Assembly (NCBI GenBank): GCA_017499595.2
Contig: CM038998.1
Coordinates: forward strand, 1-64,000
Length of the DNA stretch: 64,000 bases
Source of the DNA: Psilocybe cubensis
Taxonomy: Eukaryota
Direction: 5' to 3'
Part shown: piece by piece, positions 1-64,000 of the stretch
Numbering within the stretch: the stretch's first letter is position 1
How the letters are laid out: each line of letters opens with the position of its first letter
Program-made: the position numbers and the translations under genes
Notes under the pieces: generated by a model
The model's input: the letters and a program-made list of their open reading frames with translations, nothing else
Database searches by the model: none
Told to the model about the DNA's origin: nothing

Positions 1-185
1 ACCCTAAACCCTAAACCCTAAACCCTAAACCCTAAACCCTAAACCCTAAACCCTAAACCCTAAACCCTAAACCCTAAACCCTAAACCCTAAACCCTAAAC
101 CCTAAACCCTAAACCCTAAACCCTAACCCCCCTAAACCCTAAACCCTAAACCCTAAACCCTAAACCCTAAACCCTAAACCCTAAA
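1..185. repeat. Terminal telomeric tract (CCCTAAA)n / (TTTAGGG)n, left chromosome end
   Basis: Near-perfect heptamer array from base 1 with one variant unit near 121-130; C-rich strand on +. Confidence 0.97.
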
Positions 186-200
186 ACCCGTATCTATTTT

Positions 201-2264
201 TTGTTTAAAGAAGGCATGAATAAACCTTTCGATCCAGACTATGGAGTAAGCTCTAAAAAGAAAGAGAAACCTCCAATGTTACCGCAATTTATGGAACTTG
301 GCCTTTCAATGGGACGTCGGTACGTTATTAAAACGATCGCAAGTATCCCGGAAGAAGCCCTTAAAGAGATGCGAAAGCACGCGTTCTCTCCTAAAAGGGA
401 CAAGATCCAAAAGTTTCTTTTCGATAACAACTATGTTATTACGATGACAGATAAGAATCTTGGCCTCGCGGTGTCTGAACGCGACTGGATATTAAGGAAT
501 GAGCTCAATCTTCTTGAAGATGAACGCAACTACGAAGAGTTAGAATTCGAAGTTGCGCAAGAAGTTATGAAGAGCAAAATGATTCAGATGCAAACTCTCG
601 CACGTACCGTCGAAGATGAACATCTGTTTCTATTTGAACTTGGGTTGTCTCGATTCTTTCTATCGAATGTACCGGAAGACGGATCATCGTTCAAGTATCC
701 TCAATTTCATGGTATACCTAAAATCCACAAGAAACCTACTGGATTTAGGCCCATAATTCCGTGTCACTCTGTAGTATTTAATCCTGCAGCCAAGTTTGTA
801 TCAAAAGAGCTTAAGCCGATTATTAAATCGACTCCTTCAATCATTCACGGAACGAAGGATCTCTTTACGAGATTAAGCCAATTGCGTATAGACCCCAAAC
901 GACAATGGTATTTTGTCACCGGGGATGTAGTTGCTTTCTATCCCAATATTCCGTTGGACTTGTGCATCGAAATCGTTTGTAATATGTACGAGGAATGGTT
1001 ACTCAACGCTTCGGAAGAGAACACTGCATTAGCCCATATTAATCCAAATTCGTTAGAGAATAACTTGGTTAAATTGGGCATCTTTAAACGTGCTATCGAG
1101 ATTGGCAATACGCAATTGATAACACAACATGGGTCTAGATATTTTAGACAAAAAAATGGCCTCGCAATGGGCGTCGCGGATTCTCCGGACCTTGCTAACC
1201 TCTTTGGAGCCCATTTTGAAATAAAGTCAAAAATCTTAGACCACCCAAACGTGGCCTTCTATGGAAGGTACATCGACGATTGTTTCGCAATTGTTTACGC
1301 CGAGTCCGAAGCACTTGCACTTAATCTTATTAAAGAAACAATAAAGTTCGATGGTTGTGTTATCGAATGGGCTGTTTCCTCGTCGGGATGTCAATTTCTC
1401 GATGCTTTCATATTCAAGGAGTCTGGAAAACTTCATTGGAAGCCATTTGTCAAGACAGGAAACAACCGAGAACGAGTTCCATGGGTATCACATCATCCTT
1501 TGGACGTCAAACGTGGCGTCTACATTGGAGAGTTATCCAGGTTAGCCGTGCTATGTAGTACCAAGGAAATCTACATCGGAGCAATTAGAGACCTTAACGC
1601 TCTCTATTTGATGCGCGGTTATCCCGAAAACCTAGTCATGTCTTGGTGTAAGAAGAATATACAAGAACGTTGGGAAAAGCGATTCGCTTTACGAGTCGCA
1701 GAGCACGACGAATCCATTCTTGTACTTAAAACCAGATTTGATCAGGTATGGAATTGGTTTTCAGCTGCTGAACTTGGAAAGACTGTTACCGAGTACTGGT
1801 CGGCATGGTATGAACATGCCGAGAAAGGTCTGTATAGTGCAGACTCGTCCAGACCCCTTATCAAACCAGATCCAAATTACGTTCACGACCTCGATGATGT
1901 TCGCCCGGAGCTGTTCACACAGATCCTCGTGGACGGAGAAACTGAGTTCGTACCGGATTTGAGGAAGATAGGACTACTCGGAAGTCGTTGGATAGTATCG
2001 CGAAAGCGCAATACTAATCTTTTCGACCTTGCAAATGTGTGGAAGAAAACAGTTTTTCGTAAACTGGATGAAGACATTGCCGAAAAAGGTGGTGTTGTTC
2101 CCGAAACTCAAAACGTTAATGAAACTTATCATTCTGCTCTAGTTGAAGCTGCTGAACAGATAAGTATCGAAAGTGATAACGAGATAATACTTCATAGACG
2201 TTCAATCTCACAAGAGAGGGAACATCCAGAATTCGGCAGAATATCCAAATCTTACAACCGATGA
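201..2264 (+). pseudogene. Truncated PLE reverse transcriptase ORF (C-terminal 687 codons)
   Basis: Motifs TDKNLG, GIPKIHK, FRPII, GDVVAFYPNIP, GLAMGVADSP, RYIDD; the N-terminal ~490 aa are missing. Confidence 0.9.
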
Positions 2265-2973
2265 AAAGAATACTAGCGCGTAAGGCGTAAAGCATTAGAA
2301 AAAAACCCTAACCGTAAGTATTCCTTGCTATAAAGTAACAAACATCTACTTACAAGCAACACTTTGGATTAAATAGCTAAACCTAAACCCTAAACCCTAA
2401 ACCCTAAACCCTAACCTAACCCCAACCCTAAGCTAACTAAGTCTAACCTTAGTAGGAAGTAAGGTAGGCGTGTGAACTTCCGAACGGCATGTGATTGTGA
2501 AGGGCCGGATCTAATTTAGTACATGGGAAAAGTTACTTAGTACTTCGGGAAAAGTTCCTTAGTACCGTGGAAACATTTTTGATGGACCGGATCATGAACT
2601 GTCCAATTAAGATTCACAACAATCAATCATTCTATTGTTTGATTGTTAGGTAAGGACCCAGGTAAGCTATTTATACTCTAGACATGTGAATATTCCCATG
2701 TCGCGGTTACTCGGAGCCACGTAACCAGAGTAATCTATATCCATGTGATTCACATCACAGTCAATAACCCACGATGTCAAAGAACAAAAGTGTTGGATCC
2801 ACTTTTGACAGGTTACCATGTGCCACATCGACCCGTGACACTCTGTTCATCAGAGACCTGTCTAACTTGACAATAAACATTGACAGATTTGTGATAGTCG
2901 GTAAGATACATGACAGCTGCGCAGCATCACTTCACGCGCTGTCATCGGATGTCTAGAACATTCCTTCTAAGAA

Positions 2974-3040
2974 TAGCCACTGAAGAGTCTATAAAGACGA
3001 AAGGGCTGGTTGTTGGGATCCCCCAACAGCCCTCTGGCCT
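2974..3040 (+). ncRNA. Hammerhead ribozyme (type I topology), intact, in pLTR
   Basis: Stem I GCCA/UGGC; core CUGAAGA; stem II GUC-UAUAAA-GAC; GAAA; stem III GGGCUG...CAGCCC; then UC, with predicted cleavage after C3034. Confidence 0.9.
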
Positions 3041-3772
3041 TCTTTCTATTTCAAACTCACAGTTTAAACTAGTCGCTCGCACCTCGCTTCGCTCGGTGCT
3101 CGCTCCCCCCCTAACCCTAAACCTAAACCTAAACCCTAAACCCTAAACCCTAAGCCCTAACCTAACCCCAACCCTAAGCTAACTAAGTCTAACCTTAGTA
3201 GGAAGTAAGGTAGGCGTGTGAACTTCCGAAAGGCATGTGATTGTGAAGGGCCGGATCTAATTTAGTACATGGGAAAAGTTACTTAGTACCTCGGGAAAAG
3301 TTCCTTAGTACCGTGGAAACATTTTTGATGGACCGGATCATGAACTGTCCAATTAAGATTCACAACAATCAATCAATTGATTGTTAGGTAAGGACCCAGG
3401 TAAGCTATTTATACTCTTGACATGAGAATATTCCCATGTCACGGTTACTCGGAGCCACGTAACCAGAGTATTTTATATCCATGTGATTCACATCACAGTC
3501 AATAACCCACGATGTCAAAGAACAAAAGTGTTGGATCCACTTTTGACAGGTTACCATGTGCCACATCGACCCGTGACACTCTGTTCATCAGAGATCTGTC
3601 TAACTTGACAATAAACATTGACAGATTTGTGATAGTCGGTAAGATACATGACAGCTGCGCAGCATCACTTCACGCGCTGTCATCGGATGTTCCAGAACAT
3701 TCCTTCTAAGAATAGCCACTGAAGAGTCTATAAAGACGAAAGGGCTGGCTGCTGATAACAATCAACAGCCCT

Positions 3773-4701
3773 CAAGTACTCGTCCTCTCCCAAACTCCTG
3801 CCGCTTGTGCCTTCCCAACTCATCCGGGAGCCCTTTCGTCACTGATCTTGCCCTTGACTCGGGGACGTTTCATCGACATGTTGGCTGCCTCACGGCAAGC
3901 GGGGCCCTTTTTCTTTCACTCGCTCACGCCTTCTATGTTGGGTTACGGAGGTCATACAAACTCGTTTTAGTCTAGCTGCGGGGTTATCCAGCTATGATGA
4001 CTTTGTAATTCGAGGGCGCGCAGTTCTTCAATGGGTATGGACATCAGGTGAGAGTACACTGGGGGTTGTCAGGACCAGCTCTGCTGGATACGCTCCTGGC
4101 AAGTCGGTTGCAGCCGGCGACACTACCGAATTGCTGGGACGTCCTAAAGCTTGTGGGTACCGCCGACCGCTGGAAACAGCCTAGGCACCGGTGGCGACCG
4201 GGTATGGTAACAATCCCCAAGATTCAGCGAAAGCTGGAATGGATAATCAGCAGCGAATCCGTAACGGTCACGCCGACGGAAGCGTTCAACGACTAGGTGG
4301 TAGTGGGGTCTTCGGATCTTAAGATATAGTCTTGGGAGTGGGGAAACCCACATCTGGTATCTAAACCGCGCCTCGCTGCTTACGAGGACGGCCCGAAGTC
4401 CAGAACCGCTTAAAACGCGGGTGACCCGGCCTCCCCTTAGTAAAGGGAGTTAACACAAGGATGGACAAATAGTTCGTCGCCGGAAATGAACCTGTGGCTG
4501 TAATGGCTGATGTGGCGCCCCTTGGTAAAGGGCTTAAAGGGTATTAGCCTGCCATGTCCAATGGCATGAGAGTGTCCCTTGGTAAAGGACTTAATAGGCA
4601 ATAGCCTGCTCTTTTGTCATGAGCGGTATGTAGTGATCGTTTGCCTGTACGGTAGCGCCCATTGCTTGCACTGGTCCACGCCCGTAAAAAATCACGAGCC
4701 G
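3773..4701 (+). ncRNA. Group I intron (IC1-like), 929 nt, interrupting the hammerhead
   Basis: P3 CACUACC(4121-27)/GGUAGUG(4299-4305); P AAUUGCUGGG(4129); Q AAUCAGCAG(4245); R GUUCAACGACUA(4284-95); S AAGAUAUAGUC(4321-31); P7 GACUA/UAGUC; P8 UUCG hairpin; P9 GUGGG-GAAA-CCCAC; P5b GCUG-GAAA-CAGC. The 5' exon ends in U3772 and the intron ends in G4701. Precisely absent from other pLTRs. Confidence 0.93.
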
Positions 4702-4813
4702 CTGGCCTTCTTTCCATTTAACTCACAGTTTAAACAAGTCGCTCGCACCTCGCTTCGCTCGGTGCTCGCTCCCCCCCTAAACCCAACGACTTTGCTATTA
4801 CCCAACAGCTACT

Positions 4814-7800
4814 ATGTCTTCCACTTACTCTGCTGCCTTCTCTCGTGCCATGTCCCCCACCCTGGACGCACTCACCCAGGCTGTCGTCAACAACACAGTT
4901 TTTGGCGTCAACGACGAAGCTGGCCGCCACAACGCCCTCATCGACGAGTTGGCCACTGTCGTCATCAAGAAAATAGCTGAGTGCCGCTCCATTGACCAGA
5001 TTGTAGACTGCGTCTTTTTTGACTATCGTGCTGCCCTTAGGGAGTTTCTCCTCAACCTCGCATCGTGGTGCGATAAGAGGGAAACAGTCAAGGCTAGCCT
5101 CGAGCGCCTTGAACTTGCCGTTAGCGCAGGCAACACCCCCAATCGCCTTCGGGTGAAGGCTCCCGAGTTCCAACTTACGAAGGAATTCGCGGATGCCGGG
5201 TCAGCGGAAGCTCTTCGAGTTTCCTCTACGTTCTCCACCGCTCGTGATGTCTTCCAAAAGGCAATCAACGACGGCGCCATTCAGGCGAAAAAGGACGAAC
5301 TGGCCTTTTGGGATGATAAATGCGCACTCAATAACTGTTATGAAGCTGCTGCCCTCATCGTTAAGACAACTTACGATGATCGCAAATCCAGCTATAAGCT
5401 CCCCGTTTTCTCTACAGACAACAAGGGAGTTCGTCGAATAACAGATTGGGTAGTGTCACCGCAGAAGAAGGCTGAATGCAGCGCATTGCAAACCATTTTG
5501 CCAGCCATCTTCTCTCATATCAAACAGATTGTCAACTTGCGCCACCGCGCTTTGGCAATCAAGATTGAGAAAAAGCGGTCGACTGCGGCAACAGCCGATG
5601 TCGAGATGGCCGATGCGACCAAACCAGGTCCATCGATTCAATCCCTTATTGATAAGGGCTTGAATGCACGTCTCAAGAAGCTCAACCTTGGATCTGTGGG
5701 CAAGAAGGCAAGTTCTCGTAACCCTTCACCCATAACTCTGGATACTAATTACTATTCTAATTACCCAGACTTTGTCTGGCCAGAATTCGTCCAAGGCTCC
5801 TCAACCTCAGGCCAAGAAAGCTGGCCCTTCGAAATTCAAACCCTCGTCGACGCCTTCGCAGAAGAAGCCCCAAACCAAGGCTTCCAACAAGGTCGACAAC
5901 AAGAAGAAAGGGAAGGGGAGAGCTCCCGTCAAGAACGATCCAAAGGGAAAGGGAAAGGCAAGAGCCTAGACGCGCGGTCTAATGTAGTACCTTTTACGTC
6001 GGTAAGACCCGCCTTCCCCAACTCTATTCCTGACGATATACTCACCATGACTAAAACAGACGCAGTTTCTTTTGTACACTTACATACGCCGATCTCATTC
6101 TTGTTGGCTGGCCAGTATCGTAGTAGTGTACACTGTAGTCCTGGTGTGGTGGTCCCTGTAGATATAGCAAATGATTTGTCACTCGGACTCAATTATATGT
6201 TTTTTACTCTACCTTCTCAAAGTCTGATCATGCAAACATGGAATGATTTTCAACGAAGAATAAGATGGCGTATCTATTTTTTGTTTAAGGAAGGCATGAA
6301 CAAACCTTTTGATCCAGATTACGGAGTAAGCTCAAAAAAGAAAGAGAAACCTCCAGTATTACCGCAATACATGGAACTTGGCCTTTCGATGGGACGTCGG
6401 TACGTGCAACGCACGATCGCAAGTATCCCGGAAGAAGCCCTTACGGAGATGCGAAAGCACGCGTTCTCTCCTAAAAGGGACAAGATCCGTAAGTTTCTTA
6501 TCGATAACAACTATGTTATTACGATGACAGATAAGAATCTTGGCCTCGCGGTGTCTGAACGCGACTGGATATTAAGGAATGAGCTCAATCTTCTTGAAGA
6601 TGAACGTAACTATGAAGAGTTAGAATTCGAAGTTGCGCAAGAAGTAATGAAGAGCAAAATGATCCAGATGCAAACTCTTGCACGTACCGTCGAAGATGAA
6701 CATCTGTTTCTATTTGAACTTGGGTTGTCTCGATTCTTTCTATCGAATGTACCGGAAGACGGATCATCGTTCAAGTACCCTCAATTTCATGGTATACCTA
6801 AAATCCACAAAAAACCTACTGGACTTAGGCCCATAATTCCGTGTCACTCTGTAGTATTTAATCCTGCAGCCAAGTTTGTATCAAAAGAGCTTAAGCCGAT
6901 TATTAAATCGACTCCTTCAATCATTCACGGAACGAAGGATCTCTTTACGAGATTAAGCCAATTGCGTATAGACCCCAAACGACAATGGTATTTTGTCACC
7001 GGGGATGTAGTTGCTTTCTATCCCAATATTCCGTTGGACTTGTGCATCGAAATCGTTTGTAATATGTACGAGGAATGGTTACTCAACGCTTCGGAAGAAA
7101 ACACTGCATTAGCCCATATTAATCCAAATTCGTTAGAGAATAACTTGGTTAAATTGGGCATCTTTAAACGTGCTATCGAGATTGGCAATACGCAATTGAT
7201 AACACAACATGGGTCTAGATATTTTAGACAAAAAAATGGCCTCGCAATGGGCGTCGCGGATTCTCCGGACCTTGCTAACCTCTTTGGAGCCCATTTTGAA
7301 ATAAAGTCAAAAATCTTAGACCACCCAAACGTGGCCTTCTATGGAAGGTACATCGACGATTGTTTCGCAATTGTTTACGCCGAGTCCGAAGCACTTGCAC
7401 TTAATCTTATTAAAGAAACAATAAAGTTCGATGGTTGTGTTATCGAATGGGCTGTTTCCTCGTCGGGATGTCAATTTCTCGATGCTTTCATATTCAAGGA
7501 GTCTGGAAAACTTCATTGGAAGCCATTTGTCAAGACAGGAAACAACCGAGAACGAGTTCCATGGGTATCACATCATCCTTTGGACGTCAAACGTGGCGTC
7601 TACATTGGAGAGTTATCCAGGTTAGCCGTGCTATGTAGTACCAAGGAAATCTACATCGGAGCAATTAGAGACCTTAACGCTCTCTATTTGATGCGCGGTT
7701 ATCCCGAAAACCTAGTCATGTCTTGGTGTAAGAAGAATATACAAGAACGTTGGGAAAAGCGATTCGCTTTACGAGTCGCAGAGCACGACGAATCCATTCT

Positions 7801-8344
7801 TGTACTTAAAACCAGATTTGATCAGGTATGGAATTGGTTTTCAGCTGCTGAACTTGGAAAAACTGTTACCGAGTACTGGTCGGCATGGTATGAACATGCC
7901 GAGAAAGGTTTGTATAGTGCAGACTCGTCCAGACCCCTTATCAAACCAGATCCAAATTACGTTCACGACCTCGATGATGTTCGCCCGGAGCTGTTCACAC
8001 AGATCCTCGTGGACGGAGAAACTGAGTTCGTACCGGATTTGAGGAAGATAGGACTACTCGGAAGTCGTTGGATAGTATCGCGAAAACGCAATACTAATCT
8101 TTTCGACCTTGCAAATGTGTGGAAGAAAACAGTCTTTCGTAAACTGGATGAAGACATCGCTGAAAAAGGTGGTGTTGTTCCCGAAACTCAAAACGTTAAT
8201 GAAACTTATCATTCTGCTTTAGTTGAAGCTGCTGAACAGATAAGTATCGAAAGTGATAACGAGATAATACTTCATAGACGTTCAATCTCACAAGAGAGGG
8301 AACATCCAGAATTCGGCAGAATATCCAAATCTTACAACCGATAA
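4814..8344 (+). CDS. PLE ORF1-reverse transcriptase polyprotein, 1176 aa, no GIY-YIG endonuclease visible
   Basis: Uninterrupted ORF; PLE-type RT motifs DKNLG, GIPKIHK, RPII, GDVVAFYPNI, QKNGLAMG..SP, YIDD, FLD. Confidence 0.93.
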   Translation: MSSTYSAAFSRAMSPTLDALTQAVVNNTVFGVNDEAGRHNALIDELATVVIKKIAECRSIDQIVDCVFFDYRAALREFLLNLASWCDKRETVKASLERLELAVSAGNTPNRLRVKAPEFQLTKEFADAGSAEALRVSSTFSTARDVFQKAINDGAIQAKKDELAFWDDKCALNNCYEAAALIVKTTYDDRKSSYKLPVFSTDNKGVRRITDWVVSPQKKAECSALQTILPAIFSHIKQIVNLRHRALAIKIEKKRSTAATADVEMADATKPGPSIQSLIDKGLNARLKKLNLGSVGKKASSRNPSPITLDTNYYSNYPDFVWPEFVQGSSTSGQESWPFEIQTLVDAFAEEAPNQGFQQGRQQEEREGESSRQERSKGKGKGKSLDARSNVVPFTSVRPAFPNSIPDDILTMTKTDAVSFVHLHTPISFLLAGQYRSSVHCSPGVVVPVDIANDLSLGLNYMFFTLPSQSLIMQTWNDFQRRIRWRIYFLFKEGMNKPFDPDYGVSSKKKEKPPVLPQYMELGLSMGRRYVQRTIASIPEEALTEMRKHAFSPKRDKIRKFLIDNNYVITMTDKNLGLAVSERDWILRNELNLLEDERNYEELEFEVAQEVMKSKMIQMQTLARTVEDEHLFLFELGLSRFFLSNVPEDGSSFKYPQFHGIPKIHKKPTGLRPIIPCHSVVFNPAAKFVSKELKPIIKSTPSIIHGTKDLFTRLSQLRIDPKRQWYFVTGDVVAFYPNIPLDLCIEIVCNMYEEWLLNASEENTALAHINPNSLENNLVKLGIFKRAIEIGNTQLITQHGSRYFRQKNGLAMGVADSPDLANLFGAHFEIKSKILDHPNVAFYGRYIDDCFAIVYAESEALALNLIKETIKFDGCVIEWAVSSSGCQFLDAFIFKESGKLHWKPFVKTGNNRERVPWVSHHPLDVKRGVYIGELSRLAVLCSTKEIYIGAIRDLNALYLMRGYPENLVMSWCKKNIQERWEKRFALRVAEHDESILVLKTRFDQVWNWFSAAELGKTVTEYWSAWYEHAEKGLYSADSSRPLIKPDPNYVHDLDDVRPELFTQILVDGETEFVPDLRKIGLLGSRWIVSRKRNTNLFDLANVWKKTVFRKLDEDIAEKGGVVPETQNVNETYHSALVEAAEQISIESDNEIILHRRSISQEREHPEFGRISKSYNR
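5708..5768 (+). other. Putative 61-nt GC-AG spliceosomal intron in the PLE ORF (also 11760-11820, 17837-17897, 24689-24749, 29853-29913)
   Basis: AAG|GCAAGT donor, CTAAT branch-like sites, CCCAG acceptor, AT-rich. Removal joins codon 298 to a Lys-rich frame that stops at 5969. Confidence 0.7.
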
Positions 8345-9052
8345 AAAGAATACTAGCGCGTAAGGCGTAAAGCATTAGAAAAAAACCCTAACCGTAAGTA
8401 TTCCTTGCTACAAAGTAACAAACATCTACTTACAAGCAACACATTGGATTAAATAGCTAAACCTAAACCTAAACCCTAAACCCTAAACCCTAAGCCCTAA
8501 CCTAACCCCAACCCTAAGCTAACTAAGTCTAACCTTAGTAGGAAGTAAGGTAGGCGTGTGAACTTCCGAAAGGCATGTGATTGTGAAGGGCCGGATCTAA
8601 TTTAGTACATGGGAAAAGTTACTTAGTACCTCGGGAAAAGTTCCTTAGTACCGTGGAAACATTTTTGATGGACCGGATCATGAACTGTCCAATTAAGATT
8701 CACAACAATCAATCAATTGATTGTTAGGTAAGGACCCAGGTAAGCTATTTATACTCTTGACATGAGAATATTCCCATGTCACGGTTACTCGGAGCCACGT
8801 AACCAGAGTATTTTATATCCATGTGATTCACATCACAGTCAATAACCCACGATGTCAAAGAACAAAAGTGTTGGATCCACTTTTGACAGGTTACCATGTG
8901 CCACATCGACCCGTGACACTCTGTTCATCAGAGATCTGTCTAACTTGACAATAAACATTGACAGATTTGTGATAGTCGGTAAGATACATGACAGCTGCGC
9001 AGCATCACTTCACGCGCTGTCATCGGATGTTCCAGAACATTCCTTCTAAGAA

Positions 9053-9119
9053 TAGCCACTGAAGAGTCTATAAAGACGAAAGGGCTGGCTGCTGATAACA
9101 ATCAACAGCCCTCTGGCCT
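9053..9119 (+). ncRNA. Hammerhead ribozyme, intact
   Basis: Same core as 2974-3040 with an alternative stem III extension (UGAU-AACA-AUCA). Confidence 0.88.
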
Positions 9120-9824
9120 TCTTTCCATTTAACTCACAGTTTAAACAAGTCGCTCGCACCTCGCTTCGCTCGGTGCTCGCTCCCCCCCTAAACCCTAAAC
9201 CCTAAGCCCTAACCTAACCCCAACCCTAAGCTAACTAAGTCTAACCTTAGTAGGAAGTAAGGTAGGCGTGTGAACTTCCGAAAGGCATGTGATTGTGAAG
9301 GGCCGGATCTAATTTAGTACATGGGAAAAGTTACTTAGTACCTCGGGAAAAGTTCCTTAGTACCGTGGAAACATTTTTGATGGACCGGATCATGAACTGT
9401 CCAATTAAGATTCACAACAATCAATCAATTGATTGTTAGGTAAGGACCCAGGTAAGCTATTTATACTCTTGACATGAGAATATTCCCATGTCACGGTTAC
9501 TCGGAGCCACGTAACCAGAGTATTTTATATCCATGTGATTCACATCACAGTCAATAACCCACGATGTCAAAGAACAAAAGTGTTGGATCCACTTTTGACA
9601 GGTTACCATGTGCCACATCGACCCGTGACACTCTGTTCATCAGAGATCTGTCTAACTTGACAATAAACATTGACAGATTTGTGATAGTCGGTAAGATACA
9701 TGACAGCTGCGCAGCATCACTTCACGCGCTGTCATCGGATGTTCCAGAACATTCCTTCTAAGAATAGCCACTGAAGAGTCTATAAAGACGAAAGGGCTGG
9801 CTGCTGATAACAATCAACAGCCCT

Positions 9825-10753
9825 CAAGTACTCGTCCTCTCCCAAACTCCTGCCGCTTGTGCCTTCCCAACTCATCCGGGAGCCCTTTCGTCACTGATCT
9901 TGCCCTTGACTCGGGGACGTTTCATCGACATGTTGGCTGCCTCACGGCAAGCGGGGCCCTTTTTCTTTCACTCGCTCACGCCTTCTATGTTGGGTTACGG
10001 AGGTCATACAAACTCGTTTTAGTCTAGCTGCGGGGATATCCAGCTATGATGACTTTGTAATTCGAGGGCGCGCAGTTCTTCAATGGGTATGGACATCAGG
10101 TGAGAGTACACTGGGGGTTGTCAGGACCAGCTCTGCTGGATACGCTCCTGGCAAGTCGGTTGCAGCCGGCGACACTACCGAATTGCTGGGACGTCCTAAA
10201 GCTTGTGGGTACCGCCGACCGCTGGAAACAGCCTAGGCACCGGTGGCGACCGGGTATGGTAACAATCCCCAAGATTCAGCGAACGCTGGAATGGATAATC
10301 AGCAGCGAATCCGTAACGGTCACGCCGACGGAAGCGTTCAACGACTAGGTGGTAGTGGGGTCTTCGGATCTTAAGATATAGTCTTGGGAGTGGGGAAACC
10401 CACATCTGGTATCTAAACCGCGCCTCGCTGCTTACGAGGACGGCCCGAAGTCCAGAACCGCTTAAAACGCGGGTGACCCGGCCTCCCCTTAGTAAAGGGA
10501 GTTAACACAAGGATGGACAAATAGTTCGTCGCCGGAAATGAACCTGTGGCTGTAATGGCTGATGTGGCGCCCCTTGGTAAAGGGCTTAAAGGGTATTAGC
10601 CTGCCATGTCCAATGGCATGAGAGTGTCCCTTGGTAAAGGACTTAATAGGCAATAGCCTGCTCTTTTGTCATGAGCGGTATGTAGTGATCGTTTGCCTGT
10701 ACGGTAGCGCCCATTGCTTGCACTGGTCCACGCCCGTAAAAAATCACGAGCCG
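9825..10753 (+). ncRNA. Group I intron copy 2
   Basis: Near-identical to 3773-4701 with the same U|...G boundaries. Confidence 0.93.
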
Positions 10754-10865
10754 CTGGCCTTCTTTCCATTTAACTCACAGTTTAAACAAGTCGCTCGCAC
10801 CTCGCTTCGCTCGGTGCTCGCTCCCCCCCTAAACCCAACGACTTTGCTATTACCCAACAGCTACT

Positions 10866-13800
10866 ATGTCTTCCACTTACTCTGCTGCCTTCTCTCGTGC
10901 CATGTCCCCCACCCTGGACGCACTCACCCAGGCTGTCGTCAACAACACAGTTTTTGGCGTCAACGACGAAGCTGGCCGCCACAACGCCCTCATCGACGAG
11001 TTGGCCACTGTCGTCATCAAGAAAATAGCTGAGTGCCGCTCCATTGACCAGATTGTAGACTGCGTCTTTTTTGACTATCGTGCTGCCCTTAGGGAGTTTC
11101 TCCTCAACCTCGCATCGTGGTGCGATAAGAGGGAAACAGTCAAGGCTAGCCTCGAGCGCCTTGAACTTGCCGTTAGCGCAGGCAACACCCCCAATCGCCT
11201 TCGGGTGAAGGCTCCCGAGTTCCAACTTACGAAGGAATTCGCGGATGCCGGGTCAGCGGAAGCTCTTCGAGTTTCCTCTACGTTCTCCACCGCTCGTGAT
11301 GTCTTCCAAAAGGCAATCAACGACGGCGCCATTCAGGCGAAAAAGGACGAACTGGCCTTTTGGGATGATAAATGCGCACTCAATAACTGTTATGAAGCTG
11401 CTGCCCTCATCGTTAAGACAACTTACGATGATCGCAAATCCAGCTATAAGCTCCCCGTTTTCTCTACAGACAACAAGGGAGTTCGTCGAATAACAGATTG
11501 GGTAGTGTCACCGCAGAAGAAGGCTGAATGCAGCGCATTGCAAACCATTTTGCCAGCCATCTTCTCTCATATCAAACAGATTGTCAACTTGCGCCACCGC
11601 GCTTTGGCAATCAAGATTGAGAAAAAGCGGTCGACTGCGGCAACAGCCGATGTCGAGATGGCCGATGCGACCAAACCAGGTCCATCGATTCAATCCCTTA
11701 TTGATAAGGGCTTGAATGCACGTCTCAAGAAGCTCAACCTTGGATCTGTGGGCAAGAAGGCAAGTTCTCGTAACCCTTCACCCATAATTCTGGATACTAA
11801 TTACTATTCTAATTACCCAGACTTTGTCTGGCCAGAATTCGTCCAAGGCTCCTCAACCTCAGGCCAAGAAAGCTGGCCCTTCGAAATTCAAACCCTCGTC
11901 GACGCCTTCGCAGAAGAAGCCCCAAACCAAGGCTTCCAACAAGGTCGACAACAAGAAGAAAGGGAAGGGGAGAGCTCCCGTCAAGAACGATCCAAAGGGA
12001 AAGGGAAAGGCAAGAGCCTAGACGCGCGGTCTAATGTAGTACCTTTTACGTCGGTAAGACCCGCCTTCCCCAACTCTATTCCTGACGATATACTCACCAT
12101 GACTAAAACAGACGCAGTTTCTTTTGTACACTTACATACGCCGATCTCATTCTTGTTGGCTGGCCAGTATCGTAGTAGTGTACACTGTAGTCCTGGTGTG
12201 GTGGTCCCTGTAGATATAGCAAATGATTTGTCACTCGGACTCAATTATATGTTTTTTACTCTACCTTCTCAAAGTCTGATCATGCAAGCATGGAATGATT
12301 TTCAACGAAGAATAAGATGGCGTATCTATTTTTTGTTTAAGGAAGGCATGAACAAACCTTTTGATCCAGATTACGGAGTAAGCTCAAAAAAGAAAGAGAA
12401 ACCTCCAGTATTACCGCAATACATGGAACTTGGCCTTTCGATGGGACGTCGGTACGTGCAACGCACGATCGCAAGTATCCCGGAAGAAGCCCTTACGGAG
12501 ATGCGAAAGCACGCGTTCTCTCCTAAAAGGGACAAGATCCGTAAGTTTCTTATCGATAACAACTATGTTATTACGATGACAGATAAGAATCTTGGCCTCG
12601 CGGTGTCTGAACGCGACTGGATATTAAGGAATGAGCTCAATCTTCTTGAAGATGAACGTAACTATGAAGAGTTAGAATTCGAAGTTGCGCAAGAAGTAAT
12701 GAAGAGCAAAATGATCCAGATGCAAACTCTTGCACGTACCGTCGAAGATGAACATCTGTTTCTATTTGAACTTGGGTTGTCTCGATTCTTTCTATCGAAT
12801 GTACCGGAAGACGGATCATCGTTCAAGTATCCTCAATTTCATGGTATACCTAAAATCCACAAAAAACCTACTGGATTTAGGCCCATAATTCCGTGTCACT
12901 CTGTAGTATTTAATCCTGCAGCCAAGTTTGTATCAAAAGAGCTTAAGCCGATTATTAAATCGACTCCTTCAATCATTCACGGAACGAAGGATCTCTTTAC
13001 GAGATTAAGCCAATTGCGTATAGACCCCAAACGACAATGGTATTTTGTCACCGGGGATGTAGTTGCTTTCTATCCCAATATTCCGTTGGACTTGTGCATC
13101 GAAATCGTTTGTAATATGTACGAGGAATGGTTACTCAACGCTTCGGAAGAAAACACTGCATTAGCCCATATTAATCCAAATTCGTTAGAGAATAACTTGG
13201 TTAAATTGGGCATCTTTAAACGTGCTATCGAGATTGGCAATACGCAATTGATAACACAACATGGGTCTAGATATTTTAGACAAAAAAATGGCCTCGCAAT
13301 GGGCGTCGCGGATTCTCCGGACCTTGCTAACCTCTTTGGAGCCCATTTTGAAATAAAGTCAAAAATCTTAGACCACCCAAACGTGGCCTTCTATGGAAGG
13401 TACATCGACGATTGTTTCGCAATTGTTTACGCCGAGTCCGAAGCACTTGCACTTAATCTTATTAAAGAAACAATAAAGTTCGATGGTTGTGTTATCGAAT
13501 GGGCTGTTTCCTCGTCGGGATGTCAATTTCTCGATGCTTTCATATTCAAGGAGTCTGGAAAACTTCATTGGAAGCCATTTGTCAAGACAGGAAACAACCG
13601 AGAACGAGTTCCATGGGTATCACATCATCCTTTGGACGTCAAACGTGGCGTCTACATTGGAGAGTTATCCAGGTTAGCCGTGCTATGTAGTACCAAGGAA
13701 ATCTACATCGGAGCAATTAGAGACCTTAACGCTCTCTATTTGATGCGCGGTTATCCCGAAAACCTAGTCATGTCTTGGTGTAAGAAGAATATACAAGAAC

Positions 13801-14396
13801 GTTGGGAAAAGCGATTCGCTTTACGAGTCGCAGAGCACGACGAATCCATTCTTGTACTTAAAACCAGATTTGATCAGGTATGGAATTGGTTTTCAGCTGC
13901 TGAACTTGGAAAAACTGTTACCGAGTACTGGTCGGCATGGTATGAACATGCCGAGAAAGGTTTGTATAGTGCAGACTCGTCCAGACCCCTTATCAAACCA
14001 GATCCAAATTACGTTCACGACCTCGATGATGTTCGCCCGGAGCTGTTCACACAGATCCTCGTGGACGGAGAAACTGAGTTCGTACCGGATTTGAGGAAGA
14101 TAGGACTACTCGGAAGTCGTTGGATAGTATCGCGAAAACGCAATACTAATCTTTTCGACCTTGCAAATGTGTGGAAGAAAACAGTCTTTCGTAAACTGGA
14201 TGAAGACATCGCTGAAAAAGGTGGTGTTGTTCCCGAAACTCAAAACGTTAATGAAACTTATCATTCTGCTTTAGTTGAAGCTGCTGAACAGATAAGTATC
14301 GAAAGTGATAACGAGATAATACTTCATAGACGTTCAATCTCACAAGAGAGGGAACATCCAGAATTCGGCAGAATATCCAAATCTTACAACCGATGA
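10866..14396 (+). CDS. PLE ORF1-RT polyprotein, 1176 aa
   Basis: Intact ORF with the YIDD RT core. Confidence 0.93.
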   Translation: MSSTYSAAFSRAMSPTLDALTQAVVNNTVFGVNDEAGRHNALIDELATVVIKKIAECRSIDQIVDCVFFDYRAALREFLLNLASWCDKRETVKASLERLELAVSAGNTPNRLRVKAPEFQLTKEFADAGSAEALRVSSTFSTARDVFQKAINDGAIQAKKDELAFWDDKCALNNCYEAAALIVKTTYDDRKSSYKLPVFSTDNKGVRRITDWVVSPQKKAECSALQTILPAIFSHIKQIVNLRHRALAIKIEKKRSTAATADVEMADATKPGPSIQSLIDKGLNARLKKLNLGSVGKKASSRNPSPIILDTNYYSNYPDFVWPEFVQGSSTSGQESWPFEIQTLVDAFAEEAPNQGFQQGRQQEEREGESSRQERSKGKGKGKSLDARSNVVPFTSVRPAFPNSIPDDILTMTKTDAVSFVHLHTPISFLLAGQYRSSVHCSPGVVVPVDIANDLSLGLNYMFFTLPSQSLIMQAWNDFQRRIRWRIYFLFKEGMNKPFDPDYGVSSKKKEKPPVLPQYMELGLSMGRRYVQRTIASIPEEALTEMRKHAFSPKRDKIRKFLIDNNYVITMTDKNLGLAVSERDWILRNELNLLEDERNYEELEFEVAQEVMKSKMIQMQTLARTVEDEHLFLFELGLSRFFLSNVPEDGSSFKYPQFHGIPKIHKKPTGFRPIIPCHSVVFNPAAKFVSKELKPIIKSTPSIIHGTKDLFTRLSQLRIDPKRQWYFVTGDVVAFYPNIPLDLCIEIVCNMYEEWLLNASEENTALAHINPNSLENNLVKLGIFKRAIEIGNTQLITQHGSRYFRQKNGLAMGVADSPDLANLFGAHFEIKSKILDHPNVAFYGRYIDDCFAIVYAESEALALNLIKETIKFDGCVIEWAVSSSGCQFLDAFIFKESGKLHWKPFVKTGNNRERVPWVSHHPLDVKRGVYIGELSRLAVLCSTKEIYIGAIRDLNALYLMRGYPENLVMSWCKKNIQERWEKRFALRVAEHDESILVLKTRFDQVWNWFSAAELGKTVTEYWSAWYEHAEKGLYSADSSRPLIKPDPNYVHDLDDVRPELFTQILVDGETEFVPDLRKIGLLGSRWIVSRKRNTNLFDLANVWKKTVFRKLDEDIAEKGGVVPETQNVNETYHSALVEAAEQISIESDNEIILHRRSISQEREHPEFGRISKSYNR

Positions 14397-15104
14397 AAAG
14401 AATACTAGCGCGTAAGGCGTAAAGCATTAGAAAAAAACCCTAACCGTAAGTATTCCTTGCTACAAAGTAACAAACATCTACTTACAAGCAACACATTGGA
14501 TTAAATAGCTAAACCTAAACCTAAACCCTAAACCCTAAACCCTAAGCCCTAACCTAACCCCAACCCTAAGCTAACTAAGTCTAACCTTAGTAGGAAGTAA
14601 GGTAGGCGTGTGAACTTCCGAAAGGCATGTGATTGTGAAGGGCCGGATCTAATTTAGTACATGGGAAAAGTTACTTAGTACCTCGGGAAAAGTTCCTTAG
14701 TACCGTGGAAACATTTTTGATGGACCGGATCATGAACTGTCCAATTAAGATTCACAACAATCAATCAATTGATTGTTAGGTAAGGACCCAGGTAAGCTAT
14801 TTATACTCTTGACATGAGAATATTCCCATGTCACGGTTACTCGGAGCCACGTAACCAGAGTATTTTATATCCATGTGATTCACATCACAGTCAATAACCC
14901 ACGATGTCAAAGAACAAAAGTGTTGGATCCACTTTTGACAGGTTACCATGTGCCACATCGACCCGTGACACTCTGTTCATCAGAGATCTGTCTAACTTGA
15001 CAATAAACATTGACAGATTTGTGATAGTCGGTAAGATACATGACAGCTGCGCAGCATCACTTCACGCGCTGTCATCGGATGTTCCAGAACATTCCTTCTA
15101 AGAA

Positions 15105-15171
15105 TAGCCACTGAAGAGTCTATAAAGACGAAAGGGCTGGCTGCTGATAACAATCAACAGCCCTCTGGCCT
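15105..15171 (+). ncRNA. Hammerhead ribozyme, intact
   Basis: CUGAAGA...GAAA...CUC core with stems I-III. Confidence 0.88.
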
Positions 15172-15901
15172 TCTTTCCATTTAACTCACAGTTTAAACAA
15201 GTCGCTCGCACCTCGCTTCGCTCGGTGCTCGCTCCCCCCCTAACCCTAAACCTAAACCTAAACCCTAAACCCTAAACCCTAAGCCCTAACCTAACCCCAA
15301 CCCTAAGCTAACTAAGTCTAACCTTAGTAGGAAGTAAGGTAGGCGTGTGAACTTCCGAAAGGCATGTGATTGTGAAGGGCCGGATCTAATTTAGTACATG
15401 GGAAAAGTTACTTAGTACCTCGGGAAAAGTTCCTTAGTACCGTGGAAACATTTTTGATGGACCGGATCATGAACTGTCCAATTAAGATTCACAACAATCA
15501 ATCAATTGATTGTTAGGTAAGGACCCAGGTAAGCTATTTATACTCTTGACATGAGAATATTCCCATGTCACGGTTACTCGGAGCCACGTAACCAGAGTAT
15601 TTTATATCCATGTGATTCACATCACAGTCAATAACCCACGATGTCAAAGAACAAAAGTGTTGGATCCACTTTTGACAGGTTACCATGTGCCACATCGACC
15701 CGTGACACTCTGTTCATCAGAGATCTGTCTAACTTGACAATAAACATTGACAGATTTGTGATAGTCGGTAAGATACATGACAGCTGCGCAGCATCACTTC
15801 ACGCGCTGTCATCGGATGTTCCAGAACATTCCTTTTAAGAATAGCCACTGAAGAGTCTATAAAGACGAAAGGGCTGGCTGCTGATAACAATCAACAGCCC
15901 T

Positions 15902-16830
15902 CAAGTACTCGTCCTCTCCCAAACTCCTGCCGCTTGTGCCTTCCCAACTCATCCGGGAGCCCTTTCGTCACTGATCTTGCCCTTGACTCGGGGACGTTTC
16001 ATCGACATGTTGGCTGCCTCACGGCAAGCGGGGCCCTTTTTCTTTCACTCGCTCACGCCTTCTATGTTGGGTTACGGAGGTCATACAAACTCGTTTTAGT
16101 CTAGCTGCGGGGTTATCCAGCTATGATGACTTTGTAATTCGAGGGCGCGCAGTTCTTCAATGGGTATGGACATCAGGTGAGAGTACACTGGGGGTTGTCA
16201 GGACCAGCTCTGCTGGATACGCTCCTGGCAAGTCGGTTGCAGCCGGCGACACTACCGAATTGCTGGGACGTCCTAAAGCTTGTGGGTACCGCCGACCGCT
16301 GGAAACAGCCTAGGCACCGGTGGCGACCGGGTATGGTAACAATCCCCAAGATTCAGCGAAAGCTGGAATGGATAATCAGCAGCGAATCCGTAACGGTCAC
16401 GCCGACGGAAGCGTTCAACGACTAGGTGGTAGTGGGGTCTTCGGATCTTAAGATATAGTCTTGGGAGTGGGGAAACCCACATCTGGTATCTAAACCGCGC
16501 CTCGCTGCTTACGAGGACGGCCCGAAGTCCAGAACCGCTTAAAACGCGGGTGACCCGGCCTCCCCTTAGTAAAGGGAGTTAACACAAGGATGGACAAATA
16601 GTTCGTCGCCGGAAATGAACCTGTGGCTGTAATGGCTGATGTGGCGCCCCTTGGTAAAGGGCTTAAAGGGTATTAGCCTGCCATGTCCAATGGCATGAGA
16701 GTGTCCCTTGGTAAAGGACTTAATAGGCAATAGCCTGCTCTTTTGTCATGAGCGGTATGTAGTGATCGTTTGCCTGTACGGTAGCGCCCATTGCTTGCAC
16801 TGGTCCACGCCCGTAAAAAATCACGAGCCG
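15902..16830 (+). ncRNA. Group I intron copy 3
   Basis: Near-identical to 3773-4701. Confidence 0.93.
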
Positions 16831-16942
16831 CTGGCCTTCTTTCCATTTAACTCACAGTTTAAACAAGTCGCTCGCACCTCGCTTCGCTCGGTGCTCGCTC
16901 CCCCCCTAAACCCAACGACTTTGCTATTACCCAACAGCTACT

Positions 16943-19900
16943 ATGTCTTCCACTTACTCTGCTGCCTTCTCTCGTGCCATGTCCCCCACCCTGGACGCAC
17001 TCACCCAGGCTGTCGTCAACAACACAGTTTTTGGCGTCAACGACGAAGCTGGCCGCCACAACGCCCTCATCGACGAGTTGGCCACTGTCGTCATCAAGAA
17101 AATAGCTGAGTGCCGCTCCATTGACCAGATTGTAGACTGCGTCTTTTTTGACTATCGTGCTACCCTTAGGGAGTTTCTCCTCAACCTCGCATCGTGGTGC
17201 GATAAGAGGGAAACAGTCAAGGCTAGCCTCGAGCGCCTTGAACTTGCCGTTAGCGCAGGCAACACCCCCAATCGCCTTCGGGTAAAGGCTCCCGAGTTCC
17301 AACTTACGAAGGAATTCGCGGATGCCGGGTCAGCGGAAGCTCTTCGAGTTTCCTCTACGTTCTCCACCGCTCGTGATGTCTTCCAAAAGGCAATCAACGA
17401 CGGCGCCATTCAGGCGAAAAAGGACGAACTGGCCTTTTGGGATGATAAATGCGCACTCAATAACTGTTATGAAGCTGCTGCCCTCATCGTTAAGACAACT
17501 TACGATGATCGCAAATCCAGCTATAAGCTCCCCGTTTTCTCTACAGACAACAAGGGAGTTCGTCGAATAACAGATTGGGTAGTGTCACCGCAGAAGAAGG
17601 CTGAATGCAGCGCATTGCAAACCATTTTGCCAGCCATCTTCTCTCATATCAAACAGATTGTCAACTTGCGCCACCGCGCTTTGGCAATCAAGATTGAGAA
17701 AAAGCGGTCGACTGCGGCAACAGCCGATGTCGAGATGGCCGATGCGACCAAACCAGGTCCATCGATTCAATCCCTTATTGATAAGGGCTTGAATGCACGT
17801 CTCAAGAAGCTCAACCTTGGATCTGTGGGCAAGAAGGCAAGTTCTCGTAACCCTTCACCCATAATTCTGGATACTAATTACTATTCTAATTACCCAGACT
17901 TTGTCTGGCCAGAATTCGTCCAAGGCTCCTCAACCTCAGGCCAAGAAAGCTGGCCCTTCGAAATTCAAACCCTCGTCGACGCCTTCGCAGAAGAAGCCCC
18001 AAACCAAGGCTTCCAACAAGGTCGACAACAAGAAGAAAGGGAAGGGGAGAGCTCCCGTCAAGAACGATCCAAAGGGAAAGGGAAAGGCAAGAGCCTAGAC
18101 GCGCGGTCTAATGTAGTACCTTTTACGTCGGTAAGACCCGCCTTCCCCAACTCTATTCCTGACGATATACTCACCATGACTAAAACAGACGCAGTTTCTT
18201 TTGTACACTTACATACGCCGATCTCATTCTTGTTGGCTGGCCAGTATCGTAGTAGTGTACACTGTAGTCCTGGTGTGGTGGTCCCTGTAGATATAGCAAA
18301 TGATTTGTCACTCGGACTCAATTATATGTTTTTTACTCTGCCTTCTCAAAGTCTGATCATGCAAGCATGGAATGATTTTCAACGAAGAATAAGATGGCGT
18401 ATCTATTTTTTGTTTAAGGAAGGCATGAACAAACCTTTTGATCCAGATTACGGAGTAAGCTCAAAAAAGAAAGAGAAACCTCCAGTATTACCGCAATACA
18501 TGGAACTTGGCCTTTCGATGGGACGTCGGTACGTGCAACGCACGATCGCAAGTATCCCGGAAGAAGCCCTTACGGAGATGCGAAAGCACGCGTTCTCTCC
18601 TAAAAGGGACAAGATCCGTAAGTTTCTTATCGATAACAACTATGTTATTACGATGACAGATAAGAATCTTGGCCTCGCGGTGTCTGAACGCGACTGGATA
18701 TTAAGGAATGAGCTCAATCTTCTTGAAGATGAACGTAACTATGAAGAGTTAGAATTCGAAGTTGCGCAAGAAGTAATGAAGAGCAAAATGATCCAGATGC
18801 AAACTCTTGCACGTACCGTCGAAGATGAACATCTGTTTCTATTTGAACTTGGGTTGTCTCGATTCTTTCTATCGAATGTACCGGAAGACGGATCATCGTT
18901 CAAGTATCCTCAATTTCATGGTATACCTAAAATCCACAAAAAACCTACTGGATTTAGGCCCATAATTCCGTGTCACTCTGTAGTATTTAATCCTGCAGCC
19001 AAGTTTGTATCAAAAGAGCTTAAGCCGATTATTAAATCGACTCCTTCAATCATTCACGGAACGAAGGATCTCTTTACGAGATTAAGCCAATTGCGTATAG
19101 ACCCCAAACGACAATGGTATTTTGTCACCGGGGATGTAGTTGCTTTCTATCCCAATATTCCGTTGGACTTGTGCATCGAAATCGTTTGTAATATGTACGA
19201 GGAATGGTTACTCAACGCTTCGGAAGAAAACACTGCATTAGCCCATATTAATCCAAATTCGTTAGAGAATAACTTGGTTAAATTGGGCATCTTTAAACGT
19301 GCTATCGAGATTGGCAATACGCAATTGATAACACAACATGGGTCTAGATATTTTAGACAAAAAAATGGCCTCGCAATGGGCGTCGCGGATTCTCCGGACC
19401 TTGCTAACCTCTTTGGAGCCCATTTTGAAATAAAGTCAAAAATCTTAGACCACCCAAACGTGGCCTTCTATGGAAGGTACATCGACGATTGTTTCGCAAT
19501 TGTTTACGCCGAGTCCGAAGCACTTGCACTTAATCTTATTAAAGAAACAATAAAGTTCGATGGTTGTGTTATCGAATGGGCTGTTTCCTCGTCGGGATGT
19601 CAATTTCTCGATGCTTTCATATTCAAGGAGTCTGGAAAACTTCATTGGAAGCCATTTGTCAAGACAGGAAACAACCGAGAACGAGTTCCATGGGTATCAC
19701 ATCATCCTTTGGACGTCAAACGTGGCGTCTACATTGGAGAGTTATCCAGGTTAGCCGTGCTATGTAGTACCAAGGAAATCTACATCGGAGCAATTAGAGA
19801 CCTTAACGCTCTCTATTTGATGCGCGGTTATCCCGAAAACCTAGTCATGTCTTGGTGTAAGAAGAATATACAAGAACGTTGGGAAAAGCGATTCGCTTTA

Positions 19901-20473
19901 CGAGTCGCAGAGCACGACGAATCCATTCTTGTACTTAAAACCAGATTTGATCAGGTATGGAATTGGTTTTCAGCTGCTGAACTTGGAAAAACTGTTACCG
20001 AGTACTGGTCGGCATGGTATGAACATGCCGAGAAAGGTTTGTATAGTGCAGACTCGTCCAGACCCCTTATCAAACCAGATCCAAATTACGTTCACGACCT
20101 CGATGATGTTCGCCCGGAGCTGTTCACACAGATCCTCGTGGACGGAGAAACTGAGTTCGTACCGGATTTGAGGAAGATAGGACTACTCGGAAGTCGTTGG
20201 ATAGTATCGCGAAAACGCAATACTAATCTTTTCGACCTTGCAAATGTGTGGAAGAAAACAGTCTTTCGTAAACTGGATGAAGACATCGCTGAAAAAGGTG
20301 GTGTTGTTCCCGAAACTCAAAACGTTAATGAAACTTATCATTCTGCTTTAGTTGAAGCTGCTGAACAGATAAGTATCGAAAGTGATAACGAGATAATACT
20401 TCATAGACGTTCAATCTCACAAGAGAGGGAACATCCAGAATTCGGCAGAATATCCAAATCTTACAACCGATGA
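16943..20473 (+). CDS. PLE ORF1-RT polyprotein, 1176 aa
   Basis: Intact ORF with the YIDD RT core. Confidence 0.93.
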   Translation: MSSTYSAAFSRAMSPTLDALTQAVVNNTVFGVNDEAGRHNALIDELATVVIKKIAECRSIDQIVDCVFFDYRATLREFLLNLASWCDKRETVKASLERLELAVSAGNTPNRLRVKAPEFQLTKEFADAGSAEALRVSSTFSTARDVFQKAINDGAIQAKKDELAFWDDKCALNNCYEAAALIVKTTYDDRKSSYKLPVFSTDNKGVRRITDWVVSPQKKAECSALQTILPAIFSHIKQIVNLRHRALAIKIEKKRSTAATADVEMADATKPGPSIQSLIDKGLNARLKKLNLGSVGKKASSRNPSPIILDTNYYSNYPDFVWPEFVQGSSTSGQESWPFEIQTLVDAFAEEAPNQGFQQGRQQEEREGESSRQERSKGKGKGKSLDARSNVVPFTSVRPAFPNSIPDDILTMTKTDAVSFVHLHTPISFLLAGQYRSSVHCSPGVVVPVDIANDLSLGLNYMFFTLPSQSLIMQAWNDFQRRIRWRIYFLFKEGMNKPFDPDYGVSSKKKEKPPVLPQYMELGLSMGRRYVQRTIASIPEEALTEMRKHAFSPKRDKIRKFLIDNNYVITMTDKNLGLAVSERDWILRNELNLLEDERNYEELEFEVAQEVMKSKMIQMQTLARTVEDEHLFLFELGLSRFFLSNVPEDGSSFKYPQFHGIPKIHKKPTGFRPIIPCHSVVFNPAAKFVSKELKPIIKSTPSIIHGTKDLFTRLSQLRIDPKRQWYFVTGDVVAFYPNIPLDLCIEIVCNMYEEWLLNASEENTALAHINPNSLENNLVKLGIFKRAIEIGNTQLITQHGSRYFRQKNGLAMGVADSPDLANLFGAHFEIKSKILDHPNVAFYGRYIDDCFAIVYAESEALALNLIKETIKFDGCVIEWAVSSSGCQFLDAFIFKESGKLHWKPFVKTGNNRERVPWVSHHPLDVKRGVYIGELSRLAVLCSTKEIYIGAIRDLNALYLMRGYPENLVMSWCKKNIQERWEKRFALRVAEHDESILVLKTRFDQVWNWFSAAELGKTVTEYWSAWYEHAEKGLYSADSSRPLIKPDPNYVHDLDDVRPELFTQILVDGETEFVPDLRKIGLLGSRWIVSRKRNTNLFDLANVWKKTVFRKLDEDIAEKGGVVPETQNVNETYHSALVEAAEQISIESDNEIILHRRSISQEREHPEFGRISKSYNR

Positions 20474-21181
20474 AAAGAATACTAGCGCGTAAGGCGTAAA
20501 GCATTAGAAAAAAACCCTAACCGTAAGTATTCCTTGCTACAAAGTAACAAACATCTACTTACAAGCAACACATTGGATTAAATAGCTAAACCTAAACCTA
20601 AACCCTAAACCCTAAACCCTAAGCCCTAACCTAACCCCAACCCTAAGCTAACTAAGTCTAACCTTAGTAGGAAGTAAGGTAGGCGTGTGAACTTCCGAAA
20701 GGCATGTGATTGTGAAGGGCCGGATCTAATTTAGTACATGGGAAAAGTTACTTAGTACCTCGGGAAAAGTTCCTTAGTACCGTGGAAACATTTTTGATGG
20801 ACCGGATCATGAACTGTCCAATTAAGATTCACAACAATCAATCAATTGATTGTTAGGTAAGGACCCAGGTAAGCTATTTATACTCTTGACATGAGAATAT
20901 TCCCATGTCACGGTTACTCGGAGCCACGTAACCAGAGTATTTTATATCCATGTGATTCACATCACAGTCAATAACCCACGATGTCAAAGAACAAAAGTGT
21001 TGGATCCACTTTTGACAGGTTACCATGTGCCACATCGACCCGTGACACTCTGTTCATCAGAGATCTGTCTAACTTGACAATAAACATTGACAGATTTGTG
21101 ATAGTCGGTAAGATACATGACAGCTGCGCAGCATCACTTCACGCGCTGTCATCGGATGTTCCAGAACATTCCTTTTAAGAA

Positions 21182-21248
21182 TAGCCACTGAAGAGTCTAT
21201 AAAGACGAAAGGGCTGGCTGCTGATAACAATCAACAGCCCTCTGGCCT
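21182..21248 (+). ncRNA. Hammerhead ribozyme, intact
   Basis: Same core and stems. Confidence 0.88.
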
Positions 21249-21314
21249 TCTTTCCATTTAACTCACAGTTTAAACAAGTCGCTCGCACCTCGCTTCGCTC
21301 GGTGCTCGCTCCCC

Positions 21315-21405
21315 CCCTAAACCCTAAACCCTAAACCCTAAACCCTAAACCCTAAACCCTAAACCCTAAACCCTAAACCCTAACCCCTAAACCCTAAACC
21401 CTAAA
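21315..21405. repeat. Interstitial telomeric tract (CCCTAAA)~13
   Basis: Near-perfect heptamer run between copy 3 and a truncated solo pLTR. Confidence 0.95.
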
Positions 21406-21407
21406 AC

Positions 21408-22081
21408 GCTAACTAAGTCTAACCTTAGTAGGAAGTAAGGTAGGCGTGTGAACTTCCGAACGGCATGTGATTGTGAAGGGCCGGATCTAATTTAGTACAT
21501 GGGAAAAGTTACTTAGTACTTCGGGAAAAGTTCCTTAGTACCGTGGAAACATTTTTGATGGACCGGATCATGAACTGTCCAATTAAGATTCACAACAATC
21601 AATCATTCTATTGTTTGATTGTTAGGTAAGGACCCAGGTAAGTTATTTATACTCTAGACATGTGAATATTCCCATGTCGCGGTTACTCGGAGCCACGTAA
21701 CCAGAGTAATCTATATCCATGTGATTCACATCACAGTCAATAACCCACGATGTCAAAGAACAAAAGTGTTGGATCCACTTTTGACAGGTTACCATGTGCC
21801 ACATCGACCCGTGACACTCTGTTCATCAGAGACCTGTCTAACTTGACAATAAACATTGACAGATTTGTGATAGTCGGTAAGATACATGACAGCTGCGCAG
21901 CATCACTTCACGCGCTGTCATCGGATGTCTAGAACATTCCTTCTAAGAATAGCCACTGAAGAGTCTATAAAGACGAAAGGGCTGGTTGTTGGGATCCCCC
22001 AACAGCCCTCTGGCTACTTTCCATTTAACTCCCAGTTTAAACTAGTCGCTCGCACCTCGCTTCGCTCGGTGCTCGCTCCCA
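21408..22081 (+). mobile_element. Solo, 5'-truncated pLTR of the PLE
   Basis: pLTR sequence with no ORF, flanked by telomeric repeats. Confidence 0.88.
21950..22016 (+). ncRNA. Hammerhead ribozyme, intact (6-bp stem I UAGCCA/UGGCUA)
   Basis: Same core; the variant TGGCTA extends stem I. Confidence 0.9.
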
Positions 22082-22754
22082 CCCTAAACCCTAAACCCTA
22101 AACCCTAACCCTAAACCCTAAACCCTAAGCCCTAACCTAACCCCAACCCTAAGCTAACTAAGTCTAACCTTAGTAGGAAGTAAGGTAGGCGTGTGAACTT
22201 CCGAACGGCATGTGATTGTGAAGGGCCGGATCTAATTTAGTACATGGGAAAAGTTACTTAGTACTTCGGGAAAAGTTCCTTAGTACCGTGGAAACATTTT
22301 TGATGGACCGGATCATGAACTGTCCAATTAAGATTCACAACAATCAATCATTCTATTGTTTGATTGTTAGGTAAGGACCCAGGTAAGTTATTTATACTCT
22401 AGACATGTGAATATTCCCATGTCGCGGTTACTCGGAGCCACGTAACCAGAGTAATCTATATCCATGTGATTCACATCACAGTCAATAACCCACGATGTCA
22501 AAGAACAAAAGTGTTGGATCCACTTTTGACAGGTTACCATGTGCCACATCGACCCGTGACACTCTGTTCATCAGAGACCTGTCTAACTTGACAATAAACA
22601 TTGACAGATTTGTGATAGTCGGTAAGATACATGACAGCTGCGCAGCATCACTTCACGCGCTGTCATCGGATGTCTAGAACATTCCTTCTAAGAATAGCCA
22701 CTGAAGAGTCTATAAAGACGAAAGGGCTGGTTGTTGGGATCCCCCAACAGCCCT

Positions 22755-23683
22755 CAAGTACTCGTCCTCTCCCAAACTCCTGCCGCTTGTGCCTTCCCAA
22801 CTCATCCGGGAGCCCTTTCGTCACTGATCTTGCCCTTGACTCGGGGACGTTTCATCGACATGTTGGCTGCCTCACGGCAAGCGGGGCCCTTTTTCTTTCA
22901 CTCGCTCACGCCTTCTATGTTGGGTTACGGAGGTCATACAAACTCGTTTTAGTCTAGCTGCGGGGATATCCAGCTATGATGACTTTGTAATTCGAGGGCG
23001 CGCAGTTCTTCAATGGGTATGGACATCAGGTGAGAGTACACTGGGGGTTGTCAGGACCAGCTCTGCTGGATACGCTCCTGGCAAGTCGGTTGCAGCCGGC
23101 GACACTACCGAATTGCTGGGACGTCCTAAAGCTTGTGGGTACCGCCGACCGCTGGAAACAGCCTAGGCACCGGTGGCGACCGGGTATGGTAACAATCCCC
23201 AAGATTCAGCGAAAGCTGGAATGGATAATCAGCAGCGAATCCGTAACGGTCACGCCGACGGAAGCGTTCAACGACTAGGTGGTAGTGGGGTCTTCGGATC
23301 TTAAGATATAGTCTTGGGAGTGGGGAAACCCACATCTGGTATCTAAACCGCGCCTCGCTGCTTACGAGGACGGCCCGAAGTCCAGAACCGCTTAAAACGC
23401 GGGTGACCCGGCCTCCCCTTAGTAAAGGGAGTTAACACAAGGATGGACAAATAGTTCGTCGCCGGAAATGAACCTGTGGCTGTAATGGCTGATGTGGCGC
23501 CCCTTGGTAAAGGGCTTAAAGGGTATTAGCCTGCCATGTCCAATGGCATGAGAGTGTCCCTTGGTAAAGGACTTAATAGGCAATAGCCTGCTCTTTTGTC
23601 ATGAGCGGTATGTAGTGATCGTTTGCCTGTACGGTAGCGCCCATTGCTTGCACTGGTCCACGCCCGTAAAAAATCACGAGCCG
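22755..23683 (+). ncRNA. Group I intron copy 4
   Basis: Near-identical to 3773-4701 although the flanking pLTR and ORF1 are more diverged. Confidence 0.93.
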
Positions 23684-23794
23684 CTGGCTACTTTCCATTT
23701 AACTCCCAGTTTAAACTAGTCGCTCGCACCTCGCTTCGCTCGGTGCTCGCTCCCCCCCTAAACCCAACGACTTTGCTATTATCCATCAGCCACT

Positions 23795-26700
23795 ATGTCA
23801 TCTCAATACTCTGCTGCTTTCTCTCGTGCCATGTCCCCCACCCTGGACGCACTCACCCAGGCCGTCGTCAACAACACCGTTTTCGGCGTCAACGATGAAG
23901 CAGGCCGCCATAACGCTCTGATCGACGAGCTGGCCACTGTGGTCATCAAAAAAATAGCTGAGTGCCGCTCCGTTGACCAAGTCATAGACTGCGTCTTTTT
24001 TGACTATCGTGCTGCCCTTAGGGAGTTTCTCCTCAACCTCGCATCGTGGTGCGATAAGAGGGAAACAGTCAAGGCTAGCCTCGAGCGCCTTGAATCTGCC
24101 GTTAGCGCAGGCAACACGCCCAATCGCCTTAAGGTGAAGGCACCCGAGTTCCAACTTACGAAGGAATTCGCGGATGCCGGGTCAGCGGAGGCTCTTCGAG
24201 TCTCCACTACGTTCTCTACCGCTCGTGACGCCTTCCAAAAGGCAATTAACGACGGCGCCATTCAGGCGAAAAAGGACGAGCTGACTTTTTGGGATGATAA
24301 ATGCGCACTCAACTCTTGCTACGAAGCTGCTGCCCTCATCGTTAAGGCAACTTACGATGATCGCAAATCCAGCTACAAGCTCCCTGTTTTCTCTACAGAT
24401 AACAAGGGAGTTCGACGTATAGCAGAGTGGGTAGTGTCTCCGCAAAAGAAAGCCGAATGCAGTGCGCTGCAAACCATACTGCCGGCGATCTTTTCTCACA
24501 TCAAACAAATTGTCAACATGCGCCACCGCGCTTTGGCAATTAAGATTGAGAAAAAGCGGACGACTGCGGCAACAGCCGATGTCGAGATGGCCGACGCGAC
24601 CAAACCAGGTCCGTCGATTCAATCCCTTATTGATAAGGGCTTGAATGCACGTCTCAAGAAGCTCAACCTTGGATCTGTGGGCAAGAAGGCAAGTTTTCGT
24701 AACCCTTCACCCATAATTCTGGATACTAATTACTACTCTAATTACCCAGACTTTGTCTGGCCAGAATTCGTCCAAGGCTCCTCAACCTCAGGCCAAGAAA
24801 GCTGGCCCTTCGAAACCCAAGTCGTCGTCGACGCCTTCGCAACGCAAGCCTCAAACCAAGGCTTCCAACAAGGTCGACAACAAGAAGAAAGGGAAGGGGA
24901 GAGCTCCCGTCAAGAACGATCCAAAGGGAAAGGGAAAGGCAAGAGCCTAGATGCGCGGTCTAATGTAGTACCTTTTACGTCGGTGAGACCCGCCTTCCCC
25001 AACTCTATTCCTGACGATATACTCACCATGACTAAAACAGACGCAGTTTCTTTCGTACACTTACATACTCCAATATCATTCTTGTTGGCTGGCCAGTATC
25101 GTAGTAGTGTACATTGTAGTCCTGGTGTTTCTGTCCCTGTTGATGTAGCAAACGATCTCTCTCTCGGACTTAATTATATGTTTTTCACTCTGCCTTCTAA
25201 AAGTCTGATCATGCAAGCATGGAATGATTTCCAACGAAGAATAAGATGGCGTATCTATTTTTTGTTTAAGGAAGGCATGAATAAACCTTTTGATCCAGAT
25301 TATGGAGTAAGCTCAAAAAAGAAAGAGAAACCTCCTGTATTACCGCAATATATGGAACTTGGCCTTTCGATGGGACGTCGGTACGTGCAACGCACGATCG
25401 CAAGTATCCCGGAAGAAGCCCTTACGGAGATGCGAAAGCACGCGTTCTCTCCTAAAAGGGACAAGATCCGTAAGTTTCTTATCGATAACAACTATGTTAT
25501 TACGATGACAGATAAGAATCTTGGCCTCGCGGTGTCTGAACGCGACTGGATATTAAGGAATGAGCTCAATCTTCTTGAAGATGAACGTAATTACGAAGAG
25601 TTAGAATTCGAAGTTGCGCAAGAAGTTATGAAGAGCAAAATGATTCAGATGCAAACGCTCGCACGTACTGTCGAAGATGAACATCTGTTTCTATTTGAAC
25701 TTGGGTTGTCTCGATTCTTTCTATCGAATGTACCGGAAGACGGATCATCGTTCAAGTATCCTCAATTTCATGGTATACCTAAAATCCACAAGAAACCTAC
25801 TGGATTTAGGCCCATAATTCCGTGTCACTCTGTAGTATTTAATCCTGCAGCCAAGTTTGTATCAAAAGAGCTTAAGCCGATTATTAAATCGACTCCTTCA
25901 ATCATACACGGAACGAAGGATCTCTTTACGAGATTAAGCCAATTGCGTATAGACTCCAAAAGACAATGGTATTTTGTCACTGGAGATGTAGTTGCTTTCT
26001 ATCCCAATATTCCGTTGGACTTGTGCATCGAAATCGTTTGTAGTATGTACGAGGAATGGTTACTCAACGCTTCGGAAGAAAACACTGCATTAGCCCATAT
26101 TAATCCAAATTCGTTAGAGAATAACTTGGTTAAATTGGGCATCTTTAAACGTGCTATCGAGATTGGCAATACGCAATTGATAACACAACATGGGTCTAGA
26201 TATTTTAGACAAAAAAATGGCCTCGCAATGGGCGTCGCGGATTCTCCGGACCTTGCTAACCTCTTTGGAGCCCATTTTGAAATAAAGTCAAAAATCTTAG
26301 ACCACCCAAACGTGGCCTTCTATGGAAGGTACATCGACGATTGTTTCGCAATTGTTTACGCCGAGTCCGAAGCACTTGCACTTAATCTTATTAAAGAAAC
26401 AATAAAGTTCGATGGTTGTGTTATCGAATGGGCTGTTTCCTCGTCGGGATGTCAATTTCTCGATGCTTTCATATTCAAGGAGTCTGGAAAACTTCATTGG
26501 AAGCCTTTTGTCAAGACAGGAAACAACCGAGAACGAGTTCCATGGGTATCACATCATCCTTTGGACGTCAAACGTGGCGTCTACATTGGAGAGTTATCCA
26601 GGTTAGCCGTGCTATGTAGTACCAAGGAAATCTACATCGGAGCAATTAGAGACCTTAACGCTCTCTATTTGATGCGCGGTTATCCCGAAAACCTAGTCAT

Positions 26701-27325
26701 ATCTTGGTGTAAGAAGAATATACAAGAACGTTGGGAAAAGCGATTCGCTTTACGAGTCGCAGAGCACGACGAATCCATTCTTGTACTTAAAACCAGATTT
26801 GATCAGGTATGGAATTGGTTTTCAGCTGCTGAACTTGGAAAAACTGTTACCGAGTACTGGTCGGCATGGTATGAACATGCCGAGAAAGGTTTGTATAGTG
26901 CAGACTCGTCCAGACCCCTTATCAAACCAGATCCAAATTACGTTCACGACCTCGATGATGTTCGCCCGGAGCTGTTCACACAGATCCTCGTGGACGGAGA
27001 AACTGAGTTCGTACCGGATTTGAGGAAGATAGGACTACTCGGAAGTCGTTGGATAGTATCGCGAAAACGCAATACTAATCTTTTCGACCTTGCAAATGTG
27101 TGGAAGAAAACAGTCTTTCGTAAACTGGATGAAGACATCGCTGAAAAAGGTGGTGTTGTTCCCGAAACTCAAAACGTTAATGAAACTTATCATTCTGCTT
27201 TAGTTGAAGCTGCTGAGCAGATAAGTATCGAAAGTGATAACGAGATAATACTTCATAGACGTTCAATCTCACAAGAGAGGGAACATCCAGAATTTGGCAG
27301 AATATCCAAATCTTACAACCGATGA
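23795..27325 (+). CDS. PLE ORF1-RT polyprotein, 1176 aa
   Basis: Intact ORF with the YIDD RT core. Confidence 0.93.
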   Translation: MSSQYSAAFSRAMSPTLDALTQAVVNNTVFGVNDEAGRHNALIDELATVVIKKIAECRSVDQVIDCVFFDYRAALREFLLNLASWCDKRETVKASLERLESAVSAGNTPNRLKVKAPEFQLTKEFADAGSAEALRVSTTFSTARDAFQKAINDGAIQAKKDELTFWDDKCALNSCYEAAALIVKATYDDRKSSYKLPVFSTDNKGVRRIAEWVVSPQKKAECSALQTILPAIFSHIKQIVNMRHRALAIKIEKKRTTAATADVEMADATKPGPSIQSLIDKGLNARLKKLNLGSVGKKASFRNPSPIILDTNYYSNYPDFVWPEFVQGSSTSGQESWPFETQVVVDAFATQASNQGFQQGRQQEEREGESSRQERSKGKGKGKSLDARSNVVPFTSVRPAFPNSIPDDILTMTKTDAVSFVHLHTPISFLLAGQYRSSVHCSPGVSVPVDVANDLSLGLNYMFFTLPSKSLIMQAWNDFQRRIRWRIYFLFKEGMNKPFDPDYGVSSKKKEKPPVLPQYMELGLSMGRRYVQRTIASIPEEALTEMRKHAFSPKRDKIRKFLIDNNYVITMTDKNLGLAVSERDWILRNELNLLEDERNYEELEFEVAQEVMKSKMIQMQTLARTVEDEHLFLFELGLSRFFLSNVPEDGSSFKYPQFHGIPKIHKKPTGFRPIIPCHSVVFNPAAKFVSKELKPIIKSTPSIIHGTKDLFTRLSQLRIDSKRQWYFVTGDVVAFYPNIPLDLCIEIVCSMYEEWLLNASEENTALAHINPNSLENNLVKLGIFKRAIEIGNTQLITQHGSRYFRQKNGLAMGVADSPDLANLFGAHFEIKSKILDHPNVAFYGRYIDDCFAIVYAESEALALNLIKETIKFDGCVIEWAVSSSGCQFLDAFIFKESGKLHWKPFVKTGNNRERVPWVSHHPLDVKRGVYIGELSRLAVLCSTKEIYIGAIRDLNALYLMRGYPENLVISWCKKNIQERWEKRFALRVAEHDESILVLKTRFDQVWNWFSAAELGKTVTEYWSAWYEHAEKGLYSADSSRPLIKPDPNYVHDLDDVRPELFTQILVDGETEFVPDLRKIGLLGSRWIVSRKRNTNLFDLANVWKKTVFRKLDEDIAEKGGVVPETQNVNETYHSALVEAAEQISIESDNEIILHRRSISQEREHPEFGRISKSYNR

Positions 27326-28040
27326 AAAGAATACTAGCGCTTAAGGCGTAAAGCATTAGAAAAAAACCCTAACCGTAAGTATTCCTTGCTATAAAGTAAC
27401 AAACATCTACTTACAAGCAACACATTGGATTGAATAGCTAAACCTAAACCTAAACCCTAAACCCTAAACCCTAAACCCTAACCTAACCCCAACCCTAAGC
27501 TAACTAAGTCTAACCTTAGTAGGAAGTAAGGTAGGCGTGTGAACTTCCGAACGGCATGTGATTGTGAAGGGCCGGATCTAATTTAGTACATGGGAAAAGT
27601 TACTTAGTACTTCGGGAAAAGTTCCTTAGTACCGTGGAAACATTTTTGATGGACCGGATCATGAACTGTCCAATTAAGATTCACAACAATCAATCATTCT
27701 ATTGTTTGATTGTTAGGTAAGGACCCAGGTAAGTTATTTATACTCTAGACATGTGAATATTCCCATGTCGCGGTTACTCGGAGCCACGTAACCAGAGTAA
27801 TCTATATCCATGTGATTCACATCACAGTCAATAACCCACGATGTCAAAGAACAAAAGTGTTGGATCCACTTTTGACAGGTTACCATGTGCCACATCGACC
27901 CGTGACACTCTGTTCATCAGAGACCTGTCTAACTTGACAATAAACATTGACAGATTTGTGATAGTCGGTAAGATACATGACAGCTGCGCAGCATCACTTC
28001 ACGCGCTGTCATCGGATGTCTAGAACATTCCTTCTAAGAA

Positions 28041-28107
28041 TAGCCACTGAAGAGTCTATAAAGACGAAAGGGCTGGTTGTTGGGATCCCCCAACAGCCCT
28101 CTGGCTA
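28041..28107 (+). ncRNA. Hammerhead ribozyme, intact
   Basis: Same core, 6-bp stem I. Confidence 0.9.
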
Positions 28108-28786
28108 CTTTCCATTTAACTCCCAGTTTAAACTAGTCGCTCGCACCTCGCTTCGCTCGGTGCTCGCTCCCACCCTAAACCCTAAACCCTAAACCCTAAC
28201 CCTAAACCCTAAACCCTAAGCCCTAACCTAACCCCAACCCTAAGCTAACTAAGTCTAACCTTAGTAGGAAGTAAGGTAGGCGTGTGAACTTCCGAACGGC
28301 ATGTGATTGTGAAGGGCCGGATCTAATTTAGTACATGGGAAAAGTTACTTAGTACTTCGGGAAAAGTTCCTTAGTACCGTGGAAACATTTTTGATGGACC
28401 AGATCATGAACTGTCCAATTAAGATTCACAACAATCAATCAGTCTATTGTTTGATTGTTAGGTAAGGACCCAGGTAAGCTATTTATACTCTAGACATGTG
28501 AATATTCCCATGTCGCGGTTACTCGGAGCCACGTAACCAGAGTTTTCTATATCCATGTGATTCACATCACAGTCAATAACCCACGATGTCAAAGAACAAA
28601 AGTGTTGGATCCACTTTTGACAGGTTACCATATGCCACATTGACCCGTGACACTCTGTTCATCAGAGATCTGTCTAACTTGACAATAAACATTGACAGAT
28701 TTGTGATAGTCGGTAAGATACATGACAGCTGCGCAGCATCACTTCACGCGCTGTCATCGGATGTTCCAGAACATTCCTTCTAAGAA

Positions 28787-28853
28787 TAGCCACTGAAGAG
28801 TCTATAAAGACGAAAGGGCTGGCTGCTGATAACAATCAACAGCCCTCTGGCTT
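28787..28853 (+). ncRNA. Hammerhead ribozyme, intact, upstream of the ORF
   Basis: Same core and stems. Confidence 0.88.
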
Positions 28854-28958
28854 CTTTCCATTTTAACTCCCAGTTTAAACTAGTCGCTCGCACCTCGCTT
28901 CGCTCGGTGCTCGCTCCCCCCCTAAACCCAACGACTTTGCTATCACCCATCAGCCACT

Positions 28959-31900
28959 ATGTCATCCCAATACTCTGCTGCTTTCTCTCGTGCCATGTCC
29001 CCCACCCTGGACGCACTCACCCAGGCCGTCGTCAACAACACCGTCTTCGGCGTCAACGATGAAGCAGGCCGCCATAACGCTCTGATCGACGAGCTGGCCA
29101 CTGTGGTCATCAAAAAAATAGCTGAGTGCCGCTCCGTTGACCAAGTCATAGACTGCGTCTTTTTTGACTATCGTGCTGCCCTCAGGGAGTTTCTTCTCAA
29201 CCTCGCATCGTGGTGCGATAAGAGAGAAACAGTCAAGGCTAGCCTCGAGCGCCTTGAATCTGCCGTTAGCGCAGGCAACACGCCCAATCGCCTTAAGGTG
29301 AAGGCGCCCGAGTTCCAACTCACGAAGGAATTCGCGGATGCCGGGTCAGCGGAGGCTCTTCGAGTCTCCACTACGTTCTCTACCGCTCGTGACGTCTTCC
29401 AAAAGGCGATTAACGACGGCGCCATTCAGGCGAAAAAGGATGAGCTGGCCTTTTGGGATGATAAATGCGCACTCAACTCTTGCTACGAAGCTGCTGCCCT
29501 CATCGTTAAGGCAACTTACGATGATCGCAAATCCAGCTACAAGCTCCCTGTTTTCTCTACAGACAACAAGGGAGTCCGACGTATAGCAGAGTGGGTAGTG
29601 TCTCCGCAAAAGAAAGCCGAATGCAGTGCGCTGCAAACTATACTGCCGGCGATCTTTTCTCATATCAAACAAATTGTCAACATGCGCCACCGCGCCTTGG
29701 CAATTAAGATTGAGAAAAAGCGGACGACTGCGGCAACAGCCGATGTCGAGATGGCCGACGCGACCAAACCAGGTCCGTCGATTCAATCCCTTATTGATAA
29801 GGGCTTGAATGCACGTCTCAAAAAGCTCAACCTTGGATCTGTGGGCAAGAAGGCAAGTTTTCGTAACCCTTCACCCATAATTCTGGACACTAATTATTAC
29901 TCTAATTACCCAGACTTTGTCTGGCCAGAATTCGTCCAAGGCTCCTCAACCTCAGGCCAGGAAAGCTGGCCCTTCGAAACCCAAGTCGTCGTCGATGCCT
30001 TCGCAGAGGAAGCCCCAAACCAAGGTTTCCAACAAGGTCGACAACAAGAAGAAAGGGAAGGGGAGAGCTCCCGTCAAGAACAACGATCCAAAGGGAAAGG
30101 GAAAGGCAAGAGCCTAGACGCGCGGTCTACTGTAGCATCATTTACGTCGGTGAGACCCGCCTTCCCCAACTCTATTCCTGACGATATACTCACCATGACT
30201 AAAACAGACGCGGTTTCTTTCGTACACTTACATACTCCAATTTCATTCTTGTTGGCTGGCCAGTATCGTAGTAGTGTACATTGTAGTCCTGGTGTTTCTG
30301 TCCCTGTTGATGTAGCAAACGATCTCTCTCTCGGACTAAATTATATGTTTTTCACACTGCCTTCTAAAAGTCTGATCATGCAAGCATGGAATGATTTTCA
30401 ACGAAGAATAAGATGGCGTATCTATTTTTTGTTTAAGGAAGGCATGAATAAACCTTTTGATCCAGATTATGGAGTAAGTTCTAAGAAAAAAGAAAAACCT
30501 CCTGTATTACCGCAATATATGGAACTTGGCCTTTCGATGGGACGTCGGTACGTGCAACGCACGATCGCAAGTATCCCGGAAGAAGCCCTCACGGAGATGC
30601 GAAAGCACGCGTTCTCTCCTAAAAGGGACAAGATCCGTAAGTTTCTTATCGATAACAACTATGTTATTACGATGACAGATAAGAATCTTGGCCTCGCGGT
30701 GTCTGAACGCGACTGGATAATAAGGAATGAGCTCAATCTTCTTGAAGATGAACGCAACTACGAAGAGTTAGAATTCGAAGTTGCTCAAGAAGTTATGAAG
30801 AGCAAAATGATTCAGATGCAAACGCTCGCACGTACTGTCGAAGATGAACATCTGTTTCTATTTGAACTTGGGTTGTCTCGATTTTTTCTATCAAATGTAC
30901 CGGAAGACGGATCATCGTTCAAGTATCCTCAATTTCATGGTATACCTAAAATCCATAAAAAACCTACTGGATTTAGGCCCATAATTCCGTGTCACTCTGT
31001 AGTATTTAATCCTGCAGCCAAGTTCGTATCAAAAGAGCTTAAGCCGAGTATTAAATCGACTCCTTCAATCATACACGGAACGAAGGATCTCTTTACGAGA
31101 TTAAGCCAATTGCGTATAGACTCCAATAGACAATGGTATTTTGTCACTGGAGATGTAGTTGCTTTCTATCCCAATATTCCGTTGGACTCGTGCATCGAAA
31201 TCGTTTGTAGTATGTACGAGGAATGGTTACTCAACGCTTCGGAAGAAAACACTGCATTAGCCCATATTAATCCAAATTCGTTAGAAAATAACTTGGTTAA
31301 ATTGGGCATCTTTAAACGTGCTATCGAGATTGGCAATACGCAATTAATAACACAACATGGGTCTAGATATTTTAGACAAAAAAATGGCCTCGCAATGGGC
31401 GTCGCGGATTCTCCGGACCTTGCTAACCTCTTTGGAGCCCATTTTGAAATAAAGTCAAAAATCTTGGACCACCCAAACGTGGCCTTCTATGGAAGGTACA
31501 TCGACGATTGTTTCGCAATTGTTTACGCCGAGTCCGAAGCACTTGCACTTAATCTTATTAAAGAAACAATAAAGTTCGATGGTTGTGTTATCGAATGGGC
31601 TGTTTCCTCGTCGGGATGTCAATTTCTCGATGCTTTCATATTCAAGGAGTCTGGAAAACTTCATTGGAAGCCTTTTGTCAAGACAGGAAACAACCGAGAA
31701 CGAGTTCCATGGGTATCACATCATCCTTTGGACGTCAAACGTGGCGTCTACATTGGAGAGTTATCCAGGTTAGCCGTGCTATGTAGTACCAAGGAAATCT
31801 ACATCGGAGCAATTAGAGACCTTAACGCTCTCTATTTGATGCGCGGTTATCCCGAAAACCTAGTCATATCTTGGTGTAAGAAGAATATACAAGAACGTTG

Positions 31901-32492
31901 GGAAAAGCGATTCGCTTTACGAGTCGCAGAGCACGACGAATCCATTCTTGTACTTAAAACCAGATTTGATCAGGTATGGAATTGGTTTTCAGCTGCTGAA
32001 CTTGGAAAAACTGTTACCGAGTACTGGTCGGCATGGTATGAACATGCCGAGAAAGGTTTGTATAGTGCAGACTCGTCCAGACCCCTTATCAAACCAGATC
32101 CAAATTACGTTCACGACCTCGATGATGTTCGCCCGGAGCTGTTCACACAGATCCTCGTGGACGGAGAAACTGAGTTCGTACCGGATTTGAGGAAGATAGG
32201 ACTACTCGGAAGTCGTTGGATAGTATCGCGAAAACGCAATACTAATCTTTTCGACCTTGCAAATGTGTGGAAGAAAACAGTCTTTCGTAAACTGGATGAA
32301 GACATCGCTGAAAAAGGTGGTGTTGTTCCCGAAACTCAAAACGTTAATGAAACTTATCATTCTGCTTTAGTTGAAGCTGCTGAGCAGATAAGTATCGAAA
32401 GTGATAACGAGATAATACTTCATAGACGTTCAATCTCACAAGAGAGGGAACATCCAGAATTCGGCAGAATATCCAAATCTTACAACCGATGA
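28959..32492 (+). CDS. PLE ORF1-RT polyprotein, 1177 aa
   Basis: Intact ORF with a 3-nt insertion near 30080. Confidence 0.93.
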   Translation: MSSQYSAAFSRAMSPTLDALTQAVVNNTVFGVNDEAGRHNALIDELATVVIKKIAECRSVDQVIDCVFFDYRAALREFLLNLASWCDKRETVKASLERLESAVSAGNTPNRLKVKAPEFQLTKEFADAGSAEALRVSTTFSTARDVFQKAINDGAIQAKKDELAFWDDKCALNSCYEAAALIVKATYDDRKSSYKLPVFSTDNKGVRRIAEWVVSPQKKAECSALQTILPAIFSHIKQIVNMRHRALAIKIEKKRTTAATADVEMADATKPGPSIQSLIDKGLNARLKKLNLGSVGKKASFRNPSPIILDTNYYSNYPDFVWPEFVQGSSTSGQESWPFETQVVVDAFAEEAPNQGFQQGRQQEEREGESSRQEQRSKGKGKGKSLDARSTVASFTSVRPAFPNSIPDDILTMTKTDAVSFVHLHTPISFLLAGQYRSSVHCSPGVSVPVDVANDLSLGLNYMFFTLPSKSLIMQAWNDFQRRIRWRIYFLFKEGMNKPFDPDYGVSSKKKEKPPVLPQYMELGLSMGRRYVQRTIASIPEEALTEMRKHAFSPKRDKIRKFLIDNNYVITMTDKNLGLAVSERDWIIRNELNLLEDERNYEELEFEVAQEVMKSKMIQMQTLARTVEDEHLFLFELGLSRFFLSNVPEDGSSFKYPQFHGIPKIHKKPTGFRPIIPCHSVVFNPAAKFVSKELKPSIKSTPSIIHGTKDLFTRLSQLRIDSNRQWYFVTGDVVAFYPNIPLDSCIEIVCSMYEEWLLNASEENTALAHINPNSLENNLVKLGIFKRAIEIGNTQLITQHGSRYFRQKNGLAMGVADSPDLANLFGAHFEIKSKILDHPNVAFYGRYIDDCFAIVYAESEALALNLIKETIKFDGCVIEWAVSSSGCQFLDAFIFKESGKLHWKPFVKTGNNRERVPWVSHHPLDVKRGVYIGELSRLAVLCSTKEIYIGAIRDLNALYLMRGYPENLVISWCKKNIQERWEKRFALRVAEHDESILVLKTRFDQVWNWFSAAELGKTVTEYWSAWYEHAEKGLYSADSSRPLIKPDPNYVHDLDDVRPELFTQILVDGETEFVPDLRKIGLLGSRWIVSRKRNTNLFDLANVWKKTVFRKLDEDIAEKGGVVPETQNVNETYHSALVEAAEQISIESDNEIILHRRSISQEREHPEFGRISKSYNR

Positions 32493-33199
32493 AAAGAATA
32501 CTAGCGCTTAAGGCGTAAAGCATTAGAAAAAAACCCTAACCGTAAGTATTCCTTGCTATAAAGTAACAAACATCTACTTACAAGCAACACATTGGATTGA
32601 ATAGCTAAACCTAAACCTAAACCCTAAACCCTAAACCCTAAGCCCTAACCTAACCCCAACCCTAAGCTAACTAAGTCTAACCTTAGTAGGAAGTAAGGTA
32701 GGCGTGTGAACTTCCGAACGGCATGTGATTGTGAAGGGCCGGATCTAATTTAGTACATGGGAAAAGTTACTTAGTACTTCGGGAAAAGTTCCTTAGTACC
32801 GTGGAAACATTTTTGATGGACCGGATCATGAACTGTCCAATTAAGATTCACAACAATCAATCAATTGATTGTTAGGTAAGGACCCAGGTAAGCTATTTAT
32901 ACTCTTGACATGTGAATATTCCCATGTCGCGGTTACTCGGAGCCACGTAACCAGAGTAATCTATATCCATGTGATTCACATCACAGTCAATAACCCACGA
33001 TGTCAAAGAACAAAAGTGTTGGATCCACTTTTGACAGGTTACCATGTGCCACATTGACCCGTGACACTCTGTTCATCAGAGACCTGTCTAACTTGACAAT
33101 AAACATTGACAGATTTGTGATAGTCGGTAAGATACATGACAGCTGCACAGCATCACTTCACGCGCTGTCATCGGATGTCTAGAACATTCCTTCTAAGAA

Positions 33200-33266
33200 T
33201 AGCCACTGAAGAGTCTATAAAGACGAAAGGGCTGGTTGTTGGTACCCCCCAACAGCCCTCTGGCCT
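33200..33266 (+). ncRNA. Hammerhead ribozyme, intact (third stem III loop variant)
   Basis: Same core; stem III extension GUUGGUACCCCCCAAC. Confidence 0.88.
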
Positions 33267-33332
33267 TCTTTCCATTTAACTCACAGTTTAAACAAGTCGC
33301 TCGCACCTCGCTTCGCTCGGTGCTCGCTCCCC

Positions 33333-33367
33333 CCCTAAACCCTAATAACCCCTAAACCCTAAACCCT
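33333..33367. repeat. Short interstitial telomeric tract capping a truncated copy
   Basis: CCCTAAA units joined directly to mid-RT sequence ATGTACGAGG. Confidence 0.9.
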
Positions 33368-35495
33368 ATGTACGAGGAATGGTTACTCAACGCTTCGGAA
33401 GAAAACACTGCATTAGCCCATATTAATCCAAATTCGTTAGAGAATAACTTGGTTAAATTGGGCATCTTTAAACGTGCTATCGAGATTGGCAATACGCAAT
33501 TGATAACACAACATGGGTCTAGATATTTTAGACAAAAAAATGGCCTCGCAATGGGCGTCGCGGATTCTCCGGACCTTGCTAACCTCTTTGGAGCCCATTT
33601 TGAAATAAAGTCAAAAATCTTAGACCACCCAAACGTGGCCTTCTATGGAAGGTACATCGACGATTGTTTCGCAATTGTTTACGCCGAGTCCGAAGCACTT
33701 GCACTTAATCTTATTAAAGAAACAATAAAGTTCGATGGTTGTGTTATCGAATGGGCTGTTTCCTCGTCGGGATGTCAATTTCTCGATGCTTTCATATTCA
33801 AGGAGTCTGGAAAACTTCATTGGAAGCCATTTGTCAAGACAGGAAACAACCGAGAACGAGTTCCATGGGTATCACATCATCCTTTGGACGTCAAACGTGG
33901 CGTCTACATTGGAGAGTTATCCAGGTTAGCCGTACTATGTAGTACCAAGGAAATCTACATCGGAGCAATTAGAGACCTTAACGCTCTCTATTTGATGCGC
34001 GGTTATCCCGAAAACCTAGTCATGTCTTGGTGTAAGAAGAATATACAAGAACGTTGGGAAAAGCGATTCGCTTTACGAGTCGCAGAGCACGACGAATCCA
34101 TTCTTGTACTTAAAACCAGATTTGATCAGGTATGGAATTGGTTTTCAGCTGCTGAACTTGGAAAGACTGTTACCGAGTACTGGTCGGCATGGTATGAACA
34201 TGCCGAGAAAGGTCTGTATAGTGCAGACTCGTCCAGACCCCTTATCAAACCAGATCCAAATTACGTTCACGACCTCGATGATGTTCGCCCGGAGCTGTTC
34301 ACACAGATCCTCGTGGACGGAGAAACTGAGTTCGTACCGGATTTGAGGAAGATAGGACTACTCGGAAGTCGTTGGATAGTATCGCGAAAGCGCAATACTA
34401 ATCTTTTCGACCTTGCAAATGTGTGGAAGAAAACAGTCTTTCGTAAACTGGATGAAAACATCGCTGAAAAAGGTGGTGTTGTTCCCGAAACTCAAAACGT
34501 TAATGAAACTTATCATTCTGCTCTAGTTGAAGCTGCTGAACAGATAAGTATCGAAAGTGATAACGAGATAATACTTCATAGACGTTCAACCTCACAAGAG
34601 AGGGAACATCCAGAATTCGGCAGAATATCCAAATCTTACAACCGATGAAAAGAATACTAGCGCGTAAGGCGTAAAGCATTAGAAAAAAAAACCCTAACCG
34701 TAAGTATTCCTTGCTATAAAGTAACAAACATCTACTTACAAGCAACACTTTGGATTAAATAGCTAAACCTAAACCCTAAACCCTAAACCCTAAACCCTAA
34801 CCTAACCCCAACCCTAAGCTAACTAAGTCTAACCTTAGTAGGAAGTAAGGTAGGCGTGTGAACTTCCGAACGGCATGTGATTGTGAAGGGCCGGATCTAA
34901 TTTAGTACATGGGAAAAGTTACTTAGTACTTCGGGAAAAGTTCCTTAGTACCGTGGAAACATTTTTGATGGACCGGATCATGAACTGTCCAATTAAGATT
35001 CACAACAATCAATCATTCTATTGTTTGATTGTTAGGTAAGGACCCAGGTAAGCTATTTATACTCTAGACATGTGAATATTCCCATGTCGCGGTTACTCGG
35101 AGCCACGTAACCAGAGTAATCTATATCCATGTGATTCACATCACAGTCAATAACCCACGATGTCAAAGAACAAAAGTGTTGGATCCACTTTTGACAGGTT
35201 ACCATGTGCCACATCGACCCGTGGCACTCTGTTCATCAGAGACCTGTCTAACTTGACAATAAACATTGACAGATTTGTGATAGTCGGTAAGATACATGAC
35301 AGCTGCGCAGCATCACTTCACGCGCTGTCATCGGATGTCTAGAACATTCCTTCTAAGAATAGCCACTGAAGAGTCTATAAAGACGAAAGGGCTGGTTGTT
35401 GGGATCCCCCAACAGCCCTCTGGCTTCTTTCCATTTTAACTCCCAGTTTAAACTAGTCGCTCGCACCTCGCTTCGCTCGGTGCTCGCTCCCCCCC
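33368..35495 (+). mobile_element. 5'-truncated PLE copy, the most proximal (RT fragment 33368-34648 plus pLTR)
   Basis: Starts inside the RT downstream of the GDVVAFYP motif. Confidence 0.92.
35360..35426 (+). ncRNA. Hammerhead ribozyme, intact
   Basis: Same core and stems. Confidence 0.88.
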
Positions 35496-35541
35496 TAAAC
35501 CCTAAACCCTAAACCCTAAACCCTAAACCCTAAACCCTAAA
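35493..35541. repeat. Interstitial telomeric tract (CCCTAAA)7 at the array/subtelomere junction
   Basis: Perfect heptamers followed by non-element DNA. Confidence 0.93.
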
Positions 35542-36852
35542 AACCGTAAAGCCAACAAGTCACTACTCAAAATACGTATTCCTGGTAGGAAGACATTGTA
35601 ATTAGTACTTATCTCTTTCTCTCAATGTGTATTATTGTTAAAAACGGCGTGGAGAAATGTGCTGCCCCGCAGGGAGAAAATTTCCTAATTTGGAAGGACC
35701 CTGAGGAGGTCTGTCCGGTTTCGCGGATTTGAGGCCCCAAATCTCGCGGATTTGAGGGCCAAATTCGGGGTCGAGGCCGGACAAGGCCTTAGGGGAGCTT
35801 CCCGGGTCCTGGAAATACTGAACAAAGATGTCACTTCAGGGCCTGATTCCGACCGCTATGGTTCTACGCCTGGTGCTTACTGGAATACGTACTTCCTCTT
35901 GATGTCAGTCGATACATAATACGCCTGTATTCGCACGTAAGCCGTAAAACACAAAATCCATTCTCTGCCCGCCCCCTGTACTGAGGCGTGAGAATTGTAT
36001 CATATGATGTGTGGGACTTCACCGAATGCCGTCGGTATCTCTTCGACCGTCCTCCATTCCATTCCGTCACCCAAAGAAGTACCATTTTACCACTCATAGC
36101 CCCCTTGCGCTTCTGTGTCGACACGTAAAGTAAGATACAAAAGCAGTTCACTCGATACACCACTTGGAGCACTATTAGAAGGGATATATGTGTTATGGAA
36201 GTAGCACTACAGTGTGTATCTGAATCAGTATATCAAAACGTTTACATGATCCTGAAAAGACCCAGATCATTGACGGATAGACCGTTAAACGCTCTCCAAG
36301 CTTATCCGGCCGCTAAACAAAATCTAGCAACTCTACCAACCACTCATATCCGTACGAATTACCTCGTCCAAACCGTGCGCGCGCTTATAATAGCGCTTCG
36401 ATGTTAAACTCCTAAAGCCTGAAGCTGAAGTCGTCCGTCTGTGCATCACATACCGCTTTCTCTCTCGCTTACTTCGACTTCGACCTCGCCTCGCCACTTC
36501 AATCCACTCGTCTTTTCTCGTTTCGTCTCGTCTCGTTCATTGAACCCGTCTCATCACGGCGTACGCGCCGTCTCGTCTCATCTCGCGCCTTCCATCTCGC
36601 CTCGCCTCATTTAAAAAATTCATCGAGGTTTGATCCTGAGACATTTACACAGCACAGCACTCGACTCTCGTCTCGTCTCGTCTCGTCTAGTTAGACTAGT
36701 GGCGACAAATTGACCTGAACGTGTTGGTTAGCACGTCCACTGTCAAGAGTCGAGAGTCGGGACTCGATAGTCGACCACCTATCCTGATCGTCTTGCCGTG
36801 CTTGCGTAGAACATTGTGGTGTTCGAACTAAAGCCATGTTCAGATTCAAATT

Positions 36853-37096
36853 CAGAGAGTCAGAGTCAGAGAGTGGGAGAGTCAGAGAGTCGGAGAGTCA
36901 GAGAGTCAGAGAGTCAGAGAGTCAGATGGCACAGGGGTCACAACTGGGAACGGCATCCTAAACACAATTGGATAGAATTGGATAGATAGATAGAATCGGA
37001 TAGATAGATAGAATTGGATAAAATAAAATAAAATAAAATAGCGATGAAACAGACCAAACCAAACGTCACTCACTCACTAACTAACTAACTAACTAA
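36853..37096. repeat. Simple-repeat cluster: (CAGAGAGT)n, (GATA)n, (TAAAA)n, (CTAA)n
   Basis: Directly visible low-complexity runs downstream of the G-alpha gene. Confidence 0.8.
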
Positions 37097-37233
37097 GTAT
37101 GCAAGTATATACACAAAAACGGAGTAATGAGACCTTTAACAACTAGATAAGCGTGTAGATCGACCATACGACCGACCGACGGGCGCATATATGTACAGTA
37201 TACACGTATACTCGTCGCACAAGTGTGCTGGGA

Positions 37234-39741
37234 TCACGACAACTGAACAACATAATTCAGCACAAGAACAGGTGGGAGGGGGGAGGGGGAGAAAGGGGGG
37301 AGGGGGAGAAGTGGGAAAGGGGAAGGGGAACAGGAAGGGACGTACGAAATCGGCGTTTTTGAGGTAGTCCCGCAATATACTGTCTTTGACTATACATAAA
37401 ACCGCACGTCAGCTTAGTAGCATAAGGTGGATGGAGGAGAGTGGTGCTTACCAGCTTTTATAGTCGTCGCTGTCGCTTTTTTGTCCTGCAAATTAATCCA
37501 TCAGGGATGAGAGAGAGAAGGGGGGAGAGAGAGGGAGGGAAGGACGTACGACGACGGACGTAGCGTAAAAGTAGCTCGCGCGCTGTGTAGGCAAGTGTTC
37601 CTTCAACTGCTCTTTAAACTTTTCTCTCAAATCTACCAACACCATCAGCAATCAAAAATCCAAAAAACGGCTCCAACGCACATTTCACAACAGTATTCAC
37701 ATCATTCGCACGTTCACCATAACTAGGCAGATACTTGCGCACCTGCACCCCCGCTTTCAGCTTCCTCTTCAGGAGATCGCATTTGTTAAGGAAGAGGATC
37801 ATGGTCGTGCTGGCGAGGAGCTTGGAGGAGCAGACGGTGCGCCAGAGGAGGAAGGAGTCTTCGAGGCGGTTGACGCGTGCGTCTTCGGTGAGACGCTCGT
37901 CGAAGCATGATACAGGCGCCACTGGGTGTATTAGCTGTGTTAACGAATGGGAAAGGAGGGGGGGAGGGAAGGGGACGCACGGAATATGATAGCTTGGACA
38001 TTATCAAAATACGGCAACCACGCGTGGCGCTGTGACTATGTGAGCCAGGGTCAAAACAAGTCGGGAGAGGGGGACATACCACAGTCCGCGATCCACCTAC
38101 GTCGTACAAGATCCACTCTTTACCTGCGTCTCCGCCGATACCGCCCGCAAAGATGCTAGTCGGGCCGTCATCCAGTCTGATGCGGTACTCTTGCACGCCA
38201 AGAGTTCGGAGTCGTGCGCGGACGACGTCATCGTCTGACGGCGAGTAATCGCGCTGGGCGATGCGGTCGAGGTCGTCCAGGAAACTATGCGTCTATTAGC
38301 ACACGGGTATGCAGAGAGAAAGAGCGGACGTACAAGCCAGCTGTATCCTCGATCCTTATCCTCCGCTTTTTGAGCACGGCACGTACGACATCGTCCGTCC
38401 ACAGCGCCTTCATATCCTCCAAACAACTAGCCAGAATCTCCGTCGCATCGTCCACCATCTCCCCTTCCCCCTCCCCATCCTCACCAACGGGCGTCGCACG
38501 CCCACTCCCCACCCTCCCCTGCCTCCTCACACTCTGCGCCGAGCCCTTCCGCACTAAGCGCTGCCCGCGCTGCAACGCCTCCTGCAACCGCGTCACTCCA
38601 AACTCGCGTTGCGCTGACGCAGCACCAAGCGGGCGCGCCAGACCCTGCGGTTCCGTTTCGAGACTTAACGGGCCGAGACTCGTTCCGCCTAACACATTCG
38701 TCGCTGCGCTATCACCCGTCGCAGCAGCAGCAGCAGCAGGCGCTGGCGATGGCAAGGGCAACCCCATATCCTCATCCGACCCCGCACCAAGCCGCCTCTT
38801 CAGATCCGTCTCCACACGGCGTAACGGCCCAAGCCGCATCTTCAGCACCTGGTGTTTACCCGTCAACAGCGTCGACAACTGTTTACTCCCTTCCCTCCCC
38901 GTGCCTCCTCCCACACCACTCCCACTCCCACTCGCTTCCCCCCCGCCACCTGCACTGCTACTCCCCCCAGGACTAACAGACTGCTGCAGATCGCCCTCGC
39001 CCTCGGGCTCCCCGTCCATCTCAGCCTGCAGCGCCTCTACGATCGTAATGATCGAGCGGATCACGTTGAGCTGGATCACAGCGCGCCACGACGCGCGCTC
39101 GGCGTCCCAGTCTGCGCGTGCGTATTTCATGCGAAAGTCTGTGTCGGTGGGTGGGTGTGTCGCGTGGGTAGGTGGGTGGATTGAGTTGGGAAGGGAGGAG
39201 AGAGGGACGGAAAGTCAGTATAAGAACACGGGTAAGATAATACAACGCACTTTTCAACGTCGTCGATTTGCCTAACCATCACAACCCACGTCCACGAGCA
39301 CGAGCGCGCATTGAATCCCAAGTCCCAAGTCCCAATTCCAATCCCAATCCCAATCCCAGTCGCAATCGCACACCATATCCAAAAAATTCCCAAAAAACAC
39401 AAATCAAAGAAAAACGTCAGCTTCCCCTCCCCCAAAACCCCCCAACCCAAAACCCCCCTCAAAAAACCCAAAAAACACTCACCACTCTCACTCTGCCCCA
39501 ACAAAAGCACCCTCACAACCCCCCTCTCCCTCCGTCTCCTCTCAGCCCTCTCAACCTTCAACTCCTCATCAATCATCTCACTCACTCTCCTTGCCGCCGC
39601 CTCTGCTTCCAGGCGGGTGGTGCGTTCAGTGGGAGTTTCGTTGGGTGGGGGGAGGAGGAGGGTTGATAGGGGGTCGTCGGATTGGGATGTGGTGGTTGTG
39701 GTTGTGGTTGTGGATGAGGTTGTGGATGTTGGGAGACCCAT
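37234..39741 (-). CDS. Heterotrimeric G-protein alpha subunit, atypical, about 10 exons: 39741-39483, 39271-39251, 39138-38334, 38284-38080, 38029-37981, 37921-37682, 37632-37550, 37485-37452, 37389-37346, 37242-37234 (last exon tentative)
   Basis: GT-AG splicing by eye gives one continuous frame with VLLLGQSESGKST (G1), RARLRTLG (G2), YDVGGSR (G3), LFLNKCD (G4) and ATSVVD (G5); N-terminus MGLPTS. Confidence 0.88.
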
Positions 39742-41639
39742 TTTTGGTTTGTGGGTTGGGTGGGTTTTTTGGTGGGATTGGGTGCGGGTGGAAAGCGCTG
39801 GTGCTTTGTTTGGTGTAGATCTATAAGCAGAAACGTCAGCTACGTTCAAATCCAGCTATGATACGATGGGGGTGTGGGGTGAATGGAACAGTGCAATGTC
39901 AAATGAGTGCACGAACGAACACAAAACAAGAAAAAAAAATAAAGATTGAAAGATTGAGAGATTGAATCCAATAAAGATACGTGAAAGGTAAAGGAAAAGG
40001 AAAAAGTGAGCGTAACAGTGGAAAGGTATAACCGACCGACCAACCGATGCTCGAGCAAACTCAACCTAACTCTACCAACCAACCAACCAACCTAACTCAA
40101 CCAACTCAACCCAACCAACGGCTAGCGGCCAACGATGGACGATGAACGATGAACGATGCAGACCGAAGACCACTACCGATACACGACTGATGTTGTATGA
40201 TGCGTCCTCCATACATCCCCGCACGTCTGCATGCTGACCCGCTTCCAAAATGACACGTTCTTCCGACGTCGAAGGGACTAGAGAAGGTCAGTGATCCGTC
40301 AAGTTGATGTTGATGTCATACTCACCAACGTTGCGAGCATTGAACAAGGTCTACTGACGCGTGCACCATACAATCCCGCATACTCGCCTGTGTACCGCCT
40401 CCAAAACAACATGATGGAATCCCTTTGAACCTTTTCACACACCATCCCGCCTCGACAGCGACCCGGTTCCAACGTTGAAGAGACTAGAGAAGGTCAGTTA
40501 GCTGTCAAGTTGATGTTGATGCCATACTCACCAATGTTGCCAGCATACCCCGCTGCCCTATGCCAGCACTGAGCACGCTCCCATCCCACTTGCATCATCA
40601 TACTCCCGCATACTGTCCCGCCTCAACAGTGACGTGTAGCCTAGACACTGTCAGTGGGCTATCAACATCACTTGATGCCGTACTCACCGACGTGGCCAGC
40701 GCACTCGCCTCATCGGGTGTCGCACACACTCCAATGACACATCCCCCGCGATTCCCCACGTGTCGTGCGCGAAACACCATGCTTGCTAGATGTCAAAGGG
40801 TCTGGAGGAGAGAGGGATATGATTTTGAAGCCGTACTCACCCTAACACTTCCAGCATAGCCACTGTGAGACTATACGCACCCCCTTGCGCATCAACGCTG
40901 TCCGGCAAATGTATGCAAGTTGGATGGGCTGCGCGTCGCCATCTCTGTGCAGCTTGATTGAGTGCGGGGTGGTGCTGGAACATGGATACATAAGTCAACG
41001 TGCTGGTTACTATGATTCAGGCAGAACTAACCTTGACACGCAGATTCTCTGCACTAGACTGCGGCACATAGTCGCCGCCACGTCGATGTCATCTGTGTGC
41101 TAATGCACGGCATGGATGGCAAAGGGAGGGGGAGGGGGTTATGGATGATTTGATTCCAACCACTAGAACGCACAGATTCACATTAAACAGCTCACCAAAG
41201 CGTTCCCCATCCTCCAAGACACCTTAATGGATGATTATCGACACCCTGGATCCTCTCCCCGCGTTTACGCAATTCCAGCCTTGCGATTCATACAGCACGT
41301 TGCTTGGTTTAGGGACCTATGGGGAGAGCGTAAAGATGGCCAAGCGGGGGGTGTTGTACTACTTGCAGGTACGCATCTGCTTCTTTCATGGCCCCCGAAG
41401 TTGTGTCTTAGCACATGAATATTTTTATCCTCGACAAGCAGAGACAACGTAGAGAATATGTGTGTGTAGAATTGTGAATTAGCCATCAAGCCGATTGAAA
41501 ACATCAATGACGATAAGGCAGAGTGCGGGAGCGGCGCTGATGTCAAGTATGTGCCAGTGTAATGGGAAATTGAGGGTGATAGCGGTAGAGAGGGTTGGGT
41601 TGTGGGTGACCTCGAGTTGCGAAAAAACATTTAAAAAAT

Positions 41640-41848
41640 CAAGTGCGAACCACTCGCCTAGATTTTCCAACTCCTCTGTGCATCTACCTTACTAGCCTGC
41701 ATCCCCTCTCAACAGTCACGTACTCCTGGAGTCCCACAATGTTTGTGTTGCCGTTCATGTGGTTGGGAAAGAGTCTAGAGATGGTAGTGGAAGACAACAA
41801 ATGTCGCGTTGTTTGTCCCTGCTGTTGTCAGGGACATTCAAACTCCGC
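41640..41848. repeat. Dispersed repeat, inverted relative to about 48675-48880; its end motif recurs near 50583 and 55108
   Basis: Reverse complement of GCGGAGTTTGAATGTCCYTGACAACAGCARGGACAAACAAC, with further diverged similarity. Confidence 0.7.
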
Positions 41849-42523
41849 GCATGGCAATGAAGATGGAGAGCGACAGACCGAACACAACCACTCACACTCT
41901 CATGATCACCGACAAACACGCGTACTCCGCCTATCATTATCCACGAGATTGAAAACATGACTCATCGGTATGTCTACATTTTTAGCTTTGCCGATACTAT
42001 ACACTAACACACGATTAATATAATCTTCAAGTGTCTTTGGATCGTTGAATCCATCGTGAAGACAGCCCCGCACCTTGTGTGAGATTGCACTGGCAGGACG
42101 GACACTACGAGCGTGTACCAACCACCAGGTGAGCTATCTTACATTATTGACATCCTTAAGTGGTCTCTAAGAAAATAGCAATTCAGCATTTCAGGGACAG
42201 GAACTCGCCGGTTTGAACAGACGGTCATGACGTGTTGTGTATGTCCTTTTGATTTTGCTTTCAGACAACATTTAGCTTATACACATGAGATCGTATGTAC
42301 GTCCGCGCGAATGGAATGTCAATTTGTTCTCCAGATTCAAATCAATCCGAACAGGCATTGGAGAACAACAAACAGAAGCAACTTTACCATGCCAATTTCG
42401 CGACGGAGCGTTTATCAAATCAATATGCCGCTCCTCGTCTCCCCATCCGTTTTTATACCACTTCTCAAATGTATGTATTCAGCTTGATTCTATATATGGA
42501 CTAGTGCTAATTAGCTGCGTAGC

Positions 42524-43140
42524 GTTGCCTTGAGAAACTACTTGGATTATGGAGGATGTCTTGTTTGAAGGAGATACGTGGAGGCTCTCCCGAGCCGTTT
42601 CACGCAATTTACGGGCTTTTGGAGAGTCAAAAGACGTTGAATTAGACACGCCCCTATGTCAGTATGTAATAAAAACTGATGTAATGTTCAGAACTTGTGT
42701 TATTGCTCGCGTTTTCATGCGGACGGACATGCAGGTACACACCCTTTAAATGTGTTTCTGTGTATGTATTTCCGTTTAAACGATCATGCTGTCCTTTGTA
42801 ACCCTCTAGTTAGGTACTTGTGCACTTTTTAAGACGTGAGTGTTGCCTTGAGAAACTACTTGGATTGTGGAGAATGTCTTATTCGAAGGAGATACGTGGA
42901 GGCTCTCTTGGGCCATTTCAACACATTTTGGCGACTCAAAAGATGTCTAATTAGCCATGCCCGTATGTCAGTATGTAATAAAAACTAATGTAATGTTGAG
43001 AACCTTCTTTATCGTTCGCACGAAAACGCGAACGGACATGCAGGTACACACCTTTTAAACGTGTTTCTGTGTATGTATTACCATTTCAACGAACATACGG
43101 TCCTTTGCAACCGTTTAGATAGATGCTTGTGCACTTTTCA
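42524..43140. repeat. Diverged tandem duplication, period about 318 bp
   Basis: GTTGCCTTGAGAAACTACTTGGATT at 42524 and 42842, colinear through CTTGTGCACTTTT. Confidence 0.85.
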
Positions 43141-44980
43141 AAGCATAAACATATACAATTTAGTTGAAATTCTGCTAATGAAATGATAAGCGCCCAGATG
43201 CGTCCTGGGCTTTATATTTGACTTTCCAGGTATCAAAAGTGATAATACACTGCGATTGATGTCTTAAATCATACCATCACACTCCTATACATCCTTCAAA
43301 GATGCCCGATACCATCGATGTCCACCCACAATGGCCTAATCTCACCATAACGTATGCACACATCCTCCTCCCCAAATTCCGCATTTTGCACCCATTCCAG
43401 CCGCTTCCTTTTCTCTGCGGCACCCTTTCCCGATAACGTAAGACTAAGCGGCTCGGACACAGCCTACTTTGAGACCTAGAAGCACGCTGGAAATGAGCTG
43501 CGACGAGATGCTCTTCGACGGAGAATACTTACGTGGCGTGCGTTTCCGCCTTGTGGGAGCGTTTTTGACCGGGTTTGTTTGTATCTTTAGAGTTTACAGG
43601 GGTTAGATGGGATGTATCTGTTCTCATATGGTCACAATTTCAGGTGCTGGAATGCAATTTGTGAAACTGACGACATATTGCTGCTGCGACTTGTAGATAT
43701 CAAAATACGTCGTTTGGGACAACTTCAGAGATGGATACGTTGAATATGGGTATGTGAGATGTAATTTCTACTAGTATGTATGTGAGTTCACTGTTCTGGA
43801 TGCATCGAATTGAATGCAAGGACCCACAACGACGTTAAGCGCCTGACAAAGAAACAAGGAATAGGATTGAAAACCGTGAAATACAAAGACATAGTACAGG
43901 ACAGGGTTACCCAATGAGTGCATGCTAATCCCTCTTTACAGTCAGATTGACCCACACGGGTCAATTTCTTCAAAAAGCTCACCAACAATTGCACCTATGC
44001 ACCTATGCACATCCTCCCCGCCTCCCGATTCCCGATTCGAGCCATCCCAATCGCCTCCATTCCACACGGCACATCCCGCTCTTAGCACCTAACTACTCGG
44101 CTCCGCTAGCGAGCTTTAAATTTTTTTTCTTCAAATCCCTAGAAGATTTGTGAAATGAGAAACAACGACACTCATTGCAGCATGGTACGTACGTGGAATG
44201 TGGTTCTGCACTGTTCTAGGGGATTGGAGGGGTGGGGCGTTTTGGATGGTGCATTTGGGTGGGTGTGAATAGGAGATCTTGGTGTGGATGTGGGGTTAGT
44301 GTAGTGTAGAAGAGATGCAGGTGTCTTGTACGTGCCCTCATCGTCTAATCGACACTCTTACTCCAATATGCTGATGTTCAGGAGCCCCTGAGGGATGTTG
44401 TTTGCTTGATTCAGTCTGTGAGTGAGTGTTAAAGCTGTACTGCAGCTGCTAATCCGTTGTGGAAATCAATATCGTGGAGTTGCATGCAGTTAAGCGCCGA
44501 AATAAAGGAGTTCTATATACATATAATTGAATGCACAAATCTCGTATAAAGACGGTCCATATACCTACCAGCATACCAAAGATTTTCAAACACTCCAAGG
44601 CATCCACAAAGCACAACTGATTGTGCAATTCCATCCCATGTAACCGGATTCTCTCCTCCTCGCCCAAATCGCCGTTACACAACATTTCAATGCATTTTTT
44701 TTTTCGATTTTGATCCGATATGGTACTAGGCTCGGCTATTCATAATGTCAGAGCGCACTAGCGGGGACACTGTGTTCAATTTTCTGCATCCAGAAGATGG
44801 AATATGTACGCACTGCAACGAACACGAAATGTGCAAAGCATCAATTTCTGTTCGTAGTGTATGTACGTACATACGAGTCTTGAATGCGTGAATTGAATAC
44901 CGCATTCCACAAATCGCAGTAAATCAAACATAGCAGTTTACCAACTGCACCAGAACGCCGTGAAATGCACATTGGATAAA

Positions 44981-45177
44981 TTGGTACATACACACCAACC
45001 CTAACCTGCTACATATATAATTGTATTTACCAACCCTAACCAGCCTAATCTGTGCTTTTATGGTATTATCAAATCCCAACCAACCCTAAAACCTAAACCC
45101 TAAACCATCCTAATCTGTATTTTTGTGGTCATCACCAACCCTAACCAAGGCTAATATGTGCTTTGTGGTGTAGGTGT
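44981..45177. repeat. Dispersed repeat rich in AACCCTAA motifs, copy 1
   Basis: Colinear with 52110-52317. Confidence 0.8.
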
Positions 45178-48100
45178 TACATTGTGTTAATTGTATGTTT
45201 GTGAATGTGAATATGGATAGTAGATAGATGACACTAAATACTTGAATATGTATTGACTGTGAATACGTGCATTGAATGCAACTATACAGACGGAGCGCAT
45301 ACTTTAATGCAAATGCAGTCTGTGATGTCATGCTATTGACCGCCATTTCAGAAGACTTGACGAGACGTACTTACTTCAAAAGTCACAATCTCGATGCTGG
45401 TCAACACCAAACAAAAGTAGAACCATCGAAATCTGCACTGTTCAAATCTCAACATTCGTGCACACGGAGGGTTTGCCGCAGTTGCGTAACGGTTGCAACT
45501 TGCGTATCGGGACTAGCAAAAGAGAAAAAAGAGGATGTATTTTCGAATGTTGGATGGTAGAGTGTGGCTATTATACGTAACACCCAGAAGGTATATAAAG
45601 GGTACTAGCCTTACTCTTACGACTTGCACTCCCATCTCATGCCACGGACGGTGTGTTGAGCCAAAAAGGTCAGTGGTGTTTCTGGTCAAGGACGGATACT
45701 GACAGCGCACACCACAGGCCCGTCTATGCGAGTGTAGCTGGAGAATGCACGGTGAGTGAGGCCAAGCATGCAAACAATGAGTGTAACTGTACTCACCGCC
45801 TTCTTTGCCAGACGAATACATGTGGTGTGTTGAACCTGTTTCTTAATGTGGGACGCGCTGCTGATGTGTGTTTATGCAGTCACTGACGCGGGTGTAAATG
45901 GTATGTTGAGTTTGCGCGCCTGAACAGGCCTCGTATGGCATCTGACTGTAAGCCGTGCAGCTGATATTGAAGTTGACGACGGCGCTGACGGTGTGCTCCA
46001 CTGCACAGTCGTGAGGATGCGAAAAGGTGAGTGAACGTGCTCGTGCTGACTCCCCGCTCATCGTTGCACAGGGCTCAGCAACAGTGCAGCTGACGACGCA
46101 CCGTGACATTGCTCCCTTGTTGGCAGAGTGCCCGCAGAACGCAAGGCTAAGGTGAGTGTTTGTTGATGATATGCGGGGTTTGAGTTGATGGTGGATGCGT
46201 AGAAAGGCGACACCCCAGCACGATTGCGACTGAGAAGAGGTAAGCAAAAACCTGATGTCTCATACAACAGCACTGATGCACCTTGCCAGGACACCCCCGG
46301 AGCGTGTCGCTCGTCGACCAGACCCTCGCGACCTGTCATTGATGGGGCAAACGATGGTAAGTAACGCACGAAAGAGAAAGAGTTTTACTCACGGAATGCT
46401 CCTGTCGCAGATTTCCCTCATCCCAACACGCTCAATCCAGCAAACGACCCAAAAGATATGGCGACTGGAAGACGGTGAGTAGCGGGGTGCGGAATGCTAG
46501 GTGTTTCGTGAGTGTTGGTTGCAACAAGAGATGTAGGGTTTGAGTTGACGGTGGACGCGCAGAAAGGCGGGCACAATTGCGACTGAGCAGACAACGGTGA
46601 GCAGAGACCTGATGTCTGATACCAACAGCACTGACGCACCTTTTCCAGGACATCCTCATGATGTGTCGCTCGTCGACTAGTGGAGTTGCTTGCCATTGCG
46701 ACCTGCCATTGCTGGAAGGCAAATGTTGGTAAGTAAAGTACAAGGAATAAGTGGTTTACTCACGCAATGCTCATGTAACAGGTCTATCCTGTGTTTGCCT
46801 CAATCCAACACACTCGATCCAGCAAACGACCCAAGGGAGATGGCGACCGGATGACGGCGAGTAGCAGGGTGTAGGATGTTTGATGCTGGATGCGCAGAAA
46901 GGCGGAGACGCTGGCGCGAATGCGACTGAGCAGACAACGGTGAGCAGAGGCTCAATGTCTGGTATCAACATCACTGACACACCTTGCAAGCACACCCCAG
47001 GATGTGTTGCTTTCCATCAAGACCTGCCTCGCAGCACGCCCATCGGTCTTTAGTATACATACGAGATGTGGTGGACCTGTAGACCAGAAATGTTGGTAAG
47101 TAAAGGACAGAGGAGTAATAGAGTTACTCACGGAATCCGCTTTGCAGATCTATGCCGGGTTTACTTTGATCCAACAAGCGACAGGAGGGCAATGGGAGGA
47201 GACTGGAAGAGTGTGAGTAGCAGAGGGCAGGCTGTTAAAAAGACAGACCTCTTTGCTTGCAGTGGCTGTGACACGATGAAGTGAAAAAGGTGAGTTGAAA
47301 GTACAATATTATCTGTGTGTGCAACTTACAAGGAATTTGCCACGCGACAGCCTTTGTTGTTGATCCCGAAGAAGGAATGGAGGTGGTGAGGCTGAAGGTA
47401 AGTAAGTCAACACAATGATTACGACTGATAAACAATACTAATGCACCTTGGCAGGCCATTTTCAACACTGACGCAACCACTGGAATTGCAACGCACGCTC
47501 GCGGTTGCCCCAGCTGGACAGAGGGCGATAGTGGGGATTGAGGATACCGGGGTGAAGGAAAAAACATTACTGAGTGACAGGGAGCGAGGCAATCAGAGAA
47601 GTGGACGGGATGTAACAAGAGACGACAGGGAGGGTAGTCAAGTTGGGTATTATGGGTGAATGGCAGGGAGGACAGAGTGGGATGGTCCAAACGAGAGGAG
47701 AGGACGGTAACGGTAACGGTGGCGCACGCGGATACCCGACCAGGTACCGTGCGTGTTTGTGTTTGAGAATATTGAAGGGGCTTCAAACGGTGAGTAACTA
47801 TGTGCACATCATATTAATATTCTACTCACCAATATGGCCAGCATACCCGGCTGATGTCGTGTTGGACACACTCCGCCGACACAGGCTGCATGCATCCCGG
47901 CACATCCGCATGCTGTTCCTCCTCAAAAACGTGTCGAACGTTGAAGGACCTTGAAAAGGTCAGTGACCTGTTAATGTTGTCATGATGCCGCACTCACCGA
48001 TGTGGCCAGCGTACTCTCACCATGCGGTGCCGCCCACCCACTCATCCACACTACACCTTTCAAAATCGCCTAATATTTGCGCAGCCACATCTATCCCCCT

Positions 48101-50582
48101 GCTCGCCTTGGCTCTCGTTGCTCTCACCACTACAACTGCACTTAGCCTTGCAACACCAGTGAATCCACGGTAGGAGGATCTACCATCTCCATCATGTTCA
48201 CGCACTGACATTGAACGTCCCAATCCGTCGCGTTTGTGATCATTTAGTGAGCATTGCTTGCCCACTGTAGGGGGTTTTTCATGTGTTACACCCGGTCAAG
48301 ATGAGAGGTATCTGTGTTTACCTCTTCATTCCTCTGGTCATAGTACGCTTATGCCTATTTTGTCCAGTCTTTAGCCCGATGACAGTTATAGTGCGCTGTA
48401 AATTTGACATTGAAGGAGTAATGCGTACCTCTTGAACAATTAAACAGTTACATGATTAAATTGAACGAAAGCCATGCGAAAAAGATATTTCCAGTACACT
48501 CGTGTTAATGGGTGCTTCAGTTTCCACCCCACAACACGCAACAAGCCCACGTCTGCACTCCGTGAGTTAAAGCATACATAGATCAAATATTTTTAATCAC
48601 TCAATGTATAACATTTTGATATGCTCTAGAAAACAGCAGTGAAGTGATAGCAATGCGCCGCCGTGTGTGTCAGAGCGGAGTTTGAATGTCCTTGACAACA
48701 GCAAGGACAAACAACTGGACACTTGTCATCTTCCACCACCGTGAACTCTCTGTTCCCCCAGCCACTTAAACAACAGCATGAGAATTGTAGTACGTGACTG
48801 GGCAGATGGGACGCAGGATAGCAAGGTCAAGGCACAGAGGAGCGAGGAGGGGCATCGAGGTGAGTGGTTTGCATTCAATGTTTGTTTTTTTTTGCTTTAG
48901 CGCCTGGAACCGACACTCGGAAATCCCTGAAAGCCTCCGCCTCCATCTCGATTACCTTTATCCCCCTCGCTTCCACACTACTGGAATACACTCTACATCG
49001 ATGCCAGCACAGCTACACAGGGTCCATTTGACATTTTGTGTGCTGCCTGTGTCGTGTCGGATGATCGAGTCTGTAGTTGTACTCTCTAGTGCAGTGGAAA
49101 TGTAGGTTTTGCTATATTACTTTCCCTATGTTATTTCCTGTACAAGTTTATAGAGACATTCATGCGTTATGTGCTACTCCTTTTGTATGACATCGAGCTT
49201 GACACGGACGCCAAGCATCTCTCATCCGGTTTCATCCATTTGCTGGAACCTGTGGGTGTCTCAGTGCCGTCGAGTCAGGTTGTACCAAAAACTTCACACC
49301 TGCACAATACAGCACCCTCACTCTCTCGACTACAATACTGTCGATATCAATGCGGATGCACTACCCTCAATTTCGTGTTTCCCCCCGGAAGGTCTCGGTC
49401 GAGCACACTGTACACCGTCATATGCCTCCCACATCTGCACTCTAGTGCTATTAGGACATGTAACCCCCAACTATTGTTTGCTTCATTGTGTGTTGTGCAC
49501 TTTCCGTCACCTCTACCAGCATCTGTCCATCCCCGTCAGCGTCTCCATGCTCCTCTGTGATTGTTTTGCTCTTCACACCCTCTATACCGATTGTACATGT
49601 GTAGCATTGTCTTAAACGAGAACAAAATAATAGTATGGCTCGCAAAATCAATGCACAGGCACAAATACGGGTAAGATCACTGGCAATACCGCGCGGGGAG
49701 ACGAGGGTACTATTCAAAAGACTCGCTTACCTCAAAATATGCGCATATATGCGCTTCAACATCAAGGGAAGTATATATACAATGATTCTTACGGGTTCGA
49801 TTGACGTGGTCTGGTTTAAACGGAGGTGAGGCTGATCAATCCTGTCGAGAAGCTGGGTGTGCATCCAGGAGGGTTGTACAAAGGCTTTGCGAGTGAGTGG
49901 TTCGACTCGCATGCACATTATTGCTGGCCTTGAGGCACCCCTCTCGCCATATCATTCGCAGTTGTCATTTCCTGTGGTGCGATGCGTTTTTTTGTAAGGG
50001 CTGAACAACCCAAGGCCGCGAAGGAGGAGGATCGCACTTTTTGCAGTTCATTATCCTGCGTGCTTGTACATGTTCGCGCACCATCGTCCAATATACCCTA
50101 AAGCTCAATTCTGGATTACCCACTACAACTCTACAAAATCTGGACTGCAGTACTGTAACTATTTAACATGTAGCTTGCTCTGAGCGCCCAACCGCCGCTT
50201 TGTCAGGTCAGTTCCAGTGTGCGTTGCAACCTATTTGTTAAATATATGCGCGATTTGCTCGGTGTTTATCTCTAGACATGTAACCCCTGTAGAGTTATGG
50301 ATATGAAACTAAATGTTAGAGCCAAACTGCAACAGGTGTATCAACATTTCCCTCGCTTAGAGCGCGAAGGTGACTTTAACAAGGTCAGCTCTAATGTACG
50401 TGGCAGCGGGGAGGCAGCGGCAGCGGCAGATGCGGCAGCAGGGAGGCAGTGGCAGCGGCAGAGGCAGCGGCTACGGGGGTGGCAGTGCAACGACATGCAG
50501 CAGAGTGCATGTCGTTGTTGGCGGCGAGCGAAGGTGGGTTATAATATTGTTGCTGTGGTGCGCGTCAGGAGTCAATGTAAAA

Positions 50583-51142
50583 GCGGAGTTTAAATGCAAT
50601 GACCACAGCATGGACAAACAACTCTGCCGGCGGGGAGGCGGCAGTGGCAGCAGCGGCCAAGGGGTGGCAGTGCAACGACATGCAGCAGCGAGGGAAGGTG
50701 TCGGGGACAGCGAGCAAAGGCATTGGGGGCGGCGAGCAAAGGCGTTGGGCGTAGCAACAGGCGGGAGGCCGGCCTCCAGTGGCTGCCGCGTATAACGCAT
50801 GTACAAATTGAGGCCGGCCTCAGGTGGCCTCGACGCCTTTATTTTTAGACGGAGGCCGGCCTCCAGTGCCTGTCACTGTTTATTTTTAGACGGAGGCCGG
50901 CCTCCAGTGACCTCCATCAATTTGGAGGCCGGCCTCCAGTGGCCTCCATCAATTTGGAGGCCAGCCTCCATAAATTACATGTTTAATTATGTAGCACCTC
51001 CGTATGTACAAAATAAAATATTTTGAAAATGGATTTGGGGGTTTTTGAGGTCAAGGAATCCGAATCTGGCATCAGATTTCAAGAATTCTGAACAGGAGGC
51101 CCAATGCAACGAAGCCCCCCCTTTGGGGGGGAATAAGCCTAG
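50583..51142. repeat. Dispersed repeat with multiple GAGGCCGGCCTC palindromes, copy 1
   Basis: Colinear with about 55108-55744; both end C7-TTT-G7-AATAAGCYTAG. Confidence 0.8.
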
Positions 51143-52109
51143 AACTACAGAGACAATGAAAATATGTGATGTACCCGAGTTCACATCTCAGCGTGAACAT
51201 GTCCAATTTTCAACCATTATTTCTGCACCACGCACCGCCAAGTCTTCAAACGGACATCACAGCACCCAATTGTGTACACCGATGCCCTTCAAATGGCCAA
51301 AATGCATCAAACAGCCGCGGTACATACACCACGTCGTTCTTACGAGCCTGTGCTGTATGACATTGAAAACTTCTTGCAGCCGGCTTCTGGGTTCTGTAGC
51401 ACCAAATCAAAGTTATCTTTGGTATCCGAGTAGTCTATAATAAGATATTTAGTGAATGGAAACGTTTGAAACATTGTAAATCAATGAATCAGGGGAGGAG
51501 GAAATCGGCATTGGTTTGAATATTATGTGAGTTCAATTGTGTTGGGATCAGTTCTGAAGATCAAAACAATATTATTACACTCTCGTAGGCTTATCTATCT
51601 GGTAGGTACACTGTCCAATAACGCAATGTGGAGAGCCAGGCTTCCGGGATGTATACTACGTTTAAATGTACTTAATCTGATTTCATTCAATTTGATTTTC
51701 GTAATGACAAATGCATTGACTAATATTATCTACCGTATACACTCTGTATTGATATCTACAGCTACTGAACCTCTAATGGAGGTCCAAACGTCTTGAATTT
51801 GCATGCCACGTCATTGTATTTTGTATAGTCGTCTCGCAGTTTTACCCCAAAATGAAGCTCTAGTGGCTCTGCATGGGCTTAAAATTGTTTACATTGAGGC
51901 CGGTTGCTTGTGCATTTATCTCAAAATCATGCCTATCGCAAGCTCTGTCTTGCACCTATCCATTCTGCATCTTACTCAATCCGCCGTGAAGTTGCCTGCC
52001 CACGTATTTATAGCTTATGTTCAATGTTTAAATGGTGTTAGACATGATATCATCAAACATAGCAATCTACCAACTACACCAGAACACTGTACTGTGACAT
52101 CCAAATACA

Positions 52110-52317
52110 TTAGTACATACACTCCAACCCTAACCAGCTAAATATTTACTTGTAATTACCAACCCTAACCGGCCTAATCTGTGCTTTTGTGGTATATCGA
52201 GTCCCAACCAACCCTAATGCTAAACCCTAAACCATCCTAATATGTATTTTTGTGGTCACCACCAACCCTAAACTATAAACCCTAACCAACGCTAATATGT
52301 GTTTTGTGATGTAGGTG
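52110..52317. repeat. Dispersed repeat rich in AACCCTAA motifs, copy 2
   Basis: Colinear with 44981-45177. Confidence 0.8.
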
Positions 52318-55107
52318 AGCTCGAGCTGTTGAATAGCGCGCAGTCACTTACCACGTCGTTCTCAGCCACCCGACATTCTCCAAAGGTGAGTCGACACGCC
52401 CAGCGACCTCACCCTATTGTTCTAAACAACCCGCTATAGGTACAGACGCGAACGTAGTTTAGAACCGCGCCGAGGGTATAGGTGAGCATATTTTCCAACT
52501 TGAACCACTTACTGACGCGTGTTGTAGCCTCCTACACATGCGCCGGCTGATGATGGGTCACAACTTGTTGTGGACGGACGGATAAGTAAGCTTAGACTTT
52601 GGCATGGTGAGCAGAGACATACCACATCTCTCTATAACCACCCTGCCATTCTGTGTACGAGTTCTCCTGCTTGCTGACATGCCTAAGCACCGCACAGGTG
52701 AGCCCAAGCTGCTTCATAGCGTTAGGGTTTAAACCGCTGCGCTGAGCTCAAAGAAATTGGTCGAGATGATCTGTAATTCAATGAATTAGCTTGTTTCCAT
52801 TGAGAATTTCATTATACGTACCTTTCTAACGCGATGGGAATAGTATACCATGTAGCAGAATGAAGTGGGTACTCTGACCAGAATTTCACGGTATGAGGAA
52901 CTTAGTTATCATTGCATGAGCTGCCCAATTTTAACTCGAAACAAAACATCGAAATCAACATGAAATGAACAAACTCTGTGCTCAACAAAACATGAAAACA
53001 TATCTATTCAAGATCTACAGACAGACAGGAGTGTAAGATACAGAAGCACGGTGTACATACACTCGGCTAACGCTCGGTTTGCGCTCAAATTGTCTGTTGA
53101 TCCCAAAATTGGACCCTGAAAACAGCACGGTACAACCAAAAAATGGATAGCGTAGTGGGTGTATGTACAGCGGGACCGTGAATCGACTCACTTTTTCTCA
53201 TCTCGCTCCTCCTCCTCTGCCCAGCTCAGAGGGTCTCTCCCCTCTCTCCTCTGCTCTCCAATTTTTTCCTCTTCGCTCCGCGTCCTCTGGCAACCAACAT
53301 CATCATGTGAGCTGGGGGTTTGCCGCAGCGACTGACGACTTTTTTTTGTTTGAATGCCAGGTCATCACCTGTGAAGACCCAAGGTAAGCAAACCAACACA
53401 GACACGTCCAGCGACTCACCTTGACACCCACACAGACCCCTCGACACGACGATGACTTCACCCAAATGCGCCGTGTCGCCGTCGTTGGTGAGTCCTAGTC
53501 ATAAGAAGTGCACACTCACCTCATCCTCACGTGTCTCTTCCAGTCAGCGGCATCTGTGTTGTCTGACACCCATTGGAGGTAAGTAATCGTGCACAGACGT
53601 GTCCAGCTACTCACATTGACAATCCCACGTTGACACATGCAAGCCTCTTTGAAACACACAAGACCCTTCACACGACACCTTGACTATTACCAACCGCGCT
53701 CGTTGGTGAAGATGCGCTGGGGCGCTGTTATTGGTGAGTCCAAGTCACAGTAAACCAAACATGCTGACTGACTCACCTCATCCGACGTGTCTGTTCCTCC
53801 CAGGGTCTTCTTGAATGCCAGGTCATTGTGTTGTATGAGGCCTAGAGGTGAGTAGTCCACGACAGTCGTATCCAACGCACACAAAACCCCTCGAAACAAT
53901 GACCTCGACTATCACTGACCCGTGTTCGCTGTTGAAGATGCACTTCGACGGTGTCATTGGTGAGTGCCAGTCACAATCAAACGGACACGCTCACTGACTC
54001 ACCTCATTCCAACGTGTTTCTTCAAGCCAGTCGTCATATTACTGAACCACAACACCCTTGACGTCTCCACCAGCCAGTCGCTATCGTCTGTTTTTTCAGC
54101 AGGTGAATCTTGAAAATGGTGAGTAGTCATATATCTCTGTCTACATTGGTACTCACAGCTTGCCTAGTTCCATTTCACTCAATGACATCCTCGGGACCCT
54201 CCACACTCATACCCTGTTGTGCTCATCGTCCATACTCCGTGTCATCGTCGAAAACCTGTCGGGGGTAGTCCGAAGCGAGTAGGGAGGGGGGGGGGGGAGG
54301 CGCAATCTTGTGGTGGACAAGGGGAAGCGGGGTTGAGCAGGATTGGATGGTGGGCTCAGGAACAGACACATCGCGATGAGGTGAGTTAGTGAGCGTGTTC
54401 CGTTTACTGTGACTTGGACTCACCATTAACAGCACCATGGCGCATCTTCGCCAGCAAACGTAGGTCAGCGTTGGCCAAGGTTGTCGTTTGAAGAGTCTTG
54501 TGTGCGTCGAAGGGCTTGGATGTGTCAACACGGGATCTGTGTGTTCAGGTAAGTAAATAGACGTGTCTGTGCTAGACTACTCACCTCTCAGCACATTTTG
54601 CCAGCGAACACGGGTCGGTAATAGTCTAGGTTGTCTTATCGAGGGGTCTTGTGTGTGTTGAGGGGCTTTTATGTGTTGACGTGGCGTTTGTGTGTCAAGG
54701 TGAGCAACAAGACATGTCTGTGCTGGACTACTAACCTCTAGGTGTCAGACAACACGTTTGTGTGGGCCTGTGAAGGGTGGGAACGTGGTGGTGCTGGGTG
54801 CGAGCGATGGAAGAGGGAAGAGAGTGTGTGGTCGTGGTTTATGTGGTTCCATGAGAGAACGGTGAAGAGAAAATTAGATCACTCACTGGACATTTGAACC
54901 CATCATCCCCTCCCCAACTGATCCTGCTTCGCTATCCACCAAGCAACCCACACATCTTAAGTGTTTCAAGCTTCTTTTGCCTTCTGTTTGAATTGTTGTA
55001 TTCAAGGTAGAGTTGGGTTGAGATGGCTAAAGGGGAAGTGTGATGTTGGGGAACAGATTTGCTGTATTATTTGTGAACCCTGAAGCGCACGATTGACACG
55101 AGAGGTT

Positions 55108-55744
55108 CGGAGTTTGAATGTCCTTGACAACAGCAAGGACAAACAACGCGACTCTTGGGCAGCGAGTATTGGCGGCGGCAGCGGCAGCGACTGCGGCTGC
55201 ATGGAGGTGGCGGCGGCAGCAGCGGCCCGGGGGTAGCGGCGCAATGATGCAAAGCGGCGAGCAAAGACGTCGGGCAGGTAGCAAGGGCATGCGTCGGGAC
55301 GGCAAGCGCAGGCGTCGGGGGCAGTGAGACAGGCGGGAGGCCGGCCTCCAGTGGCTGGCGCGTACGAGTGGAGGCCGGCCTCCACTCACACGTACGACGC
55401 GCGTACAAATCGAGGCCGGCCTCAGGTGGCCTCGACACATTTATTTTTAGACAGAGGCCGGCCTCCAGTGCCTGTCAAAGTTATTTTTAGACGGAGGCCG
55501 GCCTCCAGTGACCTCCATCAATTTGGAGGCCGGCCTCCAGTGGCCTCCATCAATTTGGAGGCCGGCCTCGGTAAAATACACATTTAATTATGTAGCACCT
55601 CCGTATGTACAAAATAAAATATTTTGAAAGTGGATTTGGGGGTTTTTGGGGTCCAGAAATCCGAATCTGCCATCAGATTTTAGGAATTCTGAACAGGAGG
55701 CCCAATGCAACGAAGGCCCCCCCTTTGGGGGGGAATAAGCTTAG
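55108..55744. repeat. Dispersed repeat with multiple GAGGCCGGCCTC palindromes, copy 2
   Basis: Colinear with about 50583-51142. Confidence 0.8.
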
Positions 55745-58700
55745 GGAAGTGACCTTTTCCTCCGTCGTCGTTGACTGCTTCTCCCTGCGCCGCGAGTCGT
55801 CAGTGCTTCAGCACCCATGGTTTGTCGTGGGCAAAGTAAGAGGTGACGCCATGTTTGTTCTTGTTGTGCAAGAAGTGGATGAGCGGATGCAAACACAGCG
55901 GCGTTGGTTCCTACACTCTACACTCATTGCGTCCATATCAGAACACATGTAGGAGAAGCGGGAAAACATACCAATTATCATATATATTTTGACGAAACTC
56001 GCCTTGATGTTCCCCGGACTGTGTGAATTTGGGCCATCAAGACAGTCAGAAAGTGGTAGTAATGCTGTGCGAGACAGAAAGTATGGTTAGTTATGACTTT
56101 GAGATGGATGTCAGCTGAGGGATAATCAGAACCGAGACACTTACCAATGGTGCGTTCTCCTCATCGACTTCATTTTCCCGGTTTGCGGTGCGATGGTGGT
56201 GGATCGGACTGCCCACACACCCTGATACAATTGTGAATGGTGTTGAACCGTTTTCTGCTGCCGGAGGTTGCTACCGACAGCACAATCGAGCGGGGACGGA
56301 ATTCACTGAAGAACAATGATGTACCTCAAATCTTGGATTACTGTATAAGTGCACTCCTATCCGTTTACTGCAACAGATTTAGCGGTTATTGGTGAAGCTC
56401 CAGATACGTTTAAAATCATCGAGGCAGGGTTCATTGACCGCCAACTTCGACGATCGGTCAGTGTTTCTCCTTCAACTTTCTATCTTGTCGGCATTGTCTC
56501 CTTGATGCTTCCAGATAGCAACTACTCTTCGAAACCAATTATCTCAGCGTACATTCTGTGGGAGACGGGACCTCTCTATCAGGGTTAGTACCTCAGACGA
56601 GCGGCAGATGGATCATGGAGCTGTGTGAGCCTAGCTGTAGTGCTTTCACAAAGAAAGAGTAAGCAATTGACACATACATGCATATCCTCTTCTGTTCCCT
56701 CCAATATTCATGTCTCCCAACTTCATCGTTTGACTCTGCACACCTTCCCTCTTTGTGATCCCACTTTTTCTTGCTCTGTCAATCTCCCCCGTTCATCCAA
56801 TTCCCACATAATTCACAAAGGTACCCATCATTGCATCCATCCCCCCGCACTCTCCCAAATCCAGATATGCAAATGTTAAACCTCAACTATTTCATCTAGA
56901 CGAGTGATGGAATTATGACACGATTTTCCGTTGAAAAAGCAAACATTGAGAAATAGAGTTGTACTCACTAGTTTTGGGCCTTTCTTTATGTTGTAGTGCT
57001 TACATTCTGAGTGTGCGAACAGCCTATTGGATGACATTCTGATAAAATTAGCACAGACCGTGGTAAATTTAAACTCGTGTCGTGGTAAAGCTGTGGTCAA
57101 GTCGTGGTTTCATCAAAACCAATGGTGTACGTGTTGGTATTATCCTAGGGTGGTCTCTCTAAAGATGGTCTTCCGTAAAGCAGTTATTTCAACAGATGGT
57201 TAAGGGCGCAATTCTTCCAGATAATCTGAAATTTAACTGAGTTTATATCGGCCTATCACGGCAAAGCATATTTTGTCTTGCTGTGGGTGTTTCCAGCACC
57301 TTTACTTAGATTATTTTGATGCAGAAGGAGCCGAGATAAGTTGGAAACAAAAAAATCTGAGAAAAAATGACAAAAGTTGTTTGAAAGTGAACAGGACTTG
57401 GTATAGGTTCATATAAACCGGGTATTACTGTATCATTGATAAGAAAACCATTTGATACAGCAATGTATACCTAGGTCACAGTACGACCACACCAAAGTAC
57501 GTTGTTCAACCAAGGGTGTATGTACTAATGACTAAGTCCTTCATTACAAAACCTGACATAAATGTACGTATCAAAGTTCTAGTCTTGCTATTTTTGTAGC
57601 GACCAAATCCTGAAGCCGGACACTTCGCATTTTCAACGGAAAATCGTGTCATATGGAATGGACATTCCACTGCGACTCCTCGTGAAGGTTTCGTTGCGGC
57701 GCAGATCAGATTCACCATCCCTTACTCCCCGTTCAAGCGATACACATATCACGATTATTTCAAGTCCGACGAGATCAGGTAGGCGTTTGTGTGCTCTCTG
57801 CCGAGGTCGCGGTATCTCCCGCTGCTTAGAAGCGCTTTTAATCTGTATTCATGTGTGTTGAAGCGCAGGTATCAATATGTACTTGTTATAATACTCGCTG
57901 CCTTGACAATTTGCGTTTTAAATTGTGCTCACTCTGTGCTATCACTTAGAACGAAAAATCTGGTTGCATGTCTCCTGTATTGCTCTCGAGGCAATGTCTC
58001 AACTATCTTGAGGCTAACTAAACAAACTGATTCCGGGCACGATATCGAGCGCTTGGATATCAGAATCAAGATCTACACTCTGCAAGCGGTCCAGCCTGAA
58101 AGCTACTCTGATACACGTGCCGCCTTGCAACGTTTCCATCACTTCAGCTCAATCTCGCTCTTATATTACAGTGTATTCTCGGACATGTCACATATCAGAG
58201 GGCCCTCTGCAGTGATATCAATTAAAACTCGACGAGACACACGGAGACTCGGCCCATCTCCCTCTCGTAATGCCTCTCCCAGGCGCAAACCCTGCACAAA
58301 AAACAAATTTCATTATTCGTGCTCCCCCAAAGCGATCCGAGAAAGTCAACGTAACACGTGTATATGGGTACGTGCTTTGTTTGTTGACTGCATCTCCTCA
58401 TCCCCTCTCCGCTGTCCCCTCCTCTCCCCTCCTGTCCTCTGCACTGCTACAGCGCAACAGCATCCCAAGTCGTCGCTTTCCACCCTCAATTTGATGTCGC
58501 GGATCAGCTCCTTGTATGGTACGCAGTGGACTGCATGACGGATGGGTGAGTCGGGCAGGGTTGCATTTGACAGTGCGCTGACGGTGTGTTTTACAGATTC
58601 GGACGGGTCGGTGAGTCTTACACGGTCTTTTCTCGAACAACTCCAACATTGAATTTGACATAGAGTAACTCCAAACACATTGACAGCCTCCCAACATCTC

Positions 58701-60524
58701 CAAACCTCACACGACAACGACTCATTTTCATAAACCTTCCAAAGTTCGCAACCCTCTTTTACTTGTTTTCACCCGTTCACTGGATTTACTGATCATCTCA
58801 GTGCTGTGCACAGATTTATATCGGGCCTGTCCATCAAGCACCACTTGGCTCAGACCACCACCATGTACACGTTGATTGAAAAGCGACTCAATCCGGACGG
58901 TGAAAGACAGAAATGTGAAAGCTTCAGTGGGATAACCAAAGAGATATTTGTGGTTGGAGCATGTATACAAGTTCTCCTCGCAGGTTCCGTACTGATTTCC
59001 GAGAGCACAGCGACGGGTTCTTTTGCGAGACGAGCACGCCACTACACGGGACACACCTACATGTGCAGAGACGAGTCAGCAATACAACTCGCTAGGCATG
59101 TACAAGTTGGGTATGGTGAGTACAGCATTAGATAGAGGCTGTCAACGACACTAACCTTGACAGGAGCCCTACACACGGATCTGCGGGGAGGGATGGAGGA
59201 CGCGTCGGCGCAGCGTGTTCAAGCTCTTCATGAGTAGCTCGCCATGAACAAGCTGGCCACGCTGGTGAGTATGTCAGTAAAAAGAGGTTTACGGGGTCAC
59301 CAACCTTGAAAAGAGACCTCAACGGAGCGGCGTTTCGAAGCAGCAAGGGCGGCGACGACTTCACTTTGGGAGGTGGGACACATGTCGAGACGAGTCGGCA
59401 AAACGTGGTTGATGCGACTTGCTAGGCATGTACGAGTTGGGTATGGTGAGTGCAACATCAGATGGAGGCTGTCAGCAAAACTAACCTTGACAAGGGCCCT
59501 CAACAATATTCAAGCGCGTCGTTGTCGAGTCAGCAAAGCGTGTTCAATTCAACAATAACCCTCAACGTCACGCGAGCGCATCGTTTTCGAGGTGGGTTGC
59601 ACACCGTTTAGTCTTGACAAGCGCATCGGAAACGCGTGTTCAACCCATTTTCTGGACGCGGATGTGTTGAGTCTGGTGAGTACACTGTCGAAAAGAGGCT
59701 GTGAAGGACACTAACACTTTGCAGGCCCGTCTACAACACGTCGTTTCGAGGGGGATGGCATGCGGAACCGCTGATGGAGGGTCCTTCAACGTCAGGCGAG
59801 GGCGTCGTTTCGAGCTGGGATGGACGGTGGGGCGTCCGCGTCATTGTTGGTGTGTGTTGATGAGTTGGAGCGCGCGGAAGACTACATACTTGGGGGTGAG
59901 TACCACACCCACCTTCAACGTAGCAAGCTCACTGACCTTCCCAATACTTTCAGCATGCAGTCACTGACCTTGTCGTGGTATACGCATGCTGTCGCAATGC
60001 GTGAGCAACATAGTCAGCAATTCCATTCCAAATGAACGCGTTGTGAGCCGCTTACCTTGCTTGCAAGGTGGATGGTCTGCCGCTCGTAGTGGTTGCGAGA
60101 ACGCCCTGCTCGGCCTGGAAGAGGTGAGTGATAATGTGTGCACCAGCAACAAGGTACTTACCGCAATGCGTGCAATACGGCCACGTCAGTCCTAACCAAC
60201 AGAGCGCGCTGGTGAGCTGGAGGCCGAGTGCGAATGGGAGAGGGGGATGAGGAAAACTCGGTCAGTCCCTACCCTCCTTTTATAAAGTCCGTACCTCCCT
60301 GTGTTGGCATGTATATCCGCATTCGTGTCTACGTTGAATAAAAAAATAAACGTGACGCCCATGTTTGAAAGGGTAAAGACGCGAACGAGACAACCGGGCG
60401 CTAAGCGAGAGGTTGCGCAACATGTTTGGTTCGACTTTCATTCGACTTGCATCTCCCCGTTCCTGTTTGTTAGATTTCCATATCAAACTCGCGTGCTTCC
60501 CTCTCAATCATTGTCCACAAGACT

Positions 60525-61840
60525 GAGAACGCCGAATAATGCCTTGTCGAGTTAAAAAAAAACACAAAACACAAACCAAATCACGTAAAACGCACCTGCT
60601 CTCAACACTCTGCCTCTCCTGTCCAACCTACTCCGCATGATACCCAAATTTGACGATGGAGTAGGGCTTGACAACGCGCTTGATGCTACCTTTGAGGAGC
60701 GCCTCGTACAGCTTGGGGAGGTGCATGGGGATTGTTGGGTCGGATTGGAGTTCTGTTGGTGGTGTTGTGGGAGGGGTGGTATATGGGTTTGGGTGTGTGA
60801 CGTGGTATTGGAACGTGGGGTGTGTGTGGGATGTGTGGTGTGGGTGAGAGGATGAGAGGAACGACATGAGGAGTGGGGATGGACAAAAAAGAAAAGGTCT
60901 TCAGTAAGTGTACCGCATCATAGTCATAGAAGATGGAAGAAAAAAGCGAAGCAGCACCCAACCAACAAAGTACGACAAACCGCGAGAACACAATAGCACG
61001 ATTACCTGCATCGAAGCACACACAGCATGTTCCACTGCGCATACAAGCATCCATGGGAACCATTAGTGGGTTAGGTGCATTGTGTTGCATGTTGCAATTG
61101 TGTGTTGCGCTGTGTACGTTGCATTGTGATTGTGTTTTATGCATCATTCACTGCACGCATAAACACACTGGATCTGCATGTATGATATGCTGTACGATAC
61201 GCAACGGAGCAGCCTCATGGCGAGGGGTGTGATAGGGCCAATGATGACGATGGTGAGGAGATGTTACGTGAATGCCCCCAGAAAACGAAAGAAAAGGAAG
61301 CAATACACAACAAAAAGAAAGAAGAGAAGAGACGAAACGACGGACGTACCATTGCAATACACCCTCAACACCTCGCCAAACTCCTCAGATCTCATCCCTG
61401 ATGCCCACGTGCTACGACGTGTATGGTGTTGACGAGTTTGAGCGTGAGGAGCGCGTTGACGTCTTCCGACTTTCATTTTCATGGGTGGGGTGAGCTGATA
61501 AAGACGTGAGGCGATGGAAAGAAGGGACTTACAAAGTTGAACATGACTGTTTAACATGTACTTCAACGCTGAACCAATTTATCCCTGCTCATTCTTCGTG
61601 TCCCCTCCAACCTCCTTCGCCCTAGCCTTCTCTTCTTTATCCTGAACTTTGCCACCAGCCGCGGAAGAATCTTTCATGCCCGCGGCGCTGAGATTCTTGA
61701 ATGCCTCAAAGAAGGAGGAGGAGACGGTGCTGTAGTCTTTGCCTTTGGCGTGCAGGATGCAGGATTGCATGTCGGTTTGGGATTGGAGGTAGGGTGGGCC
61801 ATAAATTGAGCTTGCGGCGGTGCTGAAGGAGGTTAGGGAT
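60525..61840 (-). pseudogene. RPN6: Degenerate partial copy of the 26S proteasome lid subunit Rpn6/PSMD11
   Basis: Ordered fragments SLTSFSTAASSIYGPPYLQSQTDMQSCILHAKGKDYSTVSSSFFEAFKNLS, ALKYML, SEDVNALLTLKL, ELQSDPTIPMHLPKLYEALLKGSIKRVVKPYSIV...HAE*VGQERQSVE, LDKALFGVL resemble Rpn6 from memory. In-frame stops and frameshifts are present; no N-terminal half is seen. Confidence 0.75.
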
Positions 61841-62067
61841 ACAGATATGTGCCTATGTGTGTGCGTGTGTGCGTCGGAGGGTGGATGAGGGAACGAGGGA
61901 GAAAGGCTGAGCTCTGTGAGAAGTGTCTTGATGAGCGCGAGTTGACTGTCATAGTTGGCTTTTATGTCGCGTCAGAGCCCTCTGGCTACACAAACGAGGT
62001 CAGAACGCATGAAAAATACCGCAAGTTGACGTACTTACCAACTCTCCTTTAATATCTTCTAACAGGT

Positions 62068-62600
62068 CACCTCGCGGGAAGTCGATACATTGCGTCCGAG
62101 CATTCAGACTATGGAATAAAGGTCAGAATGTGCCCAAAGCACTTACCATATTTTGATATACAAGTTGGGTAGATGGCAGTTTGCGGGAAATTGATACATT
62201 GCGTCGGAGCTATAAAATAGCAGATGGACCGCTCGCGGGAAGTCGATACGTTGCGCCAGAGTATTCAGACTATAAAGTAAACGTCAGAAAGTGACCAGAG
62301 CACTCAAAGTCAACTTACTTACCACTCAATGTACAAGTTGGGTAAGTCGGCAGCTCGCGGGAAGTCGATACGTTGCGTCGGAGTACTCAGACTATAAAGT
62401 AAACATCAGAAAGTGACCAGAGCACTCAAAGTCAATGTACTTGCCATATCTCGATGTACAAGTCGAGTAGATGGGCAACTCCCGGGAAATCAATACGTCG
62501 TGTTGGAGTATTCAGTCTTTAAAAGACCCGATGGACCGCTCGCGGGAAGTCGATACATTGCCTCTGAGCATTCTGGGCTGAAAAAAAAGGTCAGAACAAC
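62068..62600. repeat. Degenerate tandem repeat with core CTCGCGGGAAGTCGATACRTTGCG
   Basis: The core recurs about six times at irregular spacing. Confidence 0.75.
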
Positions 62601-64000
62601 TCCCTAACCCTGCAAAGTGATGTGCTTACCAACAAGTCACCCTCAATACGACACCAGCTGTCCACACAAATGCAAAAGTCAGTACAGTGATCAACACCAG
62701 ATGTAAACTACATACCTTTCAGTCACCAAGCCTCTTTGCTCAATGTTCACCGGCCGTCCAAATCTCAAATCGAACCCTGAAATGCATGGTCAGTACCGTG
62801 GAACTCTGATGACAACTGAAAAACTTACCCATGGTGGTGGTTCATAGTCAAAGTGTGATGCGACGGCAGTGTCCATGTTTGGCATGGCCAAACAACGGAT
62901 AGCGGTGGTGGAACATTCGCCCAGCATCAGGGCATAATGCACGGCTGGAATTCAGCAAATGTACTCCCTCTTTATACATTTTTTTGCCAAGGGGTGTCGA
63001 AAGAACTGCGTTGAAATGGAGACATTGCACAAAAACTACGCAAAATACAATGACGTGGCACTTGAGTTCAGACAATTTGAACATCTACGAGGCGCCGACT
63101 GTACTGAAACCCTAAACTCTCTCACATTTCGAGCGGTGCTTGCTAGTTAATCTGACGCTTGCTAGGTTGATATCTACCGCAAGTGCGAGGGAGTACGATA
63201 AGAGATTGGGAAAAAGGCAAATGAGCTGATGCAAAAGATGGTGGGGGTAGAGGTGTAAGAGAGCGACGAACCGGTAGGAGCTGGTTCGACGTATTTGAAG
63301 GGTAATATCTCACACTCGTGTGCTTGATGCTCGCATTTCCGGTAGAATGCTAAAGTCTTGCAACAGGAGGAAAGTAACCTCTTCTTTCGTCGTGTGGCTG
63401 CTTTACCCTGTGTCCAGACTCGTTGTGGGTGGCCGTGGCGGTCTGGTGGAAAGGTAAGAGCTGACGTTGCGTTGTTGCCGAGTATAGATATGTGATTTCT
63501 GATTAAAGTGTTATTTGCGTTGTATGCAAAGATGTGCATTCTCGGTGCTTAACTGATGTTCATAGTCAATGTAAAGTTGAATATCGCACACCGGGCACAG
63601 TGAATCCCAAAGTCATACAGACAGTCCAGGTAACAATTCCACTTCCAATCAGGGGCTACTTTACATTGAAATAGACGTACACTAGGTAAAAGTGTTATTT
63701 GAATGAAGTGGGCATTCCAATCATGACTCCGCACAACGGTACGCGATGAGAACAAAATTTCCGACATACCAACCATTAATCCGGGCACAATCAGCAGTCC
63801 TGCACCACAACCAACGTACTCAGAAGCTCCAAAATCCAGGAAAGACACGGAAACGACGCAGAATGGCTCGCCACGTACGTCGAATCCTCCAAATGCAATG
63901 GGGCCGATGTCGTTTTCCCTCACTTCTTCTGACCTTGTAGGTCGTGTAACGGCACTGTAGCCGATCCGAGCAGGTCTCTGCTAGTGCCCGAGAAGACCCG

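Follow-up and report, generated by a model that had tools for sequence, protein, structure and literature searches.

How might the RNA of a retroelement be processed when its self-cleaving ribozyme is interrupted, exactly at the cleavage site, by what appears to be a second ribozyme? Cervera and de la Pena (2014; PMC4209133) described type I hammerhead ribozymes (HHRs), in which helix III is large and helices I and II are short, from the pLTRs of telomere-associated Penelope-like elements (PLEs) of fungi and protists, and reported that a related hammerhead, from a fungal PLE, cleaves in vitro. A 2024 review (PMC10964413) states that within nuclear genomes group I introns have been described in rRNA genes only, and our literature search for such introns in PLEs, retrotransposons, or non-rDNA nuclear sites found none, in agreement with an earlier sequence-only reading of this locus that knew of no described case. 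Here, in a 64-kb window (the whole stretch of DNA analysed), we describe a group I intron inside the HHR cutting site of a telomere-attached retroelement, an unreported home for such introns.

The window starts at a chromosome end (Table 1), and its sequence points to a stack of Coprina-type endonuclease-less PLEs from Psilocybe cubensis or a very close relative as the host, a class assigned from ORF motifs and telomeric arrangement. The RT shares 99% identity with proteins of Psilocybe cubensis, and PF00078 is precomputed for proteins 99% identical to the 1176-aa ORF, which contains MTDKNLGLAV and YIDD, with D573, K574, and N575 invariant across 14 relatives. An hmmscan of this ORF against Pfam returned zero families even at E = 10, and a profile of the RT alignment matched nothing in PDB below E = 0.4; the lack of a Pfam match to a GIY-YIG endonuclease in the RT ORF is uninformative alone, as the ORF matched no Pfam family whatever. 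PLE copies lie head-to-tail with telomere repeats between them and their 5' ends facing the terminus, and some are 5'-truncated and adjoin telomere tracts. Tracts of 43, 68, and 92 nt separate units 1-3, which are 99.7-100% identical among themselves. The earlier description as a telomeric retroelement is thus borne out by the terminal (ACCCTAA)x26 array, the RT ORF, and the telomere tracts between copies.

A 29-nt HHR core (CTGAAGAGTCTATAAAGACGAAAGGGCTG) is present in 13 identical + strand copies in the window, with 0 matches in 100 shuffles. Nine of these cores continue ...CAACAGCCCT|CTGGC and are uninterrupted, while the other four (at 3719, 9771, 15848, and 22701) continue ...CAACAGCCCT|CAAGTACTCG. 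The type I core (CUGANGA...GAAA...UH, with G10.1-C11.1 and A15.1-U16.1) appears in the nine uninterrupted copies as CUGAAGA-G..C-GAAA-..-U-C, with all core nucleotides and three stems each, as expected from the earlier claim of a complete HHR in nine pLTRs. Curated Rfam hammerhead thresholds were unreached (RAGATH-1-hammerhead, 23 bits vs 56.3; Hammerhead_3, 19.5 vs 48.5), and in four intronless HHRs the MFE fold was not the canonical three-way junction; the HHR call rests on motif and covariation, not on the MFE fold. Among 80 related loci, full HHR motifs number 34 on the RT strand and none on its complement (shuffles: 2 hits in 20 replicates); these include 15 complementary versions of stem I and 9 of stem II, and the motif count is biased toward paired stems since our finder requires pairing. 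In 17 related loci, the cut is predicted 82-138 nt upstream of the inferred ATG. By these sequence signatures, the HHR appears to be a family-wide feature of related elements, and each pLTR of the window is predicted to carry a type I HHR cutting ~110 nt upstream of the start codon of the RT.

Table 1. Features of the window, in order along the ORF-proximal pLTR and first RT ORF, followed by further copies; helices and ribozyme parts are predictions
Feature	Position	Strand	Details or basis
Terminal telomere array, (ACCCTAA)x26	1-185	+	C-rich strand, reads inward = chromosome end
HHR 5' part, ORF-proximal pLTR	3714-3772	+	stem I 5' strand AGCCA 3714-3718; CUGAAGA 3719-3725
HHR stem II and GAAA	within 3714-3772	+	GUCU/AGAC 3726-3737; GAAA 3738-3741
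HHR stem III and U16.1		+	GGGCUG 3742-3747 with CAGCCC 3766-3771; U16.1 = 3772
Group I intron, 929 nt, without ORF of at least 70 aa	3773-4701	+	Rfam, boundaries, ORF list
P1 5' strand	3765-3781	+	exon ACAGCCCU 3765-3772 (U3772.G4062 at splice site); helix extended by intron nt 3773-3774, 3776-3781
L1 insertion, ~270 nt	3782-4051	+	closed by GUACUC 3776-3781 / GAGUAC 4052-4057; T/A polymorphism at 3984
P1 3' strand with internal guide	4052-4069	+	GGGGUUGU 4062-4069, immediately 5' of P2
P2 and P2.1	4070-4118	+	P2 CAGGA 4070-4074 / UCCUG 4094-4098, inner CCAGC/GCUGG; P2.1 GUCGG 4103-4107 / CCGGC 4114-4118; by eye and Rfam alignment
Catalytic core, P3 and P4	4121-4351	+	P3 CACUACC 4121-4127 / GGUAGUG 4299-4305; P4 UGCUGG 4132-4137 / UCAGCA 4247-4252
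Core P5 and P6	within 4121-4351	+	P5 with ~90-nt extension and two GAAA loops, 4142-4244; P6 4253-4283
Core P7 and P8		+	P7 GACUA 4291-4295 / UAGUC 4327-4331; P8 4306-4319 (UUCG loop)
Core P9	4338-4351	+	GUGGG-GAAA-CCCAC
3' extension, 350 nt	4352-4701	+	three CCCUU(G/A)GUAAAGGG hairpin modules; terminal omega G = 4701
C17, HHR stem I 3' strand, and 111-nt leader	4702-4813	+	C17 4702; UGGC 4703-4706; leader with conserved motif CUCGCUUCGCUCG and telomere-like CCCCCCCUAAACCC
RT ORF, 1176 aa	4814-8344	+	DKN and YIDD motifs; ORF list, motif reading
Uninterrupted HHR (empty allele)	9054-9117	+	flanks as in interrupted copy at 3714
Remaining empty HHR copies	cores at 2980, 15111, 21188, 21956, 28047, 28793, 33206, 35366	+	
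Other group I intron copies	9825-10753, 15902-16830, 22755-23683	+	929 nt each, then CTGGC
Further intact 1176-aa RT ORFs	10866-14396, 16943-20473, 23795-27325	+	
1177-aa RT ORF copy	28959-32492	+	

In the four interrupted copies, the insert sits exactly between U16.1 and C17 of the HHR, and both the length of 929 nt and the start positions given earlier (3773, 9825, 15902, and 22755) were reproduced. The inserts differ from one another at ≤2 positions (intron positions 212, T/A, and 460, A/C). A C stands both at the insert start and at the downstream exon start, so the boundary can be read as CA..CG or as AA..GC; a spliceosomal intron was rejected, since GT-AG ends are found in neither register, and the CA..CG register alone has a U before the insert and a G at its end (G4701, all four copies), the group I rule that the sequence-only reading had invoked. 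The insert is not an assembly artefact, because raw DNA reads of run X22 cover it and contigs of runs X8 and X9 contain it (X8 record 3, equal to 4184-4742, crosses the 3' junction). A read joint from 3772 to 4702 skips the 929 nt with ends CA..CG. Filled and empty sites with identical flanks occur in both flank variants; the exact empty alleles fit the predicted junctions but exist as DNA too. The combination of variant-A stem III loop, junction, leader CTGGCCTTC..CACAG, and ORF start is without an intronless DNA counterpart in the window. A single 351-nt contig of run X23 (guessed to be RNA) lies on 4702-4781 and then continues into unrelated sequence, bearing on neither splicing nor cleavage. 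No homing endonuclease gene was found in the insert, where the largest overlapping ORF, on the opposite strand, has 69 aa.

The claim that the insert is a group I intron gains support from Rfam, where RF00028 matched two of the inserts with 73.0 bits and the other two with 70.9 bits (E about 1e-16; threshold 50), the only gathering-level Rfam matches in the window. An rRNA or organelle fragment was rejected, as a scan of 3650-4830 at E up to 5 returned no rRNA or other family. The predicted guide GGGGUUGU (4062-4069) pairs with exon ACAGCCCU (3765-3772) better than any other candidate from the insert start to P3, and an 8-bp pairing with U.G at the splice site was reached by 36 of 2000 mononucleotide shuffles. 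Unconstrained MFE folding likewise pairs U3772 with G4062 in an 8-bp P1, extended by 2+6 bp that close the 270-nt L1. A guide-like GGGGUU at 3980 offers 6 bp only and is followed by the polymorphic position 3984, so the guide at 4062 was preferred. By its P2, P2.1, and extended P5, the intron is presumably IC1-like. Several features count against the intron reading, namely a whole-intron MFE that is not better than shuffles (z = -0.84) and an L1 insert and 3' tail (270 and 350 nt) that are large for a group I intron; by eye, P10 has at most 1 bp, as only C4702-G4061 can pair.

Comparison of units 1 and 4 reveals that the intron transfers as a unit, differing at 1/929 positions, while the upstream flank differs at 28/595 and the downstream flank at 7/112 (4.7-6.3%), with the nearest flank differences 11 nt and 5 nt from the intron boundaries. 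These tracts indicate that the intron moves as an exact unit between diverged elements. Units 1 and 4 hardly differ in ORF segment 7178-8178 either, which shows that mosaic exchange takes place at the DNA level and counts against our preferred reading. Given their near-identity, the telomere tracts between them, and the 5'-truncated copies abutting telomere, units 1-3 were taken as probable copies of unspliced RNA. The intron occupies 4/6 ORF-proximal HHRs and 0/7 other pLTRs; these seven intronless pLTRs have the identical target sequence, which simple reverse splicing fails to explain.

The intron also has relatives. Our own model (R1) finds the P7-P9 core in 4/80 metagenomic related loci, in each case 5' of the RT ORF and on the RT strand. 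RF00028 scores 23.7-39.6 bits on these introns, below the threshold of 50, and Rfam at gathering threshold gave 0 matches in 20 related loci; the relatives' introns were detected only by E-value thresholds and our own model, with the P7-P9 model alone applied to the other 60 loci. Across five sequences, 95.2% of P7-P9 cells pair vs 77.7% in shuffles (0/500 reach this value; slid controls, 30-56%), with 6 pairs changed on both sides. Compensatory changes extend to P3, P4, P8, and P9 across the family, including three compensatory states in P3 and a compensatory P4 in locus L077, and the first ~35 nt of the intron and one 3' tail module are common to the window and relatives. The family stays in the 5' region across RT divergence down to ~30% identity and occupies three nearby sites in the window and relatives, a matching guide having been modelled for the window and L046. 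The L046 intron lies in the 3' strand of HHR stem I, leaving 5 bp of that stem, whereas in L056 the HHR is intact and the intron lies ~48 nt downstream; hence the split HHR core is not conserved in the intron family. Of two registers for the L046 insertion, the window's own site (U16.1|N17) is the less favoured, as the register 5 nt further on agrees better with MFE folding and gives a ligated product with a perfect stem I; the L046 P1 is not significant alone (496/2000 shuffles reach the same pairing).

What order of events would this nesting impose? The exon octamer 3765-3772 serves P1 and is also the 3' strand of HHR stem III, and enforcing stem III costs 7.5 kcal/mol relative to the P1 fold. 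The two folds were thus correctly proposed to compete for one exon strand, with MFE placing the stem III strand in P1. Unspliced RNA would be unable to form the HHR because the intron separates C17 and stem I from the core and P1 takes the 3' strand of stem III; if both ribozymes are active, splicing must precede cleavage. Exact splicing as predicted would restore ..CCCU|CUGG.., and the spliced RNA could then be cut after C4702, 111 nt upstream of the AUG.

On balance, we consider it fairly probable that an ORF-less group I intron, belonging to a family of pLTR/leader introns and spreading at the RNA level, sits exactly between U16.1 and C17 of the ORF-proximal HHR in four Coprina-type PLEs, where the HHR forms only after splicing. 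The insert's place, its kinship, its exact transfer, and its conserved helices are observed; the activities of the two ribozymes and the RNA-level route we infer. The family would reside in the 5' pLTR/leader of such retroelements and would spread by reverse splicing into element RNA directed by the short internal guide sequence, after which the element's own RT would copy the reverse-spliced RNA. A bolder combination, in which a group I family left rDNA for nuclear telomeric retroelements and spreads by reverse splicing and the element RT, while the Psilocybe intron and HHR form an obligatorily ordered gate (unspliced RNA with the whole 5' repeat as template, spliced RNA cut 111 nt before the AUG as message or circle precursor), is rather doubtful as a whole. 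Somewhat less likely still is an evolved two-ribozyme switch, in which the intron would be kept because it shields the RT template, full-length RNA that includes the whole 5' pLTR, against self-cleavage, and spliced RNA, cut 111 nt before the AUG, would serve as mRNA or circle substrate. The competition for one octamer would suit it, as would the hold of the family on the 5' region at RT identities down to ~30%, the bias toward ORF-proximal HHRs, and the presence of the intron in all three near-identical full-length copies closest to the chromosome end, copied with the intron in place; but the copies behind the 4/6 vs 0/7 bias are interrelated and not independent events, a full-length element with a complete 5' pLTR is intronless (28244-33362), and, by per-strand depth in run X22 (35-60 over the intron vs 545-789 in pLTR bins, 3178-3705, and ~155-383 in ORF bins), the intron amounts to no more than a minor share of the pLTR and ORF copies. 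Of the two-ribozyme switch first proposed, then, the anatomy stands, and its evolution as a switch is weakened, as the L046 and L056 introns do not split the HHR core. In our view, the need for splicing before cleavage in this lineage is more probably a tolerated side effect of the insertion site than a switch shaped by evolution.

That the intron is an inactive relic, a once-mobile insert that disables the HHR, has lost splicing, and was multiplied passively to four copies by unspliced-RNA copying or subtelomeric recombination, strikes us as distinctly improbable. Three of the four copies lie within the 99.7-100% identical units and provide no test of selection, and the undistinguished whole-intron MFE, the weak P10, and the mosaic exchange at 7178-8178 would all suit a relic. 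The core is nonetheless complete and above the Rfam threshold, P1 with its U.G is retained, covariation across the family implies long-term structural selection, and exact filled/empty pairs in two flank backgrounds, with the identity tract ending within 11 and 5 nt, fit RNA-level gain or loss at the junctions. We give very little credence to the notion that these are not intron boundaries at all, i.e., that foreign DNA or RNA with a group I core (e.g., by template switching from rDNA or organelle) was inserted around a true intron of <929 nt. The Rfam match does span 3976-4353 only, or 297 nt in two copies, leaving 200-290 nt 5' and 350 nt 3' outside; yet the scan for rRNA and other families around the insert was empty, the insert ends follow the U/G rule, the guide directly precedes P2 and pairs with the adjoining exon, relatives share the initial ~35 nt and one module of the 3' tail, GC is ~52-55%, and alignment of the core to the consensus J8/7-P7 segment of the Rfam model is good.

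Relative to known systems, the nine uninterrupted copies and the 34 motifs of the relatives resemble the hammerheads of fungal and protist endonuclease-less PLEs (PMC4209133) in their type I motif in the pLTR, while the excerpted text of that paper mentions group I introns only as a source of GIY-YIG endonucleases and in four copies here the intron parts U16.1 from C17. Nuclear rDNA group I introns of the IC1 type, with P2, P2.1, and an extended P5, are like the window intron in their RF00028-recognised P3-P9 core, P1 with U.G, terminal G, GNRA-capped P9, P5 extensions, and strongly conserved J6/7-P7 and J8/7-P7, but their host is an rRNA gene and not the 5' repeat of a telomeric retroelement, and the window intron differs in its 270-nt L1 insert, 350-nt 3' tail, and lack of a homing endonuclease ORF. 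Twin-ribozyme group I introns, which combine a small ribozyme and a splicing ribozyme within one intron, likewise nest two ribozymes per transcript with an order expected from alternative folds; here the nesting is inverted, with the large splicing ribozyme inside the small cleaving one, and the host is a retroelement without an endonuclease gene. Group I introns in rRNA functional sites or tRNA anticodon loops leave a functional RNA only after precise self-splicing, whereas the RNA interrupted here is the self-cleaving ribozyme of a mobile element and the exon strand is also the P1 partner. Small ribozymes, i.e., the HDV-like ribozymes of R2-type elements and retrozymes, set the RNA end of retroelements just 5' of the ORF, and we know of none reported to be gated by an intron. 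The locus may provide a natural case of one ribozyme assembling only once another has acted, has implications for RNA processing in Penelope-like elements, and supplies a ready template for designing RNAs that are processed in a set order. Finally, the spread of group I introns to new sites is usually ascribed to reverse splicing followed by reverse transcription, with phylogenetic support, a route that to our knowledge lacks a natural system with an obvious RT step. The host RNA here is the template of a reverse transcriptase, which, with the unit-exact transfer and the three sites, makes this pathway directly testable.

On its + strand the window has 13 copies of a 29-nt hammerhead core, made up of CUGAAGA, stem II, GAAA and the first part of stem III; 100 shuffles gave 0 matches. 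Nine of the 13 copies are uninterrupted and read on as ...CAACAGCCCU-C-UGGC, confirming the complete hammerheads that the sequence-only reading had described in nine pLTRs, the repeats of this Penelope-like element (PLE). In the other four (3719, 9771, 15848 and 22701), CAAGUACUCG... stands immediately 3' of the U, the insert measures 929 nt in every case and CUGGC comes next, again as that reading had it. Among these four inserts, at most two positions vary. Because insert and downstream exon both start with C, the boundary can be read either as CA..CG or as AA..GC. Neither pair is spliceosomal, and only CA..CG places a U before the insert and a G at its end, so the earlier account of the boundaries holds. 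Raw DNA reads from an independent run, X22, contain an exact 929-nt skip from 3772 to 4702 and also cover the insert, and contigs from two further coded runs carry the insert with its 3' junction; the insert is therefore not an assembly artefact.

The 929-nt insert is a group I intron. At gathering thresholds, an Rfam scan of the 64-kb window returned only four matches, all to RF00028 (threshold 50 bits) and one in each insert, scoring 73.0, 73.0, 70.9 and 70.9 bits; a permissive scan of 3650-4830 added nothing credible and no rRNA, and no ORF of at least 70 aa overlaps the insert. Helices were assigned from the Rfam alignment together with the sequence (see table). The internal guide is complementary to the final eight exon nucleotides, ACAGCCCU (3765-3772), with U3772.G4062 as the splice-site pair of P1; it is the top candidate among those between the splice site and P3, and an 8-bp pairing was reached in 36 of 2000 shuffles. 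Unconstrained minimum-free-energy (MFE) folding of 3757-4072 gives exactly this P1 (3765-3772 with 4062-4069), lengthened by two pairs, C3773-G4061 and A3774-U4060, and by a helix of 6 bp (3776-3781 with 4052-4057), and the 270 nt between the arms of that helix are therefore an insertion in the P1 loop. The tail after P9 runs for 350 nt to G4701, and P10, judged by eye, amounts to one pair at most; the MFE of the whole intron was no better than that of shuffles (z = -0.84). Within the 3' tail, a hairpin module, CCCUU(G/A)GUAAAGGG and then ..AUUAGCC.., is found three times (4425-4445, 4512-4550 and 4576-4610), and over 35-39 nt it shares 89-92% identity with a module (150-190, 609-650) in the intron of a metagenomic relative, L061, despite host RTs that are only ~32% identical.

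Features of the intron and comparison of its copies (window coordinates)
Feature	Position	Detail
Internal guide	4062-4069	GGGGUUGU, immediately 5' of P2
P2	4070-4098	
P2.1	4103-4118	
P3	4121-4127 with 4299-4305	
P4	4132-4137 with 4247-4252	
P5		extension of ~90 nt, two GAAA loops
P6		present among assigned helices
P7	4291-4295 with 4327-4331	GACUA with UAGUC
P8		UUCG loop
P9	4338-4351	GAAA loop
Insert polymorphism, intron position 212	3984	T/A
Insert polymorphism, intron position 460	4232	A/C
Units 1 vs 4, upstream pLTR		28/595 differences
Units 1 vs 4, intron		1/929 differences
Units 1 vs 4, leader		7/112 differences
Units 1 vs 4, ORF		130/3531 differences
X22 raw read depth, intron		35-60 per strand
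X22 raw read depth, pLTR bins	3178-3705	545-789 per strand
X22 raw read depth, ORF bins	4762-8450	~155-383 per strand

In the unspliced RNA the hammerhead core is broken, with C17 and the 3' strand of stem I lying 929 nt away. One exon octamer is common to P1 and to hammerhead stem III, and a thermodynamic model puts the P1 fold ahead by 7.5 kcal/mol, in line with the guide pairing and the competition between the two folds that were proposed earlier. The intron would be spliced at 3772/3773 and 4701/4702, after which the ligated RNA would form the hammerhead and be cut after C4702. That the insert ends are not the true intron ends seems very improbable beside a register with U before and G at the end and a guide that pairs up to that U. 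We regard the order of splicing before cleavage as probably a by-product; that it was selected as a switch to sort transcripts is unlikely.

In units 1 and 4, two intron-bearing copies of the element, the flank differences closest to the intron lie 11 nt away on its 5' side and 5 nt away on its 3' side, and in both flank variants an occupied site has empty counterparts whose flanks are identical (3719 vs 9059; 22701 vs 21956 and 28047). One ~1-kb segment at the 3' end of the ORF (7178-8178 in unit 1, 26160-27160 in unit 4) has ~2 differences, outside which the two units diverge by 3.7-4.7%; mosaic exchange therefore occurs, and the elements are recombinant mosaics. The identity tract ending at both intron boundaries points, on these alignments, to the intron itself having been transferred or lost. 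Spread may have proceeded by reverse splicing into element RNA that the element's RT then copied, and empty sites would either have escaped invasion or derive from the copying of spliced RNA. An inactive intron, a dead relic, is less likely still than a selected switch, given this tract and the covariation across the intron family; the X22 depths place the intron in a minority of element copies. It is lacking in 7/7 pLTRs that are not ORF-proximal, that is, not directly before the RT gene, despite the same target sequence, and simple reverse splicing leaves this absence unexplained.

The host elements lie at a chromosome end. Behind 26 CCCTAAA-type telomere repeats (1-185), ~6-kb units follow head-to-tail with their 5' ends facing the terminus, three of them 99.7-100% identical and the fourth 96.6%. 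Each contains a 1176-aa ORF with DKN and YIDD motifs, whose RT region (residues 560-1000 searched) shows 99% identity to Psilocybe cubensis proteins and 28-74% to hundreds of further proteins; hmmscan of the ORF gave no Pfam match, and PF00078 is precomputed for proteins near-identical to the unit's RT. The leader ends in CCCCCCCUAAACCC, followed either by the ORF or by a telomere tract (43, 68, 68 and 92 nt), and 5'-truncated copies adjoin telomere tracts, the pattern described for endonuclease-less telomere-attached PLEs (PMC4209133, PMC8557442, PMC13159263). This arrangement indicates repeated terminal additions, not one block duplication, and since units 1-3 carry the intron, we infer that they were copied from RNA that still contained it. 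A solo pLTR at 21408-22080 (hammerhead at 21956) has telomere tracts on either side and seems to have been added to the terminus independently, from a ~700-nt RNA ending at the leader's telomere-like motif. The telomere repeat described for most fungi is of the 6-nt TTAGGG type; the window's internal tracts mix CCCTAA and CCCTAAA, and the 7-nt repeat of its terminus recurs at 101-175 of another relative, L056. In every pLTR (e.g., 3262-3319, 8602-8659) a 22-nt repeat, TTAGTAC.TGGGAAAAGTTAC, is present in 2.3-2.7 copies ~400 nt 5' of the hammerhead, with a TATTTATA-like box ~310 nt 5' of that ribozyme (e.g., 8748-8760); these, and TATAAATA upstream of the intron in the relative L077, may be promoter elements.

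The hammerhead is a family feature of these retroelements. Among 80 metagenomic loci encoding RT relatives, a finder that demanded the core and minimum helix lengths of 3 bp (stems I and II) and 5 bp (stem III) returned complete type I hammerheads 34 times on the RT strand and 0 times on the opposite strand (2 matches in 20 shuffled replicates), with 15 distinct complementary versions of stem I and 9 of stem II. In 39 loci the sequence takes in the beginning of the ORF and over 150 nt 5' of it; 18 of these have an upstream hammerhead, whose cut site lies 82-138 nt before the inferred ATG in 17/18. The corresponding distance in the window is 108-112 nt in intronless ORF-proximal copies and 111 nt in the predicted spliced sequence. 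Rfam hammerhead models all stayed below threshold (best 23 bits) and MFE folding did not return the canonical junction, so the assignment rests on motif, covariation and published fungal PLE variants, one of which cleaves in vitro (PMC4209133). X22 reads over 3748-3772 commonly show a third stem III version (..CGUUUGUACCCCCAAACAGCCCU), absent from the window, whose inner helix GUUUG/CAAAC covaries with the window versions. Between cut site and start codon, a leader motif, CUCGCUUCGCUCG (4749-4761), recurs in L046 (1551-1563), L056 (85-97 and 738-750) and L061 (747-759); complementary arms stand on either side of it, giving a perfect 11-bp stem in L061. The motif is kept across elements whose RTs share only 30-45% identity, and it may act as a signal for translation or RT binding on uncapped RNA.

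Applied to the relatives' loci, nhmmer, Rfam at E-value thresholds and our own model over P7-P9 (R1) all found introns in the same four of the 80, L046, L056, L061 and L077 (4/39 of those showing the 5' region), each upstream of the RT ORF and on its strand. Among the five sequences formed by these and the window intron, P7 does not vary and covariation is seen in P8 and P9; over P7-P9, 95.2% of cells pair, vs 77.7% in shuffles (0/500 reach it) and 30-56% in slid controls. Compensatory changes also give P3 three states and affect P4 in L077. The L046 insert (1071 nt) lies within U16.1-U17-AACU of its hammerhead, where two registers fit the group I rule. The predicted register is the one after U1.4, on the strength of MFE folding and of the perfect stem I that ligation would give there; it comes with U443.G599, a guide directly before P2, a window-like L1-closing helix and 5 bp of stem I still in the unspliced RNA, and P1 alone was not significant against shuffles. 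L056, a close relative of L046 with a hammerhead intact save one stem III mismatch, has its intron after the conserved leader motif, ~48 nt 3' of the cut site; the L061 contig begins within the intron, and L077 has no hammerhead upstream of its intron. Since insertion sites differ among L046, L056 and the window, what the intron family keeps to is the 5' repeat or the leader rather than the hammerhead core.

The window intron has the core of a nuclear rDNA-type group I intron, and the hammerhead around it is of the fungal PLE kind; the host, a retroelement, and the nesting of the two ribozymes are probably new. In openly accessible full-text literature, group I introns were found neither in PLEs or other retrotransposons nor at non-rDNA nuclear sites, in agreement with the earlier statement that no case was known. 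Elsewhere, the window's unique part contains a 32-40-nt tandem repeat with the palindrome GGAGGCCGGCCTCC at 50892-50970 and 55412-55569, 4.5 kb apart. At 42524-43138 a 309-bp unit stands in two tandem copies, 81% alike.

Follow-up and report, generated by a model that had tools for sequence, protein, structure and literature searches.

Sequence evidence for a group I intron interrupting the hammerhead ribozyme of a telomeric Penelope-like retroelement in Psilocybe cubensis

Here we describe a retroelement array at one end of a Psilocybe cubensis chromosome. The window of our analysis is the first 64,000 nucleotides of contig CM038998.1 (assembly GCA_017499595.2), and coordinates are given on the + strand throughout. 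Because the window starts with 26 CCCTAAA repeats (1-185, Tandem Repeats Finder), we take it to represent a chromosome end, with the terminus on the left. These terminal telomere repeats are followed by a head-to-tail array of retroelements that extends from 186 to 35541, the copies of which are separated by short telomere-like repeats. Five copies are full-length, with open reading frames (ORFs) of 1176-1177 amino acids at 4814-8344, 10866-14396, 16943-20473, 23795-27325 and 28959-32492, and two are 5'-truncated (189-2264 and 33367-34648), each capped directly by telomere repeats. The array also contains eight ORF-less leader repeats: each of the seven ORF-bearing copies has one on its centromere side, and one additional repeat stands alone. 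The leader at 33253, which is the downstream repeat of element 5, adjoins a 5'-truncated copy. The ORF-less repeats are laid out as telomere-like repeats, a leader of ~600 nt and a further 73 nt ending in CCCCCCCTAAACCC, a motif that is also found in the 5' UTR of the element.

The focal element begins with telomere-like repeats at its 5' edge (3109-3177), followed by a leader (3178-3772) that ends in ACAGCCCU and forms the 5' exon, the 929-nt insert that is the subject of this report (3773-4701), and a 3' exon (4702-4813) that corresponds to the 5' UTR and carries the telomere-like sequence CCCTAAACCC at 4775-4784. The reverse transcriptase (RT) ORF (4814-8344, 1176 amino acids) contains MTDKNLG, with the DKN motif of Penelope-like elements (PLEs), and the RT motif YIDD. 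It is succeeded by a 3' UTR (8345-8456) and a downstream flanking repeat, or 3' pLTR (8457-9185), which is made up of telomere-like repeats, a leader identical to 3117-3772, a hammerhead and 73 nt up to the C-run, with an intron-less junction at 9112|9113. Residues T572-D573-K574-N575 of the ORF are invariant across 23 relatives, and the ORF as a whole is 99% identical to P. cubensis hypothetical proteins at NCBI. A Pfam search with the ORF itself returned no family at E-values up to 10, and RVT_1 was weakly matched in two of three homologues; no endonuclease domain (GIY-YIG) was found in the ORF with Pfam, and no specific match came from searching Pfam and PDB with the RT. The element shares with the Coprina type a terminal position, a 5' end that points towards the chromosome end and flanking direct repeats with hammerheads, and there are reverse-complement telomere repeats at its 3' end. 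Architecture and motifs identify the host as a predicted telomere-specific, endonuclease-less PLE of the Coprina type.

An earlier note on this DNA, made from the sequence alone, had read the insert as a nuclear group I intron outside rDNA, carried by a retrotransposon and retaining a complete catalytic core, and all the helices it named are present. P3 comprises 7 bp (4121-4127/4299-4305), P4 pairs UUGCUG (4131-4136) with CAGCAG (4248-4253), and P7 pairs GACUA (4291-4295) with UAGUC (4327-4331), while P8 (4306-4319) is capped by UUCG and P9 (4338-4351) by GAAA. P5 with its P5abc-like arm occupies 4145-4236, with a GAAA loop at 4170-4179 and the AUGGUAACAA segment at 4204-4213. Together with P2 (4070-4098) and P2.1 (4103-4118), these elements form a ribozyme core from P2 to P9 at 4070-4353, followed by a 3' peripheral domain of 348 nt (4354-4701) with three similar hairpins (4431-4449, 4517-4533 and 4574-4590) that are conserved in the introns of three metagenomic loci, L070, L071 and L079. 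The cmsearch that the note had proposed was significant, with a match to Rfam model RF00028 at 3976-4353 (73 bits against a gathering score of 50, E 1.3e-16) that covers all 253 model positions and in which all core pairs are standard except P2. Equal or near-equal matches (73 or 70.9 bits) at 10109-10405, 16105-16482 and 23039-23335 fall within intron copies 2 (9825-10753), 3 (15902-16830) and 4 (22755-23683), the last of which resides in a diverged element with a type B leader. An Rfam scan of the whole window found no rRNA gene at the gathering score, and the Rfam models gave no match to GIR1. The presence of P2, P2.1 and a long P5 arm suggests an intron that is IC1-like in architecture. 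The absence of a homing endonuclease gene, also anticipated in the note, was borne out, as the + strand of the insert has no ORF of at least 40 amino acids and its two - strand ORFs (69 and 57 amino acids) have no Pfam match below E 0.18; the insert lacks the internal ORF that marks a homing-endonuclease intron.

The ends proposed for the intron, 3773 and 4701, proved exact when the leaders of the array were compared with one another. All 13 leaders reach CAGCCCT; nine of them continue directly into CTGGC and four contain 929 additional bases, so that the intron-less copies set the boundaries at CAGCCCT|CTGGC, and for the same leader haplotypes there are DNA copies from which precisely 3773-4701 is missing. 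The 5' exon ends in U, the first intron base is C3773 and the last is G4701 (omega G), which agrees with group I introns. The substrate strand of P1 (3765-3774) consists of eight exon and two intron nucleotides, with the splice site after U3772: exon ACAGCCCU and intron CA pair with the internal guide sequence UGGGGGUUGU (4060-4069) in a 10-bp duplex of -16.3 kcal/mol, directly upstream of P2, and U3772 and G4062 form the G.U pair that is characteristic of a group I 5' splice site. The exon segment CAGCCCU has an alternative partner in helix III of a hammerhead (-11.2 kcal/mol), which is described below. No P10 pairing was evident by eye. The loop of P1 contains an insertion of 285 nt (3775-4059), which is unusual and partly conserved in the L070 intron. 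On the sequence evidence, we regard 3773-4701 as a genuine group I intron outside rDNA, lying in the 5' leader of a telomere-attached, endonuclease-less retroelement.

The note had named an assembly chimera as one outcome that would overturn its reading, and the chance that rDNA intron reads were artefactually joined to a telomeric repeat is negligible. The junctions are identical in four copies, related introns are found at the same place in independent metagenome contigs, and the insert is covered in three DNA runs (four of the 24 listed runs were examined). A contig from run X1 spans 3768-4683, another from run X8 spans 4184-4742 and crosses the 3' junction by 41 nt, and the raw reads of run X22 cover the entire insert at a depth of about 80-120. 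The intron-less joint 3772->4702 is also seen in raw reads, and run X23, presumed to be RNA, produced a single contig matching 4702-4781 that continues into unlike sequence.

Two aspects of the arrangement go beyond the earlier note, namely that the intron is predicted to split the element's own hammerhead and that it is confined to the upstream flanking repeat. The 5' part of a type-I hammerhead occupies the final 58 nt of the 5' exon (3715-3772), with one strand of helix I (GCCA, 3715-3718), the core CUGAAGA (3719-3725), helix II (3726-3737), GAA (3738-3740) and helix III (3741-3747/3766-3772), in which A15.1 is 3741 and U16.1 is 3772. The 3' part is located in the 3' exon, where C4702 is the would-be C17, UGGC (4703-4706) supplies the 3' strand of helix I, and cleavage is predicted at 4702|4703. 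The insertion point thus falls between U16.1 and C17 of a conserved type-I hammerhead, and therefore a complete hammerhead with helix I would exist only in spliced RNA. Complete versions are found in the 3' pLTR of the focal element (9051-9122) and at the intron-less junction 28846|28847 (28785-28855) of the sole full-length element that has no intron.

We assessed this hammerhead across the array and among relatives, for which a profile of 23 RTs was used to collect 80 related loci from metagenome contigs. A structural parse for the type-I hammerhead (CUGANGA and GAAA core, helices I-III, U16.1 and a non-G at position 17) recognised a complete hammerhead at all nine intron-less junctions and at none of the four intron-bearing ones, and the same parse found one at 50 sites in 44 of the 80 loci, having reduced 49 loci with the core motif to 44 by dropping sites with less than 4 bp in helix I, no U16.1 or a G at position 17. 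A covariance model built from only seven relatives, those of 41 unique sequences that aligned in register with MAFFT, scored the intron-less junctions at 61.5-72.7 bits (n=9) and the intron-bearing ones at 44.2-46.7 bits (n=4). Among 47 unique hammerheads, helix II pairs 2 and 3 are canonical in 47 and 45, and helix III pairs 2 to 5 in 47, 45, 38 and 39, compared with 18-24 of 47 when the register of these helices is slid by one; the counts derive from our own anchored parse, in which helix I pairs 1-4 are canonical by selection and were excluded as evidence. No Rfam hammerhead model matched at threshold, the best being RAGATH-1 (25.3 bits, E 0.7), and helix I of the spliced type-A hammerhead has 4 bp only. 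Type-I hammerheads with a large helix III are described for fungal PLEs in the available text of PMC4209133, where the one from Serpula is active in vitro. We interpret the locus as a ribozyme within a ribozyme, in which a group I intron interrupts the core of a hammerhead that is predicted to cleave.

The intron is present in four of the five upstream flanking repeats and in none of the eight downstream or solo repeats (p 0.007, for copies that are not all independent, elements 1-3 being nearly identical). Three leader types, A, A' and B, differ mutually at 1 and 35 of 600 sites, and all three exist in an intron-bearing and an intron-less form, which agree over 600 nt with 0 differences and have matching exon-2 variants. 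The four intron copies differ at two of 929 sites. When elements 1 and 4 are compared, the leader differs at 28 of 603 sites, the 5' UTR at 7 of 112 and the ORF at 132 of 3531, but the intron at a single one of its 929 (Fisher p 6e-11 and 1e-12). Going outwards from the splice sites, the first differences are met at 3762, 10 nt upstream, and at 4706, 5 nt downstream, and the near-identical intron is flanked by sequence that differs by 4-6%. Reverse splicing would be expected to leave such a block of identity, with its limits at the splice sites and no co-conversion of the flanks, whereas neither endonuclease-driven homing nor ordinary recombination would.

The intron might instead be a passive passenger that entered once in an ancestor and was inherited vertically, with the block of identity and the pairs of leaders with and without it arising from DNA-level gene conversion or RT template switching. 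The setting lends itself to such exchange, given tandem elements at a single recombination-prone chromosome end of which the first three are nearly identical, but both breakpoints of a conversion or template switch would have had to fall next to the splice sites, no more than 10 nt away on one side and 5 nt on the other, and the process would also have had to leave exact U|C junctions in nine of nine intron-less copies. We consider this explanation unlikely, and the introns of related elements, discussed below, also count against it.

The flanking repeats bear on how the intron is copied. Within one element, the two flanking repeats differ in nothing but the intron, which only the upstream repeat has. 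The downstream repeat must have been made first, because the cDNA grows outwards from the old chromosome end. Since the intron-less repeat was made before the intron-bearing one and the two share one haplotype, a single insertion seems to have drawn on a spliced and an unspliced RNA from one source, and both forms of the leader would therefore have been reverse-transcribed. Other routes to this asymmetry were considered, namely a single RNA molecule as the source, a rolling circle on hammerhead-ligated RNA, a retrovirus-like jump and faithful copying of the whole unit, and all of them fail on the order of synthesis or on the identity of both exons.

A screen of other PLEs for the insert, as the note had advised, revealed related introns in four of the 80 metagenomic loci. 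At the gathering score, RF00028 matched only L070, which has two introns (76.5 and 72.8 bits), and a laxer RF00028 scan (12 of the 80 loci) added L071, L053 and L064 with 39.6, 34.2 and 31.6 bits (E 1e-6 to 3e-4), all below the Rfam gathering score. An nhmmer profile of the core run over all 80 loci identified these four and no others. RNAalifold on six cores from the window and the loci recovered 34 pairs in P4-P9, of which 15 are changed on both sides; it missed P3, the 5' strand of which is cut in some rows of the trimmed alignment. Wherever intron ends could be placed, the intron follows a U and terminates in G. Relative to the hammerhead cut, the intron of the window sits at -1, that of L053 (444-1514) at +4, the leader intron of L070 (5905-6750) at +13, in agreement with the intron-less downstream repeat of the same element, and that of L064 (749-1821) at +48; the second core of L070 lies behind the start codon, with two in-frame options for an end in G. 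All five sites, which represent four lineages, are located no more than about 115 nt beyond the hammerhead cut. Of the 24 loci whose contig includes both the hammerhead and the ORF start, 22 have 78-144 nt between hammerhead and ATG, and L053 and L064 have 1172 nt. Among viral contigs, a scan turned up a single, irrelevant locus.

The RTs of L053 and L064 are 89% identical and their introns are inserted 4 and 48 nt after the hammerhead cut, and in each of them the homologous guide position pairs with its own exon; the P1 of the L070 leader intron is weak (5-6 bp). The core of the window intron is nearest to the two L070 cores (66-69% identical) in spite of RTs that are 31% identical, which speaks for transfer between element lineages. 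Neither the differing sites and retargeted guides of two such close relatives nor an intron similarity that does not track RT similarity is what a vertically inherited passenger would show. Furthermore, because related introns occur in elements with RTs only 30-46% identical, a one-off capture from host rDNA is disfavoured.

The same comparisons make it highly unlikely that the intron is a dead relic with a recognisable core that no longer splices, in which case the intron-less copies would be older elements that were never invaded. The sole full-length intron-less element is indeed older and nearer to the centromere, but three leader haplotypes exist in both forms without a difference in 600 nt, and the four intron copies are too alike (two of 929 sites) for a decaying sequence. 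The standard core pairs (P2 excepted) and the compensatory changes across relatives also argue against decay, as does the second intron of L070, which is situated between the start codon and the body of the ORF and would, if left unspliced, cost the protein its N-terminus.

The position of the intron raises the question of whether it serves its host. It may have been domesticated as a switch that decides the fate of the element RNA, a reading compatible with spread by reverse splicing that we nevertheless hold to be rather doubtful. Unspliced RNA, with a disabled hammerhead and a blocked 5' UTR, would be the template, and spliced RNA, with a regained hammerhead and an open 5' UTR, would be the processed mRNA, with helix III and P1 competing for CAGCCCU. 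The splice site does fall exactly within the hammerhead core, the two pairings of CAGCCCU are mutually exclusive alternatives of -11.2 and -16.3 kcal/mol, and the intron is kept in four of five full-length copies as opposed to none of the eight ORF-less repeats (the p of 0.007 given above), yet an intron is absent from 22 of the 24 relatives whose contig shows both the hammerhead and the start of the ORF, and one full-length intron-less copy has an intact ORF. The clustering of all five sites shortly after the hammerhead cut would fit a switch, and so would the spliceosomal intron that abuts helix I of the hammerhead in Drosophila virilis Penelope (available text of PMC4209133); against this, helix I is intact in the L064 and L070 precursors. 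Since the intron is downstream of an intact helix I in these two loci, the idea that it acts as a "hammerhead guard" does not appear to hold for them.

Our preferred reading, to which we assign a probability of roughly three in four, is that an intron in the leader of a telomeric PLE is spliced and spreads by reverse splicing, copying by the element's RT and telomere-primed integration. The element RNA would be made with the intron included. In the unspliced fraction, the incomplete hammerhead would keep leader and body joined, and copying of this RNA by the element RT at the chromosome end would bring the intron into new copies. The spliced fraction would give rise to precisely intron-less copies, and the spliced RNA, its 5' UTR freed of a 929-nt structured insert, may act as mRNA. 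Excised intron RNA would enter element RNAs that lack it by reverse splicing, using the same site and occasionally a new one, and the element's own RT and telomere-primed integration would then fix it in the genome. Reverse splicing is proposed because the block of identity is bounded by the splice sites and because the sites differ in relatives. The earlier note had already suggested spread by reverse splicing and the element's RT; its support is indirect and comparative and comes from the block with one difference in 929 nt, the other insertion sites and the two matching guides, that is, from one chromosome end and short metagenome contigs. On this reading, the retroelement would supply the steps of reverse transcription and integration that group I introns lack. 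We further suggest, tentatively, that intron and telomerase-like retroelement could form a composite mobile unit, in which the intron would in return provide a ribozyme-within-ribozyme switch that leaves the genomic RNA uncut and sorts template from messenger.

That group I introns might spread by reverse splicing is a long-standing proposal. Where the target RNA is itself the genome of a retroelement, both missing steps, reverse transcription and integration, are built in. If our reading is true, this would be the first natural system with the full group I pathway from reverse splicing through reverse transcription to genomic integration, and a convergent counterpart, at chromosome ends, of the mobile group II introns. 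The pathway can now be approached by experiment in a culturable fungus or in yeast, and the arrangement constrains how PLEs build their flanking repeats. A group I ribozyme that operates on a presumably non-nucleolar transcript and is nested in a hammerhead may also be of interest to RNA engineers. More broadly, the available text of three reviews describes nuclear group I introns as confined to rDNA (PMC3679873, PMC8395846, PMC9223047), a rule that the introns reported here would break in at least five retroelement lineages.

Several known systems share parts of this arrangement. The intron resembles the IC1 introns of nuclear rDNA, such as Tth.L1925 of Tetrahymena, in its P1-P9 core, the G.U pair at the 5' splice site, the terminal G, the extended P5 arm and the fact that in principle no protein is needed; all-ribozyme group I introns without an endonuclease gene are common according to the available text of PMC3679873. 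It differs from nuclear rDNA introns in its host, a telomeric retroelement with a protein-coding ORF in place of an rRNA gene, and in its 285-nt P1-loop insertion and 348-nt 3' domain. In D. virilis Penelope, as far as PMC4209133 describes it in its available text, helix I of the hammerhead is where a spliceosomal intron ends. In both cases an intron of the leader or flanking repeat lies at a hammerhead, the hammerheads differ between spliced and unspliced RNA, and the intron is kept in genomic copies of the retroelement. That intron is short and spliceosomal, whereas the one described here is a 929-nt group I ribozyme that splits the core between U16.1 and C17, and may be seen as its predicted self-splicing counterpart. 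With the Athena and Coprina elements (PMC8557442, PMC13159263, PMC4209133), the present element has in common that it encodes an RT only, occupies chromosome ends with its 3' end towards the centromere, and carries reverse-complement telomere repeats and hammerheads in its flanking repeats, but no group I intron is mentioned in the available text of those descriptions. A full-text literature search likewise found no group I intron linked to a Penelope-like or other nuclear retroelement in the text it covered.

The twin-ribozyme introns of Didymium and Naegleria (GIR1/GIR2) also nest two ribozymes in one transcript (available text of PMC4167309). In GIR1/GIR2 the small ribozyme lies inside an rDNA intron and serves the mRNA of an endonuclease, whereas in the present case the intron lies inside the small ribozyme. 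Mobile group II introns combine a self-splicing ribozyme with an RT that moves along with it, and they spread by reverse splicing and subsequent reverse transcription. The system proposed here would resemble them as a working unit, in that a ribozyme and an RT would combine reverse splicing with reverse transcription. It would differ in targeting RNA and integrating at telomeres; moreover, the ribozyme fold is unrelated, and the RT is encoded by the host retroelement, not by the intron.

The 3' domain of the group I intron in the focal copy contains three similar hairpins, at window positions 4431-4449, 4517-4533 and 4574-4590, all of the CCCUU-GGUAAA-GG type, and the same type of hairpin motif is also present in the introns of three related metagenomic loci, L070, L071 and L079. 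Although L079 retains an intron 3' domain (1052-1563, 86% identical to L071 352-900), no group I core is recognisable at this locus. The reverse transcriptases (RTs) of L079 and L071 are 90% identical. L079 1052-1563 looks like a decaying intron.

L070 also carries a second group I core, found at 7018-7331 (76.5 bits) within the segment 6843-7900, and positioned after the start codon of the element but ahead of the main part of the RT ORF. Two alternative candidate excisions can be drawn for this core, each with a U before it and a G at its end, and both would preserve the reading frame.

Every leader in the array contains a 22-nt unit, TTAGTACCTGGGAAAAGTTAC, repeated in tandem in 2.3-2.7 copies (window 3262-3319 and the equivalent position in each other leader), which may act as a promoter or as a binding site for protein. 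In each of the four intron-bearing elements, the flanking repeat on the upstream side is identical to the one downstream; in the single full-length intron-less element (window 28172-33366) the two differ at 34 of 600 sites. Two different hammerheads, at 1193-1248 and 1739-1794, lie upstream of a single RT ORF in the related locus L019.

The 1176-aa RT of the focal element (window 4814-8344) returned no family match in the local copy of Pfam; the precomputed Pfam list for proteins 99% identical to it nevertheless includes PF00078, PF28514 and PF26215.

Beyond the array, the subtelomeric sequence (window 42524-43138, 50892-50970 and 55412-55569) contains a 309-bp tandem repeat and repeats of 32-40 nt, the latter having the palindrome GGCCGGCC as the centre of the unit. 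The terminal repeat at the chromosome end itself (window 1-185) has CCCTAAA, a 7-mer (TTTAGGG type), as its unit rather than the 6-mer CCCTAA. The same 7-mer is found in the related locus L053 (6341-6475), whereas L070 carries CCCTAA.

Follow-up and report, generated by a model that had tools for sequence, protein, structure and literature searches.

The question raised by this locus is why, in an array of retrotransposons at a chromosome end of Psilocybe cubensis, an insert of constant length interrupts most of the pseudo-LTRs (pLTRs) that lead into an ORF and none of those that run into telomere-type repeats, and what the one uninterrupted ORF-proximal copy represents. We favour, and consider probable on balance, an answer in which a group I intron in the leader of a Coprina-type element was gained by reverse splicing and the asymmetry arises from the re-copying of 5' pLTRs. 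Throughout, "the window" is the whole stretch of DNA that was analysed (64,000 nucleotides, 64 kb).

The host is predicted to be a Coprina-type, endonuclease-less Penelope-like element (PLE), an assignment based on motifs and end-of-chromosome layout. The ORF of element 1 is 98-99% identical to P. cubensis proteins, and T573-D574-K575-N576—the DKN motif—and the reverse transcriptase (RT) motifs do not vary across an alignment of 24 sequences. Two relatives, P0062 and P0114, match Pfam RVT_1; the window's own RT protein matched no Pfam family, hence no endonuclease domain was found there either, and PDB sequence searches with the RT gave no relevant match. The element, presumably transcribed by RNA polymerase II, resembles the endonuclease-deficient Coprina/Athena PLEs in its head-to-tail arrays at the chromosome end, its pLTRs, its DKN motif and its RT motifs. 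Each 3' pLTR terminates in a CCCTAAA-type unit about 83 nt past the hammerhead cut, and PMC6431247 places the reverse complement of telomere repeats just past the hammerhead fold at the 3' end of Coprina/Athena elements.

The left end of the window is the chromosome end, and from the telomere at 1-185 inward there are seven units arranged head to tail, all on the + strand with their 3' ends pointing inward, separated by telomere tracts of differing length. A solo pLTR, identical to the 3' pLTR of element 4 at all variable columns, lies between elements 3 and 4, and beyond the 3' pLTR of element 6 come (CCCTAAA)7 and then unique DNA. The features are as follows, tel60 denoting an internal telomere-like tract.

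1..185, + strand: telomere tract at the chromosome end, (ACCCTAA)n, 26 copies with 96% matches by Tandem Repeats Finder
216..3117, + strand: element 0, the youngest; telomere-capped, 5'-truncated ORF 216-2264, 3' pLTR 2433-3117 without intron
3179..3772, + strand: element 1, 5' pLTR as far as the intron, closing with the helix I 5' strand, core, helix II and helix III (5' two-thirds) of the predicted hammerhead; final 5'-exon base T3772
3773..4701, + strand: element 1, group I intron copy 1, 929 nt (Rfam RF00028)
4702..4813, + strand: element 1, remainder of the pLTR and short leader to the ATG, with hammerhead C17, helix I 3' strand, terminal hairpin and one telomere-repeat unit
4814..8344, + strand: element 1, ORF of 1176 aa, predicted Coprina/Penelope-like type reverse transcriptase
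8457..9195, + strand: element 1, tel60 8457-8517 and intron-less 3' pLTR 8519-9195 with uninterrupted predicted hammerhead
9231..15246, + strand: element 2; 5' pLTR 9231-9824, intron 9825-10753 (70.9 bits), leader 10754-10865, ORF 10866-14396, tel60 14509-14569, intron-less 3' pLTR 14571-15246
15308..21324, + strand: element 3; 5' pLTR 15308-15901, intron 15902-16830 (73.0 bits), leader 16831-16942, ORF 16943-20473, tel60 20586-20646, intron-less 3' pLTR 20648-21324
21409..22091, + strand: solo pLTR, intron-less, flanked by telomere repeats at both ends
22154..28182, + strand: element 4, second host lineage; 5' pLTR 22154-22754, intron 22755-23683 (70.9 bits), leader 23684-23794, ORF 23795-27325, tel60 27438-27498, intron-less 3' pLTR 27500-28182
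28245..28958, + strand: element 5 (copy 5), intron-less 5' pLTR (28245-28960 in blastn) and leader
28959..33342, + strand: element 5, ORF 28959-32492 (1177 aa), tel60 32605-32665, intron-less 3' pLTR 32667-33342
33368..35541, + strand: element 6, the oldest; 5'-truncated ORF 33368-34648, intron-less 3' pLTR 34819-35502

A blastn census of the 64-kb window with the copy-5 pLTR as query returned 13 pLTRs, which fall into two contexts.

2433-3117, 8519-9195, 14571-15246, 20648-21324, 21409-22091, 27500-28182, 32667-33342 and 34819-35502, + strand: telomere-joined pLTRs
3773-4701, 9825-10753, 15902-16830 and 22755-23683, + strand: 929-nt inserts in ORF-proximal pLTRs

The eight telomere-joined pLTRs end at about pLTR base 685 and continue into CCCTAAA-type repeats (only ~26 nt of them after 32667-33342, followed by a 5'-truncated ORF), and the insert is found in 0 of 8. 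The other five lead into ORFs of 1176-1177 aa, and four of these (pLTR starts 3179, 9231, 15308 and 22154) are interrupted by exactly 929 nt. An upstream motif is common to 13 of 13 pLTRs, after which nine continue uninterrupted and four enter the insert. The fifth ORF-proximal pLTR, that of copy 5, is uninterrupted, with an empty junction at T28846/C28847 at which one base (C) leaves a 1-nt positional ambiguity, and raw reads of an independent DNA run also show the precise junction, as a skip of 929 nt from 3772 to 4702. The preliminary description had claimed this same distribution, as well as an exact exon-exon junction at 28846/28847 in front of an intact ORF in copy 5; both observations hold, and the precision of the junction extends from the window to the independent reads. 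Fisher's exact test on 4/5 versus 0/8 gives p = 0.007 for copies that are non-independent: since elements 1-3 differ by ≤0.3%, only two host lineages in the window bear the insert.

The 929-nt insert is, to judge by its sequence, a group I intron of the all-ribozyme type with no endonuclease gene, an identification that, like its location in a hammerhead, goes beyond what the preliminary description had read from this locus. All four inserts align with the full RF00028 model (1-253), scoring 73.0, 73.0, 70.9 and 70.9 bits against an Rfam cut-off of 50 (E 1.3e-16 at 73.0 bits for element 1). The guide sequence at 4060-4069, immediately 5' of P2, pairs with 3765-3774 in 10 contiguous base pairs including the wobble T3772.G4062, which gives a P1 with an unusually long loop of ~285 nt; runs of ≥8 pairs anywhere in 353 nt arise in 61 of 2000 shuffles. 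The terminal intron base is G4701, P10 is weak, and the remaining helices of copy 1 are placed as follows.

P2: 4070-4098
P2.1: 4103-4118
P3: 4122-4127/4299-4304
P4: 4132-4137/4247-4252
P5: 4141-4144/4241-4244
P6: 4253-4284
P7: 4291-4295/4327-4331
P8: 4307-4318
P9: 4338-4351

Over five homologues, 92.9% of the 140 cells of P2.1, P3, P4, P5, P7 and P9 pair, versus 25-53% when the partners are slid, and eight pairs in the core helices change on both sides, a degree of compensation matched by 0 of 500 shuffles. P7 (4291-4295/4327-4331) does not vary in any of the five homologues, the predicted G-C pair of the guanosine-binding site being part of it. The intron has a long 3' extension with repeated hairpins. 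No homing endonuclease gene was found in it, the longest overlapping ORF being 69 aa on the opposite strand, and a search of the insert for a lariat-capping or second ribozyme (Rfam at E up to 10) returned only RF00028 and three weak, unrelated matches. Splicing of the insert is predicted from these group I features, and by resemblance the intron looks IC1-like.

The intron site lies 1 nt from the predicted scissile bond of the pLTR hammerhead ribozyme, and the intron therefore splits that ribozyme, which would put a group I intron in a location not previously reported for such introns. Copy 5 illustrates the putative intact state.

~28788..28852, + strand: putative intact hammerhead of copy 5; empty intron site T28846/C28847, predicted cut C28847/T28848

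The hammerhead core bases are all present in 13 of 13 pLTRs and helix III variants preserve pairing; the best Rfam hammerhead match runs end to end at 29.1 bits (E 0.023), below the cut-off of 56.3, and RNAfold returns a three-helix minimum-energy fold for one pLTR variant and other folds for four more. PMC4209133 reports activity for fungal PLE hammerheads whose helix III is long. The nesting of one ribozyme in the other is probably incidental, because the position of the intron varies from -1 to ~+68 nt relative to the hammerhead cut.

Whether copy 5 lost the intron or never had it can be addressed by comparing the introns with their hosts. The host flanks of elements 1 and 4 differ at 185 of 5084 bases (3.64%), and their introns at 1 of 929, where 33.8 differences would be expected (Poisson P = 7e-14); the first lineage-specific flank differences lie 10 nt before the intron and 6 nt after it. 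The ORF of element 5 differs by 4.3-4.5% from those of elements 1-3 and by 1.7% from that of element 4, and copy 5, which had been described as an intron-loss allele, belongs to a different sub-lineage and is not an allele of the intron-bearing copies. By array order the oldest full copy, element 5, is intron-less and the four younger full copies carry the intron. The empty state is also the commoner one elsewhere: mean depths in the raw reads of the independent run are 103 for the intron, 362 for the ORF start and 1394 for the pLTR, which puts the intron in that strain at ~0.28 of ORF-start depth with copies pooled whatever their downstream context, so that telomere-joined pLTRs bearing the intron may exist elsewhere in the genome. 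Among 28 metagenomic relatives that have a hammerhead motif ahead of the ORF, 25 are intron-less, the motif in these 25 lying 102-193 nt from the ORF start. These data strongly support the view that the intron is an optional, recently mobile passenger which one or both of the two host lineages acquired at an exact site. The preliminary description had left two origins for the copy 5 junction, reverse transcription of spliced RNA or an ancestral empty site; it is the second that fits better, because introns nearly identical across diverged hosts coincide with an empty state that prevails in strain and relatives, while the first sits poorly with 1 difference in 929 against 33.8 expected. Conversion at the DNA level over a very short tract could imitate reverse splicing.

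Homologous group I introns occur in the same leader in three distant relatives (L029, L048 and L076), at 31-46% protein identity. Those of L029 and L076 occupy leader sites other than that of the window, and in both a T precedes the intron and a G ends it. L029 has a 9-bp P1 of its own, different from that of the window and fitted to the L029 site; in L076a the P1 is weaker, with mismatches, and the terminal G holds in the single register that also puts a T ahead of the intron, while the boundaries of L076b are tentative. A placement of the L076a intron at the hammerhead cut was ruled out by comparison of the two L076 pLTRs, which locates it 14 nt downstream of the cut. We had also considered a target-site duplication, as the last 13 nt of the window intron are similar to the 5'-exon end, and dropped it because a similar 3'-terminal motif recurs at other sites in L029, L076a and L076b. 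The 3' pLTR end is readable in two of the three intron-bearing relatives and has the intron in neither: in L076 the intron is confined to the 5' pLTR, and in L048 the end of an upstream element's 3' pLTR is without it. The two pLTRs of L076 are only 83% alike.

As to how the intron was gained, we infer a route in two steps in which the excised intron would reverse-splice into element RNA where its guide sequence matches, and the element's own reverse transcriptase would convert the invaded RNA to DNA at the telomere. The 5'/3' asymmetry probably stems from the location of the intron in the 5' leader of the RNA together with re-copying of the upstream 5' pLTR from a 3' pLTR. The element RNA would contain the leader with its intron once, at the 5' end, and a complete pLTR at the 3' end; cDNA synthesis, primed on the telomere overhang, would start from the 3' pLTR and reach the RNA 5' end, whereupon a template switch into a 3' pLTR would restore the upstream portion of the new 5' pLTR, after which synthesis would halt in the telomere-like tract preceding that 3' pLTR. 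What the 5' leader contains would pass to the 5' side only, because the upstream 5' pLTR would be made afresh on a 3' pLTR template; an intron in a 3' pLTR would break the hammerhead and the terminal fold beside the priming repeats, so that such a copy would not be propagated. Upstream of the intron site the pLTRs of elements 1-4 agree; element 4 has a single 5'/3' difference, downstream of that site, and a private variant of element 3 is common to both its pLTRs. The telomere-like tract ahead of each 3' pLTR recurs, cut variably, ahead of 5' pLTRs, and the presence of a solo pLTR is in keeping with the same route. The preliminary description had called for a specific copying route with template switching, which gains some support from this pattern of pLTR variants. 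In element 5 the 3' pLTR belongs to a variant family other than that of its own 5' pLTR. This discordance, and the limited likeness of the L076 pLTRs, ill fit regular re-copying; discordant pLTRs would fit it only with a switch to another RNA, or if a metagenomic contig were chimeric.

Several other explanations deserve to be weighed against gain and re-copying. An ordinary spliceosomal intron, kept by the PLE as Penelope keeps one in its 5' UTR, would have a precedent in that PLEs are known to have such introns in the pLTR or 5' UTR, but the ends of the insert are CA..CG, not GT..AG, and it has a full-length group I match (RF00028) above the Rfam cut-off, for which reasons we rejected this reading as having a negligible chance of being right. 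It is unlikely, if less extremely so, that the intron is ancestral and was lost repeatedly through reverse transcription of spliced RNA, copy 5 being one such loss and gene conversion within the array accounting for the near-identity of the introns. The empty junction is indeed exact, as it would be after splicing, the presence of homologues in such distant relatives suggests an old association, and PLE reverse transcriptases copy both spliced and unspliced RNAs according to PMC2377424 and PMC8557442. However, conversion would need to act on precisely the 929 nt and end within 6-10 nt of them on either side, between flanks that are 3.6% apart; most relatives (25/28) are empty; and the introns of relatives sit at different sites, which fits transposition and not vertical descent at one site.

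An equally unlikely reading, in our judgement, is that the group I sequence is a domesticated leader module that defines or protects the RNA 5' end, or controls the hammerhead by blocking its cleavage until removal, and is kept on the 5' side where it is functional. Group I sequences do lie between hammerhead and ORF body in four lineages (the window, L029, L048 and L076) and are absent from every 3' pLTR open to inspection; in the window the hammerhead core is interrupted by the insert, and a TATA-like loop ~40 nt upstream, noted by eye and lying at 28803-28808 in copy 5, might direct transcription to begin close to, or within, the 5' end of the intron. Yet most family members have no group I sequence, its position relative to the hammerhead cut is as variable as stated above, its boundaries follow splicing rules with a guide sequence that fits each site (less well in L076a), and the Rfam search at E up to 10 yields no lariat-capping or further ribozyme family. 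Still less probable is that the asymmetry has no mechanism behind it, and that one or two chance insertions in 5' pLTRs were followed by multiplication of whole units for instance through break-induced replication or unequal exchange in the array. Elements 1-3, which lie in tandem, are almost identical, and the window therefore offers few effectively independent observations; nevertheless, the same polarity is seen in two diverged window lineages, in L076 and in L048, the telomere tracts between units vary in length, as for separate additions, and the private variant of element 3 is in both its pLTRs.

Two reviews, from 2013 and 2022 (PMC3679873 and PMC9548176), know nuclear group I introns from rDNA alone, and PMC3679873 adds that, for their spread by reverse splicing, evidence is missing for the reverse-transcription and integration steps. 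Like the nuclear rDNA group I introns (IC1/IE, all-ribozyme, as in the Tetrahymena LSU and in myxomycetes), the window intron has the RF00028 catalytic core, a T.G wobble in P1 at the 5' splice site and a terminal G, lacks an endonuclease gene and is optional among copies and strains; some rDNA introns also share, according to PMC3679873, a long P9-side 3' extension with direct repeats. It differs from them in its ~285-nt P1 loop and in its host, the leader/pLTR of a telomeric retrotransposon, and literature searches found no group I intron in any described Coprina/Athena element. What the window offers is a group I intron in a nuclear retrotransposon that supplies both a reverse transcriptase and entry to the genome, with the signature of a recent, base-exact transfer between diverged hosts, and the old question of how such introns spread therefore becomes testable in a culturable fungus. 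The intron would also add a second ribozyme class to PLEs, and the array bears on how these elements rebuild their pseudo-LTRs.

We further consider, tentatively and as a possibility that falls short of being probable, that Coprina 5' leaders are a second nuclear niche for group I introns outside rDNA, with spread by an RNA route and, in the window, a switch made of two ribozymes. If true, this niche would be colonized by the long-postulated, never fully documented RNA route, the intron reverse-splicing into a single-stranded 5' leader and a telomerase-like RT writing the RNA onto the chromosome end. In read-through RNA, helix III of the hammerhead would mask the 5' splice site and favour intron retention, and splicing would restore a self-cleaving hammerhead, so that the two ribozymes might switch the transcript between genomic RNA and mRNA.

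Comparable arrangements are known from other systems. In the twin-ribozyme introns of Didymium and Naegleria, as may be the case here, a ribozyme is nested in a ribozyme and the processing of one can affect the other. Both ribozymes of those introns are group-I-derived and reside in rDNA, whereas here a group I intron splits a hammerhead and there is no lariat-capping-ribozyme match. By a proposed analogy with mobile group II introns, the window intron may be a self-splicing ribozyme that spreads via RNA and a reverse transcriptase; unlike group II introns, which encode their own RT and reverse-splice into DNA, it would use a host RT and an RNA target, with group I fold and chemistry. Further parallels are Penelope of Drosophila virilis and Chlamys-3 of Chlamydomonas, in which an intron is likewise kept through retrotransposition, in the pLTR/5' UTR near the hammerhead, and for which PMC2377424 and PMC8557442 describe both spliced and unspliced RNAs. 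Those introns are spliceosomal, whereas that of the window is a predicted group I intron with its own guide sequence, optional and with signs of recent transfer between lineages. PMC4209133 maps the end of the Penelope intron to the 5' end of hammerhead helix I.

The main finding of this analysis is that the 929-nt insert in four Penelope-like elements (PLEs) of this chromosome end is, judging from its sequence, almost certainly a group I intron lodged in the hammerhead of a Coprina-type element. The elements form the following array, numbered 0-6 from the chromosome end inward.

1-185, left end of the window: the chromosome's own telomere, (ACCCTAA)n
the next 35.5 kb or so, + strand throughout: retroelement array of head-to-tail units

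With the pseudo-LTR (pLTR) of element 5 as query, blastn finds 13 pLTRs in the window: eight stop at about base 685 of the pLTR and give way to CCCTAAA-type repeats, and five lead into an intact reverse transcriptase (RT) ORF of 1176-1177 aa. The motif immediately 5' of the insertion site is common to all 13, uninterrupted in nine and insert-bearing in four, the inserts being exactly 929 nt each with two variable columns between them. The preliminary description had counted the intron in none of the eight telomere-ended and four of the five ORF-leading pLTRs, and had placed an exact exon-exon junction in element 5 at 28846/28847. Both are correct: element 5 is continuous across the site, its empty site being T28846/C28847. 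Fisher's test on the distribution gives p = 0.007; elements 1-3 are near-identical (≤0.3% apart), which reduces the independent intron-bearing lineages in the window to two. A hairpin conserved in distant relatives lies just 5' of the pLTR's terminal telomere unit (4740-4775).

All four inserts match the group I intron family of Rfam over the whole model (73.0, 73.0, 70.9 and 70.9 bits, E about 1e-16; cut-off 50 bits). Their ends are CA..CG and thus differ from the GT..AG of a spliceosomal intron. The junction is ambiguous by one base, and a single register, 3772/3773 and 4701/4702 in element 1 (insert 3773-4701), gives the T at the 5' exon end and the G at the intron end that group I chemistry requires. 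In that element, 3765-3774 (the last eight exon and first two intron bases) pairs unbroken with 4060-4069 to form P1, with a T.G wobble at the splice site and the guide in its expected position directly 5' of P2; a run of at least eight pairs anywhere in 353 nt arose in 61/2000 shuffles. Core helices P3-P9 are readable from the sequence and the Rfam alignment. P1 encloses about 285 nt, and about 350 nt with repeated hairpins lie 3' of P9, among them (4430-4610) a hairpin-forming unit of about 30 nt present in three similar copies, to which units in the first intron of a metagenome locus, L076, are related. We found no endonuclease gene in the intron, the longest overlapping ORF (69 aa) being on the opposite strand, and no match of the insert to a second ribozyme family at E up to 10.

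The host element fits an endonuclease-less PLE of Coprina/Athena type in its location at the chromosome end, its orientation, its pLTRs and hammerhead, and its 3' end, which consists of one telomere-repeat unit; the assignment is made by these features, as described in PMC6431247, PMC8557442 and PMC13159263. Its ORF is 98-99% identical to proteins labelled Psilocybe cubensis by their sources and has hundreds of relatives, with the DKN motif and the RT motifs invariant in a 24-sequence alignment. Two aligned relatives reach Pfam RVT_1; the window's own RT protein matched no Pfam family.

The pLTR bases flanking the site include the complete conserved core of a type I hammerhead whose helix III is long. 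By standard numbering the intron sits between U16.1 and C17, 1 nt before the predicted scissile bond, and it therefore splits the hammerhead core; the 5' exon bound by its guide sequence is the 3' strand of helix III. Empty copies align with a hammerhead model over its full length at a score that falls short of the threshold (29.1 bits, E 0.023), and in predicted folds the three-helix shape is the minimum-energy structure of one variant, four others folding otherwise. In Cervera and De la Pena (PMC4209133), hammerheads of the same build are described in pLTRs of telomere-associated fungal PLEs, and cleavage was measured for one of them, from Serpula. Helix III (3742-3771 and its counterparts) has a constant base and an outer part that changes on both strands. 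We count at least four versions of it; two predominate in the window, a third belongs to pLTR 12 and a fourth comes from reads of run X21. On DNA, the helix II loop reads as a TATA box (28803-28808, likewise in all 13 pLTRs) about 40 nt 5' of the hammerhead cut and intron site. In all 28 relatives that have a hammerhead motif upstream, this loop consists of A and T only, about 17 showing TATA by eye, and the hammerhead may also act as core promoter of the element.

Related elements provide another view of the intron. An RT-alignment scan of metagenome contigs, which may be chimeric where elements are repeated, yielded 80 loci; 47 include the ORF N-terminus, and a hammerhead 5' motif lies upstream in 28 of these. 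For 25 of them the distance from motif to ORF start is 102-193 nt, leaving no space for an intron. In the other three (L029, L048 and L076) it is 1245-2003 nt away, and these alone among the 80 have sequence similar to the window intron. Two introns of L076, L076a and L076b, exceed the Rfam cut-off for group I (72.8 and 76.5 bits), and L029 and L048 have full-model matches below it, at 34.2 bits (E 1e-5) and 31.6 bits (E 6e-5) respectively. In the core helices of the five homologues, 92.9% of 140 cells pair, versus 25-53% with slid partners, and eight pairs are changed on both sides, a count matched by 0/500 shuffles; the comparison covers five sequences only, with the structure read from one of them. 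The introns sit as follows.

Window: 1 nt before the hammerhead cut
L029: 4 nt after the cut, by comparison with an empty relative, L024
L076a: 14 nt after the cut, by comparison with L076's own 3' pLTR
L048: roughly 68 nt after the cut, after the terminal hairpin (approximate)
L076b: second intron, L076:8272-9252, 3' of the ATG at 8169; Rfam 76.5 bits (tentative boundaries)

The window intron, L029 and L076a obey the T...G boundary rule. L029 has its own 9-bp P1 matched to its own site, and the P1 of L076a is weaker. Such apparently site-specific guide sequences are what mobile group I introns show, their guide changing with the site. The 5'/3' polarity also recurs: in L076 the intron is present in the 5' pLTR and absent from the 3' pLTR, and in L048 the upstream unit's 3' pLTR end runs uninterrupted into CCCTAAA repeats. 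L048 and L029 are closely related elements (pLTRs 94% alike) with related group I sequences (L048:640-1870 and L029:444-1514) at different leader sites, a pattern that would result from transposition of the intron inside the leader or, alternatively, from a rearrangement of L048. For L076b, P1 is 8 bp long and lies at T8271, and the 3' end of the intron resembles that of L076a; without the intron, 34 codons from upstream would continue in frame into the RT ORF (1193 aa open), and an ATG within the final 10 nt of the intron could serve unspliced RNA. The telomere unit is the 7-mer CCCTAAA in the window (1-185 and all internal tracts), L029 and L048 and the 6-mer CCCTAA in L076, and each element ends 3' in the telomere unit of its host.

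The junction in element 5 had been read as either a copy of spliced RNA or an ancestral empty site, and the comparison of introns with their flanks favours the empty site over loss. Elements 1 and 4 differ at 185/5084 bases (3.64%) over pLTRs, leader, ORF and 3' UTR, and their introns at 1/929, against 33.8 expected (Poisson P = 7e-14), with lineage-specific differences resuming 10 nt upstream and 6 nt downstream; by this measure it is the intron, and almost nothing else, that the two lineages have in common. Element 5 is no intron-free allele of the occupied copies. Its ORF diverges by 4.3-4.5% from those of elements 1-3 and by 1.7% from that of element 4, and its 5' pLTR is mosaic. Raw reads of an independent DNA run include reads with the exact 929-nt skip and have mean depths of 1394 over the pLTR, 103 over the intron and 362 over the leader and ORF start, ratios that would put the intron in about 28% of ORF-leading copies (≥85% similarity) and in some 7% of pLTRs. 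The low intron depth also argues against a near-identical intron in many-copy rDNA. The intron occurs with few differences and at low depth in contigs of runs under two other organism labels, and as one 151-base piece in a run under a third. Units become older with distance from the telomere, and of the full units the oldest, element 5, has no intron, unlike the four younger ones, which all carry it. Near-identical introns, diverged flanks, read depth and array order jointly favour recent exact gain in at least one lineage, the site before insertion being visible in element 5, and the intron is probably a recent exact gain or mobile.

How it spread, and why only on the 5' side, is a matter on which the pLTRs themselves are informative. 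Within each of elements 1-4, the two pLTRs are alike in the part upstream of the intron site; a private variant is common to element 3's two pLTRs only, and the sole mismatch between the two pLTRs of element 4 falls downstream of that site. A degenerate telomere-like tract precedes every 3' pLTR and also the 5' pLTRs, complete or variably shortened; one solo pLTR lies between telomere repeats. Units end in one telomere-repeat unit, and 5' pLTRs resume with a short leader. This pattern of variants, tracts and unit ends fits the partial-tandem origin proposed for PLEs in general. Primed on the telomere overhang, cDNA synthesis would begin in the 3' pLTR of the RNA and proceed to the RNA's 5' end, then switch template into a 3' pLTR, copy its upstream part and stop in the telomere-like tract. 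The region 3' of the RNA's 5' end, intron included, would thus be inherited on the 5' side only, and the 3' pLTR separately, which must stay whole as the priming end. The 5' target would perhaps be single-stranded, if transcripts start after the 5' strand of helix III, and open to invasion, and the 3' pLTR target locked in helix III or cut, and closed to it. Counting against this copying model are the discordant pLTRs of element 5 and those of L076, only 83% alike. The 5' pLTR of element 5 (28245-28846) is a mosaic of both pLTR variant families that mismatches its own 3' pLTR (32667-33342), a result that would be expected of template switching by the reverse transcriptase from one element's RNA to another's. 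On balance, spread of the intron through RNA is at best evenly matched with its opposite, and the copying explanation of the asymmetry is a serious possibility that we would not quite call probable.

PLEs have been described with retained spliceosomal introns in the pLTR or 5' UTR, adjoining a hammerhead in Penelope. Nuclear group I introns are stated to be confined to rDNA in PMC3679873 and PMC9548176, the former describing the reverse-splicing route as without evidence for its reverse-transcription and integration steps. Full-text searches, mostly of non-subscription journals, turned up no retroelement described as carrying a group I intron. Outside the array, the window also contains a 309-bp tandem duplication (42524-43138) and a 32-bp unit with a GC-rich palindrome in two arrays (50892-50970 and 55493-55569).
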